A stretch of DNA of 64,000 nucleotides from Candidatus Omnitrophota bacterium (GTDB lineage: Bacteria > Omnitrophota > Omnitrophia > Omnitrophales > Aquincolibacteriaceae). Position numbers and translations under genes: made by a program. The stretch covers positions 2,021 through 66,020 of the forward strand of contig JAHFHG010000001.1 of the NCBI GenBank assembly GCA_023247035.1, in the 5' to 3' direction. How positions within the stretch are numbered: position 1 is the stretch's first letter; each line of letters opens with the position of its first letter. Under the pieces are notes generated by a model, which did not search any database, was not told the DNA's origin, and saw only the letters and a list, made by a program, of their open reading frames with translations. Shown here piece after piece: positions 1-64,000 of the stretch.

Positions 1-630
1 GCAAGCCGTCCGATCAAAGAAAAAGAAATCGAAAAGGCCCGGCAGGCCGGCTATTATCCCGAAGAATTCAAGGTGGCGATGGACAGCCTGGCCGTGGTGG
101 TCCACAAAAATAATGCTGTCGAGGTTCTCAGCCTCAAACAAATCATGGGGATCTATACCGGCAAGATCAATAATTGGCAGGAGGTCGGAGGGAAAAACAG
201 CCCGATCCTCCGCTACTGCCGCGAATCCAACAGCGGCACTTATGTCTTCTTTAAGGAACAGGTACTGAAAAATTTTGATTACGCTCCGGACTGCCAGACG
301 ATGCCCGGTACAAGCGCGGTCGCTAACGCGGTTTCGAAAGATCCGGCGGGTATCGGCTACGGAGGAGCCGCTTATTTTTTAACGCAGCCTTCGTTGAGAA
401 TTCTTTCCATTCAGAAGAAGGACGGCGGGGAAGCGGTCAATCCTGCACAAGCCGCCGGGAAATTGGATTATGAAGCGGCCTGGACAGGGCGTTATCCTAT
501 TGCGCGCTATCTGTATATGTATACGGGATTCAAACCGAAAGGGAAAATTAAAAACTACCTGGATTGGATCCGCGGCCCGGAAGGGCAAAAAATTGTGGAA
601 GAAGCGGGCTACGTTCCTTTAAAATCCTAA
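1..630 (+). CDS. pstS: Phosphate ABC transporter substrate-binding protein PstS (PhoT family), 5-prime partial; frame is open from base 1
   Basis: Frame 1 has no stop from position 1. Translation ...DSLAVVVHKNNAVEVLSLKQIMGIYTGKINNWQEVGG... is typical of the PstS/PhoT C-terminal lobe. It is followed directly by pstC, pstA, pstB and phoU. Confidence 0.75.
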   Translation, partial: ASRPIKEKEIEKARQAGYYPEEFKVAMDSLAVVVHKNNAVEVLSLKQIMGIYTGKINNWQEVGGKNSPILRYCRESNSGTYVFFKEQVLKNFDYAPDCQTMPGTSAVANAVSKDPAGIGYGGAAYFLTQPSLRILSIQKKDGGEAVNPAQAAGKLDYEAAWTGRYPIARYLYMYTGFKPKGKIKNYLDWIRGPEGQKIVEEAGYVPLKS

Positions 631-643
631 GCGAGCCGGATCT

Positions 644-1675
644 ATGCCCATTTTCCAAGACGCCGATTCTCCAAAGGAAGATCAGAACGCCCCTAGGGAA
701 GTGTTGCTTCCCCTAGGAGAGTCTTCTTTGGATTTTCAGCGTTTTATCACCTCCAAGAAATTCCACTTCTCGGAATGGCTGATGGAGAAATTGCTTCTGA
801 TCGCCGGCGTCTCCTCGGTTTTGATCATCCTGCTTATTTTTATCTTCCTCTTCAAGGAGGCTGTGTTCTTCTTTCAGACAGGCCGTCTCCTGGATCTGAT
901 TGGAAAATGGGTTTATGATCCCTGGGATGAAAAGACCTCATTTAAAATGATGTGGCAGGCCGTGTCGGAAATTCCAAAATATTCCCTTATCCCTCTTTTG
1001 TGCGGGAGTTTTTTGGTGGCTATCCCGGCGACGATTATTTCCACCATTCTCGGGATCGGCAGCGCGGTTTATCTGTCCGAAATCGCTTCGGCCAAGACGC
1101 GCGAAATATTGAAACCGACGCTGGAGCTTTTGGCCGGGATCCCGACCGTCGTGATCGGATTTTTTATGCTGGCCGTGGCCGCGAGTTTTCTGCAGGAGAT
1201 TTTCCATACCCAATTCCGCCTTAACGCGTTTGCCGGTTCCCTCGGGGTTGCCATCACCACGCTTCCGATTATCGTGACCCTTTCAGAAGACGCCTTGCGG
1301 GCCGTCCCTCAGGAACTCCGGAATGCCTCCCTGGCCTTGGGCGCTTCCAAGTGGCAGACGATCTGGGGAACGGCGCTGCCTGCCGCTGTTTCGGGGATCT
1401 CGGCCTCTGTGATTTTGGGTTTTGGCCGCGCGCTGGGCGAGACAATGATTGTGGTGATGGCTACGGGAAATGCGGCGCTGGTGACGGGCAATATTTTTTC
1501 CAGCGTCCGCACGATGACGGCCAATATTGCGGCGGAACTCGGTTCCGTGGACCGGGGAAGCGAGCACTATTACGCCCTTTTTGTCGTGGGCGCGGTTCTT
1601 TTTACGCTGACATTTTTCCTGAACCTTTCCTCCGAAATTGTTCTTAACAAAATGCGCCGCCGCTTAAGGATGTGA
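644..1675 (+). CDS. pstC: Phosphate ABC transporter permease PstC
   Basis: 343-aa polytopic membrane protein. It carries the ABC permease EAA-like loop (SLALGASKWQTIW). It sits between pstS and pstA, 14 nt after the pstS stop. Confidence 0.85.
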   Translation: MPIFQDADSPKEDQNAPREVLLPLGESSLDFQRFITSKKFHFSEWLMEKLLLIAGVSSVLIILLIFIFLFKEAVFFFQTGRLLDLIGKWVYDPWDEKTSFKMMWQAVSEIPKYSLIPLLCGSFLVAIPATIISTILGIGSAVYLSEIASAKTREILKPTLELLAGIPTVVIGFFMLAVAASFLQEIFHTQFRLNAFAGSLGVAITTLPIIVTLSEDALRAVPQELRNASLALGASKWQTIWGTALPAAVSGISASVILGFGRALGETMIVVMATGNAALVTGNIFSSVRTMTANIAAELGSVDRGSEHYYALFVVGAVLFTLTFFLNLSSEIVLNKMRRRLRM

Positions 1676-1676
1676 T

Positions 1677-2642
1677 ATGCCGGAACTTTTGCTCTCCCTT
1701 CCTAAATTGCGAAGCCGGAAAATAGACTGGGTTGAGATTGCCTCTTCTTTGACGGTCCGGTTTTTTACACTCGTTCCGCTGCTTGTGCTGCTGGCGATCT
1801 TAGGCAAAGTTTTTATCGAGGGTTCGGGGCGTATGAGCTGGTCCTTTTTAACCGAAGCCCCTGCCGAAGGAATGACTCAAGGAGGGATATTCCCCTGTAT
1901 TTTCGGCACGGCTGCGGTGACGGTTCTCATGATTATAATGGCCCTTCCTTTGGGCGTCGGAGCGGCCATTTATCTTGTTGAATACGGCAGCAGCAGCCTG
2001 CTTGTGCGGATGATCCGCGCTGCGGTGAACAATCTGGCCGGCGTGCCTTCTATTGTTTTTGGACTTTTCGGCGTCGGCTTTTTCATTCTCTTCGTCGGCC
2101 GGAATATCGATCGCGCGCTTCAGACAGGCCTTCTCTTCGGCCAGCCTTGTATGCTTTGGGCGGCGGCCACGCTTTCTGTTCTCACGCTTCCGGTGATTAT
2201 CGTGTCTACCGAGGAGGCGTTGAACGCGGTTCCGCAAAGCCACCGCGCCGCGTCTCTTGCGCTGGGAGCCACCAAGTGGCAGACGATCCGGGACGTTGTG
2301 TTGCCGCAGGCCCGCGGCGGGATTCTCACCGGCGCTATTCTGGCCATCAGCCGGGGCGCGGGCGAGACCGCGCCGATCCTTTTTACCGGCTGCGCCTACT
2401 TTCTGCCGCGCCTTCCGGTGGTGGAATTTTTAGGCATTCCGATGATCAATCCTTTGGACCAATTTATGGAACTTTCGTATCATATTTTCATTATGACGAC
2501 CCAGTCGATCAATGCCCAGGCCACGCGCCCCATTCAATATGCGACGACTTTGGTTTTGATTGTTTTGACGTTTTTACTTAATCTTTCAGCGGTCCTTTTG
2601 CGGTTTTATTTTAGAAAAAGGCTGGGACGGATTTCCCTGTAG
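1677..2642 (+). CDS. pstA: Phosphate ABC transporter permease PstA
   Basis: 321-aa membrane protein with a second permease signature (SLALGATKWQTIRDVVLP). Its start lies 2 nt after the pstC stop. Confidence 0.85.
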   Translation: MPELLLSLPKLRSRKIDWVEIASSLTVRFFTLVPLLVLLAILGKVFIEGSGRMSWSFLTEAPAEGMTQGGIFPCIFGTAAVTVLMIIMALPLGVGAAIYLVEYGSSSLLVRMIRAAVNNLAGVPSIVFGLFGVGFFILFVGRNIDRALQTGLLFGQPCMLWAAATLSVLTLPVIIVSTEEALNAVPQSHRAASLALGATKWQTIRDVVLPQARGGILTGAILAISRGAGETAPILFTGCAYFLPRLPVVEFLGIPMINPLDQFMELSYHIFIMTTQSINAQATRPIQYATTLVLIVLTFLLNLSAVLLRFYFRKRLGRISL

Positions 2643-2834
2643 CGAAATGACGTTTGAAATGCCGGGCAGGGAATATCCGAGGCTCCGTCAGAGGGGAAGT
2701 GATCCGCCATTTCTTCAAACTCCGGCGGAGCGCGATTTCTCAAGTGAGCAAGTGAGTTTGAATCCTAAGAAAGTAAGTTGGGTTCTGCGAATTTCCGAAT
2801 TCATGGAACATCACTCTTTGTGAGACAAGCGGTT

Positions 2835-2956
2835 GTCATTCCCGCGGCGGCCCCGAGAAACACCAAGCGTTTCCGGAGCTCAAGTCCTGGGAATCGCTCT
2901 GCGATTTCACGGGGGAATCCAAAATCCGTCATTCCCGATAAAAACATTCATGACGG
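2835..2956. repeat. Cluster of short palindromic repeats (TGTCATTCCCG / CCGTCAT...ATGACGG / GGGAATCC motifs) inside an anomalous pstA-pstB spacer
   Basis: TGTCATTCCCG lies at 2835-2845. CCGTCATTCCCG at 2927-2938 is paired with ATGACGG at 2950-2956. The same core recurs at 4641-4712 and 10359-10406. Confidence 0.4.
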
Positions 2957-3008
2957 AAAGAAAAGCAAAATTTGCGGAACTCAAGAATAAAGTAAGAAAG
3001 GCGGAACC

Positions 3009-3899
3009 ATGCGGAATGAAAAATGCGAGTTCACGGAAGCTGAAGAAGACACCTTCGAGCCTAAGGAGAATCCTATTTTAAGCCACGAGGAATTGAATTC
3101 CGACGAAAACGCTGGGCCGTCCCAGCCGGAATCGCTGGAAAAGGGGCGCATTAAAATCCGTGTGCGGAATTTAAGTTTGTTCTACGGCCCGACCCAGGCT
3201 TTGAAACAGGTCTATATGAAGATTTTGCGCCAGTCCGTGACGGCGCTGATCGGCCCTTCGGGATGCGGGAAGTCCACCTTTTTGCGGACGCTGAACCGGA
3301 TGAACGATACCATTCCCGGAGTGCGGATTGAGGGGCGGGTCCGGATCGATAACATTGATATTTACGGGCCTCAAATCAATGTCGTCGCTTTGCGCCGCGT
3401 GGTCGGGATGGTTTTTCAAAAATCAAACCCCTTTCCGAAAAGTATTTTTGACAACGTCGCTTACGGCCCGCGCCTGCACCGCATTAAAAGCCGGATTACC
3501 TTGAAGGAAATCGTCGAATCAAGTTTAAAAAAGGCGGCGTTGTGGGATGAGGTCAAGGACCGCCTTCATCAGTCCGCAATGGAGCTTTCCGGCGGCCAGC
3601 AGCAGAGGCTTTGCATTGCGAGGGCCTTGGCCGTGAATCCCGAGATTCTTTTAATGGACGAGCCGGCTTCCGCCCTCGACCCCATTTCTACGGGAAAAAT
3701 CGAAGAGCTGATCCATTCCCTGAAAGAAAATTACACGATCATTATCGTGACTCATAATATGCAGCAGGCGGCAAGGATCAGCGACTATACGGCTTATTTT
3801 TACCTTGGCTCCCTGGTGGAATATGGAACCACCAAGAAAATTTTTACCAATCCCGAACGCAAAGAGACCGAAGATTACGTGACCGGCAGGTTCGGGTAA
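3009..3899 (+). CDS. pstB: Phosphate ABC transporter ATP-binding protein PstB. The true start is probably downstream of 3009, for example TTG near 3092
   Basis: Walker [13 protein letters not shown] signature LSGGQQQRL and Walker [13 protein letters not shown] are present. The ORF track gives a roughly 50-aa acidic N-terminal extension running into the repeat-filled spacer, which is atypical for PstB. Confidence 0.85.
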
Positions 3900-3926
3900 C
3901 AGCCCAAGGGGGTTAAACGCCTATTT

Positions 3927-4592
3927 ATGTCCAGACATTTTCACGAAGAGCTTGAGGATCTGAAAAAAAGGCTCATCGAAATGAGCCTGCTCGTGGAAGA
4001 GGCAATTCAACGGGCGATTGAAGGGCTCCTTTATCGGAACACCGAGGCCGCTAAAGAAGTTTTCAAAAAGGAAAAGGTGATCAACAAACTTGAAATCGAG
4101 ATTGACGATAAGGGGCACAGTCTGCTGGCCCTTGGCCAGCCTATGGCCGTAGATATGCGGCTTATTACCTCCATTCTCAAAATCAATACGGACCTCGAGC
4201 GGCTGGGAGACCACGCCGTGAATATCGCCGAGCGGGCCCTTCTGCTTGCCGAAGAGCCTCGACTGGAAACCAACCTTTGTCTTCCTCAAATGACACAAGC
4301 TGTTCAGAGAATGCTCAGGATATCCCTGCGTGCTTTTATGACAGGCGATTTGGAGCTCGCGGGAAGAGCGCTTAAAGGCGACGACGAGGTGGACGCTTAC
4401 AATGATTTTCTTTATTCTCGAATGCAAGAGCTGATGGAAAAAGATGAGCTTGTCATCAAAACGGGAATGAAGCTTGTGCGGGTAGGGCACGATTTGGAAA
4501 GAATCGCGGACCTCGCCAACAACATTGCTGAAGACGTGATTTATTTAAAGCAGGGTAAAGAGGTCAGGCATCACCTCCACGATCCTGCCTAG
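3927..4592 (+). CDS. phoU: Phosphate transport system regulator PhoU
   Basis: 221 aa with two PhoU repeats (DxxGDHAVNIAE and ERIADLANNIAEDVIY). It is the last gene of the pst operon. Confidence 0.85.
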   Translation: MSRHFHEELEDLKKRLIEMSLLVEEAIQRAIEGLLYRNTEAAKEVFKKEKVINKLEIEIDDKGHSLLALGQPMAVDMRLITSILKINTDLERLGDHAVNIAERALLLAEEPRLETNLCLPQMTQAVQRMLRISLRAFMTGDLELAGRALKGDDEVDAYNDFLYSRMQELMEKDELVIKTGMKLVRVGHDLERIADLANNIAEDVIYLKQGKEVRHHLHDPA

Positions 4593-4642
4593 AAGCGTTC
4601 TCATAAAGAACCGCTTCTAGTACGGTGTCAATTTTATTTTTG
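4591..4642 (+). terminator. Putative intrinsic terminator of the pst-phoU operon
   Basis: Imperfect hairpin AGAAGCGTTC/GAACCGCTTCT overlaps the phoU stop and is followed by a T-rich run at 4632-4642. Confidence 0.4.
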
Positions 4643-4712
4643 TCATTCCCGCACGATGTTAAGCGGGAATCCACAAGCTTTGGATTCCCGATGAAACCAT
4701 TCGGGAATGACA
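4641..4712. repeat. Nested palindromic element (REP/MITE-like)
   Basis: Outer inverted repeat TGTCATTCCCG (4641-4651) pairs with CGGGAATGACA (4702-4712). Three internal hairpins are enclosed: ATTCCCGC/GCGGGAAT, GGAATCCA/TGGATTCC and CCCGA/TCGGG. Confidence 0.5.
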
Positions 4713-4961
4713 ATTTTAAACTTGACAGGGTACTAGGTTGGTTCAATTTTTCGGGTTTTTATCCTGATATTTCAGCGTCCAGATTTCAGAAACCACGACG
4801 TCTTCTGAAGCTACCCTATATCCCGGGTCGCGGGAAGAATCCATGGAATCGCCCTACTTTTCCAATAGAGTGGGGGCGCCTTGATCACTTGGCTGGCCCC
4901 TATCTGGATTCCCTCCGTTTTTAGAATCATTGAGGCGTTTTTTCTTGAGTCGAAATAAAGA

Positions 4962-4990
4962 TTGACATTCAAAGGCAACAAGTGCATTAT
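4962..4990 (+). promoter_or_regulatory. Sigma70-like promoter (TTGACA, 17-nt spacer, CATTAT) upstream of the csp leader
   Basis: TTGACA at 4962-4967 and CATTAT at 4985-4990. Confidence 0.4.
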
Positions 4991-5013
4991 CACTGCCTAA
5001 TCGAGAGTGAACT

Positions 5014-5055
5014 TATCCGTAAGGCTTAAGACTTTCGCCTTACGGATTTTTTTAT
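5014..5055 (+). terminator. Perfect 11-bp-stem hairpin plus T-run in the csp 5-prime leader. It could be an attenuator/terminator or the 3-prime end of a short sRNA
   Basis: ATCCGTAAGGC (5014-5024) pairs with GCCTTACGGAT (5036-5046), followed by TTTTTTTAT. It lies about 20 nt downstream of the predicted transcription start and about 85 nt upstream of the csp ATG. Confidence 0.5.
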
Positions 5056-5139
5056 TTAGGCCGCTTTTCAAGGATGCCCTTCTAAATAAATAGCCCGCTC
5101 TAAAAGTTTTTTATCTTCAAAAGAAAGGAGGATTTTCCA

Positions 5140-5340
5140 ATGGAAACAGGTATTGTGAAATGGTTTGATAACTCCAAAGGTTATGGATTTATCTCCCGTA
5201 GTACCGGCAAAGATGTGTTTGTTCACCACTCTGCAATTCAGGGTGAGGGTTACAAGTCCCTGTCCGAAGGCCAGCAGGTCGAGTTTGAAGTGACTCGAGG
5301 GCCCAAGGGCGATCAAGCCGTCAATGTTGTTGTGCGGTAG
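5140..5340 (+). CDS. Cold-shock protein (CspA family)
   Basis: 66 aa [18 protein letters not shown]...VFVHHSAIQ with RNP1/RNP2 motifs. Strong RBS AAAGGAGG at about 5123-5130. Confidence 0.9.
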
Positions 5341-5345
5341 TCACG

Positions 5346-5385
5346 AGCCCGGCTGTAAAAGGCCGGGCTATTTTTTTTGAGATTG
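5346..5385 (+). terminator. Intrinsic terminator after csp
   Basis: GCCCGGC, loop tgtaaaa, GCCGGGC, then a T8 run. Confidence 0.6.
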
Positions 5386-5774
5386 TGTGAGATTGTGTTA
5401 GACATTCGCTCCAATTTGTAATTTACTACATCAAGGAATAGGGATTTTAGACTTAGGCTGGCGCCTTAAGCTTCCTATTCCTTCTCTACTGGATTTCTCC
5501 TTCGCGGCCGATGCTTTAAAGAATCATGATACCGCAGCGCCAGAGCCGGCCAGCTCATCAAACGCAATAGGCGGATAAAGCCGCCGCGCAAGGGTAGCAT
5601 GTTTCTTAACCTTAGAAGAGGGATCATGCCGATGAGTCCAACGTCGTTCCAAAAAGAAAAACGGTTATTAATATCCTCGAGCGGGGCGTCCATTGCCGAT
5701 TTCAACAACCTCGCGCTTTCAGTCTGGCGGGCTGCAGAGGACTGGAATGCGATGCCGAAATCCTCGAGAGTGAT

Positions 5775-6980
5775 TTGATGCGGAAAATATTGCCCGATCC
5801 GGATTACGCGTTTAAAAAGATCAACTGGGCGAATATCCTATTTTTTACGGTGACCGGCGTCGGCGGGCTTGGGGTCATGCCGTTTTACCTGCACCGGAAC
5901 GGTTTTGTGCTTTCGGACTGGATCCTTTTTGCCGTTTATTTTGTTTGTTCGGGCTTGAGCATTACCGCCGGCTACCACCGGCTTTACGCGCACCGCACTT
6001 ATCAGGCCCGTCCGCTGCTTCAACTTTTCCTTCTTTTTTTCGGCGCCTCGGCTTTCGAACAGTCCGCCCTCAAATGGTCGTCGCAGCACAGGAATCATCA
6101 TCTTTATCTGGACACCGAACGTGATCCCTACTCGATCACGAAAGGATTCTGGCACGCCCACATGGGCTGGCTGGTCGGCTGGGACAGGACAAAGAATTTT
6201 GAGAACGTCGCCGATCTTCGTCAAAACGCACTGATCGTCCACCAGCACGCCCATTTTAAGCTTTGGGCGATTGGTGCGGGGATCGTGACGCCAGTTCTGA
6301 TCGGCGCTCTGGCCGGCCATGCCCTCGGGGCTTTTTTGATCGGGGTCTGTTTTCGAATTGTCTTCGTTCAGCAGATGACTTTTTGCATCAATTCCTTTTG
6401 CCACTTGATCGGGACGGCCAATTACGATCCGAGCACGAGCGCGCGGGACCACTGGTTCATCGCTCTTTTGACCTTCGGAGAGGGCTACCATAATTTTCAC
6501 CACCGGTTTCCGAGCGATTATCGAAACGGCATCCGCTGGTATCACTGGGACCCGAGCAAGTGGGCCATCTCGCTCTTTCGCAGGGCAGGACAGGCCTATA
6601 ATCTTCGCAAAGCGCCTTATTTTCATATTCTGCACGCGCGCCTGGCCAGCCAAAATCGCCAGGTCCGGTTACGGCTTGCCCAAAAACTGTCCCGCCACCC
6701 GGACTTCATCCGGTTCAACCGCGCCTTTGAACGTCATTATCAAAAACTTCAGCGGGCTTTTTCGAGTTTCCAATCCGCGGCGACAGAATACCAGCGGCTT
6801 GTCCGCGCCAAGGTCGCTTCACGGGCATCCGTGGAGGGAATTAAAAAAACAGCTTTAGAAAATCTCCGCGCCCGCAAAGAGGCATTCCGTTCTACGTATC
6901 AGAAATGGGTGAGGTATATTGAAGCCCGGCTGGCCGTTGAAGCGTTGCCGCTGCAAGCAGACAAAAGGGGGATTTCGTGA
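5775..6980 (+). CDS. Acyl-lipid/acyl-CoA delta-9 fatty acid desaturase with a roughly 100-aa charged C-terminal extension
   Basis: Three histidine boxes: HRLYAHRTY, HRNHHLYLDTERDP and GEGYHNFHHRFPSDY. The N-terminal TM helices fit the membrane desaturase fold. Confidence 0.85.
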   Translation: MMRKILPDPDYAFKKINWANILFFTVTGVGGLGVMPFYLHRNGFVLSDWILFAVYFVCSGLSITAGYHRLYAHRTYQARPLLQLFLLFFGASAFEQSALKWSSQHRNHHLYLDTERDPYSITKGFWHAHMGWLVGWDRTKNFENVADLRQNALIVHQHAHFKLWAIGAGIVTPVLIGALAGHALGAFLIGVCFRIVFVQQMTFCINSFCHLIGTANYDPSTSARDHWFIALLTFGEGYHNFHHRFPSDYRNGIRWYHWDPSKWAISLFRRAGQAYNLRKAPYFHILHARLASQNRQVRLRLAQKLSRHPDFIRFNRAFERHYQKLQRAFSSFQSAATEYQRLVRAKVASRASVEGIKKTALENLRARKEAFRSTYQKWVRYIEARLAVEALPLQADKRGIS

Positions 6981-8054
6981 GTCTTGAATGGCAAAGGAAA
7001 ACCGACGGGCTGTGGCCCGAGCTTTCCCAATTCAATCCAAACGGGAGCCTCGAAGGAGTCTGCATTATTTGACGCGGCGTGCCTGATCCCGGAATTGTGG
7101 GTGTCGGGCACGGGAACATCGGAGAGCGTTTAAAATCCGAATTCGAAGATGAGCGCGTCCGCCCTTTTTTGAAATACCGGCTTTATGTCGGCTGGGCGCC
7201 GGCTGCGATGAATGCCAGGCTGGGGATCGTGATTTATCTCATGGATAAATTAAGCCTGAAGGTGGAAGCGAAAGCGATCCCCGTGAATTTGCCTTGGAGG
7301 CTGAAAGAAAATTAGAAGCGGTTTCACAAGTCATTGTAAGTCTAAGGGCAGGCTCCTTGCGGCTTTTGGACGGACCCCTCCCTATCCCGCGCATCATTCC
7401 AAAGAGTTTTATTCGGATAGCCCCCGAAAGATTTTCCTGGGATCCCGAAGCGCAATTTTTTTTCGCCCGGCCTCCGGTTGATTTTCGTTTTTTGTTAGAT
7501 GGCCGCCTCGATAAGCCGCCCAGGATCCTTCCCTCTTTTTAATTTCCGCAGTTTTATTCATTTATCAAATCCCCGACGGCATCGACAGCCGGCAGAGACC
7601 GCTTTTCAGCAGGTTTTAGTTTTGCCTATCACCGTTACCCTTCGATCTCCGCCCGTGACGCCCGCCAGCTTCATCACCGGGGCCGGAATGTGCACGGAAA
7701 AAATCATGAAACGTTTTACAATCTCGACTTCGGCTACGGCCTTCTCGAGGATTTTGATTTTTATCTTTCTGCCCCGGTTGTTTCCAAGAATTCCATTGAA
7801 ATCCACGATCATGAGACCCTGGAATGAAAGAAAGAGCGGCGGGTTTCGGCGATAGGCAGCTCCTCGGCAAGCGCCGGATCAGATTCCGTTGATTTCCCGT
7901 GGCGATAAGGCTGTTTTGCGGTAGAATTGAGACGATTACTTTCAGCGGTTCCCGAAATTTATGAGTTATAAATTTATCATTGATACAAACATACTCGATG
8001 AAGAGTCTGTCGATCAATGGGTGAGCGGCGGAATCATATCAGCTAAAGCAGAAA

Positions 8055-8486
8055 TTGACACTTCTATCGAATGGAGGTGAGTTCACAGATGAAGAGAAAC
8101 GAGAAATCAGCGCTTATTTAGAATCATGGAAAGTCAAAAAGGAAAACAATCGGGAAGCGTACAAATCGATGCGAGTGGAGATCATTAAGAAATTACAAGA
8201 GGACAAATCACTTTCTCGGAAAGGGTCAAGTTTTAATTCATTTCTAAAATTAACATTTGAGCCGACAGCAATTGAGAAAATCAAAAATAGTATTACTGAG
8301 GTTTCAAAATCCAAAGGATACGATCCCCCCTCGGATTCCCTTGATTTTCCAAGGGAGAGGGGAGGAGGGGCGATATCCATTGAGTCCCGAAACCTCAGTA
8401 ACTCGAAAATTCCAAAAGATCGATTGGTTGAATATTGGACGCAACACAAGGAAAGATGCCCCTATTTTAATAAGGCCGTAGAATGA
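8055..8486 (+). CDS. Hypothetical protein in an AT-rich segment (start codon TTG; doubtful)
   Basis: 143-aa ORF with no motif I recognise. Local GC is clearly lower than the neighbours. It is preceded by a 39-aa ORF (7961-8080) that begins MSYKFIIDTNIL, a PIN-domain-like start. Confidence 0.25.
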   Translation: MTLLSNGGEFTDEEKREISAYLESWKVKKENNREAYKSMRVEIIKKLQEDKSLSRKGSSFNSFLKLTFEPTAIEKIKNSITEVSKSKGYDPPSDSLDFPRERGGGAISIESRNLSNSKIPKDRLVEYWTQHKERCPYFNKAVE

Positions 8487-8612
8487 AAATGGATTTATTA
8501 AAGCAGCGTGTGAGACTTTATTCCCGAATAAGGATTTTTTTACAGTTGAACAATTTGTGACATTTTTACAGAGCACAGTTCCGGCCTTCAAGCGATCACA
8601 AGATAACCTTCA

Positions 8613-10340
8613 ATGAAAACCCCGATGACGAAAGAGAAAATGGTGCAGGTCCTTGAGGAAATAGCGTTTCTTCTGGAGATAAAGGGCGAGAATTTTTTCA
8701 AGGTTCGGGCGTTTCAGAATGCAGCCCGTATTCTTGAAGGGCATCCGAGCGACGCGGGGACTCTGATTGAGACGGGCGAGCTTGAGAAGCTGAAAGGAAT
8801 CGGGAAGGGAACGATTGCAGAGATTGTCCACGATCTTTATGAGAAAGGGAAATCAAAGGGCTACGAAGAACTTCGCAAGGGATTTCCCGCAAGCCTGTTT
8901 GAACTTTTCAAAATACCCGGCTTCGGCGCCAAACGCATCAAGGCCGTTTACGAAAAGCTGGCCGTTCAATCCGTCGAAGGACTTGAATCCGCCGCTCAAA
9001 ACGGCCGCCTCGCCAAACTGGAAGGATTCGGAGAAAAATTGCAGGATAGGATTCTGGCGAATATCCGGCAGATGAAAAAATCCGAAGGGCGTTTTTTGAT
9101 CGACGTCGCCACAAACCAGGCGGGAAAATTACTTGCCTACCTCAAAAAACAAAAGGGGATCGAACGGATCGAAATTGCCGGAAGCCTCAGGCGCTGCAAA
9201 GAAATCGTCAAAGATATTGATATCCTTGTCAGCGCGAAAAATCCGCAGGCTATTCACGAGGCGTTTATCCAATATCCCGAAACGGCTTCGGTCATTGCGC
9301 ACGGCGAGACGAAATCCAGCATCGCGCTCAAGTCCGGAATGAATTGCGATTTAAGAACCGTGTCCCTTCGAGAGTTTCCCTGCGCCCTTTATTATTTCAC
9401 CGGAAGCAAAGAACACAACGTCGCCGTTCGGACAATTGCCAAAAAGAAAGGAATCAAAATCAACGAATACGGCCTGTTTAAAGGCAAGCGCCTGATCCCT
9501 TGCGCCAGCGAGGCGGAAATTTTTGAGCGCGTCGGGCTTCATTATATTCCTCCCGAGGTGCGGGAGAATACGGGCGAGATCGAATGGGCCGCCGAAAATA
9601 ATTTTCCCGATCTTATCGAAGAAAAAAATATCCGCGGAGTGTTTCACGTTCACTCCACTTACAGCGACGGCGTCGCCAGCCTTGAGGAAATGATCCGAAG
9701 CGCCCAAGAAAAAGGCTACGAATACGTGGGGATTTCCGATCACAGCCAGTCCGCGAAATATGCAGGAGGGCTCGAAGAGAAAAGGCTTTACCGGCAGTGG
9801 AAAGAAATCGACCAGCTTCAGAAACGTTTCAAGATCCGGATTTTTAAAGGGATTGAATCCGACATTCTGCGGGACGGGAGCCTCGACTATCCGGAGCCTA
9901 TCCTTTCTCAATTTGATTTTGTGATCGGCTCCGTGCACAGCCGCTTCAATCTTCCTGAAGCCGAGATGACGGAACGCCTGTGCCGCGCAATGGAAAATAA
10001 ATACACGACATTTTTGGGTCATCTCACGGGACGGCTGCTTTTGAGCCGCGAGGGTTACGCTCTCAATATGGAGCGCGTGATTCAAGCCGCAAAACAAACA
10101 GGCGCGGCCATTGAGCTGAACGCCCAGCCGCAGCGTCTTGAACTCGACTGGCGGTTTTGTCAAACCGCCAAGCGCGAAGGTGTCGGTATCAGCATTCACC
10201 CTGACGCGCACGCCGTGAGCCATATGAATTACGTGACGTACGGAATAGGAATTGCGCGCAAAGGCTGGCTTGAGAAAGAAAATGTGACGAATACCATGAA
10301 TCTCAATGCGATGGAAAAATTTTTGAAGAAGAGGAAGTAG
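8613..10340 (+). CDS. DNA polymerase X family protein with C-terminal PHP phosphoesterase domain (PolX)
   Basis: N-terminal HhH motifs (LKGIGKGTIAEI, IPGFGAKRIKAV). Pol-beta-like nucleotidyltransferase core (GSLRRCKEIVKDIDILV). PHP motifs (FHVHSTYSDG, ISDHS). Confidence 0.85.
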   Translation: MKTPMTKEKMVQVLEEIAFLLEIKGENFFKVRAFQNAARILEGHPSDAGTLIETGELEKLKGIGKGTIAEIVHDLYEKGKSKGYEELRKGFPASLFELFKIPGFGAKRIKAVYEKLAVQSVEGLESAAQNGRLAKLEGFGEKLQDRILANIRQMKKSEGRFLIDVATNQAGKLLAYLKKQKGIERIEIAGSLRRCKEIVKDIDILVSAKNPQAIHEAFIQYPETASVIAHGETKSSIALKSGMNCDLRTVSLREFPCALYYFTGSKEHNVAVRTIAKKKGIKINEYGLFKGKRLIPCASEAEIFERVGLHYIPPEVRENTGEIEWAAENNFPDLIEEKNIRGVFHVHSTYSDGVASLEEMIRSAQEKGYEYVGISDHSQSAKYAGGLEEKRLYRQWKEIDQLQKRFKIRIFKGIESDILRDGSLDYPEPILSQFDFVIGSVHSRFNLPEAEMTERLCRAMENKYTTFLGHLTGRLLLSREGYALNMERVIQAAKQTGAAIELNAQPQRLELDWRFCQTAKREGVGISIHPDAHAVSHMNYVTYGIGIARKGWLEKENVTNTMNLNAMEKFLKKRK

Positions 10341-10358
10341 GGGCAGGTCAGGTTTGCT

Positions 10359-10406
10359 TTGTCATTTGTGGATTCCGGCTCGGCCTTTGGCCGTCCGGAA
10401 TGACAA
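10359..10406. repeat. Palindromic element related to the 4641-4712 repeat
   Basis: TTGTCATT pairs with AATGACAA, and GGATTCCGG with CCGGAAT. The element sits between polX and nth, and the nominal nth ORF extension reads through it. Confidence 0.4.
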
Positions 10407-10431
10407 GCAGGATACAAATATCATTAACGTG

Positions 10432-11151
10432 ATGAAAGAGACCTTAAAAGCAAAACGAAGCCGCGTACGGAAAATTATCCAGACCTTGCGCAAAGTCTAC
10501 CCAAATCCCAAATGCGCGCTTCATTTTTCCAATCCATTTGAACTTCTGGTGGCGACCGTTCTTTCGGCGCAGTGCACGGATAAGCGCGTGAATATCGTCA
10601 CGCCCGCGCTTTTTCAAAAATTCCGGAGCGTTCAGGATTTTTCAAAAGCCAAACTCGAGAGCGTTGAAGAGATAATACGCTCCACTGGATTTTACAAAAA
10701 CAAAGCAAAGAACATCGTTGGAGCGGCATTAGAAATTGTAAAACGTTTTGGCGGCAAGGTGCCGCACCGGCTCGAAGATATGATCTCGCTGCCCGGCGTT
10801 GGACGCAAGACGGCGAATGTGATCTTGGGGAATGTCTTCGGTATTCCCGGCCTTACCGTGGACACTCACATGATCCGGATCAACGGGCGCTTGGGACTGA
10901 CCGAGCGCACGGATCCTGTGAAAATCGAATTTGATTTAATGCCGCTCGTTCCGCAAAAAGAATGGACGGATTATTCTCATTGGATTATCCACCACGGCCG
11001 GACGCGCTGCCCCGCCCGGAAGCCGGATTGTCCCAACTGTGAAATCCTGCGCTATTGTCCGGCGGGGAAGAAGACGAATAGCATTGTAGGGACGGGGCTT
11101 GTCCCCGTCCGTGGGCGACCACGAGGGTCGCCCCTACGTAAGCAACAATGA
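10432..11151 (+). CDS. nth: Endonuclease III (Nth), DNA-(apurinic or apyrimidinic site) lyase
   Basis: HhH-GPD motifs (LPGVGRKTANVIL) and a 4Fe-4S cluster loop (CPARKPDCPNCEILRYC). Start chosen at in-frame ATG 10432 (MKETLKAK). The last roughly 25 codons are encoded by a double-hairpin repeat. Confidence 0.8.
   Translation: MKETLKAKRSRVRKIIQTLRKVYPNPKCALHFSNPFELLVATVLSAQCTDKRVNIVTPALFQKFRSVQDFSKAKLESVEEIIRSTGFYKNKAKNIVGAALEIVKRFGGKVPHRLEDMISLPGVGRKTANVILGNVFGIPGLTVDTHMIRINGRLGLTERTDPVKIEFDLMPLVPQKEWTDYSHWIIHHGRTRCPARKPDCPNCEILRYCPAGKKTNSIVGTGLVPVRGRPRGSPLRKQQ
11086..11137. repeat. Double-hairpin GC-rich palindromic element fused to the 3-prime end of nth
   Basis: GGGACGGGG/CCCCGTCC and GGGCGACC/GGTCGCCC stems are bracketed by GTAGG/CCTAC. 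The element ends 10 nt before the queG start. Confidence 0.35.
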
Positions 11152-12311
11152 CACAAATCGCAGAAGATAGGGCTTCCCAAATTAAGCGCCTCGCCCGTGA
11201 AATTGGCTTTGATGAGATCGGGATTACTCCGGTGGAAATCGAAGGCCCGGGGGAAAAATCAATCCGGGATTGGGTCAAAGAAGGCCGCCACGGAGCGATG
11301 AAATACCTTGAAGATTTTTCCTCCCGCCGGCAGAATTTTTTTTCGGATTTCCCGGACGCAAAAAGCGTGATCGTGCTGGGAGCCAACTACTACACTCAAG
11401 AGTCGCCGGAAAGGTTCTTCAACCCTTCTCTTAAATTACAAGGCCGTATTGCCCGCTACGCCTGGGGGAAAGATTATCACGAGGTCATTACCAAAAAACA
11501 TCAAATTTTTCTGGAACGTTTGAGGAAGCTCGTAGATTTTCCGCTCAAGGCAAAATCCTGTGTCGATATTCAGCCCGTTCCGGAAAGGTATACGGCCGTA
11601 CGCGCCGGCCTGGGTTTTATCGGAAAACATACCGGGCTTTTGAGCCAAAGGTTCGGGCCCTGGCTTTTCCTTTCTGAAATTGTTACGAATCTTGACCTGC
11701 CTGCGGATATTCCAAGCGAAGGAGATTGTGGAACCTGTTCGTATTGCCAGGGCGCGTGCCCGACCGGAGCGCTCGATCAGGATTATAAAATCGACGCGCG
11801 GCTTTGCATCGCCTATTTGACGATTGAATATAAAGGGATCATTCCGCGCGCGCTGCGTCCCAAAATAAAGGATTGGATTTTCGGCTGCGACGAATGCCTG
11901 GCGGTTTGCCCCTTCGGATCCAAAGCCAAGGAAAGCGGCTGGCAGGAATTGAAACCTGCGGCCGGTCACGGAGCGCGGCTTGATTTTGAGGAACTCTTTG
12001 ATCTCGCTTCCAACTCTTCTTACGAAAAACAATATCAAGGCACGGCGCTTCTGCGCGCGAGCCGCAAACAAATGCTCCGCAACGCCTGTATCGTGCTCGG
12101 CAATTCCGGAAGGGAAGAAGCGATTCCTTATCTTGCGCGGGCGCTTTCGTCAAAGTTTCCGCTCGTCCGGCTTCACGCGGCCTGGGCCCTGGGGCAATTG
12201 AGATTTCCGCGCTCCGCTCAAATTCTAAAACAGAGCCTGGAATCCGAATCCGATCCCGCCGTCCACGAAGAAATATTTTTTTCGTTGTCCCAGCTCGGCG
12301 CGGCGGATTAA
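11148..12311 (+). CDS. queG: Epoxyqueuosine reductase QueG
   Basis: Two 4Fe-4S ferredoxin motifs (CGTCSYCQGACP, CDECLAVCP). The C-terminal HEAT-like repeats are typical of QueG. Confidence 0.8.
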   Translation: MTQIAEDRASQIKRLAREIGFDEIGITPVEIEGPGEKSIRDWVKEGRHGAMKYLEDFSSRRQNFFSDFPDAKSVIVLGANYYTQESPERFFNPSLKLQGRIARYAWGKDYHEVITKKHQIFLERLRKLVDFPLKAKSCVDIQPVPERYTAVRAGLGFIGKHTGLLSQRFGPWLFLSEIVTNLDLPADIPSEGDCGTCSYCQGACPTGALDQDYKIDARLCIAYLTIEYKGIIPRALRPKIKDWIFGCDECLAVCPFGSKAKESGWQELKPAAGHGARLDFEELFDLASNSSYEKQYQGTALLRASRKQMLRNACIVLGNSGREEAIPYLARALSSKFPLVRLHAAWALGQLRFPRSAQILKQSLESESDPAVHEEIFFSLSQLGAAD

Positions 12312-12344
12312 AGGTTCAAAGAGGAAGGGAGGAAGGAAATTTTC

Positions 12345-13655
12345 CTAAATCTTGACCGCCAATACGGTCGTGTCGTCGTGCTGCTCCGCGCCTTGGGTGA
12401 AGACTTCCCAATCGTGCAGAATTTCAGAAGTGTAGTTCGATGCCCGAGGTAATTTTTTATTCACGGCCTTCGCTAACCGCTCAAGAGAATACTCAACGCC
12501 CGCCTTGTTCCTGGCTTCAATGACGCCGTCGGTGTAAGTAATAAAGACATCTTGCGGATTTATCGCAACGGTATTTTCCGAATAGGGACTTCCTTCCACA
12601 AGTCCGACCGGCGGCCCGCCTGTATTGGCCAGACTTTCCACTTTGCCGGAGGCTGCGCTCACTTTGAGAATAGGGTGGTGGCCGGCGGAAGTATACGTTA
12701 AGGTTTTTTTCTCCAAGTCCGCAATCATATAAAGTAAAGTGACAAACATTCCGCGCGGGCTGTCCTTGGCCAGGACATTATTTAGAGCGCTTAACAGGCT
12801 TGCGGGAGTTTGAAGGCGCGGGGCGAGGAAACGGTATTCGGAAATGGCGCGGACCATATACAGGGCTGCGGGGACGCCTTTGCCCGAAACGTCGCCGATC
12901 ACAATCCCGGTTTTTGAATTGTCCAAATTGACCACGTCGTAAAAATCTCCGCTGACCTGGCGCGCGGGAATATTTTTTGCCGCGATGTCAATTCCGAAGC
13001 GGTTCTTGTTCAGATCCGGCAGAAAGTTCTGCTGGATTTCCTGGGCAATTTTAAGCTCCTGGCGCGTCTTTTCCTGCTTGACCGTTTCCGCGTGAAGCCT
13101 TGCATTCTCAATGGCGAGGGCGGCTTGATCCGCAAAGATCTCGAAAAGTTTAAGGTCGCCGGATAAAAATTTCGCGCGGCCGATCGGGTTGATCGCCTCG
13201 AGGACTCCGATCAATTTTCCTTTTGCCCGCATCGGGACGCAGATCAAGGCCTTGGTGAGAAAGCCCGTCGCTTGATCGAAACGTTTTGCAAATCTCCGGT
13301 CTTTGCGCGCTTCATTGACGATAAGGGGTTTCCCGCTCAGGGCTACAGATCCGGCGATCCCTTCTCCCAATTTGACGCGGAATTTTTCCACCAGATCGTT
13401 TCCCTTGGAGCCTAAGGCGATTTTAAAGATCAGTTCCTGCCTTGTTTCATCAAGCAGCATAAGCGAAGCCACTTTGGCGCTCATCACTTTTGCCGCCGTA
13501 TTCATAATGACCGTAAGCAGCTCGCCGATTTCCAGGGTGGAATTAAGCCGGGCGTTGACGGCCAGGACTTTTTGAAGATGATGGACCGTTGTCTTTAGGG
13601 ATTCCCGGCTGTTTGTTCTCTTCGCTTTTCTTTTTTGCGTCGTGCGTTTGCTCAA
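12345..13655 (-). CDS. GAF domain-containing PP2C-family serine phosphatase (RsbU/SpoIIE-like)
   Basis: N-terminal GAF domain. C-terminal PP2C/SpoIIE motifs (SGDFYDV, GDVSGKGVPAALYM, TDGVIEARN). Confidence 0.8.
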   Translation of the reverse strand: MSKRTTQKRKAKRTNSRESLKTTVHHLQKVLAVNARLNSTLEIGELLTVIMNTAAKVMSAKVASLMLLDETRQELIFKIALGSKGNDLVEKFRVKLGEGIAGSVALSGKPLIVNEARKDRRFAKRFDQATGFLTKALICVPMRAKGKLIGVLEAINPIGRAKFLSGDLKLFEIFADQAALAIENARLHAETVKQEKTRQELKIAQEIQQNFLPDLNKNRFGIDIAAKNIPARQVSGDFYDVVNLDNSKTGIVIGDVSGKGVPAALYMVRAISEYRFLAPRLQTPASLLSALNNVLAKDSPRGMFVTLLYMIADLEKKTLTYTSAGHHPILKVSAASGKVESLANTGGPPVGLVEGSPYSENTVAINPQDVFITYTDGVIEARNKAGVEYSLERLAKAVNKKLPRASNYTSEILHDWEVFTQGAEQHDDTTVLAVKI

Positions 13656-13665
13656 TGGAGAACTC

Positions 13666-14379
13666 CTACCCGATCCACCGGCGGGATAAAAGCCCCACGG
13701 CCGCCGCGTACAGGAAACTCAAAATAAAATCCGGCGCATTTTTGAGACGCGCCGAGGCAAATCTCAAAACGCCTACGGACGGGGACAAAGCTAATAACGG
13801 CGCCGAAGAGGGAGCGGCAAAAAGGGCGGTAATCAAAATCCGTTCAAGCCCGCCGTGAAGGATTTCCAAGGTCGTGATCGAGTGGTCGGGCCGGCTGCTC
13901 TCCGGGAAATAACTTTTCCGAAAGTTGTGCAGGAGATAACTCCCGCCGAGCGTTGTCAGAAGAAAAACGATGGCAAGCCGGGTCCAGCGTTCCTTGAGAT
14001 AAAAGATATCAAGCGCCTGCATATCGGGGAAGCCGATCTTCAGCTTTGAAACGGGAAAAAACAGGATGCTCGCTAAAAATAAAATATGAATCATCTGGTC
14101 GGTCAAAAAAACCAAACATTGAGAACGCGGGTACTTTTCTTGGAGGGAATATTTAAAGCGGTCCTGGAAAAAGTGGATCAGCGAAATGGCTCCGGTGAAA
14201 ATCCAAATAAACGGTTTATCCAAATAAGGAAAGAGGAGAAGCAGGTAGGTCCCGAAATGGATCAGGATATGGGCGAAGTGCCCGAGCCGGCTGCGGAGTT
14301 TTAAACGGTAGAGTTCCTCAAATTGAAGGAAGAAATCCGCAATCAAATGGCCGAGAATGAGTTTGTAGAAAATAAACAT
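13666..14379 (-). CDS. Polytopic membrane protein, DUF3307-like
   Basis: 237 aa and very hydrophobic (LILGHLIADFFLQ...). It lies 10 nt downstream of the phosphatase gene on the same strand. Confidence 0.45.
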   Translation of the reverse strand: MFIFYKLILGHLIADFFLQFEELYRLKLRSRLGHFAHILIHFGTYLLLLFPYLDKPFIWIFTGAISLIHFFQDRFKYSLQEKYPRSQCLVFLTDQMIHILFLASILFFPVSKLKIGFPDMQALDIFYLKERWTRLAIVFLLTTLGGSYLLHNFRKSYFPESSRPDHSITTLEILHGGLERILITALFAAPSSAPLLALSPSVGVLRFASARLKNAPDFILSFLYAAAVGLLSRRWIG

Positions 14380-14517
14380 AGGCGACGGCTCTGAAATTTA
14401 AAGATATAGGATATAGGATTTCCCTTTATTAACGGTTAGAAATCAAAAAAAGATAAGAATTCCCGCCTCCCCCGAGTTGGCTTGAATTAAAGGGTAACCG
14501 AAGAAAGGGGTTGCATC

Positions 14518-14784
14518 GTGAATCCGCAGTCCAAAAAAGAGCGCCGCAAAACCTTAGGGTTACGTTATCAAAAAGCCTCTCGAAAAGAAAAATCTCAAAT
14601 CCTCGATGAGATTTGTACCAATCTTGGTTTTAACCGTAAATACGCCGTCCGTTGGCTTCGAAACTGGAAACTCCCAAGACGCCGGAAGCCTAAAAATAAA
14701 CCCGGCCCCAAACCCCAATACCAACATCCCAATTCCCTCAAGAAAATCTGCATTGCCACCAACCTCATCTGCTCCAAACCCTGA
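14518..14784 (+). pseudogene. Truncated transposase N-terminus (IS remnant)
   Basis: 88-aa basic ORF (GTG start) RRKTLGLRYQKASRKEKSQILDEICTNLGFNRKYAVRWLRN. This resembles the HTH N-terminus of DDE transposases (LxERYxKAxKKEKxxILDEF...YHRKYAIRLL). No catalytic domain follows. GGTTGCA motifs flank it at about 14497 and about 14818. Confidence 0.45.
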
Positions 14785-14857
14785 GCCGGAAGCGCGGAGG
14801 AAGTTGGTGGAGCAGGCAGGTTGCAATACGTCCCTACTTATAGGATAATCACAGCCT

Positions 14858-16345
14858 ATGACTCATAGTCCATTCGTTGAGGAAAAAAAGAAAAACAAAA
14901 CTTATAAAAATCTCTCTTCCTTTATTTCGGAGCTTCGCCGCTGCGGCGAGCTTCACGAAATCCGCGCGGCCGTGGATCCGGTTTTAGAGGTCGCCGAAAT
15001 TTATGACCGGGTTGTCAAGAACGAAGGCCCGGCGCTTCTCTTTCATAACATCAAAGGATCGCAGATTCCCTTAGGCATCAATCTGTTCGGATCCACGAAA
15101 CGAATGGCCTTGGCATTGGGCGTTTCATCGCCTGAAGAAGTCGCCCGCCGGATTGAGGAGCTGGTCGAGGCCAAGCCGCCGCAGGGAATTATGGATAAAA
15201 TCCAATGGATCCCCAAAATGGGCGCTTTGCTGAATGCCTTGTCCCCGAAAATAGTTGCGAGCGCTCCGTGTCAGGCAGTGGTGGTTCGCGCAGGCGAAGG
15301 CCCTTTACTGGATAAGCTTCCTATCCTCCAATGCTGGCCTGAAGACGGCGGCAAGTTTATTACTTTTCCTCTCGTCATTTCCCGGGATCCCGAAACCGGA
15401 AAGCGCAATGTGGGCCTTTACCGGATGCACGTTTATGACAATCAAACTACAGGAATGCATTGGCAGATTCATAAGGACGGGGCCGAACATTTCCGCAGGC
15501 TGGGAAAGCAAAAAAGGCTCGAAGTCGCGGCGGTCATCGGCGCAGATCCGGCGACTATGTTTTCGGCCGCCTGCCCGCTTCCCTCCGGAATGGATGAGTT
15601 GATGATGGCCGGTTTCTTGCGCCAGGAGCCCGTGGAATTAGTCAAATGCAGGACGATTGATCTTGAGGTGCCGGCCGAGGCCGAGATTGTTTTAGAAGGA
15701 TACGTCCAAGAAGGGGAGCTGAGAACCGAAGGCCCGTTCGGCGATCACACCGGTTTTTATTCCCGAGCCAAGGAGTTTCCCGTTTTTCATATCACCTGTA
15801 TGACGCACCGGAAAAATCCTGTCTACGCCACGACCGTCGTGGGCCGACCGCCAATGGAAGACTGTTATATGGGAAAGGCGATCGAAAGAATTTTCCTGCC
15901 GCTTATCCGCAAACAAGTCCCTGAGATCGCGGACATTCATCTTCCTTGGGAGGGATGTTTCCATAACTGTATGATCCTTTCAATCCGTAAGAGCTACCCG
16001 GAGCACGCCAAAAAGGTGATGAGCGCGATTTGGGGCTTGGGGCAAATGATGTTTTCCAAATGTATTATTGTTTTGGATCAGGACGCCAATATTCAGGATC
16101 TAAAGGAAGTGGCTTGGCGCACTTTCAATAATGTGGATCCTAAAAGGGACATCCTGTTTACGGAAGGGCCTGTTGACGAGCTGGATCATTCCGCGAGCCA
16201 CGATTTTTTCGGCTCCAAAATGGGAATCGACGCCACGCGGAAAAGCGCCGCAGAGGGCATGAAAAAGCCGTGGCCGGCAGATATCGTTATGAGCCCGGCA
16301 ATGAAGGATCTGGTGAGCAAGAGATGGAAAGAGTACGGCTTTTAA
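14858..16345 (+). CDS. UbiD-family decarboxylase (menaquinone/ubiquinone biosynthesis, MqnL-like)
   Basis: 495 aa with hallmark UbiD segments (VISRDPETGKRNVGLYRM, GPFGDHTGFY). Confidence 0.85.
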   Translation: MTHSPFVEEKKKNKTYKNLSSFISELRRCGELHEIRAAVDPVLEVAEIYDRVVKNEGPALLFHNIKGSQIPLGINLFGSTKRMALALGVSSPEEVARRIEELVEAKPPQGIMDKIQWIPKMGALLNALSPKIVASAPCQAVVVRAGEGPLLDKLPILQCWPEDGGKFITFPLVISRDPETGKRNVGLYRMHVYDNQTTGMHWQIHKDGAEHFRRLGKQKRLEVAAVIGADPATMFSAACPLPSGMDELMMAGFLRQEPVELVKCRTIDLEVPAEAEIVLEGYVQEGELRTEGPFGDHTGFYSRAKEFPVFHITCMTHRKNPVYATTVVGRPPMEDCYMGKAIERIFLPLIRKQVPEIADIHLPWEGCFHNCMILSIRKSYPEHAKKVMSAIWGLGQMMFSKCIIVLDQDANIQDLKEVAWRTFNNVDPKRDILFTEGPVDELDHSASHDFFGSKMGIDATRKSAAEGMKKPWPADIVMSPAMKDLVSKRWKEYGF

Positions 16346-17220
16346 CCGAGAGCCTCGGGCAAAAGACCCGCCTTTTTCTGGAGATGATCAAATTTGAGCA
16401 TTCCATTTTCGCCCTTCCTTTTGCTTACCTCGGCTTATTTTTAGCTCAAAAGGGCTGGCCGCGGTGGGATTTGTTTATCCGGGTCAGCGTGGCGATGATT
16501 TCGTTCCGGACAATGGCTATGGGATTCAACCGTTTGATCGACCTTCCCATTGACGGAGAAAATCCGCGCACGAAAAACCGGGCGCTTCCCGCCGGACATT
16601 TGAAACCTGCTTTTGTTTGGATCCTGACAGGGACGTCTTGGCTGGTTTTTGAGCTTAGCGCTTTTCGATTAGGTCAATTATGCTTTATGCTTTCTCCGGT
16701 TCCCGTCATTCTTGCCTGGATTTATCCTTGGACCAAAAGATTTACCTGGTTCTCCCATCTTGTTTTGGGTATCATACTCGGCATCGCCCCTTACGGCGGC
16801 TGGCTTGCAAGCCGGCCGGAGTTTTCCTGGGTGCCCGGGCTTCTGATGCTCGGCGTCGTGACTTGGGTTGCCGGATTCGACATCATTTACGCGCTGCAGG
16901 ATGAAAGTTTCGACCGCCAAAAAGGCCTTTATTCTTTTCCCGCCTGCTTCGGGCCTAAGGCTGCGCTCCGAGTGACAACCCTTTTTCACGTTATGACTTG
17001 GCTGGCTTGGTTTTCGGCAGGGATGCTTGCCGGCCTTGGGCATATCTATCAGCTTGGGATGGCGCTCGCGGGATTGTTTCTTATCCGGGAGCACTGGCTG
17101 ATCCGATCCTTCGGCATTCAGAAAGTCGAAGAGGCGTTTTTCACGATGAATGCCGTCGTCAGCGTTTCTGTTTTCTTAGCGGTTGTCGCAGATTTTTCTT
17201 TGGGGAAATTTTTCCAATGA
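16323..17220 (+). CDS. UbiA-family polyprenyltransferase (MqnP-like)
   Basis: FALPFAYLG...NRLIDLPIDGENPRTKNRALP is a UbiA Asp-rich motif. Start taken at internal ATG 16323 (MERVRLL), which overlaps the UbiD-like stop by 23 nt. Confidence 0.8.
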
Positions 17221-17846
17221 AACCTTACATTGTGGCCTTCACGGGAGCCAGCGGTATTCTTTACGGGACCCGGCTTGTCCAGGTCCTGGCCGAGATGGGG
17301 AATACGGTTGAGCTGATCATTTCCGAATCTGCGCGGCTCGTGATCCGCGAAGAAACGGGCTGTTTGCTCAAGAGCTTCACGGATAAGGAAGATTTGGAAA
17401 AGCTGCTGGGTGATTCTATCAAAAATGTCCGCGCTTATTCTCCCCGTGATTTTACCGCCCCGGTTGCGAGCGGCTCTTATCCGACTCAGGGAATGATTGT
17501 TGCGCCGTGCAGTATGGGGACGCTGGGCGCGGTGGCTTCGGGGATCAGCCAGAATCTGATTCACCGGGCCGCCGATTGTATCCTGAAGGAAGGGCGGAAA
17601 CTGGTTCTCGTCCCGCGCGAAACTCCCCTTCACGCGATCCACTTGGAAAATATGCTGAAGCTTTCCCGCCTCGGGGCTAGGATTGTCCCTGCGATGCCTG
17701 CTTTTTATTCCGGCGCAAAGACGATTCGGGATCTCGTCGATTTCATGGTGGGCAAGATACTGGATCAGATGGAGATTGCGCACGGGCTTTATCCGCGCTG
17801 GACGGGGCCTGCGGGAAGCGCTTCGGAGACCTTGAAAAGGTTATGA
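17217..17846 (+). CDS. ubiX: Flavin prenyltransferase UbiX
   Basis: MKPYIVAFTGASGILYGTRL... flavoprotein fold. ATGA start/stop overlap with the upstream gene. Confidence 0.85.
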   Translation: MKPYIVAFTGASGILYGTRLVQVLAEMGNTVELIISESARLVIREETGCLLKSFTDKEDLEKLLGDSIKNVRAYSPRDFTAPVASGSYPTQGMIVAPCSMGTLGAVASGISQNLIHRAADCILKEGRKLVLVPRETPLHAIHLENMLKLSRLGARIVPAMPAFYSGAKTIRDLVDFMVGKILDQMEIAHGLYPRWTGPAGSASETLKRL

Positions 17847-18715
17847 AAAGCGGCCTTAAGGTCAAAACGAAGATAAGAATCGGAAAAATTTGTTACCTTA
17901 ACTGCCTGCCTTTTTATCACAATTTCAATCCTTCGGAATCCTATGACCTCGATTTTTATGAGGCCGTGCCCGCCGAGATCAATGGGGCGATGAGCCAAGG
18001 GAAAATCGATATCGCCCCTATTTCCTCCTTGGAATACCTGAATCATCAGAAAGACTATTTGATCCTGGAGCCCTTGGTGATCAGCGCCCGTGATTTTTCC
18101 GGCAGCGTGCTTTTATTCTCGCATAAAAAAGTTGAGGAGCTGGATCGGGCCGTGATCGCCCTCTCGCGCGAAAGCCTGAGCTCGGCCGCCCTTCTTAAGA
18201 TCCTTTTGAAATTCAAGTACAAATTCGAAAATGAGTTTGCGGCGGTGGATTCCAATCCCCAGGAAATGCTCGAGCGCTACGATGCGGCCCTGGTCATCGG
18301 CGACAACGCGCTTTTTTATCGTCCCAAAGAATTTGTCTATAAAAATGACTTAAGTGAGATCTGGTGGAACTGGACGGAGAAGCCCTTTTGCTTTGCCCTG
18401 TGGGCCGCACGCCGGGAATTTGCGGAAAATTTTCCCGAGGAAACAGCCGCCTTCTTGAGGAACCTTAAAAAGAATCTAAACAAAAATTTGGAAGATCTCG
18501 AAGGGTTGATTAAAGACGGCCTGAAGATGTCTTTTTTAGACGAGCGGTTTTCGAAAGTTTTCGGATATCTTTTTAATCTGAATTACGGTTTGGATGAAAC
18601 GATGCAGGAAGGCCTTGAGCTTTTTTATCGCCTCGCCGGCCGGCTTAAAGTTTCCCCGAGATTCCGGGAATTCGAATTTTTCAAATCGCCCGGAAATAGC
18701 GGAACCCTATCATGA
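17843..18715 (+). CDS. MqnA/MqnD-family menaquinone biosynthesis protein (futalosine pathway)
   Basis: The N-terminus IRIGKICYLNCLPFYH is characteristic of the MqnA/MqnD periplasmic-binding-like fold. 4-nt overlap with ubiX. Confidence 0.7.
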   Translation: MKSGLKVKTKIRIGKICYLNCLPFYHNFNPSESYDLDFYEAVPAEINGAMSQGKIDIAPISSLEYLNHQKDYLILEPLVISARDFSGSVLLFSHKKVEELDRAVIALSRESLSSAALLKILLKFKYKFENEFAAVDSNPQEMLERYDAALVIGDNALFYRPKEFVYKNDLSEIWWNWTEKPFCFALWAARREFAENFPEETAAFLRNLKKNLNKNLEDLEGLIKDGLKMSFLDERFSKVFGYLFNLNYGLDETMQEGLELFYRLAGRLKVSPRFREFEFFKSPGNSGTLS

Positions 18716-19794
18716 CGGCGGATATTTGCGGCCGAATTTTGCAGAAGCGTTTAGACGGGGGGCGTTTGAGCCTGGAAGAGGGGATTTTACTTTATTCCTG
18801 CGACCTTTTGCGTCTGGGCCAAGCCGCTCGTGCCCTGGTCCACAGGCTTCATCCCGGCGGCCAGGCCACATTTATCATCGACCGGAACGTCAGTTATACG
18901 AATGCCTGCGTGGTGGATTGCGATTTTTGCGCCTTTTACCGCTCGCCCGGGCATGAAGAGGCCTACACGCTTTCTTACGAGACGATTTTTGAAAAAATCC
19001 AGGAATTAGTCGATCTGGGCGGGACGCAAGTATTGATTCAAGGCGGCGTCAATCCCCAGCTTCCCCTGGAATATTATCTGGACCTTATCGCCGCGATCCG
19101 TCGGCGTTTTCCCCAGGTTCACATTCATTCTTTTTCCGTCGTTGAGTTTGATATGATCTCGAAAAAATTCCGCCTGAGCCTGCAAGAGGTTTTCCGGCGC
19201 TTTAAAGAAGCGGGGCTGAATTCGCTGCCCGGGGGCGGGGCGGAAATTTTAGTGGAACGGGTGCGCAGGCTGATCAGCCCGAAAAAGGCTTCTTCCGACC
19301 GCTGGATTGAAGTGATGAGAGCCGCCCACAGCGCGGGGCTCAAATCCACCGCTACAATGGTGTTCGGCCACGTGGAGACGATCGAAGAACGCATCCTGCA
19401 CCTGATCAAGATCCGCGAGCTGCAGGACGAAACCGGAGGATTCCGCGCGTTTATTCCCTGGACGCTTTCGCCGCACGGCACGCCGAGGATGAGCCGGTTC
19501 AAGCCGGCGGGCGGCGCGGATTATTTAAAGACCGTGGCGATCTCGCGCCTGATGCTGGATAATATCGAGCACCTTCAAAGCGGCTGGCTGACCGAAGGCC
19601 TTAAGCTCGGCCAGGTTGCGCTCGGCTTCGGCTGCGACGATATGGGCGGCACGCTGCTTGAAGACAAGGTCCTTGAGCCCACCGGCATTGCGGTCCACAC
19701 CCGGCGCGAAGATTTGGTCCGCCTGATCCGTGAAGCGGGCTTCGTGCCCGCCCAGCGCGACACCAACTATAGAATCCTTCATGTCTTCAACTGA
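18712..19794 (+). CDS. Radical SAM enzyme of the MqnC/MqnE family (cyclic dehypoxanthinyl futalosine or aminofutalosine synthase)
   Basis: CxxxCxFC motif (CVVDCDFCAFY). The length and C-terminal region are typical of MqnC/MqnE. Confidence 0.8.
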   Translation: MTADICGRILQKRLDGGRLSLEEGILLYSCDLLRLGQAARALVHRLHPGGQATFIIDRNVSYTNACVVDCDFCAFYRSPGHEEAYTLSYETIFEKIQELVDLGGTQVLIQGGVNPQLPLEYYLDLIAAIRRRFPQVHIHSFSVVEFDMISKKFRLSLQEVFRRFKEAGLNSLPGGGAEILVERVRRLISPKKASSDRWIEVMRAAHSAGLKSTATMVFGHVETIEERILHLIKIRELQDETGGFRAFIPWTLSPHGTPRMSRFKPAGGADYLKTVAISRLMLDNIEHLQSGWLTEGLKLGQVALGFGCDDMGGTLLEDKVLEPTGIAVHTRREDLVRLIREAGFVPAQRDTNYRILHVFN

Positions 19795-20482
19795 AGCCGC
19801 CTTGCAGGCTCCGCCGCTCCGGGTTTTTTTTGACGCGATCGCCTTCCGCTACGATTTTTTAAACAACCTTTTAAGCTTTCGCCTCGATGAATTGTGGAGA
19901 AAAAAGTCGGCCGCGATCGTCCTCCGGAATTCGGCGGCAAGTTCGATCTTGGACCTGGGGATCGGCACGGGGAAATTCATCCGCGTTTTTATGGAAGCCA
20001 AAAAATGGAAAAGGCTGGCGGGGATCGATTTTTCTTTCCCGATGCTTCACGCCGCAAAGAAAATCCTTCCTTCGGGCGTTGGATTCCTCCGCGCGGATTT
20101 TCAATCCCTGCCTTTCAGGAAGGGGAGTTTTGACCTTGTGATCTCCGCTTTTGCCTTAAGGAGCGTGCGGCAAATGCCGCTGTTCCTGCAAGGCGTCTGG
20201 GAGGTTTTGAGTGAAAAAGGCAAAGCGGCCTTTCTGTGCCTCACGCGTCCGGAAAATATTTTCTGGAGGATTTTTTATTTTCCCTACTTGAAATTTTACC
20301 TCCCCGTTGTCGGAGGCCTCGTTTCCGGTAATTTTCAGGCCTACCGGTTTCTTTCCGATTCTATTTTAAGCTTCCAGGAGCCGGAGAAGACGGCCTCAAT
20401 GATGCGCGAAACCGGATTCCAAAGCGTTAAGATCCACCGTTTTTCTTTTGGGATTGCGACTTTGATCGTGGGTGAAAAATAA
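19781..20482 (+). CDS. Class I SAM-dependent methyltransferase, UbiE/MenG-like (demethylmenaquinone methyltransferase)
   Basis: FDAIAFRYDFLNNLLS...ILDLGIGTGKF motif I. Start taken at in-frame ATG 19781, overlapping the stop of the radical SAM gene. Confidence 0.7.
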   Translation: MSSTEAALQAPPLRVFFDAIAFRYDFLNNLLSFRLDELWRKKSAAIVLRNSAASSILDLGIGTGKFIRVFMEAKKWKRLAGIDFSFPMLHAAKKILPSGVGFLRADFQSLPFRKGSFDLVISAFALRSVRQMPLFLQGVWEVLSEKGKAAFLCLTRPENIFWRIFYFPYLKFYLPVVGGLVSGNFQAYRFLSDSILSFQEPEKTASMMRETGFQSVKIHRFSFGIATLIVGEK

Positions 20483-20497
20483 AGAAAGCTGAATGAA

Positions 20498-21004
20498 ATG
20501 CCGGTGGATTATCAAAGAAGAATCCAGGAATTGAAACTTCATTTGCCGAAGGCCCCCCAGCCTTCGGGTTCTTACCGGCCCGTTGTCATTTCCGGAGAAT
20601 ACGCTTTTTTGAGCGGGCAAATATCGAAAACGTCCGACGGCCGGATCTTATCCGGGAAATTAGGGCAAGACCTGACCCTTGAAGCCGGCCAGGCGGCGGC
20701 AAAGTGCGCGGCGCTTAACGTGCTGGGAGTGATTCATGACCTGATCGGATTCGCGCGCTTTGAGCGGATGATACGGGTTGTCGGGTATGTTCAGTCCTCG
20801 GCCGGTTTTTATGAAATTTCACAAGTGATGAACGGGGCCTCGGATTTCTTCCTTGAGGTTTTGGGAGAAAGCGGCCTCCACGCCCGTTCGGCTGTGGGAA
20901 TGGCGAGCCTTCCGCTCAATGCCGCCGTGGAAATCGAAGCTACGATTCAAATCATTAAATCGGGCCATTCAGAAAAACCCCGGAGGTTGCGGCGGACACC
21001 ATGA
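20498..21004 (+). CDS. RidA/YjgF-family reactive intermediate deaminase
   Basis: PSGSYRPVVISGEYAFLSGQIS ... AVEIEATIQI fits the chorismate-mutase-like fold. Confidence 0.65.
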   Translation: MPVDYQRRIQELKLHLPKAPQPSGSYRPVVISGEYAFLSGQISKTSDGRILSGKLGQDLTLEAGQAAAKCAALNVLGVIHDLIGFARFERMIRVVGYVQSSAGFYEISQVMNGASDFFLEVLGESGLHARSAVGMASLPLNAAVEIEATIQIIKSGHSEKPRRLRRTP

Positions 21005-21020
21005 AGCGGATGCAATCGAA

Positions 21021-21908
21021 ATGAAGCCACTTTTTAAATTCTTTCTTCTTTTTATCGGTATTGTGCTCCTGAGCGCTTTTCTTGCCCCGGTACTTTTCGA
21101 TTTTCTGCCCTTCAAATTCGAAAAGATATTCAACCGCCTCGTCATGATTTTTTCGGTTGCAGCCGCAATTTTTTTTGTACGGATCCGCCGCCAGACCCTG
21201 GTGAATTACGGGCTTTTAGGGAAGTCCGGAAGCCTTTCCCTGCTGCTGGTTTCCTTGGCCAGCGGGGCGGCCATTTTATTTCTGTGGGACGGGCTTAAAA
21301 TTGCCTTTGGCACGGCGGTTTGGGCCCCGGCCGGACTGGGCCCCGGCATGTGGGCAGTGGAAATTATAAAAGCGCTCAGCGCGGCTCTGATCATTGGTTT
21401 TATCGAAGAATTTTTTTTTCGCGGCGTTATTTTTTATTCTCTGAATCAAAAGATGGCCTTAAACCGATTTGCCAGTATCATGGTGACGAGTCTTTTTTAT
21501 TCCCTGGCCCATTTTGTGGATTACAAATCGCCTTTCATCGGCCCGGACCCTACTTTTTTTGACAGCCTGCGGCTGATCGCCGCCCCGTTGGAGTCGCTGC
21601 GTCACTTTAAAGAAATAGCGCCGGAAATTTTGGGATTATTTATTTTCGGCATGATCCTCAATGGAGTCCTTCTGACCACGGGGTCGCTTTACGGGCCCAT
21701 CGGGCTGCACGCGGGCTGTGTTTTTTTTCTTAAGCTCGACGGCCTTTTCATCAATTTCTTGAGCCCCAAAAACATTTTTTGGGGGAGCTCGAAAGGTTAT
21801 GACGGTATTCTGAGCTGGATTCTCTTCGGCTCTTTTTATTTCCTGTTTCAATGGATCTCGAAGAAACCGCATTCGACTCGCAAAGGAGCCGTGCCGCGCA
21901 GTGTCTAG
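21021..21908 (+). CDS. CPBP-family intramembrane metalloprotease (CAAX protease / Abi)
   Basis: EEFFFRGVIFYSL (motif 1) and FYSLAHF (motif 2) in a polytopic membrane protein. Start taken at ATG 21021. Confidence 0.75.
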   Translation: MKPLFKFFLLFIGIVLLSAFLAPVLFDFLPFKFEKIFNRLVMIFSVAAAIFFVRIRRQTLVNYGLLGKSGSLSLLLVSLASGAAILFLWDGLKIAFGTAVWAPAGLGPGMWAVEIIKALSAALIIGFIEEFFFRGVIFYSLNQKMALNRFASIMVTSLFYSLAHFVDYKSPFIGPDPTFFDSLRLIAAPLESLRHFKEIAPEILGLFIFGMILNGVLLTTGSLYGPIGLHAGCVFFLKLDGLFINFLSPKNIFWGSSKGYDGILSWILFGSFYFLFQWISKKPHSTRKGAVPRSV

Positions 21909-22527
21909 AAAATTTTCAAACCTAACCCTTGCGTTTTGCCTGCGCGGAATTTTGATCTTTAGCGGGGCAGTTTTAATTTTTCCGCCGGCTCTCCCGGCTG
22001 AGCAGTTTGAGATATGGGCCGAACATTCGGACGCCCTTTACCGTTTTCAGGAACACCTGCTTGAAGCCGAGGCCTCTGTGCTGCTGAAAGGCCGGGAGCC
22101 CCTGATCGGAACGTGGAAGGAAGACCGCTTTTATTTTCCGGAACTTACCCCGCTGGCCCAGGTGAAGCTTATTGAAGAACAGTCCCCGGAAGGAAAAGGA
22201 AAAGCCGTACGATTCAATCCTGTTGAAAAAGCCGTGCGGCGCCTCGTTTTTCACGACGTTCCGCCCGGATCGCGGCTTGATTTCTTTTACAAGGTGAGTG
22301 CGGGATCTAAAAAAGAACCGTCCCCTTATCTCTTGCTTAAGATTTTGGCGGGCCGTCATTTGATTAAAAGCATGAGAATTTTTCAACAGGATGAAAACTG
22401 GAAAAAAGAGGAAATCGATTTGGGCGTGGCGGCTTTTTTAAAGCGCCGCACGCTCGTCACGTTCGAGGTTTCTTCCGATCTTACCGAAAACCTCCTTTTC
22501 ACCTTCGCCGGCGAGATCAGGCAGTAA
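21901..22527 (+). CDS. Hypothetical secreted protein
   Basis: N-terminal signal-like segment (LAFCLRGILIFSGAVLIFPPALPA). No domain recognised. Confidence 0.4.
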   Translation: MSRKFSNLTLAFCLRGILIFSGAVLIFPPALPAEQFEIWAEHSDALYRFQEHLLEAEASVLLKGREPLIGTWKEDRFYFPELTPLAQVKLIEEQSPEGKGKAVRFNPVEKAVRRLVFHDVPPGSRLDFFYKVSAGSKKEPSPYLLLKILAGRHLIKSMRIFQQDENWKKEEIDLGVAAFLKRRTLVTFEVSSDLTENLLFTFAGEIRQ

Positions 22528-22623
22528 GGGCTTTCTTTCTAACAAGGCCTTCCCAATATCCTTACAAGCTGCACTTCCTCCTTGAACTCGGGTATTCCTT
22601 CGGCGGAAAAATTTATATCAATT

Positions 22624-22657
22624 TATAACAATTCATATCATCAAGAAAATTGTTATA
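22624..22657. promoter_or_regulatory. Perfect 10-bp inverted repeat TATAACAATT-N14-AATTGTTATA (operator-like) just upstream of the promoter of the Cys-rich repeat protein gene
   Basis: Seen directly in an AT-rich region. A TTGACT-17-TACACT promoter follows at 22663-22691. Confidence 0.35.
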
Positions 22658-22759
22658 TTTTTTTGACTCTTTAGGGATTGAAAGCTACACTTTAGTTTGG
22701 GGTTTAAAAAGAGTCCTTAGCAAAGAGAAGAGGGAAGGAGAAAGAGCCCGCTATTTTCA

Positions 22760-24181
22760 ATGCAGAATCCAAGCGAAGGCCAAAAGCAGCGGAACGCGAG
22801 CTATTTCATCGTCTTTTTGATAGCGGCCGGAATTCTTTTTTTATCCTTTTATGTTTTTGCTGAAGATCAGGCCTCTGAAAAAAAATCCTCTGAAAAATCC
22901 TCGAATGTAAAAGACGAAAAGCAGCTGCTCCCTGTTCCTCCGAGTCAAAGCAAGGGCCTTGTCGATCCTTATGGCCCAAGCTCCGAAGAGAACGCCGATT
23001 TTTTTTCATCGAATTCTGCTTTAGCGGGCCGGGCCATTTGCGGCAACGGAATCCGTGAACCCGCGGGAGGCGAAGAGTGCGACGACGGCAATCAGATTGA
23101 TGGCGATGGGTGCTCTGCAAGGTGTCTTTCTGAATTTTGCGGAGACGGTGTCGTCCAGCCTCCTGAAGAATGTGACGATGAAAATTCGGATATTAACGAC
23201 GGCTGTGCGGGCTGCAGAAGGTTCGACGGGCCACTGTGCGGAGATGGAATCGTCCAAACTCAATTCGGGGAGGAGTGTGACGACGGAAACAGGGTAAGCG
23301 GAGACGGGTGTTCCGAGAACTGCCGAAAAGAAACTTCAGCCGGCCAAAGATGCGGGGACGGCATTGTCCAGCCGCCGAGGGAAGAGTGCGACGACGGGAA
23401 TCTTGTCAGTAATGACGGCTGCAGTTTTCAATGCAAGCTTGAACGATGCGGGGACGGCGTTGTCCAGCCGCCGAGGGAAGAGTGCGACGACGGGAATCTC
23501 GTCAGTAACGACGGCTGTACTTTTCAATGCAAACTCGAACGGTGCGGGGACCTGATTGTCCAGACTCGCGAACAATGCGACGACGGAAATCAAGAAAATG
23601 GAGATGGGTGCTCTGCTCAATGTACTTTCGAGTGCGGAAACGGCACGAGGGATCCCGGTGAGGAGTGCGATGATGGGAATAGAAATTCCGGAGACGGGTG
23701 CTCCTCCGCTTGCGTTCGAGAATATTGCGGCGACGGAATCGTTCAGCAGGGCTTAGGGGAACAGTGCGACGATGGCAATACCCGGAACGGAGACGGCTGT
23801 TCCAGAGACTGCAGAACTGAAGAAGCCGTTTGCGGAAACGGAAGGGTGGAAGAGGGCGAGCAATGCGACGACGGCAACACCAACGACGGGGACGGGTGTT
23901 CTTCCGCCTGCACGAATGAGCCGGTCTGCGGAAATAGAATCGTCGAGCCTCCCGAGCAGTGTGACGACGGCAATCTCAATGACGGGGACGGATGCAGCAG
24001 GACCTGCCGGTGGGAAAGCTGCCGGAGCTACCGGGACTGCAACATGAAATGCGGAACTTACAGCATAGGCGGTGCCGTTCAGGAAGTGGCAAACGCCTGC
24101 GATAGCTGGATCGCGCAGCCGGACGGCTCCTGTGTGTGCGCGCCGTCGGCCTGCGTGTGGCGGGAATGTTTTACCGCGTAA
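22760..24181 (+). CDS. Secreted/anchored cysteine-rich repeat protein (Myxococcus-type CGDGxVQxxEECDDGN...DGCSxxC repeat, 10 copies)
   Basis: N-terminal hydrophobic anchor, then a Ser/Lys-rich linker, then ten 32-36-aa Cys-rich repeats. Two adjacent 96-bp units (23349-23444 and 23445-23540) are about 94% identical at the DNA level. Confidence 0.8.
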   Translation: MQNPSEGQKQRNASYFIVFLIAAGILFLSFYVFAEDQASEKKSSEKSSNVKDEKQLLPVPPSQSKGLVDPYGPSSEENADFFSSNSALAGRAICGNGIREPAGGEECDDGNQIDGDGCSARCLSEFCGDGVVQPPEECDDENSDINDGCAGCRRFDGPLCGDGIVQTQFGEECDDGNRVSGDGCSENCRKETSAGQRCGDGIVQPPREECDDGNLVSNDGCSFQCKLERCGDGVVQPPREECDDGNLVSNDGCTFQCKLERCGDLIVQTREQCDDGNQENGDGCSAQCTFECGNGTRDPGEECDDGNRNSGDGCSSACVREYCGDGIVQQGLGEQCDDGNTRNGDGCSRDCRTEEAVCGNGRVEEGEQCDDGNTNDGDGCSSACTNEPVCGNRIVEPPEQCDDGNLNDGDGCSRTCRWESCRSYRDCNMKCGTYSIGGAVQEVANACDSWIAQPDGSCVCAPSACVWRECFTA

Positions 24182-24263
24182 CCCTTTTCTATTGCGCCGC
24201 GGACAAGCCTCTTTCGCCGCCTGATTTCAAAGAAATGATTTTGAACTCTCCGGCGGCTCAAAA

Positions 24264-25667
24264 ATGAAAAACTCTTCAAGAAGCAATCCCTTATTTTTAT
24301 TCTTTTTCCTGGGCTTTATCGCGCTTCTTTTTCTCAGCTTGGGGGCGGATTTCCCCGGCCATTTCAAGGCCAGAATTTTATACGGGACTTTTTTATTGAT
24401 TTTTTTCCTGTTCCTTCGGTGGAAAATCGAATGTCGGAATTTTATTTTTATCCCTCTGGCGGCATTCCTCATTTTTCAAATCGTGCGCTTCCTCGGGGCG
24501 ATTTACAGCCTTTACTTCATCCCTACGGAGAACGCAGCGGCCGTTTTATTCGCAATTCAGGCCCGTTCTCCTCTCCGCTGGATTTTTTATTTCGCTTTTT
24601 TCCTCCTGGCCTACTCTTTCTTCAAACAGCGAGAGTCCGTTTCGGCCCTGGTGAAAGGCATGAGTTGGTTTGGATTTTTTTTGGCGTTAAACGCCATCCC
24701 TCCGCTTCTCCACAACGGAAGTTTTGGATACTTGATCGAGGGAAATGAGCTTCGGTTTTTCCATCCCGTTTTTTATTTTCATCCCTGGGCGTCTCACTAT
24801 GTCCTCGCGGTCCTCACGCATTCGAATTTTCTGGGCGATATTATGGCCTTCGGCTTCTTCCCCGCGCTGGGGCTCGCCTTTTATTCCTTCCGCTCCCTTG
24901 AAAGCAAAGACAGAGAGGATGCGGAATCTGCAGACAGGAAGGATAGAAAACGCGCCATTTTCAGTTCTTTGCTGCTTTATATGATCTTAGGTTTCGTGAT
25001 CGGCGCGGCCGTCTTCCTTCTTTTTTCACGCGGCACGATCGCTTTTTTCTTCATCTCATCTTTTTTCTTCCTTGCCGCGTGCCTTTTGAAATTTCCTTCC
25101 CGGCCGCAGCTTATTTTTACGCTTTCAGTTCTGATGATCGGAGGGGCATTTTTTTTCTGGGGAGGAAATTTGGAGAAGGCGTGGAAGGAAGTCCAAACTT
25201 TACAAAAGGAAGCGGACCCGAAAACGCGCCGGAGCTTTGCGACGAACGTTGAGGGCTGGAACCGGGCCTTGCGCATTTATAAAGCCTATCCGGTATTCGG
25301 AGCGGGCACGGGAGGTTACGGCGCCGTCGCTAAACGGTTCGCTGCGCCGGGGCTTGAAAAGAGTGACCCGCTTGCAGATTTTCAAACGATGTGCCATTAC
25401 ATTCAGGTCCTGGCCGAAGAAGGCGCCGGCGCTTTTTTTTATTATTCATTTATCCTCGTCTATCTGTGGCAGATGACGAAAGGTCTGTTTACCACGCGAA
25501 GCCGGTTTAAATTTTTAACGGGCCTTTCTCTTTTCGCTCCCGTGCTCCTTATTTTGGGCCACGCATCCATTAATGACCTGATGGAGCGTTTCTCCACGTC
25601 GATGCTGGTTTACATCACGATGGGCGCGGGCCTTGCCGTGCTCCGGAAGGATTTCGGGCATCCATAA
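24264..25667 (+). CDS. O-antigen ligase-like (Wzy_C) polytopic membrane protein
   Basis: About 11 TM segments plus the PVFGAGTGGYGAV motif of O-antigen ligase/polymerase family periplasmic loops. Confidence 0.7.
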   Translation: MKNSSRSNPLFLFFFLGFIALLFLSLGADFPGHFKARILYGTFLLIFFLFLRWKIECRNFIFIPLAAFLIFQIVRFLGAIYSLYFIPTENAAAVLFAIQARSPLRWIFYFAFFLLAYSFFKQRESVSALVKGMSWFGFFLALNAIPPLLHNGSFGYLIEGNELRFFHPVFYFHPWASHYVLAVLTHSNFLGDIMAFGFFPALGLAFYSFRSLESKDREDAESADRKDRKRAIFSSLLLYMILGFVIGAAVFLLFSRGTIAFFFISSFFFLAACLLKFPSRPQLIFTLSVLMIGGAFFFWGGNLEKAWKEVQTLQKEADPKTRRSFATNVEGWNRALRIYKAYPVFGAGTGGYGAVAKRFAAPGLEKSDPLADFQTMCHYIQVLAEEGAGAFFYYSFILVYLWQMTKGLFTTRSRFKFLTGLSLFAPVLLILGHASINDLMERFSTSMLVYITMGAGLAVLRKDFGHP

Positions 25668-25668
25668 A

Positions 25669-26451
25669 ATGCGCGACATGATTCCGGCGGCCTGGCTCTT
25701 AAGGTTGATGAGGCGATCCCGAATCCCGGCAAAAGGCTTTTTTATTCTTGAGGGAATATTTTTATATCTTCTTTCCCCGGCGCTTATTTTGTCCGCAAAA
25801 AGTGATTATGCTATCGTTGAGGACGTGATTCCGGCCCCGAATGTTTCCTCCGGCGGGACGAATGAACTTCAGTGTGCTTTGCTGGCCTTTGATGCTCAAG
25901 ACCCGGGTGAAAAATTTCCTCTTCTGCTGGCGCTGCATCCGGCGGGGAATACGGCGAAGGGATATTTGAGGCTTTGGGAAGAAGAAGCGGTCCGGCGGCG
26001 TGTGATGGTGGCCGCGCCTGTCTTGAGCCGTCCTTACGGAAATCATCCCGCGGATTTAGCGGAATTTCATCAGCTTGTCGTTCATATCGCAGAAAAATAT
26101 CCCGTGGATAGAGAGAAAATTTTTTTGATCGGCGCTTCGGCTGGCGCGCTTACGGCCGAGCGGCTTATGATCCGCTATCCTTCGGTGTGGCGGGGAGTTG
26201 TTCTTATTGCCGCACCTCCCAATCATGACCTGATCCTAGAATCGGATACGCCCATCCCGCCGCCTTTGCTTTGGATTCATGGCCAAAAGGACACGCAGTT
26301 TCGTTACGCGGAAGTCGTGCATTTATTTGAAAAATTAAAACAGAGGCCGGGGACTGAGGAACTTTGGTCCGATCCGCAGGCAGGCCATGAAGATAAAAAG
26401 GAATGGCATTCTGTGATTTGGGAATGGCTTAGGGGAAAAGGATTGTCCTGA
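25669..26451 (+). CDS. Alpha/beta hydrolase (carboxylesterase/phospholipase-like)
   Basis: GxSxG nucleophile elbow (IGASAGA) and a later HGxxD block (WIHGQKD). Start at ATG 25669, 1 nt after the ligase stop. Confidence 0.6.
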   Translation: MRDMIPAAWLLRLMRRSRIPAKGFFILEGIFLYLLSPALILSAKSDYAIVEDVIPAPNVSSGGTNELQCALLAFDAQDPGEKFPLLLALHPAGNTAKGYLRLWEEEAVRRRVMVAAPVLSRPYGNHPADLAEFHQLVVHIAEKYPVDREKIFLIGASAGALTAERLMIRYPSVWRGVVLIAAPPNHDLILESDTPIPPPLLWIHGQKDTQFRYAEVVHLFEKLKQRPGTEELWSDPQAGHEDKKEWHSVIWEWLRGKGLS

Positions 26452-26466
26452 AGACGGCAGGGATTT

Positions 26467-27789
26467 TTATTCTTGAATCTTAAACGAGCTTTTAATATCT
26501 TTTTTAACCGCGGTCTTCACCTCGGTGGTAGCGCTCATGCAATCAAAATAATCTGCGAAATCTCTTTTTGCGTTCGAAACGCCCGCCAGGGAAATCGCAA
26601 GCAGGGGAAATCGGATCATGATTTCCTCGCCGGTTTCCGTTAACCGCCGGCGGTCCAGGTGGAGCGTATGGCCCCGCTCAAGGTCCTCTTTTTTATAGAG
26701 CGTACGGACCACTTCTTCGTCGAATTGTCTGCAAAGCATTTCCCCCAGCGCCGCGGCCTGCTGCGGACGCGTTATAAGGATGAAGTCATCTCCTCCCTGA
26801 TGTCCTATGAAATCGTCGGCGGCGCCTTTGGCCCGGACCATTTTCTTGATAAGTTCAGCCGTCCTTTTAATGGCCTCGTCTCCTTTAGCAAGGCCGAAAT
26901 GGTCGTTGAAGACCTTAAACCTGTCCAAATCCGCGTGGAAGAGGACGAATTTCTGGTGCTCATAGATCCTTTTCTGAACCTCACGGAAAATTCCCTGGTT
27001 TCCGGGAAGCCCCGTCAGCGGATTGGCATCTTCAGCGTGTTTTCTGATGGTCTGAAGAGTTTCGCTCATCCGGTTAAACGTATGCGCCAGCAGCTCGATC
27101 TCATCCCCGGTTTTGATCCCGACATGTTGCCCTAAATTTCCTTTCATGATTTCTTGAGTCGCTTTGTTGAGAGCCTGGATGGGTTTGACAATCGATTGGG
27201 CAAGTCCATGCCCGATCGCGATTCCCGTCAACAAGATAAAAAAAAGCATGACCAGAAGAGAGCGGCGGGACCGGACCAGCGCGTCTTTAATGCCCGCCAG
27301 GGAGAATGTAACGCGCGCCACGAGAATGAGATGGGGGTCTGTTTGCAGGGGAATGTAAGCGGTTAATCTTTTATTTTTTCGGTCGACCACCTTCCAATAA
27401 GATGCCCCGGATTGCGCTCTTTGGCGAAGACTTCTTTCGATAGGCTCTTCGGAAGGAAGAAACGAATCAGAGTTTTTGTCTAAAATTGGATTTTTTTCAA
27501 TGGCGTTGAAGATTTCAATATCCAAAACCCCGTAAGCGCTTTTCATGTCCTCGATTTTTCGCTTCAGGGTTAAAAGGTCGGAAGGAAGCCCTTCTTTAAA
27601 TTCCTGCTCCAGGATTCCCTGAATACGCTCAAAGGCCCATTGACTTTCAATGCGGTGGAGCTCGTTTAACGTGTTGATCTGGTTTGTAAGCTGGAGGGCC
27701 GTAATGGTGCTCCCAAGAATAAAAAGGGGAAAACAAAGCCTTAACATGATCCTCATGAAGAGGGATATTTTAGGCGTGTATTTTTTCAT
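26467..27789 (-). CDS. Membrane sensor diguanylate cyclase (HAMP + GGDEF domain with a GGDDF variant motif)
   Basis: GGDEF domain core NPLTGLPGNQ...DLDRFKVFNDHFGLAKGDEAIK...HQGGDDF. One N-terminal TM segment and a HAMP-like linker. Confidence 0.8.
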   Translation of the reverse strand: MKKYTPKISLFMRIMLRLCFPLFILGSTITALQLTNQINTLNELHRIESQWAFERIQGILEQEFKEGLPSDLLTLKRKIEDMKSAYGVLDIEIFNAIEKNPILDKNSDSFLPSEEPIERSLRQRAQSGASYWKVVDRKNKRLTAYIPLQTDPHLILVARVTFSLAGIKDALVRSRRSLLVMLFFILLTGIAIGHGLAQSIVKPIQALNKATQEIMKGNLGQHVGIKTGDEIELLAHTFNRMSETLQTIRKHAEDANPLTGLPGNQGIFREVQKRIYEHQKFVLFHADLDRFKVFNDHFGLAKGDEAIKRTAELIKKMVRAKGAADDFIGHQGGDDFILITRPQQAAALGEMLCRQFDEEVVRTLYKKEDLERGHTLHLDRRRLTETGEEIMIRFPLLAISLAGVSNAKRDFADYFDCMSATTEVKTAVKKDIKSSFKIQE

Positions 27790-27887
27790 AACTCATTTAA
27801 ATATAAATAGTTCATTGACGTCTCGCACAACTTTTTTAAGGCCAGCGTTTCATAAAAAGAATATATCATTTATGATCATTTGACAAT

Positions 27888-29852
27888 ATGTTCTATCATA
27901 AGTTATCTTCTTATTGTAAAAACATCTTTTTAAAAACTATTAAAAATTCAAGGAAGAGCAATTTGAAGCATCTTCGGCGACTTTTTATTTTTGCCGCTAT
28001 TTTGTGCCTGCCCGTCGTTTTCTTTTCGCTCTATACCCATTTTCTTTTGGATTATTCATTAGACAGCCTTGAGTTTGCGCTCCAGATGACGCACAGAAAA
28101 CCTGAAGAGGTATCGACGCTCGGCCGCAAAGTTTATCATTCGGTCGTCAAGGATCTGATCCTTGAAGAGGCCTTCGCGGAAAATGTGAATTATGAAAATT
28201 TGGCGCTGCTTGAATTGACGGCGAGATCTTTCAATGAGTCCCTGGGGCGCCAGGGTTATAAAAACGCGGAACTTTATCTGAATGAGATTGTAAAAAATAA
28301 GTTGCCCGGCCGTCACCCGATCCTGCGCTTCCTGGATTTTCTGTACCTGCGTTTTTTAGATCTCCACCGTTCCTTTTCCTCATTTATGGAATATCAAAAC
28401 GCGCGCAAAGCCGCTAAGAAACAAGCGGCAAGCCCGGCGCTTGAGTATTCAGGAAGCCTTCTTTTAACTCAGGCCCAGGCGAGCGAAGAAAAAAAAGATT
28501 TGGCCAAGGCCCTGGAACTCTACAGAGAATATTTAAAGTTTTATCCTAAAAGCCCGGACCGCGGTTTTGTGCAAGTTTCCATAAGCCAAATCCTGATTCA
28601 GCAGAAAAGATTTTACGAGGCCGAGAACTTGCTTGAGGATGTCCAAAACAATTTTAAGGGGCAGCATGAGGCTGAGATTTCACAGCGCCTTTTGAGAAAA
28701 ATCGAGATCCTCAGGAAGCGGCAAAAATGGGCCAAAGAATTGGAGCGCCTCCTCCTCAAACCGGAATCCCGCAACGATCTCGAAAGCGAATTTTTAGACC
28801 TCAAACTGAAGCTGGGCATTTCCTATTTTTCTCTTTATGAATTCGAACGCTCCAAAGAGATCTTCGAGGCCTTGAGCAAAAGCCGTGAGGCCCGGATCAG
28901 GCAGAAAGCTCAATTTTATCTTGCGTGGCTCTACAAACAGAATGCCGATTTTAATCAAGGCGAAAAAGTCATCCTCGGCCTCCTGAAGGATCCGCTCCTG
29001 GATGAGCAAATGAATTTGGGGCTCCACGCCGGACTTGCAGATATTTATTATCAGCAGAAGGATATCCCCAAAGCCCTTGCGCAATATGAAGATCTCTCCC
29101 AAAAGATTCAAAAGAAAAGTTTAAATCACAGGGCCATTTATGAAGCCTGGGCTGCGCTGGCAGAATTGGAGCAGGCCATGATTTATTTTTATGATTTTTC
29201 GAGCTTGGAGGAAACCCAGAAGCATCTCAATCTCGCAAAACTGTTTACCTTCGCCCTTTCGGATTTTGATTTCGAGACGATGTTAAAGACCCATGAAAAT
29301 ATGAGTCTCCGGGATTACGCTTTTTCTCTCTTGTTTCAAAGAAAAGTGACCCTTGCCTTCGAAGTATTTAAAAAACACCTGGAGCGTCATCCCGAAGATG
29401 CCTGGGCGCATTCGGGCATTGCAACCGTTCATATGTTGATGGGGGATATGAATGAGGCCCGGCGTTCCGCGCAGAAGGGGTACAAACTCAAAGGCGACGA
29501 ATATACCGCTTCCGTGCTTGCCTACCTTTACAGTTTGCGCCAGAAAGATAAAACGGCGCTCATTCTTTATACGAAAGCCGTCCGCTGGAATCCCGAATAC
29601 CTCATTGCGCGATTTAACCTCGGCTGCGTTTATCTCAAATTAGAAAGATTCGAAACAGCGATTCAAGCGTTTGAGAAAATAGACCGTGCGCTGCCCCTGC
29701 ATCGTTATATGCGCGCAAAAGTATTCAACAATATGGGCTACGCGTACTGGGGCTTGGGCCGTCAGGACAAGGCCGTGGAAAAGTTTAAGGAAGCCCTGGC
29801 CTTGAGCGCGAAATCCCAAACCGCGAAAGACAATTTGGAGCAGCTTCAATGA
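27888..29852 (+). CDS. Membrane-anchored TPR-repeat protein (PrsT-like, first gene of polysaccharide export module 1)
   Basis: 654 aa with an N-terminal TM segment and multiple TPR-like helical repeats (AxxYxxxG patterns). Confidence 0.65.
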   Translation: MFYHKLSSYCKNIFLKTIKNSRKSNLKHLRRLFIFAAILCLPVVFFSLYTHFLLDYSLDSLEFALQMTHRKPEEVSTLGRKVYHSVVKDLILEEAFAENVNYENLALLELTARSFNESLGRQGYKNAELYLNEIVKNKLPGRHPILRFLDFLYLRFLDLHRSFSSFMEYQNARKAAKKQAASPALEYSGSLLLTQAQASEEKKDLAKALELYREYLKFYPKSPDRGFVQVSISQILIQQKRFYEAENLLEDVQNNFKGQHEAEISQRLLRKIEILRKRQKWAKELERLLLKPESRNDLESEFLDLKLKLGISYFSLYEFERSKEIFEALSKSREARIRQKAQFYLAWLYKQNADFNQGEKVILGLLKDPLLDEQMNLGLHAGLADIYYQQKDIPKALAQYEDLSQKIQKKSLNHRAIYEAWAALAELEQAMIYFYDFSSLEETQKHLNLAKLFTFALSDFDFETMLKTHENMSLRDYAFSLLFQRKVTLAFEVFKKHLERHPEDAWAHSGIATVHMLMGDMNEARRSAQKGYKLKGDEYTASVLAYLYSLRQKDKTALILYTKAVRWNPEYLIARFNLGCVYLKLERFETAIQAFEKIDRALPLHRYMRAKVFNNMGYAYWGLGRQDKAVEKFKEALALSAKSQTAKDNLEQLQ

Positions 29853-31321
29853 ACTCGATAGGCGAAACAGCGCGGGAGCGGCGGGCCGTGAGATTCTCTA
29901 AAGGAATCAGGATCCTCTCGAAGGCCGCGGCGGCCGGCCTGATCCTTTTTGTCACCGCGCCCAAGCCGGCCGAAGCCATTGTCGGAAAGGCCGAAGAATA
30001 TGATCCTTTCGAGCAAGAAGCCCTGGAAGAATTTCAAAGGTCTCTGACTCTGGAAGACCGCGGCCGGGATAAGGTCCAGGAATCTCTTGAGGCCTTGGAG
30101 AAAAAACAAAAGGAGATCAAGACGGCCGCCAAAGGAAAGCGGAAGGATTCTATGGAAAAGGAAATTGAAAGCTTGAAACAGCAAATTTTAAAAATCCCCA
30201 AGCGTGACCGCCTTCTTTTTGAAATCAATGGACAGCATATTTATGAATCCAACGTTGAGCGCCGTACCCCCCACTACGAGAAAGGGGACTCTATTTTTGA
30301 TCTCAGGCCGACGGCGATTGTGGATCTTTCCGGAAAGAAGACGGACCTGCGCCTGGAGCTGGCGGGAGGCAAGCAGTGGAACATCAAATTTCCGGTCAAA
30401 GATTTTTGGGAAGGTTCGGAGAGGATACGCTACCGCAGAAGGTATTTCAAAAAGGTCCACCAGGCGATCAATTCCAAGATTGCGCGCCACAGCAGCAAAA
30501 CGGTTGAAGTCAATCAGACCCGCGTCCGGTGGGACTCGGACCAAGTCCATACGGTCAATCTTGCGCTTTCGAAGAAGTTCTCCATCAATAATGACACAAG
30601 CCTGTTGCACCGGCAGTTTACGCACGAAAATTTTGATCAGGATTCCAACTGGCAATTTACGGAAGCCCCCAGCCTCTTTTTCCACCTCACGCCGAAGAGC
30701 CGGATTTCGGCGGGCTATTCTTTTGGCGCAAGCCGTATCCGCAGCAAGGCAGGAGACGCCAACGCGCACGAGGTGCACCTGGGCTATTTCGGAGCGGTGA
30801 CCCGGAAATCCTCGGTCAGCTTTGATGCGGCCTTTTCTCACCAGACACCCCGGTCCCGGGAAACCAGCAGGACAAACACTTATAAAACCGGCGTCGGGTA
30901 TATTTGGCAAATGACCCCGAAGAGCCAAATGGTGGTCCAGCTTATTCGTTCCCTGCAGGATTCGACCTCCGAGACCGTAAGCAGCACGGCTTCCACAAAT
31001 AGCGCGCCCCAGGCCGAGAAAACAGATACTCACTTTATCAATGAGAGCCTTTCCATTTCTTTGAATTCCCGTTTGACGAAAAAATTCACGACTATTTTTA
31101 CAGTCAACGGCGCCCATTTTAAGAGCAAGGTCCAAAAGGGCGGGGACAAGAGCAGTGAAAGCCAGCAGTGGAGTTTGCCCATTACCTTGACGCTCATTTA
31201 CTACCTGCGCCAATGGATGACGCTCACGGCAGACTATACCTTTTCTTACCGGAGAGGCGATGCCAAAGCGGATGAATATCGAGACCATATTCTCAAATCA
31301 TCCCTGCGGATGATTTTTTAA
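29849..31321 (+). CDS. Predicted outer-membrane beta-barrel protein of the polysaccharide export module
   Basis: Signal peptide ending AEA, a coiled-coil N-terminus, and alternating amphipathic beta-strand pattern. The C-terminal ...SLRMIF ends in an aromatic residue. 4-nt overlap with the TPR gene. Confidence 0.5.
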   Translation: MNSIGETARERRAVRFSKGIRILSKAAAAGLILFVTAPKPAEAIVGKAEEYDPFEQEALEEFQRSLTLEDRGRDKVQESLEALEKKQKEIKTAAKGKRKDSMEKEIESLKQQILKIPKRDRLLFEINGQHIYESNVERRTPHYEKGDSIFDLRPTAIVDLSGKKTDLRLELAGGKQWNIKFPVKDFWEGSERIRYRRRYFKKVHQAINSKIARHSSKTVEVNQTRVRWDSDQVHTVNLALSKKFSINNDTSLLHRQFTHENFDQDSNWQFTEAPSLFFHLTPKSRISAGYSFGASRIRSKAGDANAHEVHLGYFGAVTRKSSVSFDAAFSHQTPRSRETSRTNTYKTGVGYIWQMTPKSQMVVQLIRSLQDSTSETVSSTASTNSAPQAEKTDTHFINESLSISLNSRLTKKFTTIFTVNGAHFKSKVQKGGDKSSESQQWSLPITLTLIYYLRQWMTLTADYTFSYRRGDAKADEYRDHILKSSLRMIF

Positions 31322-31337
31322 AAAGGAGGTTTTTGCG

Positions 31338-31979
31338 ATGAAACGAGCGGAATATTTTTTGGGGGGACTCCTCTTCATGTGCCTCATGAGGAATCCGGCG
31401 TTGTTTGCCGGGCCGCAATCGGCGGACGCATCCCTTTTGGCAAGTAAAAAGGAGGTGGAAAAAGCCTACGTGCTGGAGGCCGGGGACCGGATTCGCGTTA
31501 AAATTTATCCCGACGATCCGTTTATCAGGGGCGGGGATATGCAGATCAGCTCCGACGGAAACATTACGCTTTCTCTTCTCGGCAAAGTTCATGTCGAAGG
31601 AAAGCCCGTGAATGAAGTCGAGAGATTACTCTCGGAGAAAATTGATCAGGATTACATTGTCAGCCCCGAGGTGGTGATTGAAGTTTTGCAATTTAGAGAA
31701 AAAAGTGTCGTGCTCCTGGGGGAAGTGCGAAAACCCGGGACCTATCCGTTTCCGCAAGGCGCGACCCAAATGACTTTGCTCGAAGCCGTTTCGCTGGCCG
31801 GCGGATTTTCGGATATTGCGAATATTAAAAAAGTTAAAATCATCCGAAAGCGCGCCGAAGGGACGGGGGAAGTGAAGGAAATCCTCCACGCCAATGCGGA
31901 AGCGATCATTAGCGGTGAACAAGAGGACGTGCCTCTTGAGTCCGGAGACGTCGTTCACGTTTCCGAAAGCCTGTTTTAA
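31338..31979 (+). CDS. Polysaccharide export protein, Wza/EpsE-like (short form)
   Basis: Signal peptide and Poly_export/SLBB motifs (GDRIRVKIYPDD, ISSDGNITLSLLGKVHVEGK, GDVVHV). Confidence 0.8.
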   Translation: MKRAEYFLGGLLFMCLMRNPALFAGPQSADASLLASKKEVEKAYVLEAGDRIRVKIYPDDPFIRGGDMQISSDGNITLSLLGKVHVEGKPVNEVERLLSEKIDQDYIVSPEVVIEVLQFREKSVVLLGEVRKPGTYPFPQGATQMTLLEAVSLAGGFSDIANIKKVKIIRKRAEGTGEVKEILHANAEAIISGEQEDVPLESGDVVHVSESLF

Positions 31980-32052
31980 CGGAGGTTCCATAAAAGAATC
32001 GTGGAAAGAAAACAGAACCTTGCCGATACATTCTTAAATTGAGTTTCAGCTT

Positions 32053-33858
32053 ATGAAAGACGAACGTGTCATAGCCAGCTACGGTTACGTTGAAGACGTC
32101 GAAAAACCGATCGACTACAAATATTACTTCTTCCTCTTCAAAAAGAACTTCTACATTGTTTTTACCTTTTTTATTATTTGCGTGACGCTTGCGGGAATGT
32201 ATGTCTCCAAACTCCCCACGCAGTACCAAGCGATCACTCAAGTGCTTATCGAAAGGCCGCCGGCTCCTTGGAAAGAGGACTCGCCCTCAGGCCCTGAGTC
32301 GGCTGCGGGAAGCTGGCCCTTGGATTATTACAGCACCCAAATGGAGATTATGCGCAGCCCGGCCGTTTTAAGGCAGGTGGAAGAAGAACTGCAGCTTTCC
32401 AATTACTTTGGAGTGGACAATCCGGATTTAGCGGTGGTGAAAATTCGGGAGATGGTTTTCATCCAGCGTGTCGCAGAGAGCCGTCTTTTTAATATTTTTG
32501 CCAGATTTCCGGAAGCCCAAATGGCGGCCAAAGCCGCTAATGCCGTGGCGCGGGCCTATATCCGGAAGAATTTTGAAAACGCTCTTTATTATTCCAAGGA
32601 AATCCTGGGCTGGCTTCCTCAAAAAGGCCGGGAAGAAGAGATGGTTACCATTGAGGATCCCTTCGGAGGGATGAGGCAGATTTCCCGCCACGAACTTGTC
32701 GAAAGCCTTCCCTCGATCCGGACCGACCCCACGTTACGCAGCTTGAGAGAAAAGAAAAGCGCGCAAGAAGCGGAACTGGCCGCGCTTCTCAAACAATACC
32801 GCGAGAAACACCCTCTTCTTGTCAAGGCCCGCGCGAATCTGAAATTTCTTGAAGAAAGCATCGAAGCGGAAAAAATGAGGATTATCGAGGGCCTCAAAAC
32901 CCAGGCCGAGGGCCGCCACCAGGCCGGCTACGCCAGAATTATTGAAGAAGGCAAAATTCCCAAAGCGCCGCTGCCCGTCGACCGGGGAAGAATTATTTTC
33001 CTCGTCGGACTGGGCGATCTGCTGGTGAGTTTCATCCTGATTGTCCTGATTGATTACTTTGACGACACGATCCGAACGGTCGAGGATTTTGAGCGCAGGG
33101 GGCTGATTCTTCCGTTCTTAGGCCCGATTCCTTTGGTGAAGAAGAAAAATTGGGAAATCGATAAAGAAAACATTTCAGGTTATTACGGAAAGAATCCGGA
33201 CATTGCCGAAGCCTTCCGCTACCTGCGCGTGGCGATCAATTTTTCCGGCTCGCCGGAGGCTTTGAAAATCCTTGTCTTTTCAAGCTGTCTTCCGCACGAA
33301 GGCAAGAGTTTTACGTCTCACAATATTGCCATTTCCCTGGCCCTTGATGGAAACAGGACTCTCCTGATCGACGCGGATCTCCGCCGCCCTATTTTGCACC
33401 AGACCTTCCAGGTGGAAAATTCTTCAGGGCTTTCGAACTATCTTACAAGCAAGGTGGAGTTTCAGTCTGTGATCAGGGAATCCTTCGTGGATAATTTGTT
33501 TCTTGTCGTCAGCGGGCCGATGTCTCCGAATCCCGGGGAAATTTTAGGCTCGGACCGGATGAAACAGTTCCTCGAAGAGGCCAGGGACAGCTTTGACCGT
33601 ATCATTATTGATTGCCCGCCCCTGACCGGGATCGGCGACGGCTACGTCGTCGGCAGTTTGATCGGCCAGCTGATTCTTGTTGTGGCTGCGGGCAAAACGC
33701 CTGCCGACCTTATTAAGCATACCCAAAAACAGCTCGAGAAAGCTCACGTGAAAGTGATGGGTTCGGTCCTGAATATGGTGGACCTTGAAAAAGAACGCTA
33801 CAGCGGCTACTCCAAACATTATTACAGTACCTACACCCGCTATTATAAGCAGGATTGA
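32053..33858 (+). CDS. Wzc/GumC-like polysaccharide co-polymerase fused to a BY-kinase P-loop ATPase domain
   Basis: Two TM segments flank a periplasmic coiled coil. The C-terminal CapB-like domain has a Walker A variant (SCLPHEGKSFTSHNIAISLA), LIDADLRRP, and a Walker B (IIIDCPP). Confidence 0.8.
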   Translation: MKDERVIASYGYVEDVEKPIDYKYYFFLFKKNFYIVFTFFIICVTLAGMYVSKLPTQYQAITQVLIERPPAPWKEDSPSGPESAAGSWPLDYYSTQMEIMRSPAVLRQVEEELQLSNYFGVDNPDLAVVKIREMVFIQRVAESRLFNIFARFPEAQMAAKAANAVARAYIRKNFENALYYSKEILGWLPQKGREEEMVTIEDPFGGMRQISRHELVESLPSIRTDPTLRSLREKKSAQEAELAALLKQYREKHPLLVKARANLKFLEESIEAEKMRIIEGLKTQAEGRHQAGYARIIEEGKIPKAPLPVDRGRIIFLVGLGDLLVSFILIVLIDYFDDTIRTVEDFERRGLILPFLGPIPLVKKKNWEIDKENISGYYGKNPDIAEAFRYLRVAINFSGSPEALKILVFSSCLPHEGKSFTSHNIAISLALDGNRTLLIDADLRRPILHQTFQVENSSGLSNYLTSKVEFQSVIRESFVDNLFLVVSGPMSPNPGEILGSDRMKQFLEEARDSFDRIIIDCPPLTGIGDGYVVGSLIGQLILVVAAGKTPADLIKHTQKQLEKAHVKVMGSVLNMVDLEKERYSGYSKHYYSTYTRYYKQD

Positions 33859-33934
33859 ATTTTTTTTTGAGCCTTCCCTAAGCCCTCCGTAACGGATAGT
33901 CCTTTTGGTCGCCCGCCCCGGCCTTACGGCTTTA

Positions 33935-33963
33935 TTGACATTGAAATTGAAAATGGGATAATG
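33935..33963 (+). promoter_or_regulatory. Sigma70-like promoter upstream of nifS (TTGACA-17-ATAATG)
   Basis: TTGACA at 33935-33940 and ATAATG at 33958-33963. Confidence 0.35.
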
Positions 33964-34052
33964 GATTCTCTTGTCCGGCTGGATTAGAACCTATAATCCT
34001 CGATAAATTCAAGATTTAAAAAACAGAAAGGGGCCTCTTTTTCTCATTTTCA

Positions 34053-35246
34053 ATGTCTCCCTATTATTTTGACTACAACGCAACAACACCGCTGGCTCCC
34101 GAGGTCTTAAGGGAAATGGAGCCTTATCTGACCCGGCATTTTGGGAATCCCTCCAGTTTTTATCAATTGGGCCGCGCCGCAAACCGCGCGCTCAGGCAAG
34201 CCCGGAAGCTCACGGCCTCTTTATTGGGCGCGGCTGACGACAACGAAATCATTTTCACAAGCGGCGGAACCGAGAGCAATAACACGGCCATCCGTTCGGC
34301 GCTTTCTATTTCCGGAAAAAAACAGATCCTCACGAGTGCGGTGGAACATTCCAGCGTGCGCAACGTGGCCGGGCAGCTTCGCAAAGAAGGTTATCAGATC
34401 ACGGAAATCGGCGTGGACGCCCAGGGCCGTCTAAATTTGGAACAGCTTCGGGAGGCTGTTTCTGATCAAACCGCTGTGATTTCTCTGATGATGGCCAATA
34501 ATGAAACGGGCGTTATTTTTCCCGTCGAAGAAGCCGGAAAGATCGCCAAAGAAAAGGGAATCTTTTTTCACGTCGACGCGGTCCAGGCCGCCGGAAAGAT
34601 TCCCCTTCATTTGAAGGACAGCGCGGTTGATTTCCTTTCCGTTTCCGCGCACAAGTTTTACGGCCCCAAAGGCGTCGGCGTCCTCTACGTCAAAAAGGGG
34701 ACCGGTTTTTCACCTTTGATTTCCGGAGGATCGCAGGAGCGCGGCAGGCGGGCCGGCACTGAAAATGTTCCGGGCATTGTGGGCCTTGGCGCTGCAAGCG
34801 AATGGATTCAAAAAGAACTGCGCGAAGAACCGGCGCGTTTGAAAAAATTGCAGGTTGAATTCGAAACCGCGATCCGCAGCCGGGTCTCGGGTGTCACGGT
34901 AAGCGGGGAACGGGCGGACCGGCTCCCCAACACAAGCCATTTGCGATGGGAAGGAATCGAAGCAGAAACCCTTCTGATTGCCCTGGATCAAAGGGAGATT
35001 TATGCTTCAAGCGGCTCGGCCTGTATGAGCGGCTCGCGCCGGCCTTCGCACGTTTTAAAAGCAATGGGCTGCACGGACGAGGCGGCGGCTTCTGCGGTCC
35101 GCTTTAGTTTTGGGAAATATACGACTGAGAAAGAGATTCAGTTTTTGGCCGAAGAATTAAGCCGTCTTGTGACTCACTTGAGATCAGGAAACGGAAAATC
35201 GCACGCCCACTTTTCCGAACGTTTCGCCAAAGAGGGCGTCCTTTAA
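34053..35246 (+). CDS. Cysteine desulfurase (NifS/IscS class V aminotransferase)
   Basis: PLP lysine motif SVSAHKFYGPKGVGVLY and the catalytic Cys loop (SSGSACMSG). Confidence 0.85.
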   Translation: MSPYYFDYNATTPLAPEVLREMEPYLTRHFGNPSSFYQLGRAANRALRQARKLTASLLGAADDNEIIFTSGGTESNNTAIRSALSISGKKQILTSAVEHSSVRNVAGQLRKEGYQITEIGVDAQGRLNLEQLREAVSDQTAVISLMMANNETGVIFPVEEAGKIAKEKGIFFHVDAVQAAGKIPLHLKDSAVDFLSVSAHKFYGPKGVGVLYVKKGTGFSPLISGGSQERGRRAGTENVPGIVGLGAASEWIQKELREEPARLKKLQVEFETAIRSRVSGVTVSGERADRLPNTSHLRWEGIEAETLLIALDQREIYASSGSACMSGSRRPSHVLKAMGCTDEAAASAVRFSFGKYTTEKEIQFLAEELSRLVTHLRSGNGKSHAHFSERFAKEGVL

Positions 35247-36281
35247 ATGTCCGCTCCCACCCAAGAGCAAATCCTCGGCATTCTCAAAACGGTCGAGGAT
35301 CCGGAACTCAAACGCGATATTGTTTCGCTCGGGATGGTCAAGGAGATCGTTATCCAGCCGCAGGATTTGTCCGTTCATTTGAATGGAGCCTCAACGCCGC
35401 CTGCCGTGATCGACGCGGTCAAGAATCAGATTGAAAAGAAACTTTCCGTCCTGGAAGGGATTAAAAATGTGAAAATTAATTTCAGCCGTCCGGCCCCGCA
35501 GACGGGATCTCCTCCTTTGGCAAGGCGGCAGTCTATTCCGGGGATCTGTGACGTGGTGGCCGTGGCAAGCGGTAAAGGCGGGGTCGGCAAGACGACGGTG
35601 GCTGTGAATCTTGCGCTGGCCTTTGCCAAGCACGGGTATACAGTCGGCTTGATGGACGGGGATATTTACGGCCCCAATGTTCCTCTGATGCTCGGCGTGT
35701 CTTCTGAGACGCGTCCGCAAGTCAACTCTCAGGAAAAATTGATCCCGATTGAAGCGCAGGGAATACGGATGATTTCAATGGGAGTTTTGGTTCCTCCGGA
35801 CCAGCCGATGGTCTGGCGGGGGCCGATGCTTCACAGCGCGGTGACGCAATTTTTACAAAAGGTCGATTGGGGGGAGCTTGATTTTTTGCTGGTGGACTTG
35901 CCGCCGGGCACGGGCGATGTCCAGCTTTCTTTGGTGCAAAGCGTCCCGCTTTCGGGATCTGTGATTGTGACGACTCCCCAAGAGGTCGCGCTCATGGACG
36001 TCCGCAAAGGAATCGCAATGTTCCGAAAAACGGAAGTGCCGATCCTGGGTATCATTGAAAACATGACCGGCGAGGTCTTCGGAAAAGGCGGCGGCCGGAA
36101 GGCGGCTCTTCAATATAAGGTCCCTTTCTTGGGCGAGATCCCGCTCGACAGCCGGATCCGCGAGGGCGGAGATAAGGGAACGCCGATTGTTTTATCCGTT
36201 CCGGACAGTCCGGCAGCCCGGGGTTTTATGAAAGCGGCCGAGGCGCTTGAGCAAGCGGTCGGCGCGGGAGTAAAAAAATAA
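35247..36281 (+). CDS. Fe-S cluster carrier ATPase Mrp/ApbC/NBP35 with N-terminal DUF59/MIP18 domain
   Basis: Deviant Walker A (VAVASGKGGVGKTTVAVNLALA). CxxC-containing motif absent or variant. Start abuts the nifS stop. Confidence 0.85.
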   Translation: MSAPTQEQILGILKTVEDPELKRDIVSLGMVKEIVIQPQDLSVHLNGASTPPAVIDAVKNQIEKKLSVLEGIKNVKINFSRPAPQTGSPPLARRQSIPGICDVVAVASGKGGVGKTTVAVNLALAFAKHGYTVGLMDGDIYGPNVPLMLGVSSETRPQVNSQEKLIPIEAQGIRMISMGVLVPPDQPMVWRGPMLHSAVTQFLQKVDWGELDFLLVDLPPGTGDVQLSLVQSVPLSGSVIVTTPQEVALMDVRKGIAMFRKTEVPILGIIENMTGEVFGKGGGRKAALQYKVPFLGEIPLDSRIREGGDKGTPIVLSVPDSPAARGFMKAAEALEQAVGAGVKK

Positions 36282-36887
36282 ATGGAACCTTCAGCGCATT
36301 CTGTGATTCCGGGCGCCAAATCTTCGGATACCCAGCAGATGGAGGCGATTGTCTACGATCTGTTAAAACTCCTGGGAGAAAATTCCGAACGGGAAGGGCT
36401 TCTGCGGACTCCCAAACGCGTGGCCGCTTCTTTGAAATATTTGACGCAAGGCTACCGGCAGGACATTCAAAAGATTTTGAATAACGCGATCTTTCAAGAA
36501 CCCTACAGCGAAATGGTGGTGGTCCGGGACATTGAAATATTTTCGCTTTGCGAACACCATCTCCTTCCTTTTTACGGCAAAGCGCACGTGGCTTATATCC
36601 CCAACGGCAGGATCATCGGCTTAAGCAAGATCCCGCGCGTGGTGGAGGTTTTCGCCAAACGCCTCCAGGTGCAGGAGAGGCTCACCATGCAGATTGCCAA
36701 TTGCCTGATGGATGCCCTTCGGCCGTGCGGCGTAGGCGTGGTGATCGAGGCCTTCCACCTTTGTATGGCGATGCGGGGCGTGGAAAAATCCAATGCCTTT
36801 ACGGTGACGAGCGCAATGCTGGGGAGTTTCCTGAATTCCGAAAGGGCCCGCGGGGAATTTTTGAGTTTGATCGGCAAGAAATATTAG
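36282..36887 (+). CDS. folE: GTP cyclohydrolase I (FolE)
   Basis: [18 protein letters not shown] active-site motif. 201 aa. Confidence 0.85.
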
Positions 36888-37964
36888 TTAAGACCGGCCG
36901 CCCGGCCGGCGTCCAGGGACGGTCAGACACGCGTCGATTTTCTTTTCGAGTTCCGCAATCTGTTCCTTCAGCCTTTGGATTTCATCCAGCATTTCAGCGG
37001 ATCTGAGCTGAGCCGCGATCTGCCTGCGCGCTTCCTGATAAGGGCGCGCCGGTTCTCCAAAAACAACTTGTTTTGCAGGGACTTTTTTTCCGCTCGGGAA
37101 ACCCGATCCGGCGCCGACCATCGTCCAATCCCCGATCTCGACGTGGTCGCCGACCCCGACTTTGCCTCCCATTGTGACGTGCGCGCCGATTTTACAGCTT
37201 CCGGATATTCCCGTCTGCGCGGAGATGACCGTGTGCGGGCCGATCGAAACGTTGTGGGCAATCTGGACCTGATTATCGATCTTCACGCCTTTGGAAATCC
37301 TCGTGGAGCCGATCGTCGCGCGGTCGATGGTCGTCAGGGCCCCGATCTCCGCCTGATCTTCAATGACGACATTCCCGACCTGAGGGATTTTTTCCTGCGC
37401 CTCCGGAGTCGCGACGTAGCCGAAACCGTCCGCGCCGATAACGGAACCCGCGTGGATGACAACCGCATTTCCAATCTGGCAATTTTCGTAGATTGTCACG
37501 CCGGGGTGCAAAATGGATTTCTGGCCGATCCTGACATTCGAACCGACAAAAACGCGGCTCCGGATCACGGCTTCGTCACCGATTTCCGCAAGGTCTGAAA
37601 TCACGGCGAAAGGCTCTATCGTGACGCGCCGGCCGATTTTTGCGGAAGGTGAAATCACGGCCTTCTCGGAAATCGTCTGGCTGTAAGAAGCGGCCGGAAA
37701 GAAATATTCCAACAGTTTGGCCCAGGCGAGCTTGGGCTGGGGAACTTGAATCAGAGGCTTTGAAGAGCCCTCCAGGCTGGAAGGAACAATGAGGCAGGCG
37801 ATCGGCGAGGACTCTAAGCGCTTCAAGGTTTTCTCATCCTGGACAAACGTAATAAGGCCCGGCCCGGGCGACTCAAGGTTGGTGATGCCTGAGATGAGAA
37901 CTTGCCCGTCCCCAATCACACGTCCTTTGATTAAGGCGGCTAACTCCTGGACGGTCTTTGACAT
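36888..37964 (-). CDS. lpxD: UDP-3-O-acylglucosamine N-acyltransferase LpxD
   Basis: N-terminal LpxD domain ([14 protein letters not shown]...[10 protein letters not shown]), left-handed beta-helix hexapeptide repeats, and a C-terminal coiled-coil helix. Start set at ATG 37964; the upstream ORF extension is proline-rich junk. Confidence 0.85.
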
Positions 37965-38031
37965 AAGGCCGCGAGTATAACAATCGTGCCAGATACTTGT
38001 CAATGAAGGCAGGCTCGAAATTTTTAGAAGG

Positions 38032-38832
38032 CTAAATTCCCTTGGATCGGGGTTCGGCGGAAGAAGGGGGGGCAGAACCGGCAGAAGCGGTCGCCGGCGC
38101 CGGTGGAGGCGAAGGGCTTTCGGATTCAGGTTCCGCTTTTGCTTCGAGAGGGGGCAAGTGGTCTTTAAGATTCGCTCTTTTCTGAACTTCAAAGCGCCAC
38201 TTCAGAAAGCGCTCATATCTTTTCTGCTCCTCAAACTCTTTGAGGTATTGTTCCTTAAGCGTACCTTCAAATTTTTTTTCGGAAGGAAGATTGTGCGCGC
38301 GTTGGAACCTGAGAAGCGCGGCTTCTTCGTCGGCCGTGGCGCGCTCAACGGGTTCTTCATTGATTTTACGCATCAGTTTTTGGATACGCAGGATCTCGCG
38401 GACTTGGCTCTCAAACTCTTGCGGGGTCTGGCGCAGGCCCGCGGCCAGCCAATGTCTATAAACTTCAGGAGTGGGATCTTTAATCTGACGGTCTTCAAGA
38501 AGCCGGAGGATTTCCCGGCGGGCCTCCTCGTCTGAGACCTCGATTTTTCGGCGTTTTGCCTCGTGGGAATAAATAATGTTTTGCCAAGTTTTGCGCCTCA
38601 GCAAATCTTCAGCTTCCGGCGCAGGGCTTCCGAAGTTGAAAATCCGGCTGGCGCGGTAAAAGAGATTGTATTCCTGAAAAGAAATCTCCTTTCCAAAAAC
38701 TTCGCCGGCAACCCTCCCGCGTTTCTGAAATTGAGTGCCGATGCTGAATCCGCCCCACAAGGCAAAGCATAGAATGACGGCCCAGATAATGACTTTCGTA
38801 TTTTTCCTTAAACTTTTAAGCATGACCGCCAT
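38032..38832 (-). CDS. Periplasmic chaperone-like protein (SurA N-terminal domain-like), membrane anchored, with a Pro/Ala/Ser-rich tail
   Basis: N-terminal TM helix plus a helical domain resembling SurA_N/PpiD N-terminal regions. It lies upstream of lpxD on the same strand, the position where skp/ompH usually sits. The assignment is weak. Confidence 0.4.
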
Positions 38833-38991
38833 AAATTAGCACGGCGCGCCTTTCAAGGGAAGGCGATTTTTAAAATCCGGGCCGCGGGCAGAACAGGCAG
38901 GCGAAAAGCCAAGGTTAAAGAAATCCAGAGAGCCTTACGATACACAACAGTAACCTTATCTTTAGAGAACCTTCAGCAAACAGGTCATGAG

Positions 38992-39750
38992 ATGAAAAAA
39001 GAATCAAAAAATTTTTCCCTTCCGGAACTCCGGCATGATGGCGAGCGTTTTTGGAAGGGCCAGAAAATGCTTGTCATTTCTCCCCACCCGGATGATGAGG
39101 CGTTCGGCTGCGGCGGCACAATGGCCAAGGCCAAGGCGCTGGGCTGTGAAGTCTATTTGATGGTATTTTCAGTTGGGGACCTGAATTTTTTCGAGAAGAA
39201 AAAGTGGGTCACAGCCCGGGAGCGTCTGCAAGAACTTAAGAAGGTTTCGAATATCCTCGGCTTAGACGGCTGCGAGGTTTTGTATACGGACGCGAAAACT
39301 CATCTGCGGCTTGACGCCATTCCCAGGCGGGATCTCATCGCGAAAATAGAGACGGAAAGCTCGGTTTCTTTAAACCGCATCCGCCCGACGATCCTTGCAA
39401 TCCCCGCGCCTTCTTATAATCAGGATCATGAAGCCGTCTTTAAAGCAGGCCTTGCGGCCGCGCGCATTCACGCCGGAGGAATCAAGGCCAACCCGCCGGC
39501 CGTTCTGGTTTACGACAGTCCGACGCTTTCGTGGAACGAAGCGGGGCGCGAATTCCGGCCGAATTTTTACGTGGACATTTCAGATTATTTGGAGATCAAA
39601 TTAAAATTGATCCGCACCTATTCCTCCCAGCGGCGCCATCCGAACGATCCCGCGAGTCTTGAAAGCCTGGAGGATCTTACCCGCGCGCGGGGAAGGGAAG
39701 CGGGGCGCGCTGCCTGCGAGGCTTTTGAAGCCCGCCGGCTTATTTTTTAG
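38992..39750 (+). CDS. PIG-L/LmbE-family N-acetylglucosaminyl deacetylase
   Basis: LVISPHPDDEAFGCGGTMAKA zinc-binding motif and a downstream HxDH motif. Confidence 0.8.
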   Translation: MKKESKNFSLPELRHDGERFWKGQKMLVISPHPDDEAFGCGGTMAKAKALGCEVYLMVFSVGDLNFFEKKKWVTARERLQELKKVSNILGLDGCEVLYTDAKTHLRLDAIPRRDLIAKIETESSVSLNRIRPTILAIPAPSYNQDHEAVFKAGLAAARIHAGGIKANPPAVLVYDSPTLSWNEAGREFRPNFYVDISDYLEIKLKLIRTYSSQRRHPNDPASLESLEDLTRARGREAGRAACEAFEARRLIF

Positions 39751-39752
39751 AA

Positions 39753-40475
39753 ATGCTTCTGACGGGGCATCAGCCGAACTACCTGCCTTATTTGGGCTTT
39801 TTCCACAAAATTTATCACGCCGGTATGTTTGTGATTGTAGACAATGTCCAGTTCGTCAAGCGGGGGCCCTTCGGCTGGATGAACCGGAACAAGATCCGGA
39901 CGGCGGAAGGCGCCCGGTGGCTGACGGTTCCGGTCCTCGTCAAAGGGAAGTTCGAGCAGCAAATCAAAGATACGAAAATTAATACGGCCCTGCCCTGGGC
40001 GAGAAAACACTGGAGAACGCTCGCGCGGAGCTATTCCAAAGCGCCCTACTTTACGCGATACGCCGATTTTTTTGACGAAACCTACAACAAAAAAAAATGG
40101 GAGAACTTTTGTGATTTGAGTACGCACCTTATTTTTTTTCTTCTTAAAGCTCTGGGGATAGACAGACCGGTCAAGATCGCCTCAGAGCTTGGAGGGCGCG
40201 GAAAAGGGGACGATCTCATTTTGGATCTCTGTGAGAAAACGGGCGCCGACGCGTACCTGCACGGCAAGCACGGTGCGGATTATATCGATGAGGAAAAATT
40301 CAGGGCGCGCGGCGTCGGGTGCGCGTATCAAAATTTCGAACATCCTGTTTACCGCCAGCAGCACTTGCCTTTTCTTTCGCATTTGTCCGTCGTGGATCTG
40401 CTTTTTAATCACGGCGCGGAAAGCCTGGAAATTTTATTGGGCCGGAAAATTTATTCTGAGAAAAAAATTTCATGA
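39753..40475 (+). CDS. WbqC-like family protein
   Basis: MLLTGHQPNYLPYLGFFHKI N-terminus is diagnostic of the WbqC family found in O-antigen loci. Confidence 0.7.
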   Translation: MLLTGHQPNYLPYLGFFHKIYHAGMFVIVDNVQFVKRGPFGWMNRNKIRTAEGARWLTVPVLVKGKFEQQIKDTKINTALPWARKHWRTLARSYSKAPYFTRYADFFDETYNKKKWENFCDLSTHLIFFLLKALGIDRPVKIASELGGRGKGDDLILDLCEKTGADAYLHGKHGADYIDEEKFRARGVGCAYQNFEHPVYRQQHLPFLSHLSVVDLLFNHGAESLEILLGRKIYSEKKIS

Positions 40476-41515
40476 ATACGGCCTGGCTGTGGGCTTATCT
40501 TCGAGTTTTTGGAGCGGCAGTTTTAATCACGCTGGTCCTCACGCCTTGTGTCCGCTGGCTTGCTCCCAAGCTGGGTGCGATGGACCATCCTTCTGCAGTG
40601 AAGATTCATTTAAGGGCTACGCCGAGGCTGGGAGGCGCCGCTATTTTTTGCGGTTTTCTCATCAGCCTTTTAGGCCTGGGGATCATTACCGAAAGCCAGA
40701 AAGGGGTCCTGATCGGAGCCATTCTCGCGCACGGGATTGGATTTCTTGACGACACGCGCTCGGTTCCGGCCGCGATCAAACTTGCCGCCCTTTTTGTAAT
40801 TACCGCGTTCCTGGCCCGCTCCGGCGTGATGGTCCACCTTTGCCCTTTCCCGGTTGTCAATTTTATCCTCACGCTTTTGTGGATTGTGGGAGTCACAAGC
40901 GCCTTCAACGCAATGGACCATATGGACGGATTGGCTGCAGGACTGACCTTCTTCGCTTCGCTTGCTTACGCGTATGTTTCTTTTCAGAACGGGCAGTGGG
41001 CTTGGGGCCTTATGTCCGTGGCCTTGATGGGAAGCAGCCTGGGATTTCTTGCCTATAATTTCCCGCCCGCCTCCATTTTTATGGGAGATTCAGGAAGCTT
41101 TTTTCTGGGATACCTTTTGGCGGCGATGAGCATTATGGGCATTTGGTCGACGAATCCCATGAAATCAATGTTCGTCCCCGTTTTTATTTTGGGCCTGCCC
41201 ATCTTTGACTTGATTTATACGGTCATTCGCAGGCAGCGGAACCGGGTCACCCGATCCTTGAATCAAATTGTGACTTTCAGCGGCAAGGATCATTTCTCCC
41301 ACCGCCTCCTCAAAATGGGGATGACACAGCGCCAAGCGCTTTTTTTCAGCTACGCGGCGGCCTTTGCCTTGAGCCTCGGAGCCGTGACGATCCGCTACGT
41401 TTTTAAAGTGGAGGCGATCCTGCTGGCCGTTCAATACCTGATCACTATTTTTTTGATCGTGATCCTGATGGAATTCGTTGACAGAAAGTCAAAAAAGCCG
41501 ATAGAATCCCGTTAA
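40472..41515 (+). CDS. Polyprenyl-phosphate N-acetylhexosamine-1-phosphate transferase (WecA/MraY glycosyltransferase family 4)
   Basis: Conserved DDxxD-like loop (GFLDDTRS), the NAMDHMDGLAAG motif, and 10-11 TM segments. Confidence 0.8.
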   Translation: MNTAWLWAYLRVFGAAVLITLVLTPCVRWLAPKLGAMDHPSAVKIHLRATPRLGGAAIFCGFLISLLGLGIITESQKGVLIGAILAHGIGFLDDTRSVPAAIKLAALFVITAFLARSGVMVHLCPFPVVNFILTLLWIVGVTSAFNAMDHMDGLAAGLTFFASLAYAYVSFQNGQWAWGLMSVALMGSSLGFLAYNFPPASIFMGDSGSFFLGYLLAAMSIMGIWSTNPMKSMFVPVFILGLPIFDLIYTVIRRQRNRVTRSLNQIVTFSGKDHFSHRLLKMGMTQRQALFFSYAAAFALSLGAVTIRYVFKVEAILLAVQYLITIFLIVILMEFVDRKSKKPIESR

Positions 41516-42321
41516 TGTATCTCGCCTATTGGGGATTTAACGAGGAGCCCTTTCAGAACACTTCCGACCCAAAATTTTTTTGTTTCTCCGAGCAGCATGA
41601 AGAAGCTCTAAGCCGCCTCCGGTACGCGGTTCAGGAATATAAAGCCTGCGCGCTTTTGACGGGTATTTTCGGCTCGGGGAAGACGCTTCTGGCGCAGACG
41701 CTTTTGGACAATCTTCCGCCGGACAAGTTTGCGCGCGCGTTTATTTTTAATCCTCAGTTGAATTCCGTTGAAATTTTAAGAGAAATCATTTATCAGCTTG
41801 GAATCCACGACAACCTTCCGGAACAAAAAACCGATATCCTTCACCGCCTAACGGATATTTTAAATGACAATTACGCGGAGGGAAGGCACACCGTGATTAT
41901 CGTGGATGAAGCCCACTTGATCGAGGACCGGCTTCTTTTTGAGGAACTGCGCCTGCTTTTGAATTTTCAAAAGCGCGATAAATTTTTGCTGACGCTCATC
42001 CTGATCGGACAGCCCGAGCTGCGCGACAAAATCACGCATCTGAAACCCTTTGATCAAAGGGTTTCGATCCGCTTTCATCTTAAGGGCCTTACCCTTGAAG
42101 AAACCAAGGCTTATATCCTCCACAGGCTGCGCGTGGCGGGAGCCGCCCGCCCTATTTTTGAAGAAGAAACGTTTACGGCCATTCACGAATCCACGGGCGG
42201 AATCCCCCGGCGCATCAACCAAGTCTGCGACCTGGCCCTCTTGGCCGGTTTTGGGATGAAGGCCCAGGAGATTAATGTTTCGATTATCCAGGAAGTGGTT
42301 ATGGACCCTCAGACTTTATGA
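41515..42321 (+). CDS. ExeA/GspA-like AAA ATPase (PEP-CTERM-locus putative secretion ATPase type)
   Basis: Walker A GIFGSGKT, Walker B VIIVDEAHL, and the N-terminal FGFNEEPF motif typical of the ExeA-like family. Confidence 0.7.
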   Translation: MYLAYWGFNEEPFQNTSDPKFFCFSEQHEEALSRLRYAVQEYKACALLTGIFGSGKTLLAQTLLDNLPPDKFARAFIFNPQLNSVEILREIIYQLGIHDNLPEQKTDILHRLTDILNDNYAEGRHTVIIVDEAHLIEDRLLFEELRLLLNFQKRDKFLLTLILIGQPELRDKITHLKPFDQRVSIRFHLKGLTLEETKAYILHRLRVAGAARPIFEEETFTAIHESTGGIPRRINQVCDLALLAGFGMKAQEINVSIIQEVVMDPQTL

Positions 42322-42342
42322 GCAGCAGAGGAGATTTGAAAA

Positions 42343-43923
42343 ATGCGGCTTTCTGAATTCATGAAAGAGGCACCTTCGCCGGCCAGGACTAAAAAAAAGG
42401 CAACCGCTCTTTCCATTCCCTCTCCTTTAGGACTTCCTGAGCAAATTTCGGCCCTTGAAAAAGATATCCGGCAGCGGCTTGAAAAGGAATTTCAAACCCG
42501 ATTCGAAGGGATCGAGAACGAAAAACAGGAGATGTCCCGGCAAATCCAGGAATTGAAGAAAAAAAGCGAAGGATTGCAGGGGCGGACGGACCCGGGCCTT
42601 AAAACGGATCCGGCGCGTCAGATCGAATCCGAACGCCGGCAAATGAATCTTGAAATGGAGCGCCTTAAGGATCAGATCCTGAAGAAAGAGGAGGAAATAC
42701 GGGAGAGGGAAAGGCTCTTTTCCGATGAAATGGCGCGGCATCTTGAGATCGAGAAGATGAAAGCTGAAGAAAAGCTGCGGCCGCCAAAGATTGCGGAGGC
42801 GGAAAAGAAAGAGGAAGGGCCCGTACCGCAGCCTGAAAAAGAAGAAGCTCCGGACCGAACGGCCGTGACCGCCTCGCCGGAGATCGGAATTCCCGATGAA
42901 AAAACGCTTAAAGCAAGGGAAATTTACGCCGGCCTGATTGACGCGGGGCAGAATATTTTTGACCAAATTGCGCGCAAACAGCCGCTGGAAATTTCCCTGT
43001 TTCAGACCTCCGTGCGCACCTTGGTGGAGTTCGCTCTTAAAAACGACGCGGATCTGATTGAGGCCGTTCTGGAAGAGTATCCCGACTCGAGCTATTTTGC
43101 CTATCACGCCGCCAATTGCGCGATTCTGAGCGTGATCCTGGGGCTTGATTTTAAATTGTCCAAGAATCAGCTCGAAGAGCTCTCGTTCGCGGCTTTTTTC
43201 CATGACGCCGGGCTTCTGGGAATTCGTGAGAACCTGGATTATCCGAAGCAGTTGACGCCTGAGCTTCAAAGTGAAGTTCTCCGGCATCCGGAGCGAGGGG
43301 CCAAGATCCTGCAGGGAGCTCTCCCCGAGTGCGTGGTGAATGCCGTTTTGCAGCATCATGAAACGATCAACGGCAGGGGATATCCTCAGGGCCTCGCCGA
43401 AGAGAAAATTCACTTGTATGCAAAACTTATTCAGGTTGCGGATTCGTTCGAGGCGATGACTCACTTCCGCCCTTACCGTAAAAATCCCATGCCGGTCCAT
43501 GAAGCGATTAAAGAAATGATCGAAAAAGGGCGGGGCGTTTATGACCGGGAGGTTTTAAAAGCCCTCCTGGGAAGGATCGGGCTTTATCCCGTAATGTCGC
43601 TTGTGGAACTGAGCAATAAACAAATCGGCAGAGTCGTCCGCCAGCATCCCCGTTTTCCCCTAAGCCCTGTGGTTTGCATCGAATTCGATGAGGCGGGAAA
43701 TAAACTGAGCCGTCCCCTCGTTATGGATTTGACAAAAAATCAGCTGATTCACATTGTGAATCCCTTGAAGGCCGTTTCTTCTTATGCCAAAGTCCGGATG
43801 GAACACGAACAAAGCCAGAGCGAAAAAAAGTATAAGACGGTCACCGCGATCCAGGAATTCCTTCCCTTTGTTCTGATTGTCGCGATCCTGGCTTTGCTGA
43901 TTTATATTGTTTTTAAAATTTAG
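42343..43923 (+). CDS. HD-GYP domain c-di-GMP phosphodiesterase with N-terminal coiled coil and C-terminal TM anchor
   Basis: HD motif (FFHDAGLL), HHE...GRGYPQGL (the HD-GYP signature), and a C-terminal hydrophobic segment (LPFVLIVAILALLIYIVF). Confidence 0.8.
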   Translation: MRLSEFMKEAPSPARTKKKATALSIPSPLGLPEQISALEKDIRQRLEKEFQTRFEGIENEKQEMSRQIQELKKKSEGLQGRTDPGLKTDPARQIESERRQMNLEMERLKDQILKKEEEIRERERLFSDEMARHLEIEKMKAEEKLRPPKIAEAEKKEEGPVPQPEKEEAPDRTAVTASPEIGIPDEKTLKAREIYAGLIDAGQNIFDQIARKQPLEISLFQTSVRTLVEFALKNDADLIEAVLEEYPDSSYFAYHAANCAILSVILGLDFKLSKNQLEELSFAAFFHDAGLLGIRENLDYPKQLTPELQSEVLRHPERGAKILQGALPECVVNAVLQHHETINGRGYPQGLAEEKIHLYAKLIQVADSFEAMTHFRPYRKNPMPVHEAIKEMIEKGRGVYDREVLKALLGRIGLYPVMSLVELSNKQIGRVVRQHPRFPLSPVVCIEFDEAGNKLSRPLVMDLTKNQLIHIVNPLKAVSSYAKVRMEHEQSQSEKKYKTVTAIQEFLPFVLIVAILALLIYIVFKI

Positions 43924-43970
43924 CGCCTTTCTTCAATCCGCAATCCTTGAAGCCCCGGCCTGTAGAGGAA

Positions 43971-44942
43971 TTAAAAATCTAAGCCGCCGCGGGCGCCGCT
44001 GGTTTTTGAACAATCGGCCGGAGAATGTTCAAGCCTCGAAAGAATATGATGAATTTCCTCCTTAAGATTGCCTTGGAATTCAAAGCCGCAGTTTGCCAGG
44101 CGTTTAGAAGACACTTCATACGACCACTCATTCATTAAAGCGGAATCGACGAAGCGAAGGGCAAGCGAGGGAATCCTCCGGCGGATGATTTGGATAATTT
44201 CCTCAACCGTTGAATGAGTGGTCGCGGCATTGTAGATATCTCCGCCAAAGAGCCTGTTCTGGATTACAAATTCAATGGCACGCACGGCATCTTTTAATTC
44301 GAGATAGGGCCTGCGCCGGCGAAAAGCCGTGCGCCAGACCGTCACCGGCTGATGAGCCGCGGCCTGCCGGCAGAACTTATGGACGGCCGTCTGAAACTGC
44401 ATCCCGGGAGAGACTCCAAAAATGGAGGCGAATCGGAAAATCACGGACTCAAGTTTTCCTTGATCCGTAAATCCGCGGATCAACCGTTCGGCCTTGAGCT
44501 TCGATTGAGCATAAGGACTTTGAGGGTTTAAATCTTCCGCCGTTTCTTCCTCGGCGGTTCCTTCTTTCTTTCCGTAAACACTTGTCGTTGAGATGAAAAC
44601 CAGCGGAGCGCCGACGCTCGCGCAGGCCTTCGCCACCCTTTCCGTTCCGTAAACGTTCACTTCTTCCATTGTTTCAAGCGAGTCCGCAGGAAGGGGATGC
44701 GTGATTGCGGCGAGGTGCACCACCGCACGGGCTCCTTCAAAGAGGGCGCAAAGATCGGCGTCCAGGATGTCGGCTTCGAGGAAACGGTAATTCCCTTCGC
44801 AAGGCAAATCCAAGAGCGAGCCGTAACGCCTGCTGTAGAGATTATCAAGCATCAGAATTGCTGATCCAGGAAAGGAAAAAGGCAGGCCGCGGATCAGCCT
44901 TGAACCCATTTGACCTAATGCGCCCGTCACGACAATTTTCAT
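43971..44942 (-). CDS. NAD-dependent epimerase/dehydratase (SDR family)
   Basis: N-terminal Rossmann motif MKIVVTGALGQMG and an SDR Y-x3-K motif. Confidence 0.75.
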   Translation of the reverse strand: MKIVVTGALGQMGSRLIRGLPFSFPGSAILMLDNLYSRRYGSLLDLPCEGNYRFLEADILDADLCALFEGARAVVHLAAITHPLPADSLETMEEVNVYGTERVAKACASVGAPLVFISTTSVYGKKEGTAEEETAEDLNPQSPYAQSKLKAERLIRGFTDQGKLESVIFRFASIFGVSPGMQFQTAVHKFCRQAAAHQPVTVWRTAFRRRRPYLELKDAVRAIEFVIQNRLFGGDIYNAATTHSTVEEIIQIIRRRIPSLALRFVDSALMNEWSYEVSSKRLANCGFEFQGNLKEEIHHILSRLEHSPADCSKTSGARGGLDF

Positions 44943-46033
44943 GCCGCTCCGCGATCCTCCGGCTTGGAATCCTGATGAAAGCGTCTCAGCGTCGCGTCGA
45001 TTCCTTCGTCAAAAGAGTAAGCAGGAACCCACCCCGTCAGCTCGGTAAAATGATAAGGATTCGCCACAAAATTTCTGCATTCAATTGCGGATAAAAGAGA
45101 GGGGGGCTCCGCCGCTTCGACGGGCGCTCTCCGTCCGGTAAGGATTTTTGCCCGGTCTGCCGCCAAATGAAAGGCATCCCAAAGAGTGTATCCTTTGCCC
45201 GTCCCGATGACGCAGTGCTGCCCGTTGAGTTTGCCGATAAGGTCTCCAGCCAGAAGGAAAGCCCTGAGCGCATCTTCAATATAAAGGTAGTCGCGCATCT
45301 GAGTGCCCGGACCGTAGACCGATAATTTCTCGCCGGCCAGCGCCTTACGGATGATTTGATTCAGAACGCCGCGCTCCGGGCTGCCGGACGCAGGGCTTGG
45401 CCCGTAAACATTCGGGAGCCTCAGGCTTACGGCGCGCACAAGGCCTCGATCCGCGTAGAGTTTCAGATACTGCTCCGCCATCAGCTTATGAAGGTCATAA
45501 AAAGTCGCGGGCCGGTCGGGATGAGTTTCGTCCACAGGGAGCCTTTCGGGGATTCCTGCTTGAGTGACCGTTCCCGCAAAAATAATGTCCAAATTTTTTT
45601 TCTTTTTTCTGCAGGTTTCAAGGAGCTGGCAAACCGGCAGACAATTGACCGAAAAATCTTCCGAAGGATTTTTTTCAGAGAAAACGGCGCTTGTCTGGGC
45701 CGCCAAATGAAAGAGGATGTCCGCCTCCAAAATAAGATCATGCCATAAACCGGCGTCGCGAAGATCGGCGGTTCTGTCCTTGAATCGCGCGGCGCGGCCG
45801 ACGGGAGCGGTAAAATTTCCGTTGCGGCTCAGGCGCATAATTTCGCAGTCGATCCCGGACAACTTTTCGACGAGGCGGGCGCCCAGATATCCGTTCGCGC
45901 CCGTGACGAGAATTTTTTTCTTCTCATAAGAGGCCGGTATCGTGCCGTCAAACGCGCGTCTCTGCAGGCCGGCTTGATTGGAAATCGGCCCTTTTCCCCC
46001 GGGATCAGCCGAGGATTTTAACTTCAGGGACAT
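44939..46033 (-). CDS. NAD-dependent sugar epimerase/dehydratase (extended SDR)
   Basis: ILVTGANGYLG Rossmann motif and YxxxK (YDLHKLMAEQY). Start set at internal ATG 46033, because the nominal ORF would overlap the upstream gene by 220 nt. Confidence 0.7.
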   Translation of the reverse strand: MSLKLKSSADPGGKGPISNQAGLQRRAFDGTIPASYEKKKILVTGANGYLGARLVEKLSGIDCEIMRLSRNGNFTAPVGRAARFKDRTADLRDAGLWHDLILEADILFHLAAQTSAVFSEKNPSEDFSVNCLPVCQLLETCRKKKKNLDIIFAGTVTQAGIPERLPVDETHPDRPATFYDLHKLMAEQYLKLYADRGLVRAVSLRLPNVYGPSPASGSPERGVLNQIIRKALAGEKLSVYGPGTQMRDYLYIEDALRAFLLAGDLIGKLNGQHCVIGTGKGYTLWDAFHLAADRAKILTGRRAPVEAAEPPSLLSAIECRNFVANPYHFTELTGWVPAYSFDEGIDATLRRFHQDSKPEDRGAA

Positions 46034-47228
46034 AGGCAATCCATTTTCCTCCTTGGGCCGTGAATTCTTTTTCTTTTTCCAGAATTTCTTTCGCGTGATT
46101 CCACGCAAAGAGGAGCGCGAAATCCGGATAAGGAGCGCGGAAGGCGCGGGAAGGGACAATAGGAAGGTGAGCGCCCGGGCTGAACTTTCCCTGTTTCGCC
46201 GGAGTCGAATCGCAGATGGCTTCAACGAATTCGCGGCCGATCCCGCAAAAGTTAAGCACGGTCGTACTCTTGGAAGCGGCCCCGTAGCCCAGGACGCGTT
46301 TTCTTTTTTGTTTCAGATCCGTTAAAAGGCGCACCAAATCTTTTTTAGATTTTCCGCACCGGATTCTGAATTTTTCATAGGTCGAGAAATCCGCAACGCC
46401 CGATTTTTTTTCCGCGGCAAAGAGTTTCTCAACGCCCTTGGACGGAACATGCTCTCCCTCGCGGGCAACGGTATAACGCATCGATCCGCCGTGCGTTTGC
46501 TGCGGGTTAACGTCAATCACCCGCAGGCCGTGAGGCTGAAGAGCGTTCTGTAAGGACGTCAGGGAAAAAACAAAGGCGTGTTCATCATAGATTTGGTCGT
46601 AGGAGGTTTGGCGAAGCATATCGCAGAGGTAAGGATCTTCAAAAATCGCGACTCCTTTGGTTTTCAGGAGAATGCGGATCCCTTCCAGGGCGGAGTGGAG
46701 GTAAGAAATATGGCACATCACGTTGGCGGCCAGAAAAACGTCGGCCGGCCCGGAATCACGCACAATGTGCAAGGCCAGCGCTTCATCGAAAAAACCCGAG
46801 TGAACCTGGACGCCGTGTTCTTGGGCGGCGCGAGCGACGCCGGCGGAGGGCTCGATTCCTAAGTGGCGAATACCGGCTTCGGAGAAGTGTTTCAGCAGTG
46901 TGCCGTCGTTCGTGCCGATTTCAACGACAAAGGCCGTTGGATCGGGAATGAAATGTTCCAGGACATCCCGGGCTAAGGATTGGAAGTGAGAAGCCATATG
47001 GGAGGAACTTCCGGAAAGAAAAGGATAGCCGTCGTGAAACATGGATTCCCTGGCCGGCTGATCCAGGAGCTGGACCATTTTACACGAAGGGCAAAACGCG
47101 GCTTTTAAGTCGAAAAAGATTTCGCCCGCGAACTCCTCTTCGGACAGAAACGCATTGGCCTTGGGCATCGGCCCCAAATCCAAAAAAGGCTCGATCGGGA
47201 AGCCGCAGATCAGGCAGTTTTTTCCCAT
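46005..47228 (-). CDS. Sugar C-methyltransferase (N-terminal Cys4 zinc finger + class I SAM MTase + C-methyltransferase C-terminal domain)
   Basis: CLICG...CPSCKMVQL zinc ribbon. A SAM-binding motif (VVEIGTNDG). The overall length and architecture resemble NDP-hexose C-methyltransferases. Confidence 0.7.
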   Translation of the reverse strand: MGKNCLICGFPIEPFLDLGPMPKANAFLSEEEFAGEIFFDLKAAFCPSCKMVQLLDQPARESMFHDGYPFLSGSSSHMASHFQSLARDVLEHFIPDPTAFVVEIGTNDGTLLKHFSEAGIRHLGIEPSAGVARAAQEHGVQVHSGFFDEALALHIVRDSGPADVFLAANVMCHISYLHSALEGIRILLKTKGVAIFEDPYLCDMLRQTSYDQIYDEHAFVFSLTSLQNALQPHGLRVIDVNPQQTHGGSMRYTVAREGEHVPSKGVEKLFAAEKKSGVADFSTYEKFRIRCGKSKKDLVRLLTDLKQKRKRVLGYGAASKSTTVLNFCGIGREFVEAICDSTPAKQGKFSPGAHLPIVPSRAFRAPYPDFALLFAWNHAKEILEKEKEFTAQGGKWIAYVPEVKILG

Positions 47229-47231
47229 GAT

Positions 47232-47996
47232 TTAGAAAGACACGAGGAGGCCCGGCCTTCCGGCATTCATCGTAAGGCTTTCCGGCACAATCGTGGCGTT
47301 GAGATTCAGGCGCCGGATCAATGCCGCAAGTTCTTTTTCCGAAAAAATAAGCGTCTTGGCGGTCTTGCCGAAAGTCCGGTAGTCGCCGCCGGAAAAATAA
47401 TTTTCGAGAACGCCTTCCTTAAAGAGTTTATAGAGATAACCTTCTCGAAGTCCCAGCAGGATAGACCGAAGCGCGTCTCCGAAGGACTGCCAAGGGTTTC
47501 TGCTTAAAGGGATATCCGCGATGAGCAAACGCGCGCCGGGCCGCGCAATTCGTTTGGCATTTTGGATCATGTTTTCAATTTCCCGGATATTCCGGTAGTA
47601 CTGGACGACGCTGACAAAAAGGAACAGGGTGAAATTTTTTTTGCAGAAATCGAAGTCCGTATAATCGCCTTCTATTTGCCGGACGGTGACGTTTGCAGAG
47701 GCCCTGCAATTTTTCTTGCACATTTCCACGAAGCGCGGCGAAGTATCCAGCGCGTGAAGGCTCTTTACGTGCGGCGCGAGGAGGGATTCCAAATGGCCCG
47801 TCCCGCAGCCGACTGTCAGGACCTCATCTTCAGGTTGAAGGGCGACAACGGCTTTGAAGCGGTTGAAGAAAATTCGCGCGTTGATCTCCCACAATTCGGA
47901 GGAGGTCCAAAACTGGTCCTGATTCCAGTATTCGATCCAGCCGGAAGGGATCTCAGGCGGCGCATTGGATTTGGCATTCAAGACGGAGGGCGTCAT
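47232..47996 (-). CDS. Class I SAM-dependent methyltransferase
   Basis: Motif I (VLTVGCGTGHL) and an acidic motif II. Start set at internal ATG 47996 (MTPSVLNAK) to avoid a 105-nt overlap with the upstream gene. Confidence 0.6.
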   Translation of the reverse strand: MTPSVLNAKSNAPPEIPSGWIEYWNQDQFWTSSELWEINARIFFNRFKAVVALQPEDEVLTVGCGTGHLESLLAPHVKSLHALDTSPRFVEMCKKNCRASANVTVRQIEGDYTDFDFCKKNFTLFLFVSVVQYYRNIREIENMIQNAKRIARPGARLLIADIPLSRNPWQSFGDALRSILLGLREGYLYKLFKEGVLENYFSGGDYRTFGKTAKTLIFSEKELAALIRRLNLNATIVPESLTMNAGRPGLLVSF

Positions 47997-49432
47997 TGGG
48001 CAAACTCCGCCGGGCTTAGCGCGGATTCCGTTTCCGGCCGTAAAATTTTTTCGCCGTTCAAGAGTTTCTCCGCCAAGTCGAAAGCCCGGCGCATACATTG
48101 ATCCGCGTCCCCGTAAAGAAATTCACCCGATCGGCCCAAGGTATAAAAATTCCGTTTGTTTTGGATGAATTCCATAAGCGCCGCCAAATGTCCGGCATAA
48201 TTTTTCCGGTAAATAGGATAAGCATAAGGCGCCTTGACGAGCAAAAGCCGGCTTACGTCTTGGCGCTTTAAAAAACCGTCTTGCGACAAACTTTCGATGC
48301 AGCGCTCGAATAATTTTTCTTTCGAGGCATTCCAAATCTCGTCTCCGCGCCGGCAGGGGATTTCCGCTGCAAGAATGTTTTCACCTTCAGGACTGGTGCG
48401 CTCGCTGAACTTATTCATTTCGGTAATCCGGTTATAAGGCCGGTGGAGGAGATAAAGGTAATCGCAAGGCAGAATGTTTTGTTTTTGCGTCGCCATTCCA
48501 AGCATCAGAAGAGGCCGGTAGTCCAATTTCGAAGCGGCTTCCAGCACGGCGGCGGGCGGCGGCGGATCAAAAGAATGAATCAGGATCGGCAGGGGAAGGG
48601 TGGAAATAACGCAATGTCCCGCGGCCCATTTTTCCCGCCCCTCTTTTTCATATTCAATTTCAAAACCCCCGTCCGGAAGCTGATGAATGCCCGTCACGCG
48701 GCAGGAAAGCCGGAGCCGGCCGCCTCGTGAAAGAAACCGGTTTGCCATCCTCTCTGAAATTTCTCCGTAGCCGGTCGAGGGATAATAGGTGGGAAGCCGC
48801 TCGCGGTCAATGATCGAAAGCGAATGGACGCCGTTGTATTTTTTGAGCAAATGCCCGAGCGTTTTCAAAAAACTCAGGCGGGTGTGGCTCGGGATCGAGC
48901 GCGCCGAAAGTTCGCAGGCCGGTATTTTCCAAAATTGCTCCGTGTAGGGTTTGAAAAAAGTTTGATAAAGGTAGTCTCCGAAGTTCTGCTTCGCCCATTC
49001 CTCGACGCTTTGATTCTCAAGATTATTTTGCGCCGCTTTTTCGGGATCGAAGAGTTTCGCCTTAAGCAGGCTTAGCAGGGCGCGCAAGCCGGGCCCCGGC
49101 CCCATTTGAAAAAGAATATGGAATGCGGTCAGCGGGTAGTCCAGGTAATTTCCTTCGAAATAGAATTTGACGCGGCGCGTTTTTCCCTTCAAGGGCGGGT
49201 CAAACAATTCGCGGACCGTGCGGGATATTTCCTCATCTTCCGAAAAAAAGGAATGAGGCCCGAAGTCTAAAGAGTAGCCGTCTTCGCGAAGGGTTCCGGC
49301 CAGGCCGCCGGGCCGGCAGGAGGCCTCGAGGATTTCGGCGGCGGCGCCTGCAGAAGCCAGTTTCCAGCCGAGAGTCAGACCGGAAATACCTCCGCCCAGA
49401 ATCAGGTATCGATTTTCCATTTCCTTCATCAT
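47993..49432 (-). CDS. FAD/NAD(P)-binding oxidoreductase (amine-oxidase/protoporphyrinogen-oxidase-like fold)
   Basis: GxGxxG dinucleotide-binding motif (YLILGGGISGLTLGWKLA) at the N-terminus when started at ATG 49432 (MMKEMENRY). Confidence 0.7.
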   Translation of the reverse strand: MMKEMENRYLILGGGISGLTLGWKLASAGAAAEILEASCRPGGLAGTLREDGYSLDFGPHSFFSEDEEISRTVRELFDPPLKGKTRRVKFYFEGNYLDYPLTAFHILFQMGPGPGLRALLSLLKAKLFDPEKAAQNNLENQSVEEWAKQNFGDYLYQTFFKPYTEQFWKIPACELSARSIPSHTRLSFLKTLGHLLKKYNGVHSLSIIDRERLPTYYPSTGYGEISERMANRFLSRGGRLRLSCRVTGIHQLPDGGFEIEYEKEGREKWAAGHCVISTLPLPILIHSFDPPPPAAVLEAASKLDYRPLLMLGMATQKQNILPCDYLYLLHRPYNRITEMNKFSERTSPEGENILAAEIPCRRGDEIWNASKEKLFERCIESLSQDGFLKRQDVSRLLLVKAPYAYPIYRKNYAGHLAALMEFIQNKRNFYTLGRSGEFLYGDADQCMRRAFDLAEKLLNGEKILRPETESALSPAEFAQ

Positions 49433-49666
49433 AATCAAGACCGCCCGGCAAATCAAAATAAAAGCGGCGTCCCTTTGCCCTGTCCGGGTTGAAGAAAAAG
49501 CCGGCGGGAGGGGAGGCGCGGGCTCGAAACATTTTACTTCCGACAGTGAAGCCCGAGGAGGTAAAATCCGATAAGACAGCAAACGCTGCGCGCTTCATAC
49601 AGATAGAGTTTAACCGGAGCAACTAAAACCAAAGACTTTATTTTAGAAAAAGGCGAGGTCGGAACT

Positions 49667-50107
49667 ATGAAAGGCCAAAAAGATTCAGTTTTCTCTGCCG
49701 TTCGGTTTTCATCGAAAGGATTTACGCTCATCGAAATCCTGCTTGTCGTGATCATTATCGGTATTTTGGTTTCCCTGGTCGCGCCTCGGCTTGCGGGGCG
49801 TTCGGAAGAAGCCCGCAAGCAGGCGGCCCGCGCCGATATCGACGGAGGGATCAGCCTCGCCCTTGATCTGTATGAAATGGATAATGGGCGGTACCCGGCA
49901 AAACTTGAGGATCTAACGGCCAAGCCCGGAGATAGTTTGAACTGGAAAGGGCCCTACCTGAAAAAGGGAATCCCGAAAGATCCGTGGGGCAATCTTTATG
50001 CCTATAAATTTCCAGGGGCTCAAAATACCTTAAGCTACGATTTGTATTCTCTGGGCCCTGATAAGCAGGAGGGTACGGCAGACGATATCGCAAACTGGTC
50101 CAATTAA
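49667..50107 (+). CDS. gspG: Type II secretion/type IV pilus major pseudopilin (GspG-like), apparently orphan
   Basis: Prepilin leader and N-methylation site (KGFTLIEILLVVIIIGILVSLVAPRL). The GspG-specific C-terminal DPWGNLYAY motif is present. Confidence 0.8.
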   Translation: MKGQKDSVFSAVRFSSKGFTLIEILLVVIIIGILVSLVAPRLAGRSEEARKQAARADIDGGISLALDLYEMDNGRYPAKLEDLTAKPGDSLNWKGPYLKKGIPKDPWGNLYAYKFPGAQNTLSYDLYSLGPDKQEGTADDIANWSN

Positions 50108-50128
50108 GAAAGATTCTTCATCCTAAAG

Positions 50129-50875
50129 TTAAGACTCTTGATCCCTTTTCAGCGCCTCGGCGGCCTCACCGTATGAAAAACCTTCCCGTTGCATTAAAGA
50201 AATAATCGCTTCTTCCGGGCTTGATGCCTCCTGAATAAGAGATTCGGCATCCGACTCGGAATAACCCATCTGAACCAGGCGGTCAATAATCGCAGGCTTA
50301 TTTTTTTCGAATTCTTTTTGGCCGTCATCGGCGCCAAAATAAAAGGGATTATTGACTAAAGCGCCGGAGCGCGGAGGCCTTGAGCGTCCTTTTTTCTCCT
50401 CGGCAGGCTGAGGCCGGTTTTTTTTCGCTTCTTTTTGCCTTTGCTCGGATTCCTCGTAAATTTCATCCATCTGCTTTTGATAATTCTTTTCACCCGCACG
50501 GATTCGCGGTTCGAGCGGGATATCGAGGGGATGCTTGCCCCGGCCTTCCCGGTCGCTTTTTTCGGTTTCTTCTTCGAGATCCGTTTTTCCCCGGGGCTTT
50601 TCCTCGAGGAAAGGTTCCGCCGTTTCCGGCCCGGCGGAAAGCGCTTGTTTTCTTTCCAAGTCCTCGTGGGCGACGTAGTTTTTATCGAGCGAGGGCCGGC
50701 TATTAAAAGTAGCGTCAACCTTTGTCTGGAAACTGCCGGAAGATGTCTGCCCCGTCGCCTGCTGAAGCATTCTCAAACGTTCCGTGCTTTCGACGCCGCG
50801 GGCGCGCGCAAGTGTCAGGGAAGGGAAAAGAAGGATAAACGTTGACAATATTTGCCTGAGGATTCGGCCGCTCAT
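50129..50875 (-). CDS. Hypothetical secreted low-complexity charged protein with a small C-terminal helical module
   Basis: Signal peptide (ILLFPSLTLARA), a Glu/Lys/Arg-rich middle region, and a C-terminal YSESDAESLIQEASSPEEAIISLMQREGFSYGEAAEALK. Confidence 0.4.
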   Translation of the reverse strand: MSGRILRQILSTFILLFPSLTLARARGVESTERLRMLQQATGQTSSGSFQTKVDATFNSRPSLDKNYVAHEDLERKQALSAGPETAEPFLEEKPRGKTDLEEETEKSDREGRGKHPLDIPLEPRIRAGEKNYQKQMDEIYEESEQRQKEAKKNRPQPAEEKKGRSRPPRSGALVNNPFYFGADDGQKEFEKNKPAIIDRLVQMGYSESDAESLIQEASSPEEAIISLMQREGFSYGEAAEALKRDQES

Positions 50876-51032
50876 AGGATCCTAACTCTTTCAAAACTCG
50901 CAAGTTGCAATATAGCATAAGGCTAAAATGTTTACAACACAGAGTTCCCTTAAGATTTGCCCGCAAGTCGTCGATGACATTACGGAAACGCCGTCGATTC
51001 GGCAGAGTTTTCCAAAAATATAAACCTATCGA

Positions 51033-52283
51033 ATGATGAATCAAAAAGCCCGAAAAATTCTACTTCACGAAAGAGTGGCGATGATTGCCCTTATTCTTTC
51101 TTTTTGTCTGCGGGCTGATTTTCTCTATGCCCAAGACCCTTTTAAAAAGTTGCGCGCGGAAGACATCAAAGCCAAAGAGAAGCGGGCCGGTGAACTCGCT
51201 CAGAAAGCCGGCGCTTTCGAAAAACAACTCGGAGAAGAGCAGCGTCAAAATAAAACGTCGCAGGAAAAGATGTGGAAAGATTTCATAGACGGCCTTGAAG
51301 CTGAAAGGGGAAATCTTCAGGGCAAGATCCTTGCGCTGGAAGGCCGCCGGCGGAGTTTCGAAGCGGAATTGGAGAAAAACCGCGGCCAGGACGAGCTCCG
51401 GGCCCACGAAAAACAGAATGAGATTCAGCTCTTAATGCTGGAAAGCCGCAGATTGCAGGCTGAGGCGGAACAGGACAAGAAAATTTTTGAGGACGAACTC
51501 GGGGCGGCAAAAAACCGGTCTTCTTCTGAAAGCGCGCCGGATTCTTCTTCCATCAAAGATGCTCTGCAGGCTGCGGAAGGGAAAATTTTGGGAAGCGGGG
51601 CCTTCAAAATCAATCCCGAAAGCGGGCGTCCCATGACGGAAGGAAGCCCCTTTCAGACACGGCTCATCCGGCCCGAATATTATTTGGAGATCGGCGACGT
51701 CTTGGAGATTGACGTCTGGAGGGTCTCTGATTTTTCCCGCGTCGTGATCGTGCGCCCGGACGGCCGCATTTCCTTGCCGCTCGTCGGGGATTTATATGTT
51801 TTCGCAATGAGCCTGATCGAGGTCCGCGACATTTTGACCAAAAAATTATCGGAGTATATCCGCAATCCTCAAGTATCCATTTCAATGCGCCAGTTTGGAG
51901 GGCGTAAATTCGTCATCCTCGGGGAGATCAACACTCCCGGCGTTTATCGGTTCCAGCAGGAAATTTCCCTTCTTGAAGGCGTCGCCCTTGCGGGAGGATT
52001 CAAGCCCGATGCCAAACGGGGAAAAATTATGGTGATCCGCGGAGACATCCGCAAGGAGCCCCAAGTCAAAATCATCAAGGCGAATGTTGAAAATGTGCTG
52101 AAGAAAGGAATGATCAGCGAAAACCTCCTCATCATGCCCAATGATATTGTTTACGTGGCCAAGGATCTGATCGGGGATTACCGCGAGATTCTCGATAATC
52201 TCGTGCAGCCGGCTCTGGACAACAGCATTGATTTCTTCGTTCTCCGCAGCGCCATACGAACCGCTCAGGGCCGCCGCAATTAA
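51033..52283 (+). CDS. Polysaccharide export protein Wza-like with a long N-terminal coiled-coil region
   Basis: Poly_export/SLBB motifs (GDVLEIDVWRV, RPDGRISLPLVGDLYV, PNDIVYV). It is preceded by roughly 180 aa of coiled coil. Confidence 0.8.
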   Translation: MMNQKARKILLHERVAMIALILSFCLRADFLYAQDPFKKLRAEDIKAKEKRAGELAQKAGAFEKQLGEEQRQNKTSQEKMWKDFIDGLEAERGNLQGKILALEGRRRSFEAELEKNRGQDELRAHEKQNEIQLLMLESRRLQAEAEQDKKIFEDELGAAKNRSSSESAPDSSSIKDALQAAEGKILGSGAFKINPESGRPMTEGSPFQTRLIRPEYYLEIGDVLEIDVWRVSDFSRVVIVRPDGRISLPLVGDLYVFAMSLIEVRDILTKKLSEYIRNPQVSISMRQFGGRKFVILGEINTPGVYRFQQEISLLEGVALAGGFKPDAKRGKIMVIRGDIRKEPQVKIIKANVENVLKKGMISENLLIMPNDIVYVAKDLIGDYREILDNLVQPALDNSIDFFVLRSAIRTAQGRRN

Positions 52284-54274
52284 TGGCAGAAATATCCGGT
52301 AACTTTTCCAGCCGCGTTGCTTCTGAAATCCATCGTTATGAATTAACCCTCAGTGATTATTGGCGGATCATTGTGAAGCGGCGGCTGGTGGTATTTTTCA
52401 CTTTCGTCTCCGTACTTTTAAGCACCATTTTTTATACCCACATTCAAACCGCCCTTTATGAAGCAAGTTCCATGGTGCGGGTGGGGACGGGCGGCAGGGT
52501 CTTTCAGTTTCAAGGCGGTTATTATTTGGCCCAAGGCGCTGATCCGATGATCACTTATGCCAATATGATTACCGGCAAAGAAGTGCTGGAGCGGGTGGTG
52601 ATCCGTTTGGGGTTTTTAAGCAAGGATTCCAAGGCTGAGGATCTGATTGAAAAATCCGCCGAGATCCGCGAGGCCGTCACCGCAACGCGCGTCACCGAAA
52701 CGGATATGATCCAGATCAGCGTCGTTTATCCGGATCCGAAGCTTGCCGCCGCAATCGCCAATTCCACGGCCGACGCTTTTATCGAGGTGGATTTTTTGCA
52801 GAAGACACGCCAGGCCCGGAATCTAAGGCGTTTTATCGAAAAACAGCTGGAGATCCTTTCGAAAAAATTAAAGTCTGTCGAGACGCAAATCCAGGACTTC
52901 CGCCAATCGGGCCGCGCTTTCGGGCTTGCGATGGGTTTGGAACAGCGGCTTTCGGAATTGGAAAAGGACCGGAATGTTTTGCTCAAGCAATTTACCGAGA
53001 AACATCCCGACGTCCTGAAGTTTGACGATCAGATCCAGGGTGTCCGGCAGCAAATCCGCCGACTGCCGGCTCATGAGCTTGAGTTTGCAAGGTTCCAGCG
53101 GGAGCTTGAAATTAACGATCGCGCCTACCGGGTCATGAAAGAAAAATATGAAGCCGCCCGGCTTGCGGAGGCGGAGGAAGTCAGCGACGTGACGATTATT
53201 GAATCCGCAACCGTGCCCGCCCACCCTATTTCACCTCGCAAAGACCTGAACAAGATGCTCGGGGCCTTTATCGGATTGATCCTGGGATTGGCCTTCGCCT
53301 TTATCCATGAAAATCTGGACACCTCAATCGGCACGATTGATGATGTCGAAAGGACCGTGCGTCTTCCCGTCATCGGGATTGTCCCTTATTTTAATCCGCA
53401 CGAAGAAGACTTCCCGTGGTGGAGGATTGACCGCTCAATCATTCAACTTTTTCGAAACCCGAGAGAGCTGCCCCCTGACTCGGCTTACCTCATCATGAAC
53501 CAGGATACCCTTTCAACCCTGGCTGAGGCCTACCGCATTTTGAGAACGTTTGTAGAATTTATTATGGAAAAAAAGACTGGCCAGGCAAGGACGTTGATCA
53601 TCACAAGTACGGGGCCGCAGGAAGGGAAAACTCTAACGGCCTCCAATTTGGCTATTTCTATGGCGCAGGCCGGCAAGAAAACATTGTTGATTGATGCCGA
53701 TTTAAGACGTCCGACAATCCACCGCCTCTTCGGGCTTCAAAGGGCCCCCGGCCTGAGCGAGGTTTTGCTGGGAACCGTCCATTACAATCAGGCGTGCAAG
53801 GCTATGGGCGATATCCTCGTGGGGGACAACTCCAAATGGGATCATCTGACGGCGACAAAGCTGCTTGACCGTTTGGAGATTCTTACGACCGGAGTCCACA
53901 ACCCGAATCCGGCGGAATTGATCGCCTCTGAAGAAATGAAGAATCTTTTAAATCAACTCCGTTCGGAATATGACTACATTATTCTTGATACCCCTCCTGT
54001 GCTGCCTGTCACGGATTCACGCACCCTGGGGCTTCTGGCGGACGCCACTTTTTTTGTTTACCGCGCCGGAAAGACCGCAAGACGCGCCCTGACGCGCGCC
54101 CGCGAAGAGCTTAATCTTGCCGGAGTGAACGTCAAAGGGATCATTCTGAATCAGGCGACGCCGGAGGTGACCTTGACGGATTCTTATTATTATCAATATT
54201 ACGGCGAGAAGAAGCCCAAGAAAGGCAAGCCCCCTTCGGAGATCCGTTCTTCAAAAGGCGTCGGGGTGAGCTGA
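52283..54274 (+). CDS. Wzc/GumC-like chain-length determinant fused to a BY-kinase ATPase domain (second copy)
   Basis: Wzz-like TM, a periplasmic coiled coil, and a second TM. The C-terminal Walker A variant is TSTGPQEGKTLTASNLAISMA, with LIDADLRRP and a Walker B ILDTPP. Confidence 0.8.
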   Translation: MAEISGNFSSRVASEIHRYELTLSDYWRIIVKRRLVVFFTFVSVLLSTIFYTHIQTALYEASSMVRVGTGGRVFQFQGGYYLAQGADPMITYANMITGKEVLERVVIRLGFLSKDSKAEDLIEKSAEIREAVTATRVTETDMIQISVVYPDPKLAAAIANSTADAFIEVDFLQKTRQARNLRRFIEKQLEILSKKLKSVETQIQDFRQSGRAFGLAMGLEQRLSELEKDRNVLLKQFTEKHPDVLKFDDQIQGVRQQIRRLPAHELEFARFQRELEINDRAYRVMKEKYEAARLAEAEEVSDVTIIESATVPAHPISPRKDLNKMLGAFIGLILGLAFAFIHENLDTSIGTIDDVERTVRLPVIGIVPYFNPHEEDFPWWRIDRSIIQLFRNPRELPPDSAYLIMNQDTLSTLAEAYRILRTFVEFIMEKKTGQARTLIITSTGPQEGKTLTASNLAISMAQAGKKTLLIDADLRRPTIHRLFGLQRAPGLSEVLLGTVHYNQACKAMGDILVGDNSKWDHLTATKLLDRLEILTTGVHNPNPAELIASEEMKNLLNQLRSEYDYIILDTPPVLPVTDSRTLGLLADATFFVYRAGKTARRALTRAREELNLAGVNVKGIILNQATPEVTLTDSYYYQYYGEKKPKKGKPPSEIRSSKGVGVS

Positions 54275-54280
54275 GGCCTT

Positions 54281-55345
54281 ATGAGAAGAGTGTTAGTTAC
54301 AGGAGGGGCGGGTTTTATCGGATCCCACCTGATGGATTTCCTTTTAGAGCGCGGGGATTATGTCCTCTGTCTTGATGATTGTTCCACAGGAACTCTAGGC
54401 AATATCGCCCCCCACCGCAAAAACCGCCGCTTTGAATTTGTGTCCGGCAGCATCCTGCAGGGAAGAATCGTTGCGAAGTGTGTCCGGAATGCCGACCTTA
54501 TTTTTCACTTTGCGGCGGCGGTGGGGGTCAGGCATATTGTGGAGAATCCTTTGAGATCCATTCGCGTCAATGTAGAAGGCGCGGCGAATGTTTTGGAAAA
54601 GGCATTCCGCTACAAAAAAAAGATTATCCTCGCCTCATCCTCCGAAGTTTACGGAAAAAGCACGAATCTTCCTTATCGTGAAGAGGATGACCGCCTTTTG
54701 GGCCCGACCACGATTAACCGCTGGTCTTACGCGGCCGGCAAAGCGATTGATGAGCACTTGGCTCTGAACTACGGAAGGCAGGGGCTCGCGGTCGTTATCC
54801 TGCGTTTTTTTAATACCTACGGCCCCAGGATAAATGAAGAGGCCTACGGCACCGTGATTGCGCAATTTATCCGGCAGGCTTTTTTGGGCGAGCCCTTGAC
54901 CGTTCACGGGGACGGCAAGCAGGTAAGGTGTTTTTCTTACATCACGGATATCGTGGCCGGAATCATTAAAGCTTCCGAAATCAAGGCCGCGGAGGGAGAA
55001 ATTTTCAATCTCGGCAATCCGAACCCTTCTACGATTATGGAATTGGCCGAATCCGTGAAGCGTGTGACGGCGAGCCTTTCGCCGATTCAACAGGTGCCTT
55101 ACCGGGATTATTACGGCCAGAGTTACGAAGACACGCCGGTCCGTATCCCTGACATTTCGAAGGCCAAGCAGATTCTGAACTTCGAGCCGTTCGTTTCGCT
55201 CGCCGAAGGCCTGCGGAGGACGGTCGCGTGGTGCCGCCGGAATTACCGGTCGAGTTTGGAGCCGGAGCCGGCAAACGGCCGGCCGAAAACTCCACCCGCC
55301 GTTTTGCTTGACAAGCTGAAGCGGCAGGGGCGGCCGCTCTCCTGA
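54281..55345 (+). CDS. NAD-dependent UDP-sugar epimerase/dehydratase (UDP-glucuronate decarboxylase/4-epimerase-like)
   Basis: VLVTGGAGFIGSHL Rossmann motif, a catalytic SSSEVYG region, and YAAGK. Confidence 0.8.
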   Translation: MRRVLVTGGAGFIGSHLMDFLLERGDYVLCLDDCSTGTLGNIAPHRKNRRFEFVSGSILQGRIVAKCVRNADLIFHFAAAVGVRHIVENPLRSIRVNVEGAANVLEKAFRYKKKIILASSSEVYGKSTNLPYREEDDRLLGPTTINRWSYAAGKAIDEHLALNYGRQGLAVVILRFFNTYGPRINEEAYGTVIAQFIRQAFLGEPLTVHGDGKQVRCFSYITDIVAGIIKASEIKAAEGEIFNLGNPNPSTIMELAESVKRVTASLSPIQQVPYRDYYGQSYEDTPVRIPDISKAKQILNFEPFVSLAEGLRRTVAWCRRNYRSSLEPEPANGRPKTPPAVLLDKLKRQGRPLS

Positions 55346-55385
55346 TTTTTAGATTTATCCCTCATTATTTTTTCAAGCTTTCCTA

Positions 55386-55415
55386 ATTGACAATGAATTG
55401 GGCGTTTTTGTATGA
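55386..55415 (+). promoter_or_regulatory. Sigma70-like promoter upstream of the IMPDH-family gene (TTGACA-18-TATGAT)
   Basis: TTGACA at 55386-55391 and TATGAT at 55410-55415. A perfect palindrome TTGCTCAA-gaaa-TTGAGCAA follows at 55455-55474. Confidence 0.4.
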
Positions 55416-55550
55416 TACGGCAAATGGAAAACCTTCTGCCGCAAAATTCCCGCTTTGCTCAAGAAATTGAGCAAGATTTTTTTATGGATCCCTGCAGCGT
55501 TTCGCCGTTCGCAAATCCGGCCTTAAAATTCCAATCCGAGGAGCCCTGTT

Positions 55551-56711
55551 ATGTCTGAATTTATCGGCCGCGACCGCAAGGCCCGGCGCGCTTACGGCTT
55601 TGATGAAATCGCCCTCGTCCCGGGGGAGGTGACGCTGAATCCGGAGGAGGTGGATATTCATTTTAAATTAGGCAATAAAACCTTTGAGATCCCCTTTTTG
55701 GCTTCCGCAATGGACGGCGTTGTGGACCCGCATTTCGCCGCGGCGATGGGCAGGCTCGGCGGGCTTGCGGTCTTGAATCTCGAGGGAATTTATACCCGTT
55801 ACGAGGATTACGATTCCATTTTAAAGGATATCGTTAAAGCGACTTCGGAAGAGGCTACGCAGCTTGTGCAGAAAATTTATCTGGAGCCTGTCAAGGAAAA
55901 GTTGATCGTCAAGCGGATTGAGGAAATCAAAAAAGCAAAAGGGCCTTGCGCCGTGAGCTCGATCCCGCAAAAAGCGGAGAAATTCGGCAAAATTGCGGAG
56001 GAAGCGGGCGCGGATATTTTCGTGGTCCAGTCCACCGTGACAACCGTCAATCACATTTCGAAATCCTATAAGGTGGTTGATTTCCGTAAATTCTGCAAAG
56101 AAATGAAGATTCCCGTGATTCTCGGCAATTGTGTCACTTATAAAGTGAGCCTTGAGCTTGCTGAAACGGGCTGTGCCGGCCTTCTCGTGGGCATCGGCCC
56201 GGGTTCGGCGTGCACGACGCGGGGCGTTTTAGGCCTCGGCGTTCCTCAAGTCACGGCGATTGCAGACTGTGCCGCGGCCCGCGAGGTGTACCATAAAAAA
56301 ACGCGCAAGTACGTGGCCATTATTGGAGACGGCGGGATGTCGACGGGCGGGGATATTTGCAAGGCCTTTGCCTGCGGGGCGGACGCGGTCATGGTAGGCT
56401 CGGCCTTTGCGCGCGCCAAGGAAGCGCCGGGCAGAGGATTCCATTGGGGAATGGCGACCCCGCACGCGAATCTGCCGAGGGGAACGAGGATCCGCGTCGG
56501 AACCACGGGGACTCTTGAGGAAATTTTATACGGCCCGGCCTCGCTTGATGACGGCACTCAAAATCTGGTCGGCGCTCTGCGCACGTGTATGGGAAACGTG
56601 GGCGCGCGCGATATCCGCGAAATGCAATTGGCGGAAGTCGTGATCGCCCCCGCCATACGCACCGAAGGCAAACTTTTTCAGGCCGCCCAGCGCGTGGGAA
56701 TGGGGAAGTAA
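55551..56711 (+). CDS. IMP dehydrogenase-family protein lacking the CBS pair (GuaB-related)
   Basis: IMPDH catalytic loop GIGPGSACTTR and TIM-barrel motifs. There are no CBS domains between barrel strands. It lies immediately upstream of guaA. Confidence 0.7.
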   Translation: MSEFIGRDRKARRAYGFDEIALVPGEVTLNPEEVDIHFKLGNKTFEIPFLASAMDGVVDPHFAAAMGRLGGLAVLNLEGIYTRYEDYDSILKDIVKATSEEATQLVQKIYLEPVKEKLIVKRIEEIKKAKGPCAVSSIPQKAEKFGKIAEEAGADIFVVQSTVTTVNHISKSYKVVDFRKFCKEMKIPVILGNCVTYKVSLELAETGCAGLLVGIGPGSACTTRGVLGLGVPQVTAIADCAAAREVYHKKTRKYVAIIGDGGMSTGGDICKAFACGADAVMVGSAFARAKEAPGRGFHWGMATPHANLPRGTRIRVGTTGTLEEILYGPASLDDGTQNLVGALRTCMGNVGARDIREMQLAEVVIAPAIRTEGKLFQAAQRVGMGK

Positions 56712-56848
56712 AAGGAAAGTAAAAGCTGAAAAGGGAACAGGAAAAATCACAATTAAAAATTTAAAAGTAGGATCCAATTGAAAAATGACGGATCATTTTC
56801 AATTTTAAATTGCGGTTTCCCCTTTTTCATTTTTCCTTTTGAATTTTT

Positions 56849-58387
56849 ATGAATGAAACTCTAATCATCCTCGATTTCGGATCCCAGTATACCCAGCTCA
56901 TCGGCCGTCGCGTAAGAGAGCAAAAGGTTTTCTCGAAAATCTTCCCTTATAACGCCCCGCGGGACACGATCATGCAGGAAAATCCGAAAGGGATTATCCT
57001 TTCCGGTTCGCCCGCCAATGTCTATCATCCCAAAGCCCCTTTGCCCGACCCGCGGATCTTCAAGGAAGGGATTCCGATTTTAGGGATTTGCTACGGGCTG
57101 CAGCTGATCGCCCATGTTTTCAAAGGAAAAGTCCACCGCTCAGCCAAAAGGGAGTACGGCCTGGCCCAGCTTCAGGTGGACCAGAGTGAAGGACTTTTTT
57201 CCGGCCTGCCGCGCGAGCTCACCTGCTGGATGAGCCACGGGGACAAACTGGACCGCCCGCCGCGGGGTTTCGAATCGATCGCTCACACGGACAACGCCCC
57301 GGTCGCCGCGCTGGCCGACACGAAGCGCCGGATTTACGGCGTTCAGTTTCATCCCGAGGTCGTCCACACGCCGCAGGGCGCCCAGATTCTCGGCAATTTC
57401 CTTTTTCAGATCTGCCAATTCAGAGGCGACTGGACGCCCGCCGCCTTTATCCAGGAAACCATCGAAAGAATCCGGCTGCGGGTGGGCGATGCCAAAGTCG
57501 TGCTCGGGCTTTCGGGAGGCGTGGATTCTTCCGTGACCGCGCTTTTGATTCACAAGGCAATCGGGAAAAATCTCACTTGTATCTTCGTGGACAACGGCCT
57601 GCTCAGGCTTAACGAGGCCGCGCAGGTCAAAAAGATGTTCCAGGACCACTTTAAAATGAACCTTCGATTTGTCGACGCGCGCCGGACATTTTTAAAAGAG
57701 CTGCGCGGCGTCGTCGCTCCCGAAAAAAAACGGAAAATTATCGGAAGGGTATTCATTGAGGTGTTCGAGAAGGAGGCCAAAAAACTGGGGCCTGTTCCGT
57801 TTCTTGCCCAGGGCACTCTTTATCCGGACGTCATTGAGTCCGTGTCTGTTTACGGCGGGCCCACAAGCACGATTAAATCCCACCACAACGTGGGCGGGCT
57901 GCCCTCCAAAATGAAATTCAAACTGATCGAGCCGCTGCGCGAACTTTTCAAAGATGAGGTGCGCCAGGTCGGCAGCGTCCTGGGGCTTTCCGAAGAGCTG
58001 ATGCACCGCCACCCGTTTCCCGGCCCCGGCCTTGCGGTCCGTATTCTGGGCGAGGTCACGGAAAAACGCTTAGAACTGCTCCGCCGGGCCGACTGGATTG
58101 TGATCGATGAAATCAAGCAGGCCGGCCATTACAAGGAGATTTGGCAGGCCTTTGCCGTCCTTCTTCCGGTCAAAAGTGTCGGCGTAATGGGAGATGAAAG
58201 GACTTACGAGAACGTTGTGGCCGTGCGGGCGGTCACGTCTCAGGACGGAATGACCGCGGACTGGGCAAAATTGCCCGATGATCTTTTAGGCAGGATCTCG
58301 AACCGGATCATCAATGAAGTGCGCGGCATCAACCGCGTCTGCTACGACATCTCCAGCAAACCTCCCGCCACGATTGAGTGGGAGTAG
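56849..58387 (+). CDS. guaA: GMP synthase (glutamine-hydrolysing) GuaA
   Basis: Class I GATase domain ([12 protein letters not shown]). ATP-PPase P-loop SGGVDSSV. The C-terminal dimerisation domain ends ...PPATIEWE. Confidence 0.9.
58364..58386 (+). repeat. Left copy of a 23-bp perfect direct repeat (CCCGCCACGATTGAGTGGGAGTA), formed by the last codons of guaA
   Basis: An identical 23-mer recurs at 59284-59306, bracketing the Fic-bearing islet. Confidence 0.7.
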
Positions 58388-58395
58388 CTGTTAAA

Positions 58396-59049
58396 ATGAA
58401 AAAATCCGGACGTTATAAAACCTCTCACCTGGTGGAAGATCAGTATCAGCCGGGGTCTGGCGGCCGTGTCCTACGGAATCTTCTTGGTATTAAAAGTAAA
58501 AGGGAAATGGATAGGGTTGAAGGCCGAGAACAGGCTCGCGCTTTGGAAGAACTACTTGGGAATTACGGGAGAAATCATAGATTCAGAGCGGCTGATATTT
58601 GCCGCATTCACAAGATTTGGCTTGGCCATGTTTATTCATGGGCGGGAAAGTTCCGTCAGGTGAACATTACAAAAGGAAATTTTTCTTTCGCCGCGTCTCA
58701 GCATAGCCCTTCTTTGGTGAGTGAATTTGAAAAAGGACCTCTTGCCAAGTTTACTCCCTGCAATTTTCAGTCGGAAGAGGAAATATGCAATGCGCTTGCG
58801 GTTATTCACGCGGAGTTGGTTTTGATTCATCCCTTTCGGGACGGCAACGGGCGGGCTGCCCGATTGTTTGCGATTTTAATGGCAGTGCAGGCAGGGCTGC
58901 CGCCTTTAGATTTCGGCGGACTCAAAGGCAAGTTGAAGCAGAAATATTTTATAGCGGTAGAGGCTGCGCTTGAGAGAAATTATGAGCCGATGAGGCAGAT
59001 TTTTCATTCAGTGGTTCGACGAACGATGAGAAGATTTGGAAGAAGATGA
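58396..59049 (+). CDS. Fic-family protein (class-I-like AMPylator/toxin; canonical HPFRDGNGRAARL motif)
   Basis: FIC motif HPFx[DE]GNGRxxR is intact. I found no [ST]xxxE[GN] inhibitory motif inside the protein. Confidence 0.8.
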   Translation: MKKSGRYKTSHLVEDQYQPGSGGRVLRNLLGIKSKREMDRVEGREQARALEELLGNYGRNHRFRAADICRIHKIWLGHVYSWAGKFRQVNITKGNFSFAASQHSPSLVSEFEKGPLAKFTPCNFQSEEEICNALAVIHAELVLIHPFRDGNGRAARLFAILMAVQAGLPPLDFGGLKGKLKQKYFIAVEAALERNYEPMRQIFHSVVRRTMRRFGRR

Positions 59050-59226
59050 TTTGCGTGCAATCCATCCACCCCCTTTTCGGAAAAAGACCTGCTTGCTCAG
59101 GTGAACGCCTTCGATGGCAGTGGAAGTCGAAACCGACAGGATAATCAGCTTTCTGCGTTCCGCAGGATCTTTCAGATAAGGGTTGGTTTCGCTCAACGGT
59201 TTTTGCACGGCCAAATTATAGCACAT
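59008..59226 (-). other. Small convergent ORF carrying the Fic-inhibitory motif [ST]xxxE[GN] (STAIEG). Candidate Fic antitoxin, or the Fic_N remnant of a decayed second Fic gene
   Basis: 72-aa ORF ...RRKLIILSVSTSTAIEGVHLSKQ... The motif is encoded at about 59110-59127 in the spacer between fic and the right-hand direct repeat. The low-complexity tail overlaps the fic 3-prime end. Confidence 0.3.
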
Positions 59227-59283
59227 TTATCGGGGCACTCTTGGGAAAGGTTTTCACTGCGCATTAAAAATTTCTGACAATCG

Positions 59284-59306
59284 CCCGCCACGATTGAGTG
59301 GGAGTA
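59284..59306 (+). repeat. Right copy of the 23-bp direct repeat
   Basis: Exact match to 58364-58386. It is followed after 4 nt by the ATG of an AT-rich ORF. Confidence 0.7.
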
Positions 59307-59310
59307 AAAA

Positions 59311-59856
59311 ATGGACATCAATGTTATAGCCAAAGTTTTACGTTATTTCGGACTCATTGGGATAGTTATAGGAACTTTTGGATGGATAGCTTATGACAGG
59401 GAAAAGGAAAACAAAGTCATCGGAGATTTATTTTTTAAAGATTTAAGGGCCGGCATTGAGAAGCTTTCTAATGTAGGTAATGGATATGATCACCAAACCC
59501 TTACGGAGAGTGAGTTTGTCAAAAGTTATCACGCCATACTTAAAGTAATTAAGCGAAATGCCCAAAATTTAAAGTATGAGCACGTAACAGGTATCGAAAG
59601 TAAGGCGATAACAAAATACCGTACCTGGGCAGAGGTGGAAAGTCCAGTTATAAATCTCGTGTCACCGCCTATTACGCTTTTATCCTCCATTAAAAAAGGA
59701 GAACAACCCGTTACTACGCTAGATGTATTAAAAAGTTGGATTACTGCTTATGAGATGAGTCAATATTTAATGTGGATTTTTATCAGTTTATTTATAGGCA
59801 TTGTCTTTCAATTCTTGGGCAGCGAATATGGTTATAAAGTAACAAAAATAGAGTGA
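59311..59856 (+). CDS. Hypothetical membrane protein (AT-rich, probably horizontally acquired)
   Basis: 181 aa with N- and C-terminal hydrophobic segments. Its codon composition is much more AT-rich than guaA or dnaE. Confidence 0.4.
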   Translation: MDINVIAKVLRYFGLIGIVIGTFGWIAYDREKENKVIGDLFFKDLRAGIEKLSNVGNGYDHQTLTESEFVKSYHAILKVIKRNAQNLKYEHVTGIESKAITKYRTWAEVESPVINLVSPPITLLSSIKKGEQPVTTLDVLKSWITAYEMSQYLMWIFISLFIGIVFQFLGSEYGYKVTKIE

Positions 59857-59898
59857 TGGACACAAAGAAGGGGACAACTCCAATGAAGGAACGGGTTA

Positions 59899-62800
59899 AT
59901 GCCGCACGTTGATTTTGTTCATCTTCACTGCCATACGCAATACAGCCTTCTCGATGCCGCCTCCAAGATAGCCCCGCTTTTAAAGCGCGCCGCGGAATTG
60001 AAATTTCCCGCCCTGGCGATGACGGATCACGGCAACCTGTTCGGCGCCATTGAATTTTATTCGCAGGCGCATAAGCAGGGGATCAAACCGATTATCGGAA
60101 TGGAAGCCTATATCGCCCCGGGCTCCCGCTTTGAAAAGCAGGCTCACGGGATTAAGGAGGCCTCTTTTCATCTGACGCTTCTGGCCCGCAATGAAACGGG
60201 ATATCAAAACCTGATGAAGCTGACCAGCGCGGGCTACCTCGAGGGCTTTTACTACCGTCCGAGGATCGATAAAGAAATCCTCCAGCAGCATTCCGAAGGG
60301 CTTCTTGCGCTGACCGGCTGCCTTAAAGGCGAGGTCCCTTATTATGTCCGTAACGACCAGCCTCACGAAGCCAAAAAGGCGCTCGGCGAGTTTGTGAACA
60401 TTTTCGGGAAGGAAAATTTTTATTTTGAGGTGATGGATCAAGGGCTTGAACCTCAAAAGAAAATCGCGAATGAATATCTAAAACTATCCAAAGAATACGG
60501 CCTCAAACTCGTCGCCACCAACGACTGCCACTACATTTACCGCCAGCACGCCCAGGCTCACGACGCTCTCATTTGTATTGGGACCGGCTCCACGCTGGAT
60601 GAGCCGAACCGGATGCGCTATCAAGGGGACAATTTTTATATGAAATCGGCCGAAGAAATGAAAGAGCTTTTCAAGGATATTCCCGAGGCTGTTAAGACCA
60701 CGGTCGAAATCGCCGAGCGCTGCAATCTTGAACTGGATTTTTCGAAAACCCATCTGCCCCATTTTGAGCCTCCGCCGGGAAAAACGCAGCGGGGTTATCT
60801 GGAGGAGCTTTGTCTGATCGGGATGAAGACTCGTTTTAAAGGCGCGGAAATCTCTGAGGAATATCCAAAGCGGCTGCGGTATGAGATCGAACTGATTTGC
60901 CGGATGGGCTACACCAGTTATTTTTTAATTGTTTGGGACTTTATCCGGTATGCCCGGGAGCGCGGCATTCCGGTCGGCCCCGGCCGCGGATCTGCGGCGG
61001 GCAGCCTTGCGGCTTATGTTTTAGGCATTACCAATATTGATCCGATCCAGCACGGCCTTATCTTTGAGAGGTTTCTAAATCCCGACAGGGTCAGTATGCC
61101 GGATATTGATATTGATTTTTGTTACGAGCGCCGGGACGAGGTGATCGATTATGTCCGCCGCAAATACGGGAGCGAAAACGTGGCCCAAATCATTACGTTC
61201 GGAACCATGGCCGCGCGCGCCGTGGTCCGCGACGTCGGCCGGGTGATGGGAATTTCTTATCAGGACGTGGACCGGCTGGCCAAGCTGATCCCGATGGAAC
61301 TTAACATTACGATTGAACAGGCCGTCGAGCGCGAGCCCAAGCTGCGCGAAACCATTCAAACCGATTCGCGGATCGCCCAGCTCATTGAAACCTCCAAGGC
61401 CTTGGAAGGGCTTTCGCGCCACGCCTCGACCCACGCGGCCGGCGTGGTCATTTCGGACGTTCCTCTGACGGAGTACGTACCCCTCTTTAAAGCCAATGAG
61501 CAGGTCTCCACGCAATACACAATGAAAGACCTCGAGAAGATCGGCCTTCTTAAAATGGATTTCCTCGGCTTGAAAACGCTCACCATGATTCAGCACACGC
61601 TGAAAATCATCAAACGGACGAGGGGAATAGAACTGGATATTGACAACATTCCCTTTGACGATCCTCCGGCCTACGAAATGCTGGGCAGGGCTGAAGCGGC
61701 CGGCGTGTTCCAGCTTGAAAGTTCGGGCATGCGCGACCTGCTTAAAAAAATGAAGCCCGCCAAGTTTGACCATTTAGTGGCGCTCTTGGCCCTTTATCGT
61801 CCGGGTCCTTTGGGCAGCGGAATGGTGGATGATTTCATTCAGCGTATGCATCAATCGTCTTTGATTAAGTATGACCACCCGGCCTTGGAGCCCGTTTTGA
61901 AAGAGACTTACGGTGTTATTCTCTACCAGGAACAAGTGATGAAAATCGTAAGCGAACTTGCCGGCTTCACCCTTGCCCAGGCCGATTCTCTGCGCCGCGC
62001 GATCGGAAAAAAAATTCCCGAAATTATGGACCGCGAAAAAAAGGCGTTTATCGACGGGGCCATGAAGAAGGGAGTGCGTGAGACCATTGCGGAGAAAATT
62101 TGGAACCTCATCGATTATTTTTCAGGATACGGGTTCAACAAATCCCACTCGACCGCTTATGCCCTTATTTCCTATCAAACCGCCTACTTGAAGGCCCATT
62201 ATCCGATTGAGTTTATGACCGCGCTTTTGACTTCTGAAATGGGCAATACGGATAAAGTCGTCCAGCATATTGAAGAAAGCAAAAAAATGGGGATTCAGGT
62301 CCTGCCGCCTTCCGTGAATGAAAGTTTCGCGGAGTTTACCTGTGTCGGGGACAGGATCCGCTTCGGCCTGACGGCCGTAAAAAATGTGGGAACCACAGCC
62401 ATCGAATCCATTCTGGATTCGCGCCGGAAGATCGGGCCCTTCAAGTCCTTTTTTGATTTTACCGAGCGCGTGGATTTGCGCGTCTGCAACCGGAAGGTTT
62501 TAGAGAGCCTCATTAGATGCGGCGCGTTCGACCCATTCCGGCTTCACCGCTCTCAATTGATGGCGCTGGTTGATCAAGGGCTCGAGCGCGGGGCGAATTT
62601 TCAGAAAGACAGGACTCGCGGGCAATTTTCTTTTTTTGGAAGCCGCGCCGACGTTGCGACCTTTCAGGAAAGCGGAATGGAAATCCCGGACATTCCGGAA
62701 TGGCCTGAAAGCCAGAAGCTCGCTTATGAGCGGGAACTCCTTGGATTTTACGTGAGCTCTCATCCGCTGGCGAATTATTCCAAGATTTTGAAAAATTACG

Positions 62801-63339
62801 CCACGGCTTCAATCTGTTCGCTTCACGAACTGCCCGATCAGGCGGAAGTTACCCTCGGGGGCTTGATTGACAACATCAAAGAAATTTTGACCAAAAAGGG
62901 AGACAAAATGGCCTTTTTGGCGCTGCAGGACCTGAGCGGATCCTGTGAGGTTGTCGTCTTTCCTGAGGTCTACAAAAATTTTCTTTCGCTCATCAAAAAA
63001 GACGCGCCGATTTTTGTCAAAGGCAAGATGAATACGCGCGAAGACATTCCCAAAGTCCTGGCTGAGGAAATCGTACCGATTGAAGAGGTGCAGGCCCGTT
63101 TCACGCGTTCGCTTTTTATTGAATTGCAAACGGCCGGCCTGGATCCCAATTTATTGAAGGATGTCCGCGGGCTTCTTTCCAATTATCGCGGCTCCACGCC
63201 GGTGTATATTCATTTTCGTGACCCGGCAGGCAAGTCCGCAGTTATTTATTTGGGAGAAGACTTGAAAATAAAAACGACGGACGAACTTTTGTCGGTCCTG
63301 GAAAAATTAGTGGGCGAAAATAGCATTAAGATACGATAA
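59899..63339 (+). CDS. dnaE: DNA polymerase III alpha subunit DnaE
   Basis: 1146 aa with a PHP domain (FVHLHCHTQYSLLDA) and polymerase core motifs (PDIDIDF, GLLKMDFLGLKTL). Confidence 0.9.
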   Translation: MPHVDFVHLHCHTQYSLLDAASKIAPLLKRAAELKFPALAMTDHGNLFGAIEFYSQAHKQGIKPIIGMEAYIAPGSRFEKQAHGIKEASFHLTLLARNETGYQNLMKLTSAGYLEGFYYRPRIDKEILQQHSEGLLALTGCLKGEVPYYVRNDQPHEAKKALGEFVNIFGKENFYFEVMDQGLEPQKKIANEYLKLSKEYGLKLVATNDCHYIYRQHAQAHDALICIGTGSTLDEPNRMRYQGDNFYMKSAEEMKELFKDIPEAVKTTVEIAERCNLELDFSKTHLPHFEPPPGKTQRGYLEELCLIGMKTRFKGAEISEEYPKRLRYEIELICRMGYTSYFLIVWDFIRYARERGIPVGPGRGSAAGSLAAYVLGITNIDPIQHGLIFERFLNPDRVSMPDIDIDFCYERRDEVIDYVRRKYGSENVAQIITFGTMAARAVVRDVGRVMGISYQDVDRLAKLIPMELNITIEQAVEREPKLRETIQTDSRIAQLIETSKALEGLSRHASTHAAGVVISDVPLTEYVPLFKANEQVSTQYTMKDLEKIGLLKMDFLGLKTLTMIQHTLKIIKRTRGIELDIDNIPFDDPPAYEMLGRAEAAGVFQLESSGMRDLLKKMKPAKFDHLVALLALYRPGPLGSGMVDDFIQRMHQSSLIKYDHPALEPVLKETYGVILYQEQVMKIVSELAGFTLAQADSLRRAIGKKIPEIMDREKKAFIDGAMKKGVRETIAEKIWNLIDYFSGYGFNKSHSTAYALISYQTAYLKAHYPIEFMTALLTSEMGNTDKVVQHIEESKKMGIQVLPPSVNESFAEFTCVGDRIRFGLTAVKNVGTTAIESILDSRRKIGPFKSFFDFTERVDLRVCNRKVLESLIRCGAFDPFRLHRSQLMALVDQGLERGANFQKDRTRGQFSFFGSRADVATFQESGMEIPDIPEWPESQKLAYERELLGFYVSSHPLANYSKILKNYATASICSLHELPDQAEVTLGGLIDNIKEILTKKGDKMAFLALQDLSGSCEVVVFPEVYKNFLSLIKKDAPIFVKGKMNTREDIPKVLAEEIVPIEEVQARFTRSLFIELQTAGLDPNLLKDVRGLLSNYRGSTPVYIHFRDPAGKSAVIYLGEDLKIKTTDELLSVLEKLVGENSIKIR

Positions 63340-63375
63340 CTTCCTTTGCGCCAATGAGTTATATCTAAAATCAGC

Positions 63376-63404
63376 TTGACAATGAAGAAAGGATTTGCTA
63401 ATTT
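63376..63404 (+). promoter_or_regulatory. Sigma70-like promoter upstream of the HU/IHF-like gene (TTGACA-17-TAATTT)
   Basis: TTGACA at 63376-63381 and TAATTT at 63399-63404. An RBS AAAGGGAGG precedes the start. Confidence 0.35.
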
Positions 63405-63465
63405 TGCGTATCTTTAAGCAATTCAAAGAGTTGTATTCATTGCAAGCAGAAGATCAAAAAGGGAG

Positions 63466-63744
63466 GTGCGCGTGACAAAAAAAGATATCGTAATAAAAGT
63501 TTCAAACGAGACGAATCTCACCCAGATTGACGTAAAAAAAATTGTTCAAAGGACTCTTGATGTCGTCATTGAGAGCCTTGAACGGGGGGAGACGGTGGAA
63601 TTGAGAAATTTCGGTGTTTTTAAAGTCAAACACAGGCGCGGCCGCGTCGGGCGCAACCCCCGAACAGGCGACGAAGTTTCTGTCCCGGAAAAAAAAGTCG
63701 TGGTCTTTAAACCGGGTTTGATTTTAAAACAAAGGGTTAAATAA
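63466..63744 (+). CDS. HU/IHF-family DNA-binding protein (IHF-beta-like)
   Basis: 92 aa [24 protein letters not shown]...[41 protein letters not shown] start; an alternative GTG lies at 63472. Confidence 0.85.
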
Positions 63745-63790
63745 CGAATTTAGACCGTCACCTAGCAAAGAAAGATGGAGGAAGAAAAGA

Positions 63791-64000
63791 ATGTCAGAGA
63801 AGGGGAAAGTAAAGTGGTTTTCAAATGTCAAAGGATATGGATTTCTTGAAAAAGACGGCGGGGGAGAGGACATTTTCGTTCATTACTCGGTGATCCAGGG
63901 CGAAGGCTATAAAAAACTTGAAGAGGGTGAAGAAGTGACTTTTGACATCGTCAAGGGTGAAAAAGGCCCTCAAGCTGCCAATGTTGTACGTTCCAAGAAG
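63791..64000 (+). CDS. Cold-shock protein (CspA family), 3-prime end at or beyond the window edge
   Basis: [54 protein letters not shown]... RBS GGAGG lies upstream. Confidence 0.8.

Follow-up and report, generated by a model that had tools for sequence, protein, structure and literature searches.

What are the palindromic elements that recur between genes at the left end of this Omnitrophota contig, and do they belong to a known kind of repeat? In the window, by which we mean the whole 64,000-nt stretch of DNA analysed here, the genes at this end are ordered as pstS, pstC (644-1675), pstA (1677-2642), a 366-bp spacer, pstB (3009-3899), phoU (3927-4592), a 72-bp palindromic element (4641-4712) and a cold-shock gene (5140-5340), with polX (8613-10340) and then an nth-like gene further to the right. 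The original prediction had recognised related elements after phoU, in the pstA-pstB spacer and between polX and nth, and had regarded them as a dispersed family resembling REP/BIME or MITE-type repeats, located at operon boundaries and possibly acting as structured RNA. The pst/phoU, polX and nth context is confirmed by Pfam, which identifies pstC, pstA, pstB, PhoU, PolX and an Nth-like protein. As had been proposed, all the elements are intergenic, and every copy is found directly downstream of a coding region in a co-directional gene pair, with the units in either orientation relative to the genes; the placement at operon boundaries, however, does not hold for the copy between pstA and pstB, which is inside the pst operon. 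The loci are not an assembly artefact, because they are identical in independent assemblies of other samples, which contain the same DNA (at least 99.9% identical). Among named PhoU proteins, the nearest ones all come from Candidatus Omnitrophota/Omnitrophica MAGs.

Two copies of a single hairpin unit, inverted relative to each other, make up the element after phoU. In each copy a TGTC tag is followed by an 8-bp stem beginning with AT (ATTCCCGN), which encloses a loop, and then by a CCA tail. The two units, and the three perfect hairpins that can be drawn within the element, are the following.

4641-4674, plus strand: unit A, with TGTC at 4641-4644, stem arm ATTCCCGC at 4645-4652, a 10-nt loop at 4653-4662, stem arm GCGGGAAT at 4663-4670 and CCA at 4671-4673.
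4679-4712, minus strand: unit B, with TGTC at 4712-4709, stem arm ATTCCCGA at 4708-4701, a 9-nt loop at 4700-4692, stem arm TCGGGAAT at 4691-4684 and CCA at 4683-4681.
4645-4652 and 4663-4670: inner perfect hairpin, ATTCCCGC/GCGGGAAT.
4664-4673 and 4681-4690: inner perfect hairpin, CGGGAATCCA/TGGATTCCCG.
4684-4691 and 4701-4708: inner perfect hairpin, ATTCCCGA/TCGGGAAT.

Units A and B have their tags on the outside (HH dimer) and are separated by 7 nt, CAAGCTT (4674-4680). The element had been described as an 11-bp terminal inverted repeat that encloses three smaller perfect hairpins, and these features are all present, the terminal repeat being the perfect match of TGTCATTCCCG (4641-4651) with CGGGAATGACA (4702-4712). 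The four pairings, however, use common arms and cannot form simultaneously. They overlap because 4641-4712 contains four copies of one word of 7-8 nt (ATTCCCG or its complement CGGGAAT), which alternate in orientation, and each arm can pair with two others. The element is thus better described as two inverted units than as a nested structure, and the palindrome in which it lies is in fact 120 bp long.

This larger palindrome, at 4617-4736, contains the dimer and has arms of 35 nt (4617-4651 and 4702-4736) that are 83% complementary, which makes them the longest inverted repeat in the window. Its outer parts are as follows.

4617-4640, unstranded: left outer arm (CTAGTACGGTGTCAATTTTATTTT), which pairs with 4713-4736 and is locus-specific.
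4713-4736, unstranded: right outer arm (ATTTTAAACTTGACAGGGTACTAG), which pairs with 4617-4640.

We considered the outer 24-nt arms as a possible part of the family and rejected this, since the flanks of other dimers are not conserved; the arms may represent an older hairpin, with the dimer inserted into its loop. The whole of 4617-4736 folds as one long hairpin, both as DNA, with a folding energy of -39.5 kcal/mol (z = -9.2), and as RNA (z = -8.6). The window dimer folds best in this manner because it is a homodimer, in which both hairpins share one stem, and the single long hairpin is a property of the window copy and not of the family. The window dimer is also flanked by ATTTT on both sides (ATTTT/ATTTT), which is not a family trait.

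Two further loci in the window were compared with this dimer.

10359-10408, minus strand: single unit between polX and nth, with the variant 7-bp stem ATTCCGG/CCGGAAT, TGTC at 10405-10402, CCA at 10371-10369 and 14-16 nt between the arms.
2833-2957, plus strand: decayed dimer in the 366-bp pstA-pstB spacer, recognisable by arms and tags only.

The polX/nth unit is located 19 nt past the polX stop codon and about 21 nt before the likely start of nth (10429/10432). At this locus an extra TTGTCATT (10359-10366) pairs with AATGACAA (10399-10406), and the stem, ATTCCGGN, is the third commonest stem type in the family. In the pstA-pstB spacer, the first unit has a left tag and arm, TTGTCATTCCCGCG (2833-2846), followed by about 63 nt and then by a right arm and tail, CGGGGGAATCCA (2910-2921), while the second unit reads CGTCATTCCCGAT...TTC/ATGACGG (2927-2956) and has a right arm that, in a by-eye alignment to 4684-4712, is apparently missing 4 nt (GGGA). 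The tags at this locus are TGTC (2834-2837) and CGTC (2927-2930), CCA is found at 2919-2921, the exact word GTCATTCCCG is present at both 2835 and 2928, and 2931-2949 matches 4684-4702 over 19 nt (89%). We read this locus as a probable decayed dimer, on the strength of its arms and tags. A BLAST search of the loci against each other returned words of 10-13 nt only, which is uninformative because the loops differ.

To compare the palindromes with chance, we counted their words in the window and ran over it, with filters off, a covariance model (R1) that was built from an alignment (A2) of 117 units taken from other genomes only. The word GTCATTCCCG is observed four times, against an expected 0.10, and TGTCATTCCNG four times, against 0.12, and none of 100 shuffles reaches either count. 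The model recovers unit B at 4679-4715(-), with 43.7 bits and E = 2e-9, unit A at 4638-4675(+), with 42.4 bits and E = 4.3e-9, and the polX/nth unit at 10367-10408(-), with 28.7 bits and E = 2.1e-5. Beyond these three intact units, it finds nothing below E = 0.4 over the whole window, and the pstA-pstB copy is not detected. Word counts and E-values together reject chance palindromes. The polX/nth match indicates therefore that this copy, previously listed as related to the element after phoU, is a true family member, with the same tag and tail and a compensated stem. The other copy listed in the same way, at 2835-2956, can be kept in the family as a decayed one. The readable part of the source genome, about 76 kb, holds three intact units and one decayed locus, all intergenic and all within the first 10.4 kb; in the additional 11.7 kb that it includes beside the window (9.7 kb downstream and 2 kb upstream) no further unit was found.

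The units are quite probably copies of the CGTC/TGTC-tagged REP superfamily, which is also represented by the Neisseria dRS3/NTS repeats and the Ssn-related motifs (SRM), and the link to the Ssn nuclease considered below is part of the same explanation. CGTC-tagged REPs have a CGTC tag (with variants TGTC and CCTC), an 8-9-bp stem whose first and second positions are a complementary A and T, a loop of 4-5 nt, with exceptions noted, and an unpaired 3' tail with the consensus CCA; they form mostly tags-outside (HH) dimers, are mostly intergenic and downstream of ORFs, and are present in tens to thousands of copies per genome (Di Nocera, De Gregorio, Rocco, BMC Genomics 2013, PMC3733652). The 2013 survey defined four named families, of which CGTC-1 includes Neisseria dRS3, and reported CGTC repeats in five phyla, mostly in alpha-Proteobacteria, with no dedicated transposase (PMC3733652). 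In Neisseria, the NTS sequence CGTCATTCCCGCGMAVGCGGGAATCYRG contains dRS3 (ATTCCC-N8-GGGAAT), and it is bound and cut by SsnA, a 94-aa single-domain GIY-YIG protein, as single-stranded DNA only, and not as double-stranded DNA or RNA (Nat Commun 2025, PMC11893778). For binding by Ssn, the C immediately after the palindrome is the most important base, whereas cleavage depends mainly on the three bases that precede it; ssn genes are typically flanked by the motif, for which the pattern HGTCWYN(0-2)YYVSBRHN(0-5)WNVSBRGN(0-2)RNCYNB was given (PMC11893778).

The window units share with the CGTC-tagged REPs the tag, the AT-initial stem, the CCA tail, the HH dimer and the intergenic site downstream of ORFs. 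All three intact units have GTC before the stem and C after it, as well as a complete CCA directly after the stem, and the stems are perfect over 8 bp in units A and B and 7 bp long at polX/nth, with the AT start kept. Apart from the loop, which is longer in the window, unit A (GTCATTCCCGC..GCGGGAATCC) has the same sequence as the Neisseria NTS. The window loops measure 9, 10 and 14-16 nt, in contrast to 4-5 nt in the published families, and we therefore treat these units as a long-loop variant, outside the four named CGTC families. The host also differs, being an uncultured Omnitrophota bacterium, and in the readable part of its genome the copies look few and unevenly spread. The SRM pattern has a single match in the window, unit A at 4641-4674(+), where random sequence gives a mean of 0.31 matches; only this one of the three intact units passes, as unit B deviates at a single position, with A in place of the required B, and the loop at 10367-10408 is too long. 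The published search pattern thus largely misses the variant documented here. The repeat is of a known kind, and nothing here changes what is known in kind; what is new is the Omnitrophota host and the long-loop variant. The original view of a dispersed, intergenic, REP/BIME-like palindrome family is borne out.

The elements had also been taken to be of a type that is lineage-specific and often undescribed. This does not agree with their distribution, nor with the descriptions of 2013 and 2025. We searched the pattern TTGTCATTCCCG-N8-16-CGGGAATCC in collections of viral contigs and of species-representative genomes, and obtained 25 stretches from the former, with up to four per contig, and at least 118 from the latter. 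The MAG labels among the matches listed cover more than 15 phyla, a breadth that is indicative only, as such labels may carry binning errors; they include Nitrospirota, Ignavibacteria/Bacteroidota, Omnitrophota, Dadabacteria, Thermodesulfobacteriota, Elusimicrobiota, Planctomycetota, Chloroflexota, Patescibacteria, Alpha- and Gammaproteobacteria, and others, and two archaeal MAGs are also among the matches listed. These results extend the CGTC-REP/SRM family to Omnitrophota and, by MAG labels, to many uncultured phyla. The original prediction had held that the palindromes would be due to chance if the listed copies were the only ones genome-wide and had no conserved consensus; at the level of the family, further copies and a consensus were both found.

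When the search was relaxed to GTC, an AT-initial stem of 8 bp in which up to one mismatch was allowed, a loop and C, it gave 317 units in 0.8 Mb of loci, compared with 8 in the shuffled loci; these loci had been chosen by the pattern, and only the units beyond the 135 pattern matches are independent of that choice. With a stricter count (loops of at most 18 nt) there are 273 tagged units in the 0.8 Mb of pattern-chosen loci, and 21% of them fall inside crude ORF calls, against a coding coverage of 83%. In the related genomes the commonest loop length is 11 nt (85 of 135), and the base that follows ...GGGAATCC is A in 88% of the 135 matches. Tags-outside dimers are frequent, with 37 distinct ones among 167 pattern matches, spanning 60-104 bp. 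The closest to the window dimer are two from Omnitrophota (L102 and L033) and a third (L052), which show 73-77% identity over 78 columns and the same short spacer.

The relation to the Ssn nuclease was assessed from both sides, starting from the hairpins and starting from the protein. In five of the loci selected by the pattern (L033, L095, L016, L134 and L063), a GIY-YIG gene is located 6-45 nt from a unit. The locus of the Omnitrophota MAG, L033, encodes a protein of 97 aa (7550-7257; Pfam GIY-YIG, E = 9e-17). Its gene is directly preceded by a complete dimer and followed by a split unit, and further dimers form an array in the vicinity. In this protein Y13, Y24 and E71 have the same spacing as the published catalytic residues Y6, Y17 and E64, to which, as we infer from the sequence, they probably correspond. 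The environmental GIY-YIG proteins are candidate members of the SsnA family (cd10448), to judge by their Pfam GIY-YIG match, their size and the spacing of the catalytic residues. A second set, of 80 metagenome loci and one viral locus, was chosen solely by the alignment of four Ssn-like proteins. In these 81 protein-selected loci, R1 gives 168 matches at E <= 1e-3 in 191 kb, and by the strict pattern a tagged hairpin is present within 150 nt of the gene in 72 of the 81. The distance has a median of 18-19 nt, and the commonest stem is ATTCCCGC, that of unit A. Hairpins are found on both sides of the gene, with the tags outward, in 26 of the 81 loci, the same geometry as in the window dimer; the ssn gene therefore occupies the place that the spacer takes in a gene-less dimer. 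The association of tagged hairpins with a single-domain GIY-YIG gene of about 95 aa, known from the NTS/SRM-Ssn system, is thus seen in an Omnitrophota MAG and in environmental loci. In contrast to that system, the readable part of the source genome yielded no ssn gene: tblastn for an ssn homologue or remnant in the window, including the unexplained parts of the spacers, gave nothing (E > 2), and the genes called in the additional 11.7 kb include no GIY-YIG gene.

From the published system and the measured association of gene and motif, a likely mechanism can be drawn. When the DNA becomes single-stranded, during replication, repair, uptake or transfer, each unit would fold into a hairpin, which a small single-domain GIY-YIG nuclease (Ssn) would bind and cut next to the tag. 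The gene-less window dimer has the end geometry of an ssn cassette, because ssn typically lies between two tags-outward units. Such a dimer most likely arose, spread or was retained through the relationship between nuclease and hairpin, by analogy with REPINs and their RAYT. Because the copies are placed just after coding regions in co-directional pairs, their transcription would in addition yield stable RNA hairpins on the 3' side, and mRNA ends may be affected as a side effect.

A more specific version of this proposal is that the gene-less tags-outside dimer (72 bp here and 60-104 bp elsewhere) is a non-autonomous, MITE-like derivative of an SRM-ssn-SRM cassette, copied via cutting of single-stranded DNA by the GIY-YIG nuclease, which we regard as possible and rather doubtful. 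If true, this would be a form of mobility that is not known from any element, and it would explain the presence of a nearly invariant hairpin in MAGs labelled as more than 15 bacterial phyla, in the two archaeal MAGs and in viral contigs, among the matches listed. The tags-outward geometry also fits the unproven idea that Ssn and its hairpins constitute a selfish or domesticated mobile system.

The elements could instead act mainly as RNA, either as 3'-end hairpins that block exonucleases or dampen read-through and so give differential expression (within the pst operon, after phoU and after polX), or as a structured non-coding RNA motif with a closing stem and three internal hairpins, as had been suggested. 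The position of the copies just downstream of coding regions, in co-directional pairs, favours such a role, as does the very stable RNA fold of 4585-4745 (-65.7 kcal/mol, z = -8.6), and Di Nocera et al. make the case that many REPs function as transcribed RNA. Covariation was examined in an alignment of 26 dimers. Pairing in the two local hairpins reaches 99%, and 39 cells have changed on both sides, a number attained by none of 500 shuffles; in this test only hairpin 2 is informative, as hairpin 1 is fixed by the search pattern. The closing stem and the central hairpin show no compensatory change in the same 26 dimers, and they break or wobble at every position where the two local hairpins are unlike. 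At the family level this comparison (0 compensatory changes against 39) rejects a single RNA fold closed by an outer stem, and of the structure originally drawn only the two local hairpins covary. Compensated stems occur as ATTCCCG, ATCCCCG, ATGCCCG, ATTCCGG and ATTCCTG, under a constant tag, GTCAT, and tail, ATCC; the percentage paired is partly circular, as the aligned units were selected for complementarity, but this does not apply to the variety of compensated stems seen with an unchanging tag.

Stem covariation fits RNA as well as single-stranded DNA. No Rfam family matches anywhere in the window at gathering score, and below it the region 2600-5200 gives one chance-level hairpin match (24 bits, against a threshold of 200 bits). 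No intrinsic terminator or T-tract accompanies any copy, and the units are found in either orientation with respect to the genes. Conservation of the stem sequence across phyla goes well beyond the needs of pairing, and binding by the published partner protein does not extend to the RNA form. The elements are also absent from the two nearest available relatives (PhoU 73% and 65% identical), at both pst positions and throughout 14 kb; these relatives are too distant for dating an insertion, and the absence speaks against a regulatory element conserved in the pst operon. A main function as RNA is on these grounds unlikely, and an RNA role would be at best a secondary effect of a DNA repeat.

Still less probable is that the units serve as attachment or target sites of a site-specific recombinase, as in the case of Neisseria dRS3 and a phage recombinase, and not as nuclease substrates. 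The motif does occur on viral contigs, and in several hairpins 60-130 nt of foreign DNA interrupt the loop (window 2835-2919; L033 6948-7105 and 7138-7255). An unsystematic look, however, noticed no recurrent recombinase gene beside the units, and a function of this type would add to the Ssn relationship, not replace it.

A tagged REP of the Ssn-related type also accounts better for the data than a reading to which we assign a very small probability, in which the elements are REPINs moved by a RAYT (a Y1 tyrosine transposase) or classic MITEs that descend from an insertion sequence. The window element resembles REPINs and the E. coli BIMEs in being an intergenic, inverted pair of short palindromic units able to fold as a single long hairpin, and the two systems have in common a 'domesticated' single-copy gene, for a nuclease or a transposase, with the same units on either side. 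The RAYT-associated REPs, however, are marked by GTAG and belong with a Y1 HUH transposase, whereas here the tag is TGTC/CGTC, the recurrent neighbour gene in the loci encodes a GIY-YIG protein, and the 2013 survey linked no transposase to CGTC REPs. With MITEs such as the Neisseria Correia element, the dimers share small size, terminal inverted repeats, absence of coding capacity and a location between genes. In contrast to MITEs, a search of 36 dimers for target-site duplications of 3-5 nt, at any offset, revealed none that is consistent, no parent insertion sequence or other transposase-derived parent was found, and the 'terminal repeat' is the tag and stem of two units; the MITE-type assignment, in its strict sense, is not upheld.

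The weakest reading, that the elements are Pho-regulon operators made of Pho-box-like TGTCA repeats, has next to no likelihood. The direct repeat TGTCAAT-N8-TGTCATT at 4626-4647 does resemble the E. coli Pho-box half-site, CTGTCAT, and two of the three loci are in the pst operon or the pst-phoU cluster, but the repeat has a period of 15 nt, not 11, its second TGTCA is the REP tag, the copies lie downstream of or inside the operon and not at its promoter, the pst loci of the relatives lack them, and the polX-nth gap, like hundreds of unrelated sites in other phyla, also carries the unit; we rejected this reading on spacing, position and this wide occurrence.

For the annotation of this genome, the three palindromes receive one name and one explanation, as CGTC/TGTC-tagged REPs. 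The long pstA-pstB spacer is also partly explained, since the decayed repeat insertion takes up 125 bp of its 366 bp; in one of the two relatives the corresponding spacer measures 132 bp.

The dimers of the repeat, in which two units are inverted with their tags outside, also occur in arrays, where they follow one another head to tail and repeat about every 110 bp. One such array lies in a Chloroflexia MAG (L132 3219-5047), where at least ten dimer copies are present, and another in an Omnitrophota MAG (L033 6685-6943). Both resemble the clustering of such repeats that has been reported in Neisseria and Wolbachia.

Other units are split, with the tag and left arm intact on one side, the right arm and tail intact on the other, and 60-130 nt of unrelated DNA within the loop. 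We identified these at window 2835-2919, in the decayed dimer of the pstA-pstB spacer, and at two positions of the same Omnitrophota MAG locus (L033 6948-7105 and 7138-7255). This arrangement suggests that the loops are sites where foreign DNA is inserted, or else that the units are broken by a process acting there.

The GTCAT tag is also carried by hairpins with quite different stems (GTCATTGCGAG... and GTCATCCTGAAC...), which adjoin units with the stem ATTCCCG in the flanks of the hits to the fixed stem pattern on the viral contigs L007, L011, L013 and others. The tag therefore seems to be common to several stem families present on the same viral contigs. Among the matches listed, the bacterial unit was also matched exactly on contigs assigned to archaeal MAGs, one of Nanoarchaeia (L111) and the other of Methanoperedens (L133), which may reflect either real transfer or contamination during binning.

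In the window, a separate strong hairpin (CTAGAAGCGTTCT...AGAACCGCTTCTAG, 4591-4622) overlaps the stop codon of phoU and adjoins the 120-bp palindrome that contains the dimer. This hairpin is outside the repeat family. With no T-run beside it, it does not stand out as a terminator. A crude gene call places no ORF of at least 80 aa in three stretches of 0.65-1.1 kb (46863-47992, 20142-20852 and 16346-16997), and these stretches likewise lack tRNAs and Rfam matches at the gathering score.

The ORF at 8055-8486 ends at an early stop in the window, giving a protein of 143 aa, which had no match in a Pfam search. An independent assembly of the same organism (L001, 99.96% identical) has about 120 extra bases (L001 10505-10624) at the position corresponding to window 8482-8483, and there the gene encodes 189 aa. 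The extra bases are non-palindromic and bear no relation to the repeat family, and the discrepancy reflects either a deletion at the strain level or a difference between the assemblies. The same ORF contains the second-longest inverted repeat of the window (8293-8401), formed by 40-nt arms that are 73% complementary and separated by 29 nt.

What the first reader, a model, noticed from the sequence alone, without database searches (positions are those of the whole stretch)
22760..24181. Cysteine-rich tandem-repeat surface protein with near-identical 96-bp DNA repeat units
Ten CGDGxVQxxEECDDGNxxxxDGCSxxC repeats follow an N-terminal anchor and a Ser/Lys-rich linker. Two neighbouring 96-bp units (23349-23444 and 23445-23540) are about 94% identical in DNA, far more than the other copies. 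This indicates a recent duplication and the potential for copy-number variation by slipped-strand or recombinational expansion. The gene has its own strong promoter and a perfect 10-bp operator-like palindrome (22624-22657). It is followed by an O-antigen-ligase-like gene that could glycosylate or otherwise handle it.
Basis: partly seen in the sequence, partly recalled or inferred. Interest (0 to 1): 0.55.

Follow-up and report, generated by a model that had tools for sequence, protein, structure and literature searches.

The report
Exported calcium-type cysteine-rich repeat protein
This gene encodes an exported, very acidic protein built from ten copies of a widespread but functionally uncharacterised cysteine-rich repeat (DUF4215), most likely a stiff calcium- and disulfide-braced rod in the cell envelope; it is an ordinary member of a very large family, and nothing suggests its repeat number is currently changing.

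Summary
ORF 22760-24181 (+) encodes 473 aa with ten DUF4215/TIGR02232 repeats (Pfam E=1.4e-64, NCBIfam E=9e-112). It has an N-terminal hydrophobic helix, a disordered Ser/Lys/Glu/Pro linker and a 53-aa, 8-Cys C-terminal cap found only in this lineage.

Units 4 and 5 are 88/96 nt identical; all other unit pairs are 49-66%. This is not a fresh or unstable duplication:
- dS is about 0.40 and dN/dS about 0.07.
- A second assembly (99.955% identical over 20 kb) has no change in the gene.
- The only ortholog (54-59% aa) also has exactly ten units.

The 10-bp palindrome is real but not conserved in the ortholog. A TTGACT-17-TACACT promoter-like site inside an 80%-conserved 111-nt block is conserved.

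The Wzy_C neighbour is conserved and probably co-transcribed, but it has no PglL-type accessory domain.

One repeat unit superposes on the solved PAPP-A M3 mini-domain (0.7 Å over 34 residues, 68% identity), which binds two Ca2+. Units also carry the disintegrin Ca-site motif.

Best reading: a Ca2+/disulfide-rigid envelope or matrix rod in an uncultured Omnitrophota-like diderm. It is a new member of a known kind, of low interest.

The parts
22607..22717 (+). Conserved non-coding block upstream of the gene (contains the palindrome, the promoter-like hexamers and the start of the leader)
   Evidence: 89/111 (80%) identical to the orthologous locus L002, against about 35-50% in the flanking intergenic DNA. 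No Rfam match and no conserved RNA structure.
22624..22657 (.). Perfect 10-bp inverted repeat TATAACAATT-N14-AATTGTTATA, ending 5 nt upstream of the -35-like hexamer
   Evidence: Unique in the window. Local chance about 0.014. In the ortholog only the outer TATAA/TTATA halves are kept.
22663..22691 (+). Sigma-70-like promoter candidate TTGACT-17 nt-TACACT, preceded by a T-run
   Evidence: 9/12 consensus match. Both hexamers and the spacing are identical in L002. The pattern occurs only once in the window.
22760..24181 (+). CDS of the 473-aa DUF4215/TIGR02232 cysteine-rich acidic repeat protein (pI 4.08; 92 Asp+Glu; 48 Cys)
22802..22861 (+). N-terminal hydrophobic segment (aa 15-34, YFIVFLIAAGILFLSFYVFA), either a signal-anchor or a Sec signal peptide with a possible VFA|E cleavage site
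   Evidence: It is the only hydrophobic segment (Kyte-Doolittle 2.64). AF2 predicts a helix at 9-38. AAGILFLSFYVFAE is invariant in the ortholog.
22862..23038 (+). Ser/Lys/Glu/Pro-rich linker (aa 35-93), predicted disordered, with conserved motifs SEKSSN and DEKQLLPVPP
   Evidence: pLDDT below 50 for residues 41-88. Composition; conservation.
23039..24019 (+). Ten tandem Cys-rich acidic units (aa 94-420; 30-38 aa each; 4 Cys each)
   Evidence: Unit table. Ten HMM stretches. pLDDT about 85-94. One unit superposes on PAPP-A M3 at 0.7 Å over 34 residues with 68% identity.
23351..23446 (+). Unit 4 (aa 198-229)
   Evidence: 88/96 nt identical to unit 5.
23447..23542 (+). Unit 5 (aa 230-261), the homogenised partner of unit 4
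   Evidence: 6 synonymous and 2 conservative differences; longest identical tract 40 nt; dS 0.40.
24020..24178 (+). Lineage-specific 53-aa C-terminal cap with 8 Cys, ending in CFTA
   Evidence: A profile search of 1.84 billion representatives found only the ortholog cluster (P0001, 5.8e-25) and two junk repeat hits. No Pfam match. Low AF2 confidence.
24264..25667 (+). Wzy_C-family polytopic membrane protein, probably co-transcribed
   Evidence: PF04932, 35.9 bits. The 82-nt gap has no significant hairpin (z=-0.91). An ortholog sits in the same position in L002 (64% aa).
25678..26451 (+). Alpha/beta-hydrolase (PHA-depolymerase-like esterase), last gene of the putative three-gene unit; a convergent GGDEF gene follows
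21021..21908 (+). CPBP (Rce1-like) intramembrane protease two genes upstream. Listed as context; no link to the repeat protein is shown.
   Evidence: PF02517, 56.2 bits. Below all myxosortase-family cut-offs (MrtS 33.9 against 130). Conserved in L002 (72%).
21901..22527 (+). 208-aa orphan protein with an N-terminal hydrophobic segment, overlapping the CPBP gene by 8 nt. Listed as context.
   Evidence: No Pfam or NCBIfam hit. 67% identical in L002. No relative in the GTDB species genomes.

Best explanation
The gene encodes an exported structural protein of the DUF4215/TIGR02232 'cysteine-rich acidic repeat' family, in an uncultured diderm bacterium most likely of the phylum Omnitrophota.

After Sec export, the N-terminal hydrophobic helix either anchors the protein in the inner membrane or is removed at VFA|E. 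A roughly 55-residue disordered linker follows.

Next come ten units of about 32 residues. Each is pinned by two disulfides and, by homology with the solved PAPP-A M3 unit and the disintegrin Ca-site II motif, by structural Ca2+ held on the conserved Asp/Glu/Asn/Gln residues. Together they form a stiff, highly acidic rod.

The rod ends in a small 8-Cys cap found only in this lineage.

The gene is transcribed from its own conserved promoter-like element, probably together with a Wzy_C-type membrane protein and a secreted esterase, and it lies next to polysaccharide-export genes. Its role is therefore most likely in envelope or exopolysaccharide-matrix architecture or adhesion.

The high similarity of units 4 and 5 is the trace of an old intragenic conversion or duplication. 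Such traces are a routine feature of this family and do not indicate an active variation mechanism.

Shown: family membership, architecture, repeat statistics, synteny, and the fold match to PAPP-A M3. Inferred: Ca2+ binding, rod rigidity, localisation, the operon, and the biological role.
For: - Family: ten HMM matches far above the curated cut-offs and more than 7,700 homologs.
- Export: a single N-terminal hydrophobic segment, 48 Cys, pI 4.08. LpxD in the window indicates a diderm.
- Model: repeats at pLDDT about 90, linker disordered, N-terminal helix.
- Solved counterpart: PAPP-A 8a7d_C, 34 residues, 68% identity, rmsd 0.7 Å, probability 1.0; PAPP-A2 8sl1, 39 residues, 54% identity, 1.2 Å. 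The sequence match is YCGDGIIQKDQGEQCDDMNKINGDGCSLFC.
- That region is PAPP-A domain M3 (S944-G995), for which two bound Ca2+ are reported (PMC9579167).
- Disintegrin Ca-site II consensus is XCGN(X)3EXGEXCD (PMC4885070). Unit 9 (VCGNGRVEEGEQCD) matches it exactly; units 1, 7 and 10 match nearly.
- Homologs attach the same repeats to varied enzyme or lectin heads and to MYXO-CTERM-like tails, as a spacer module would.
- Stability: identical in a second assembly; ten units in the ortholog; dN/dS 0.07.
- 7% of the 121 family members examined also have an adjacent pair at 90% identity or more.
- Context.
- Taxonomy: the closest named GuaA hits are nearly all Omnitrophica/Omnitrophota, one Verrucomicrobiae (72-78% identity).
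Against: - No member of this family has an experimentally established function, so 'stalk/rod' rests on analogy.
- Ca2+ binding is transferred from a single eukaryotic unit and from a motif resemblance.
- Most units have Asp/Gln where the disintegrin site has Asn/Glu.
- The protein has no obvious 'head' for a stalk to present other than a 53-aa cap modelled with low confidence.
- No outer-membrane targeting signal was found, so the final location (inner membrane, periplasm, surface or secreted) is open.
- Co-transcription with Wzy_C is inferred only from the absence of a terminator.
Confidence: 0.6

Rival explanations
1. The gene is a contingency or variable surface-protein locus in which the near-identical 96-bp units drive copy-number change by slippage or unequal recombination.
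For: - Units 4 and 5 are 92% identical and share a 40-nt perfectly identical tract, long enough for occasional homologous recombination.
- TRF score 353.
- Near-identical adjacent units recur in the family, and unit number ranges from 6 to 16 among homologs.
Against: - Only two units are alike.
- dS between them is about 0.40, with strong purifying selection.
- There is no difference in a second assembly that carries 9 SNPs elsewhere in 20 kb.
- The ortholog at 54-59% identity keeps ten units, with units 1, 7 and 10 positionally orthologous.
- The unit is a multiple of 3, so expression cannot be switched on or off.
Confidence: 0.08
2. The protein is the dedicated substrate of the downstream Wzy_C-type enzyme, which acts as a PglL/PilO-like O-oligosaccharyltransferase on the Ser-rich linker.
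For: - Gene order DUF4215 then Wzy_C, with an 82-nt gap and no terminator.
- The same order occurs in the ortholog.
- The linker is Ser-rich and disordered, with conserved SEKSSN and DEKQLLPVPP motifs.
Against: - Wzy_C is shared by O-antigen ligases and polymerases.
- The match is barely above the cut-off, and there is no PglL_A or Wzy_C_2 hit even at E up to 10.
- No NCBIfam or PDB sequence match.
- Polysaccharide-export genes lie close by, which fits a polymerase or ligase role.
- None of 21 unrelated DUF4215 loci had a detectable Wzy_C relative nearby (a low-sensitivity test).
- Synteny in one relative is weak evidence.
Confidence: 0.12
3. The repeats themselves are the working surface. On this reading the protein is a secreted adhesive or ligand-mimicking (disintegrin-like) protein, used for attachment to surfaces or to host or prey cells by a possibly host-dependent Omnitrophota bacterium.
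For: - Motif and weak fold resemblance to ADAM/SVMP disintegrin domains.
- A diatom adhesive-trail protein carries twelve of these repeats (bioRxiv 10.1101/2023.03.06.531300).
- Many of the named bacterial homologs are from Myxococcota.
Against: - The disintegrin Pfam model does not match.
- Foldseek probabilities for ADAM/SVMP hits are only 0.08-0.23.
- There is no integrin-binding loop equivalent.
- The resemblance covers the Ca-binding half-site, not a binding surface.
- No secretion-system gene lies next to the gene.
Confidence: 0.15
4. The C-terminal CFTA is a CAAX-like tag, processed by the CPBP (Rce1-like) protease encoded two genes upstream. This would be a new variant of the Cys-dependent myxosortase-type sorting systems.
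For: - CFTA is invariant in both orthologs.
- A CPBP gene is conserved two genes upstream.
- CPBP proteases process Cys-containing C-terminal signals (Haft 2023).
Against: - The tripartite signal is absent: there is no C-terminal transmembrane helix or Arg cluster.
- The CPBP protein scores far below every Mrt-family cut-off.
- It belongs to the upstream transcription unit together with menaquinone genes.
- The final Cys is one of 8 in a probably disulfide-bonded cap.
- With only two genomes, the synteny is uninformative.
Confidence: 0.04

Closest known systems
DUF4215 (PF13948) / TIGR02232 'cysteine-rich acidic repeat' (formerly 'Myxococcus cysteine-rich repeat', IPR011936) proteins
   Same: Ten tandem units match both HMMs far above cut-off. 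Each has the same 4-Cys spacing and the CG[DN]G...E[EQ]CDDGN...[DN]GC...C signature. The protein is exported and acidic.
   Different: It is small (473 aa). It has no enzyme or lectin head and no MYXO-CTERM or other C-terminal sorting tail, both of which are common in homologs. Instead it has an N-terminal hydrophobic segment and an orphan 8-Cys cap. The host is Omnitrophota-like rather than Myxococcota.
Human PAPP-A / PAPP-A2 domain M3 (PDB 8a7d, 7ufg, 7y5n, 8hgg, 8sl1)
   Same: It is one copy of the same unit: 54-68% identity and 0.7-1.2 Å rmsd over 34-39 residues. It is a small coil domain with disulfides and two Ca2+ (PMC9579167).
   Different: It is a single copy buried as a connector inside a eukaryotic metalloproteinase, not a ten-unit array. 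No function is assigned to it there either.
Disintegrin Ds subdomain Ca2+-binding site II of ADAMs and P-III snake-venom metalloproteinases
   Same: The consensus XCGN(X)3EXGEXCD (PMC4885070) is present exactly in unit 9 and nearly in units 1, 7 and 10. There are weak sequence hits (ADAM17, E=0.0055) and weak fold hits.
   Different: The Pfam disintegrin model does not match. The rest of the Cys framework differs, and there is no disintegrin loop. This is resemblance of a Ca-binding half-site only.
Myxococcus xanthus TraA stalk (Cys-rich repeats TIGR04201 plus MYXO-CTERM)
   Same: It is a functional analogue: tandem Cys-rich repeats proposed to form a rigid stalk on an exported protein (PMC3325183).
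   Different: It is a different repeat family: TIGR04201 gave no hit here. This protein has no PA14 head and no MYXO-CTERM. My initial recollection that TraA carries TIGR02232 was wrong.
Diatom adhesive-trail protein Ca5255 (twelve DUF4215 repeats)
   Same: It has the same repeat in a similar copy number in a secreted protein.
   Different: It is eukaryotic and its function is likewise only inferred. No homology outside the repeats was tested.

Membership tests
DUF4215 / TIGR02232 cysteine-rich acidic repeat | HMM match above the curated cut-off | tested here: met
   PF13948: 214.6 bits against 27, ten stretches. TIGR02232: 364.6 bits against 20.8, ten stretches.
DUF4215 / TIGR02232 cysteine-rich acidic repeat | Four conserved Cys per unit of about 30-38 aa, with the E-x-C-D-D-G-N and D-G-C motifs, arranged in tandem | tested here: met
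   All ten units have 4 Cys. Nine of the ten have CDDGN...[DN]GC; unit 2 is degenerate (CDDEN...DGC).
DUF4215 / TIGR02232 cysteine-rich acidic repeat | Fold of the unit as in the only solved example (PAPP-A M3) | tested here: met
   Foldseek 8a7d_C: rmsd 0.7 Å over 34 residues, 68% identity, probability 1.0. The query is an AF2 model, not an experimental structure.
DUF4215 / TIGR02232 cysteine-rich acidic repeat | Ca2+ binding and disulfide bonding of the unit | not testable with these tools
   Inferred from PAPP-A M3 (two Ca2+; PMC9579167) and from the disintegrin site II motif (PMC4885070).
TraA-type stalk / MYXO-CTERM surface proteins | TIGR04201 repeats | tested here: not met
   The NCBIfam scan at E up to 0.01 returned only TIGR02232.
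TraA-type stalk / MYXO-CTERM surface proteins | Tripartite C-terminal signal (Cys motif, transmembrane helix, Arg cluster) | tested here: not met
   The only hydrophobic segment is N-terminal. The C-terminus ...CVWRECFTA has no helix or Arg cluster.
Disintegrin domain (PF00200) | Pfam model match and full disintegrin Cys framework | tested here: not met
   No PF00200 hit at E up to 0.01. Only the Ca-site II motif is shared.
Slipped-strand / contingency repeat locus | An array of several (near-)identical units | tested here: not met
   There is only one pair, at 92%; all other pairs are 49-66%.
Slipped-strand / contingency repeat locus | Length polymorphism between strains or relatives | tested here: not met
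   No indels or SNPs in the gene against a second assembly. Ten units in the ortholog. The sample is only n=2, and no reads were available.
PglL/PilO-type protein O-oligosaccharyltransferase (for the neighbour gene 24264-25667) | Wzy_C catalytic domain | tested here: met
   PF04932, 35.9 bits against 31.7. This domain is shared with ligases and polymerases, so it is not diagnostic.
PglL/PilO-type protein O-oligosaccharyltransferase (for the neighbour gene 24264-25667) | PglL_A or Wzy_C_2 accessory domain. That this domain is typical of O-OTases is from my own knowledge. | tested here: not met
   No such hit even at E up to 10.
Myxosortase-type (CPBP) Cys-dependent C-terminal sorting | Cognate CPBP protease of an Mrt family | tested here: not met
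   MrtS 33.9 bits against 130; Mrt_core 20 against 100; pepcterm_CAAX 19.6 against 81.

The most novel reading that the evidence does not exclude
The conserved block of five genes (CPBP protease, 208-aa orphan, DUF4215 protein with an invariant transmembrane segment and CFTA end, Wzy_C protein, secreted esterase) could be a dedicated maturation cassette specific to this lineage. In that case the repeat protein would be covalently modified, either glycosylated on its linker by the Wzy_C enzyme or processed at its invariant N-terminal FYVFA|E or C-terminal CFTA by the CPBP protease, and then attached to the exopolysaccharide or envelope. That would be a new kind of protein-polysaccharide anchoring.
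Probability: 0.06. Interest if true: 0.55.

Novelty: new member of a known kind. Interest (0 to 1): 0.2.

Why it matters
The finding matters little in itself. It adds one more DUF4215 protein to a family with thousands of members and no known function, here in an uncultured Omnitrophota-like genome.

Two modest points have some value:
- This small, 'head-less' member (anchor, linker, ten units, tiny cap) would be a convenient minimal construct for testing what the repeat does, namely whether it forms a Ca2+-dependent rigid rod.
- The bacterial repeat has a solved counterpart in the human PAPP-A M3 domain, which binds two Ca2+. The structure paper states that no sequence similarity had been reported for its M domains. 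This gives a concrete structural template for the whole bacterial family.

Tried and rejected
1. Metagenome scan for orthologs using an N-terminal alignment.
2. Two scans of GTDB species genomes, one with the N-terminus and one with the 208-aa neighbour. No relatives were found, so the lineage is not represented there.
3. Protein search with a chimeric alignment of N-terminus plus C-terminus. It returned nothing, not even the proteins it was built from, so I treat it as a tool limitation and not as evidence.
4. Exhaustive profile search with the C-terminal cap. It found only the ortholog plus two spurious low-complexity translations.
5. Leader RNA or riboswitch upstream of the gene. Rfam gave nothing at gathering threshold and only a spurious hit at E=0.34. 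There is no conserved structure.
6. Terminator between the repeat gene and the Wzy_C gene. The fold is not better than shuffled sequences (z=-0.91) and the sequence is not conserved.
8. My recollection that TraA carries this repeat was checked and rejected. TraA has TIGR04201. The 2026 'CysRRep' preprint also concerns a different, 6-Cys repeat.
9. General association of DUF4215 genes with Wzy_C, CPBP or esterase genes. tblastn against 21 unrelated loci found none (low sensitivity).
10. A second DUF4215 gene in the window: none found.
Full report
**1. What is in the sequence**

The ORF at 22760-24181 (+) is real and encodes 473 aa. Its parts are as follows.
- A charged N-terminus is followed by the protein's only strongly hydrophobic segment (aa 15-34; Kyte-Doolittle 2.64).
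- A 59-residue Ser/Lys/Glu/Pro-rich stretch follows (aa 35-93).
- Ten tandem units of 30-38 aa come next (aa 94-420), each with four Cys.
- A 53-aa tail with eight more Cys ends in CFTA.

The protein is very acidic (pI 4.08; 92 Asp+Glu against 38 Lys+Arg). Pfam DUF4215 (PF13948, E=1.4e-64) and NCBIfam TIGR02232 'cysteine-rich acidic repeat' (E=9.1e-112) each match ten stretches. The repeat structure is therefore far beyond chance. Unit 2 is degenerate. There is no second gene of this kind in the window.

**2. The near-identical pair**

- Tandem Repeats Finder reports a 96-nt period, 2.2 copies, at 23349-23563.
- In codon register, unit 4 (23351-23446) and unit 5 (23447-23542) share 88/96 nt.
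- All 44 other unit pairs are 49-66% identical in DNA.
- The eight differences are six synonymous third-position changes plus I/V and S/T.
- This gives dS about 0.40, dN about 0.03 and dN/dS about 0.07. The longest perfectly identical tract is 40 nt.

The event is thus younger than the other units but not recent, and both copies have since been under purifying selection.

**3. Is the repeat number variable?**

- An independent assembly (ENA ERZ27276474 contig, L001) aligns to window 14144-34181 with 9 mismatches and no gaps. None of the mismatches lies between 19648 and 25006, so the gene and its upstream region are identical.
- Among more than 7,700 homologs, only one protein covers the full length. 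This is P0001 (486 aa, 54-59% identity), and it sits in the same gene order.
- P0001 also has exactly ten units, a degenerate unit 2, the same N-terminal segment and the same cap ending in CFTA.
- Units 1, 7 and 10 are clear positional orthologs (69-73% aa).
- Window units 4 and 5 are only 59% and 66% identical in DNA to the ortholog's units 4 and 5. In the ortholog, units 4/5 are again the most similar pair (72% nt).
- The simplest reading is homogenisation (gene conversion) between two pre-existing neighbouring units after the lineages split, with the count preserved. Duplication plus a compensating loss cannot be excluded.
- Among 121 family members, 7% have an adjacent pair at 90% aa identity or more and 20% at 80% or more. 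Such pairs are routine in this family.
- Because the unit is 32 codons, a change in copy number could alter length but not expression.

I conclude that the contingency-locus idea is not supported. The caveats are n=2 genomes and no read-level data.

**4. Upstream region**

- The 10-bp perfect inverted repeat at 22624-22657 exists and is unique.
- Perfect 10-bp inverted repeats with a spacer of up to 20 nt are about as frequent in the window as in Markov simulations (7 hits at 4 places against 3.0±2.2). The local chance in this 37% GC spacer is about 0.014.
- In the orthologous locus the arms read TATAACTCCT and AACTTTTATA, so only the outer 5 bp stay complementary.
- By contrast, a 111-nt block (22607-22717) is 80% identical between the loci, while the surrounding intergenic DNA is 35-50% identical.
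- Within that block, TTGACT-17-TACACT (22663-22691) and its upstream T-run are identical.
- The gene therefore very probably has its own promoter. 'Strong' cannot be judged from a 9/12 match.
- The palindrome lies upstream of the -35 hexamer. That is a position typical of activator sites or UP-like AT-rich DNA rather than of an operator.
- No Rfam family and no conserved leader structure were found.

**5. Gene context and host**

- Upstream are futalosine-type menaquinone genes, a RidA-like gene, a CPBP (Rce1-like) intramembrane protease and a 208-aa orphan whose start overlaps the CPBP stop.
- Downstream, after 82 nt without a credible terminator, come a Wzy_C-family membrane protein and, 10 nt further on, a PHA-depolymerase-like esterase.
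- A convergent HAMP-GGDEF gene then closes the unit.
- Beyond it lie a TPR protein, an orphan 490-aa protein, and Wza-like and Wzc-like polysaccharide-export proteins. All are below the PEP-CTERM-system cut-offs.
- The order is conserved in L002, from the menaquinone genes through the repeat gene to the start of the Wzy_C gene, where that contig ends.
- LpxD shows that the host is diderm.
- GuaA's best named relatives are almost all Candidatus Omnitrophica/Omnitrophota, at 72-78% identity.
- Neither the repeat protein's N-terminus nor the 208-aa neighbour has a relative in 185,579 GTDB species genomes.

**6. Structure and likely mechanism**

- An AlphaFold2 model built with 120 homologs has mean pLDDT 77. 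The repeats reach about 85-94, the linker is below 50 (residues 41-88), residues 9-38 form a helix, and the cap is poorly defined.
- Foldseek against the PDB found pappalysins first. For PAPP-A 8a7d_C it aligned 34 residues at 68% identity, rmsd 0.7 Å and probability 1.0. For PAPP-A2 8sl1 it aligned 39 residues at 54% identity and 1.2 Å.
- phmmer with two units confirms the sequence match to PAPP-A 'YCGDGIIQKDQGEQCDDMNKINGDGCSLFCRQE' (E=0.003).
- In prepro numbering this is domain M3 (S944-G995). The authors describe it as a small domain of coils and strands with intradomain disulfides and evidence for two bound Ca2+. They state that no sequence similarity had been reported for M1-M6 (PMC9579167).
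- The next hits, at low probability, are ADAM and snake-venom disintegrin domains.
- The Ca2+-binding site II of those domains has the consensus XCGN(X)3EXGEXCD (PMC4885070).
- Unit 9 (VCGNGRVEEGEQCD) fits that consensus exactly and units 1, 7 and 10 fit it nearly. The other units have Asp/Gln at the ligand positions.
- From this I infer that each unit is a small knot with two disulfides and one or two structural Ca2+. I also infer that ten of them form a stiff acidic rod. This is inference by homology and has not been shown.
- In homologs the same repeats connect very different heads (thioester, FGE-sulfatase, trypsin, PPC and lectin-like domains) to MYXO-CTERM-like tails. That pattern fits a spacer or stalk module.
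- The analogous proposal for TraA concerns a different repeat family, TIGR04201 (PMC3325183).
- Published mentions of this repeat all say its function is unknown. They cover a diatom adhesive-trail protein with twelve copies, Cys-rich exported proteins of Peribacteria that resemble pappalysin-1, and human COLQ.

**7. The cap and the neighbours**

- A profile of the 53-aa cap, searched against 1.84 billion representative proteins, found only the ortholog cluster and two spurious repeat translations. The cap is an orphan.
- Its invariant CFTA end and the nearby CPBP protease suggested a CAAX-like or myxosortase-like system.
- Against that idea, the tripartite signal is absent and the protease is far below every Mrt-family cut-off. 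The protease also belongs to the upstream transcription unit, and synteny in two genomes is uninformative. I rate it at about 4%.
- The Wzy_C neighbour has no PglL_A or Wzy_C_2 domain and no NCBIfam or PDB sequence match. With export genes nearby, a polymerase or ligase role is at least as likely as protein glycosylation.
- None of 21 unrelated DUF4215 loci showed a detectable Wzy_C, CPBP or esterase relative nearby (a low-sensitivity test).

**8. Verdict**

The object is a new member of a known, very large family that has no established function. Its most likely role is a Ca2+/disulfide-stiffened envelope or matrix rod, co-expressed with a Wzy_C-type protein and an esterase. Nothing found here is surprising to a specialist. 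The interest score is 0.2.

Noticed in passing
window 22799-22861 (aa 14-34) and 22892-22942: The transmembrane/signal segment AAGILFLSFYVFAE is 14/14 invariant between orthologs that are only 54-59% identical overall. Two linker motifs, SEKSSN and DEKQLLPVPP, are also invariant. This is unusually strong conservation for a signal peptide and a disordered linker, and hints at a specific membrane partner or a processing or modification site.
   Followed up: partly
PDB 8a7d/7ufg/8hgg (PAPP-A residues about 944-995) against window units, e.g. 23831-23926: The PAPP-A M3 mini-domain is a single DUF4215/TIGR02232 unit (68% identity, 0.7 Å). The structure paper states that no sequence similarity had been reported for domains M1-M6, yet this domain provides the only solved template for the bacterial repeat, with two Ca2+.
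   Followed up: partly
window 21901-22527: A 208-aa orphan protein with an N-terminal hydrophobic segment is translationally coupled to the CPBP protease (8-nt overlap). It is 67% conserved in the one related locus, has no Pfam or NCBIfam match, and has no relative in the GTDB species genomes.
   Followed up: partly
window 42042-42065: A 24-nt perfect palindrome, GAAACCCTTTGATCAAAGGGTTTC, lies inside the ORF 41515-42321. Its purpose is unknown.
   Followed up: no
window 14858-20482: A contiguous futalosine-type menaquinone gene set (UbiD-like, UbiA-like, flavoprotein, VitK2_biosynth, radical-SAM CofH_C-type, UbiE-like methyltransferase) lies directly upstream. It is conserved at about 79-80% DNA identity in L002.
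   Followed up: no
window 31338-33858 and 51033-54274: There are two separate Wza-like/Wzc-like polysaccharide-export gene pairs in 64 kb. The first is preceded by a PrsT-like TPR protein and a 490-aa orphan. All score below the PEP-CTERM-system cut-offs, and no exosortase was seen.
   Followed up: no
window 5015-5047 and 4664-4690: Both are perfect 10-11-bp hairpins. The first is followed by a T-run (ATCCGTAAGGC...GCCTTACGGATTTTTTT) and looks like a classical intrinsic terminator.
   Followed up: no
whole window: The closest named GuaA relatives are nearly all Candidatus Omnitrophota (72-78% identity, one Verrucomicrobiae). The lineage has no close representative among the GTDB species genomes for the two lineage-specific proteins tested. 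No tRNA or other Rfam RNA reaches gathering score anywhere in the 64 kb.
   Followed up: partly
tool behaviour: A profile search built from the N- and C-terminal parts of the window protein and P0001 returned no hit at all, not even those two proteins. Negative results from that word-indexed search should not be over-read.
   Followed up: no

Follow-up and report, generated by a model that had tools for sequence, protein, structure and literature searches.

The four-gene operon at positions 27888-33858 of the window (the whole stretch of Omnitrophota DNA that was analysed, 64,000 nucleotides) probably encodes a machine that exports polysaccharide across the cell envelope. It would be of the composite type, in which a Class-3 OPX works together with an outer-membrane beta-barrel. 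Most likely the operon moves a surface polysaccharide across both membranes. It is a conserved feature of the candidate phylum Omnitrophota and probably not an exosortase system. Composite translocons of a Class-3 (D1D2) OPX, a beta-barrel and a PCP-2a have been known since 2022 (PMC9601211, PMC9603273), with EpsY-EpsX-EpsV (WzaX/WzpX/WzcX) and WzaB/WzpB/WzcB of M. xanthus and VpsN/VpsM/VpsO of V. cholerae as examples (PMC9601211, PMC9603273, PMC12819527). To this known translocon the present locus would add a TPR partner anchored in the inner membrane and a cyclase of its own. The features of the locus are as follows:

24264-25667, plus strand: Wzy_C-family membrane protein of polymerase or ligase type (Pfam Wzy_C, E 8e-9)
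26467-27789, minus strand: putative cyclase with HAMP and GGDEF domains, 440 aa
27790-27887: divergent intergenic region between cyclase and operon, 98 bp, AT-rich (28% GC)
27888-29852, plus strand: TPR protein, 654 aa
29849-31321, plus strand: predicted outer-membrane barrel protein, 490 aa, with no match in Pfam or NCBIfam
31338-31979, plus strand: OPX with Poly_export and SLBB domains, 213 aa
32053-33858, plus strand: PCP/BY-kinase with Wzz and tyrosine autokinase domains, 601 aa

The TPR, barrel, OPX and PCP genes lie on the same strand. The stop of the TPR gene overlaps the start of the barrel gene as ATGA, and the spacing is 16 bp from barrel to OPX and 73 bp from OPX to PCP. An earlier, sequence-only reading of this DNA had proposed the gene order TPR protein, beta-barrel, Wza-like exporter and PCP/BY-kinase, with a divergently transcribed cyclase that has GGDDF in place of GGDEF. 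The ORFs and domain calls, the structure prediction for the barrel, the opposite strands of cyclase and operon and the motif read in the cyclase sequence agree with it on these points. The region 27790-27887 presumably holds divergent promoters; its promoter consensus matches are weak and not above those of shuffled sequences, and no Rfam family or riboswitch was found in it. In the relatives the cyclase/TPR spacers are 71-452 bp long and show little sequence conservation.

The OPX has a Sec signal without a lipobox, Poly_export at residues 40-116 and SLBB at residues 122-208 (Pfam), and ends at residue 213 with ...VSESLF. A lipobox is absent from the window OPX and from most orthologues; the OPX lipoboxes LSGC and SLGC are limited to deep-branch loci. 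The protein aligns over its full length with PDB 9N9A, down to the last residue, and the two share the terminus ES-x-F (S-F-F or S-L-F). We take 9N9A to be WzaB of M. xanthus, since its residue numbering fits that of the residues in the WzaB paper. The window OPX differs from WzaB in two features of importance there: in lipidation, with a plain signal peptide and not a lipobox, and in the Arg-Arg loop, where Arg106-Arg107, the twin-Arg PCP contact of WzaB, align to Val-Ser. It does carry the C-terminal aromatic porin-docking tail (...ESLF). The ending ES-x-F-COOH is present in 27 of 28 OPX locus rows (L003/L025 counted twice), the exception (L028) ending at a contig edge, and the deep-branch OPX termini are ETFF and ETLF. 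For WzaB it has been shown experimentally that the Ser202-Phe203-Phe204 terminus binds the porin WzpB (PMC12819527).

About 30% of Class-3 OPX are non-lipoproteins (PMC9603273), so the missing lipobox does not exclude membership of this class. With 213 aa and only Poly_export and SLBB, the protein matches what Saidi et al. define as Class 3 (PMC9603273). Schwabe et al. describe composite OPX as having at most 280 aa and a barrel gene nearby (PMC9601211). In such systems the gene for an 18-stranded outer-membrane barrel is expected no more than five genes away from that of the OPX; here the barrel gene adjoins it at 16 bp, with 18 strands in the AlphaFold2 (AF2) model. By length, domain content and gene context, the 213-aa protein is a predicted Class-3 / D1D2 OPX.

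The barrel assignment of the sequence-only reading, put to structure prediction, held up. AF2 with an alignment of 43 homologues gave a pLDDT of 86.2 and 18 strands over residues 122-489, while a run on the single sequence was uninformative (pLDDT 36). The protein consists of a signal peptide, a helical or coiled-coil periplasmic segment of about 60 residues (53-114), the barrel (122-489) and a C-terminal Phe. Foldseek matches the model to 16-18-stranded outer-membrane barrels including OccK, AlgE and PgaA, and the PDB fold search favours polysaccharide porins no more than other outer-membrane barrels. The family is narrow, with 98 representatives among 1.84 billion, and the window protein itself gives nothing at E <= 0.01 against PF10082, TIGR03016 or EpsL (TIGR03014). 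Its family profile was aligned by hhalign to a set of distant relatives with a probability of 100% and an E-value of 4.8e-49. Among 50 of these relatives, PF10082 is found at E <= 0.01 in 47, EpsL in 38 and TIGR03016 in 36, and deep-branch syntenic orthologues of the barrel are matched by PF10082 directly. Profile comparison thus predicts that the 490-aa protein is a divergent member of BBP2_2 (PF10082) and a remote homologue in the EpsL / TIGR03016 superfamily; the alignment to EpsL- and TIGR03016-matching relatives points to a common superfamily and not to membership of EpsL or TIGR03016.

The PCP matches TIGR01007 with 182.8 bits, above the cut-off of 108.05, and has Wzz and P-loop matches in Pfam. 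Its PDB matches are Etk, Wzc, CapAB and VpsO, and a C-terminal Tyr cluster (GYSKHYYSTYTRYY) is kept in the orthologues. The operon thereby includes a PCP-2a partner with a cytoplasmic BY-kinase. The TPR protein has a single N-terminal TM, followed by a conserved FL(V/L)DYSLESLE motif, and carries multiple TPR Pfam families. Its N-terminal anchor is conserved in orthologues, and the protein is presumed to be an inner-membrane-anchored periplasmic scaffold. The PDB search returned generic TPR matches only, with no specific sequence similarity to AlgK, BcsC or PgaA.

In the machine that we propose, the PCP-2a/BY-kinase in the inner membrane would couple polymerisation to export, and the Wzy_C-family protein of the same conserved block would be the probable polymerase. 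The 213-aa D1D2 OPX, which could not itself span the outer membrane, would form the periplasmic conduit. With the Glu-Ser-x-Phe at its C-terminus it would dock onto the 18-stranded BBP2_2-family barrel, the likely outer-membrane pore, at the rim that faces the periplasm. The TPR protein, translationally coupled to the barrel, may act as a scaffold or guide for the complex on its way through the periplasm, comparable to the TPR proteins of synthase-dependent systems and to the presumed role of PrsT in exosortase loci.

The arrangement of the genes was compared in about 20 species-level genomes and two deep-branching ones. The order of minus-strand cyclase, TPR, barrel, OPX and PCP is kept in every related Omnitrophota locus with a sufficiently long contig, including loci with a barrel so diverged that its profile E-value is only about 1e-24, and this conservation places the arrangement beyond chance. 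Cyclase and TPR gene point away from each other in every locus that shows both, including the deepest branches. The whole neighbourhood of about 20 kb is syntenic across the phylum, including ubiE, ridA, nifS, apbC, folE and lpxD; since these housekeeping neighbours are equally syntenic, the adjacency of the cyclase is weak evidence of functional coupling. No glycosyltransferases, Wzx flippase or ABC exporter were found in the conserved block. A Wzy_C-family gene is present in the relatives L002, L004, L032 and L033, either at the upstream position or directly after the PCP gene, and these genes are not necessarily orthologues of the one at 24264-25667, which probably encodes the associated polymerase. 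Housekeeping genes flank the block in every genome of the set. The block is a complete, vertically inherited unit embedded between them, contrary to the earlier suggestion that the locus might be incomplete. We read it as a variant of known machinery of the composite Class-3 OPX/barrel type.

The sequence-only reading had placed the operon, together with an ExeA-like ATPase further downstream, in the core of PEP-CTERM/exosortase polysaccharide loci. XrtA/XrtB loci of this kind encode PrsT, a TIGR03016/EpsL barrel, pepcterm_export/EpsE, ChnLen/TyrKin (EpsF/EpsG) and a TIGR03015 ATPase (Haft 2006, PMC1569441). The likeness stands at the level of families and of the four-part architecture. The four export components are present in a similar operon, the barrel is remotely homologous to EpsL and TIGR03016, which are curated exosortase-locus subfamilies of its superfamily, and XrtA/XrtB-associated families are the best curated NCBIfam matches for the TPR protein (PrsT) and the OPX (EpsE, pepcterm_export) and rank near the top for the kinase (pepcterm_TyrKin). 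The distal ATPase likewise has its best match in this group. All PEP-CTERM-specific models, however, score far below their cut-offs: PrsT with 69 bits (cut-off 312.2), pepcterm_export with 71.8 (180), EpsE with 76.6 (262.65), TyrKin with 135.8 (230.65), ChnLen with 42.8 (278.85) and, for the ATPase, TIGR03015 with 223.7 (324.5). The ATPase (41515-42321, AAA_22) does not belong to the unit. It lies 7.7 kb downstream in another operon, beyond nifS, apbC, folE, lpxD, a SurA-like gene and three sugar genes, and none of the related loci has it close to the module. The earlier statement that an exosortase and PEP-CTERM substrates are absent from the window is confirmed by profile searches and a tail screen. 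Neither TIGR02602 nor PF09721 (NCBIfam/Pfam) matches any of the window ORFs of at least 150 aa or the called genes of about five syntenic loci with Pfam calls (L001-L004, L032, L033), and a crude regular-expression screen of all stop-to-stop ORFs, covering the window and the flanks, gave no PEP-CTERM-like tail in the window; in about 27 syntenic loci its only matches were two short ORFs, both spurious. Neither a histidine kinase nor a sigma-54 activator domain of the PrsK/PrsR type was detected among the scanned window ORFs; regulation would presumably run through the cyclase, unlike the PrsKR/sigma-54 regulation of XrtA/XrtB loci. EpsI is absent as well, and here a single polypeptide combines PCP and kinase. 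With the block enclosed by housekeeping genes in every genome, we consider it improbable that this is a genuine exosortase/PEP-CTERM export module, with the genes for exosortase and substrates at other places in the genome.

Less probable still is a Slam-like (type XI) or other protein or lipoprotein translocon made up of TPR protein and barrel and unrelated to the OPX and PCP. What suggests it is one homologue named 'DUF560 domain-containing protein', a few with faint PF04575 matches, faint TPR_Slam matches in the TPR orthologues and, upstream, genes for a CPBP protease and a secreted protein with Cys-rich repeats. Slam barrels have 14 strands, whereas our model has 18. SlipAM is found at E <= 0.01 in only 7 of the 50 distant relatives, against 47 for BBP2_2, and Pfam gives no SlipAM/DUF560 match for the window barrel. 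The barrel gene is also 16 bp from an OPX with an invariant C-terminal porin-docking motif, and the DUF4215 protein has neither a lipobox nor a C-terminal sorting tail.

The protein encoded divergently from the operon has a TM, a periplasmic region of about 140 aa, a second TM, a HAMP domain (196-246; 54.1 bits) and a GGDEF domain (257 to about 440; 55.2 bits), both above the Pfam cut-offs, and no EAL or HD-GYP domain. Its motif (...GHQGGDDFILI...) departs from the canonical signature [G/A/S]G[D/E]E[F/Y]; for PA3258 and other GGDDF-EAL proteins a lack of cyclase activity has been reported. The Pfam GGDEF match is moreover limited to profile positions 5-108 (of 161) by an insertion that follows the motif. 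These points, together with the equally syntenic housekeeping genes and the poorly conserved, riboswitch-free intergenic region, could mean that the protein is a degenerate sensor or receptor, or simply a neighbour in a frozen gene order. We regard this as unlikely. All 120 homologues (44-77% identity) have GGDD[F/Y], 111 of them GGDDF and nine GGDDY, and the segment DxDxFKxxNDxxGxxxGD is kept in 114 of the 120, which argues for selection on the active site. The DLDRFKVFNDHFGLAKGD stretch aligns with DIDHFKPVNDTYGHLAGD of the diguanylate cyclase 3IGN with the conserved D, N and D kept; we take these metal-binding Asp and guanine-binding Asn and Asp to be the equivalents of PleD D327, N335 and D344. 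There is no RxxD I-site at its usual place, five residues before the GG motif. The window protein has AADD at this position, homologues have SKDD, APDD, GEDD and others, and none of the 15 commonest variants starts with Arg. A degenerate c-di-GMP receptor of the PelD/PopA type, which would use this site, is disfavoured on these grounds.

The invariant motif, the kept substrate and metal residues and the absent I-site favour an active variant cyclase over the receptor suggested by the earlier reading, and the GGDDF protein is probably an unusual but active signalling cyclase. There is a precedent in the Geobacter sulfurreducens protein GSU1937, a membrane-bound Hypr GGDEF enzyme with GGDDF that can make c-di-GMP and cGAMP (PMC8835794). 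Both proteins are membrane-anchored, lack EAL and HD-GYP domains and belong to families that conserve the variant motif. The Omnitrophota protein has a HAMP linker, comes from a different lineage and keeps Asp and not the Hypr Ser at the guanine-specifying position (PleD D344 equivalent), so c-di-GMP would be expected as its product and not cGAMP. As a product-uninhibited diguanylate cyclase, it could generate c-di-GMP locally and, via a further effector, thereby control how the polysaccharide is produced or exported; no PilZ, I-site or MshEN receptor was found by Pfam in the operon proteins. The head-to-head arrangement is kept in all loci, deepest branches included. A c-di-GMP link to the operon would be reasonable, yet we hold the coupling only tentatively, at slightly below an even chance.

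Compared with the composite Class-3 systems, the locus shares the short OPX (only Poly_export and SLBB, without an outer-membrane helix) with its Ser-x-Phe tail, the adjacent 18-stranded barrel and the PCP-2a with BY-kinase and Tyr cluster. It differs in the extra inner-membrane TPR protein coupled to the barrel, in the GGDD[F/Y] cyclase that is always next door and in the barrel itself, which has the helical N-terminal segment and belongs to the BBP2_2 lineage. A periplasmic TPR partner of a 16-18-stranded outer-membrane barrel is also known from AlgK/AlgE, PgaA, BcsC and PelB/PelC, and c-di-GMP control is typical of such synthase-dependent exporters. Unlike in those systems, a synthase, PilZ and a PelD-type receptor are absent here, OPX and PCP are present, and the TPR protein is TM-anchored and separate. 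Single-chain fusions of TPR and BBP2_2 occur naturally among the distant relatives of the barrel.

The five genes of the export module, and an ATPase gene further along the window, are as follows:

26467-27789, reverse strand: cyclase with HAMP and GGDEF domains and two TM segments, 440 aa (Pfam/NCBIfam)
27888-29852, forward strand: TPR protein, 654 aa (Pfam/NCBIfam)
29849-31321, forward strand: outer-membrane barrel without a Pfam or NCBIfam match, 490 aa (AlphaFold2 model)
31338-31979, forward strand: OPX exporter with Poly_export and SLBB domains, 213 aa (Pfam)
32053-33858, forward strand: PCP co-polymerase fused to a BY-kinase (Wzz/P-loop), 601 aa (TIGR01007, 182.8 bits against a cut-off of 108)
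41515-42321: AAA_22 ATPase, TIGR03015-like (223.7 versus 324.5 bits), in an operon of PIG-L, WbqC, GT4 phosphoglycosyl transferase, ATPase and HD-GYP genes

Open reading frames and domain matches bear out the module coordinates, gene order and GGDDF motif reported in the sequence-only reading; the cyclase reads GHQGGDDFILI at this site. The cyclase and TPR genes are separated by an AT-rich spacer of 98 bp, the stop codon of the TPR gene overlaps the start of the barrel gene as ATGA, and the following spacers are 16 bp (barrel to OPX) and 73 bp (OPX to PCP). A T-run 3' of the kinase gene is followed by a strong sigma-70-like promoter ahead of nifS (33935-33962; TTGACA, 16 nt, TG, GATAAT; 11/12 matches), and we therefore place the 3' end of the export operon at 33858. 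This promoter was the only signal in the promoter and terminator scans to exceed the shuffled expectation. A search of the divergent region between the cyclase and TPR genes for a riboswitch or conserved operator gave 0 Rfam matches and a faint AT-rich motif alone, and no tRNA, tmRNA or Rfam family was found in the entire 64 kb window. An antisense ORF of 366 aa and odd composition lies within the barrel gene (30188-31288, reverse strand); the matching ENA contig has no gene annotated for it, so it is almost certainly spurious.

The 490 aa protein was modelled by AlphaFold2 with an alignment of 43 homologues at a pLDDT of 86.2; the single-sequence model was uninformative (pLDDT 36). In this model an N-terminal helix of signal type is followed by two long helices (residues 53-92 and 97-114) and 18 beta strands (residues 122-489), so the earlier beta-barrel assignment survives structure prediction. 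The C-terminal residue is Phe, as is common among outer-membrane proteins. All Foldseek matches of the model in the PDB are outer-membrane barrels, including the 18-stranded OccK/Opd porins as well as the porins for alginate (AlgE) and PNAG (PgaA), and this comparison does not separate barrel classes. The family is very narrow, with 98 representatives among 1.84 billion found by its profile at E <= 1e-3 and 27 at E <= 1e-30. Fifty full-length distant relatives were scanned, and 47 of them match BBP2_2 (Pfam: PF10082), 38 match the NCBIfam model EpsL and 36 match TIGR03016; the window barrel itself matches none of these three models at E <= 0.01. Profile-profile comparison of the barrel family with the distant relatives covers the whole barrel at 100% probability (E 4.8e-49). 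Taken with the relatives' matches, this makes the barrel a divergent branch of the BBP2_2/EpsL/TIGR03016 superfamily and ties to it a family unrecognised by Pfam and NCBIfam. Curated members of this superfamily are outer-membrane proteins of exosortase loci.

With 213 aa the OPX protein consists of D1 (Poly_export) and D2 (SLBB) alone, and an outer-membrane-spanning helix would not fit. Its closest solved relative is 9N9A, which aligns end to end (...GDVVHVSESLF in the window, ...GDIVFVPESFF in 9N9A). We take 9N9A to be WzaB of M. xanthus, since the published Arg103-Arg107 and Ser202-Phe204 agree with RYVRR at chain positions 85-89 and with SFF at the C-terminus. Both secretion and binding to the porin WzpB depend on the final three residues of WzaB (PMC12819527). 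The tail Glu-Ser-x-Phe-COOH is present in 27 of the 28 OPX orthologue rows from related loci, with L003 and L025 being one contig counted twice and the lone exception (L028) truncated where its contig stops; two deep-branching relatives have ETFF or ETLF. In contrast to WzaB, the signal peptide of the window protein and of most orthologues is a plain one with no lipobox Cys, and the Arg106-Arg107 loop of WzaB, which contacts WzcB, aligns to Val-Ser in the window protein. The OPX proteins of the deep-branching Omnitrophota loci carry a lipobox, LSGC or SLGC (L032, 11434-12090; L033, 5686-6360), so OPX lipidation differs between these and the window lineage. The PCP has Wzc, Etk, CapAB and VpsO as matches in the PDB and a conserved C-terminal Tyr cluster, GYSKHYYxTYxRYY.

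Two studies of 2022 (Schwabe et al., PMC9601211; Saidi et al., PMC9603273) showed that the commonest class of OPX proteins lacks the outer-membrane helix and that its members build a composite translocon together with 18-stranded barrels (EpsX/Wzp, VpsM). The WzaB-WzpB-WzcB contacts were demonstrated by Mellouk et al. 2026 (PMC12819527). The operational features by which this system is recognised are found in the window operon, namely a helix-less OPX of at most 280 aa, an adjoining 18-strand barrel, a PCP-2a kinase and the docking tail. The locus is most likely a novel form of this composite OPX/beta-barrel system, specific to its lineage. This refines the annotation and adds testable cases, and it does not overturn current understanding; the two modest points of interest are the TPR partner and an invariant GGDD[F/Y] cyclase family.

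TPR proteins mark synthase-dependent pathways in the cited export models and are not part of current Class-3 OPX models, so the TPR protein is an addition to the known OPX/barrel translocon. In its orthologues one N-terminal TM helix precedes a conserved FLVDYSLESLE motif, from which the positive-inside rule predicts an inner-membrane anchor and a periplasmic TPR domain. A functional link between the TPR protein and the barrel is supported at the sequence level, where translational coupling and natural TPR-BBP2_2 fusions among the distant barrel relatives (P0274 and P0241) point to it. Similarity to TPR proteins in the PDB is generic alone, and a specific kinship with AlgK, BcsC or PgaA was rejected as having no sequence support.

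The module had been compared to the exosortase type of polysaccharide secretion locus, and this comparison stands in part. XrtA and XrtB loci hold the same four export parts, and their families are the top curated matches for the TPR and OPX proteins and among the top curated matches for the kinase. All of these curated models nevertheless remain far below their cut-offs: PrsT reaches 69 against 312 for the TPR protein, pepcterm_export 71.8 against 180, EpsE 76.6 against 263, TyrKin 135.8 against 231 and ChnLen 42.8 against 279. None of the parts that define the exosortase/PEP-CTERM system (Haft 2006, PMC1569441), namely the exosortase, PEP-CTERM tails and PrsK/PrsR, is present here. Model searches gave no exosortase among the window ORFs of at least 150 aa or the genes called in five syntenic loci, and neither PEP-CTERM-like tails nor PrsK/PrsR regulators were found in the window, as the sequence-only reading had stated for exosortase and substrate. 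An exosortase may be encoded elsewhere in the source genome, though nothing in the window or locus data calls for one. Literature searches that combined Omnitrophota with an exosortase, or with c-di-GMP and export of polysaccharide, found no relevant paper. The ExeA-like ATPase, proposed as part of the unit, belongs to a separate operon behind five housekeeping genes and is not near the module in other genomes. We conclude that the module is remotely related to the export modules of exosortase loci and, within the window, has none of their defining sorting parts.

At the end of the PIG-L/WbqC/GT4 sugar operon, an HD-GYP (HD_5) protein directly follows the ATPase (41515-43923). In other genomes this pair, too, is not linked to the module, and it may be a further unit related to cyclic dinucleotides.

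All named homologues come from Candidatus Omnitrophota MAGs, except one labelled Verrucomicrobiae. Mapping the window proteins onto 27 related loci by tblastn gave the same order, reverse-strand cyclase, TPR, barrel, OPX and PCP, in every locus with a contig reaching far enough; in the three loci that lack a cyclase, the sequence starts at the TPR gene or within it. The conserved stretch upstream holds mqn genes, ubiE, ridA, a CPBP protease, a 208-aa protein and one or more DUF4215 genes, followed in some loci by Wzy_C and hydrolase genes. Downstream there is a Wzy_C gene in some loci, then nifS, apbC, folE and, on the reverse strand, lpxD and a SurA-like gene. Even in relatives whose barrel is found at only about E 1e-24 by the family profile, gene order and GGDDF motif are unchanged, the PCP gene is followed by Wzy_C, and the barrel directly matches BBP2_2. 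The module is thus vertically inherited and apparently core to the phylum, rather than part of a mobile EPS island, and the OPX/beta-barrel paradigm of 2022 thereby reaches an uncultivated phylum in apparently core rather than accessory form.

The upstream group of a CPBP/Rce1-like intramembrane protease, the 208-aa protein and a secreted DUF4215 protein (21024-24181) is also found in related loci L002-L004, L009, L011-L013, L016 and L031, and it lies upstream of the module in most Omnitrophota loci. The protease is within proteins of 658-740 aa in L002 and L004, and up to five DUF4215 matches stand in tandem in L011 and L013. In the window, the DUF4215 protein has 10 Cys-rich acidic repeats and lacks a sorting tail at its C-terminus. 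The protease and DUF4215 pair was considered as a myxosortase-like substitute for an exosortase and is rejected for now, with weak scores (MrtS 33 bits, Mrt_core 23 bits) and a DUF4215 protein that has no C-terminal TM segment or basic tail.

The conserved block holds a Wzy_C-family protein and no flippase, ABC exporter or glycosyltransferase. Sugar-modifying genes and a phosphoglycosyl transferase are found at 38992-49582, in this genome only. The PCP is 48-62% identical across the mapped loci, comparable to NifS (53-64%); this and the lpxD and SurA-like neighbours are compatible with the speculation that the cargo is a core surface glycan instead of a facultative biofilm matrix.

The GGDDF protein had also been suggested to be a receptor rather than a cyclase. 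GGDD is kept in all 120 listed homologues, which are 44-77% identical to the window cyclase (111 GGDDF, 9 GGDDY). In an alignment with a solved cyclase, DLDRFKVFNDHFGLAKGD pairs with DIDHFKPVNDTYGHLAGD, so that the Asp that binds metal and the Asn and Asp that contact guanine are kept; in PleD numbering these are D327, N335 and D344. The active-site pattern is found in 114 of the 120 homologues, and Asp rather than Ser at its last position argues for a GTP/GTP enzyme that would make c-di-GMP and not Hypr-type cGAMP. Degenerate GGDEF receptors use the RxxD inhibitory site for c-di-GMP binding. This site is absent here, with AADD in the window protein and SKDD, APDD and similar in homologues. 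The GGDDF enzyme GSU1937 was shown to produce c-di-GMP and cGAMP, and the GGDDF-EAL protein PA3258 is inactive (PMC8835794). Given the conserved active site, the missing RxxD and the activity of GSU1937, a receptor role is disfavoured, and an active variant cyclase without product inhibition would be the most economical reading. A family with GGDD[F/Y] in 120 of 120 members and otherwise intact active sites offers a clean test of whether the Glu-to-Asp change is compatible with catalysis.

The cyclase may control the export operon. Its conserved adjacency alone is weak evidence of this, since the housekeeping neighbours are equally syntenic, and domain searches of the operon proteins detected neither PilZ nor another domain recognised as binding c-di-GMP. 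Synthase-dependent export (TPR and barrel) and Wzy-dependent export (OPX and PCP) are usually separate paradigms. Tentatively, and with considerable doubt, the locus might join them in a core, single-copy, four-component translocon of TPR protein, barrel, OPX and PCP/BY-kinase, an exosortase-free relative of PEP-CTERM loci hard-wired to active GGDD[F/Y] cyclases without product inhibition. In that case only one other active GGDEF enzyme with a GGDD motif would be known, and the present family would be the first to keep the motif in all of its members.

A second OPX/PCP pair is encoded at 50129-54274, preceded by a divergent 248-aa ORF without a family match; no adjacent barrel was recognised. 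Its OPX has 416 aa, with an N-terminal extension of ~210 residues before Poly_export and SLBB, and its PCP/BY-kinase has 663 aa and a GNVR domain. Cumulative GC skew climbs steadily through the window and the forward strand holds most genes, which is consistent with a single replichore.
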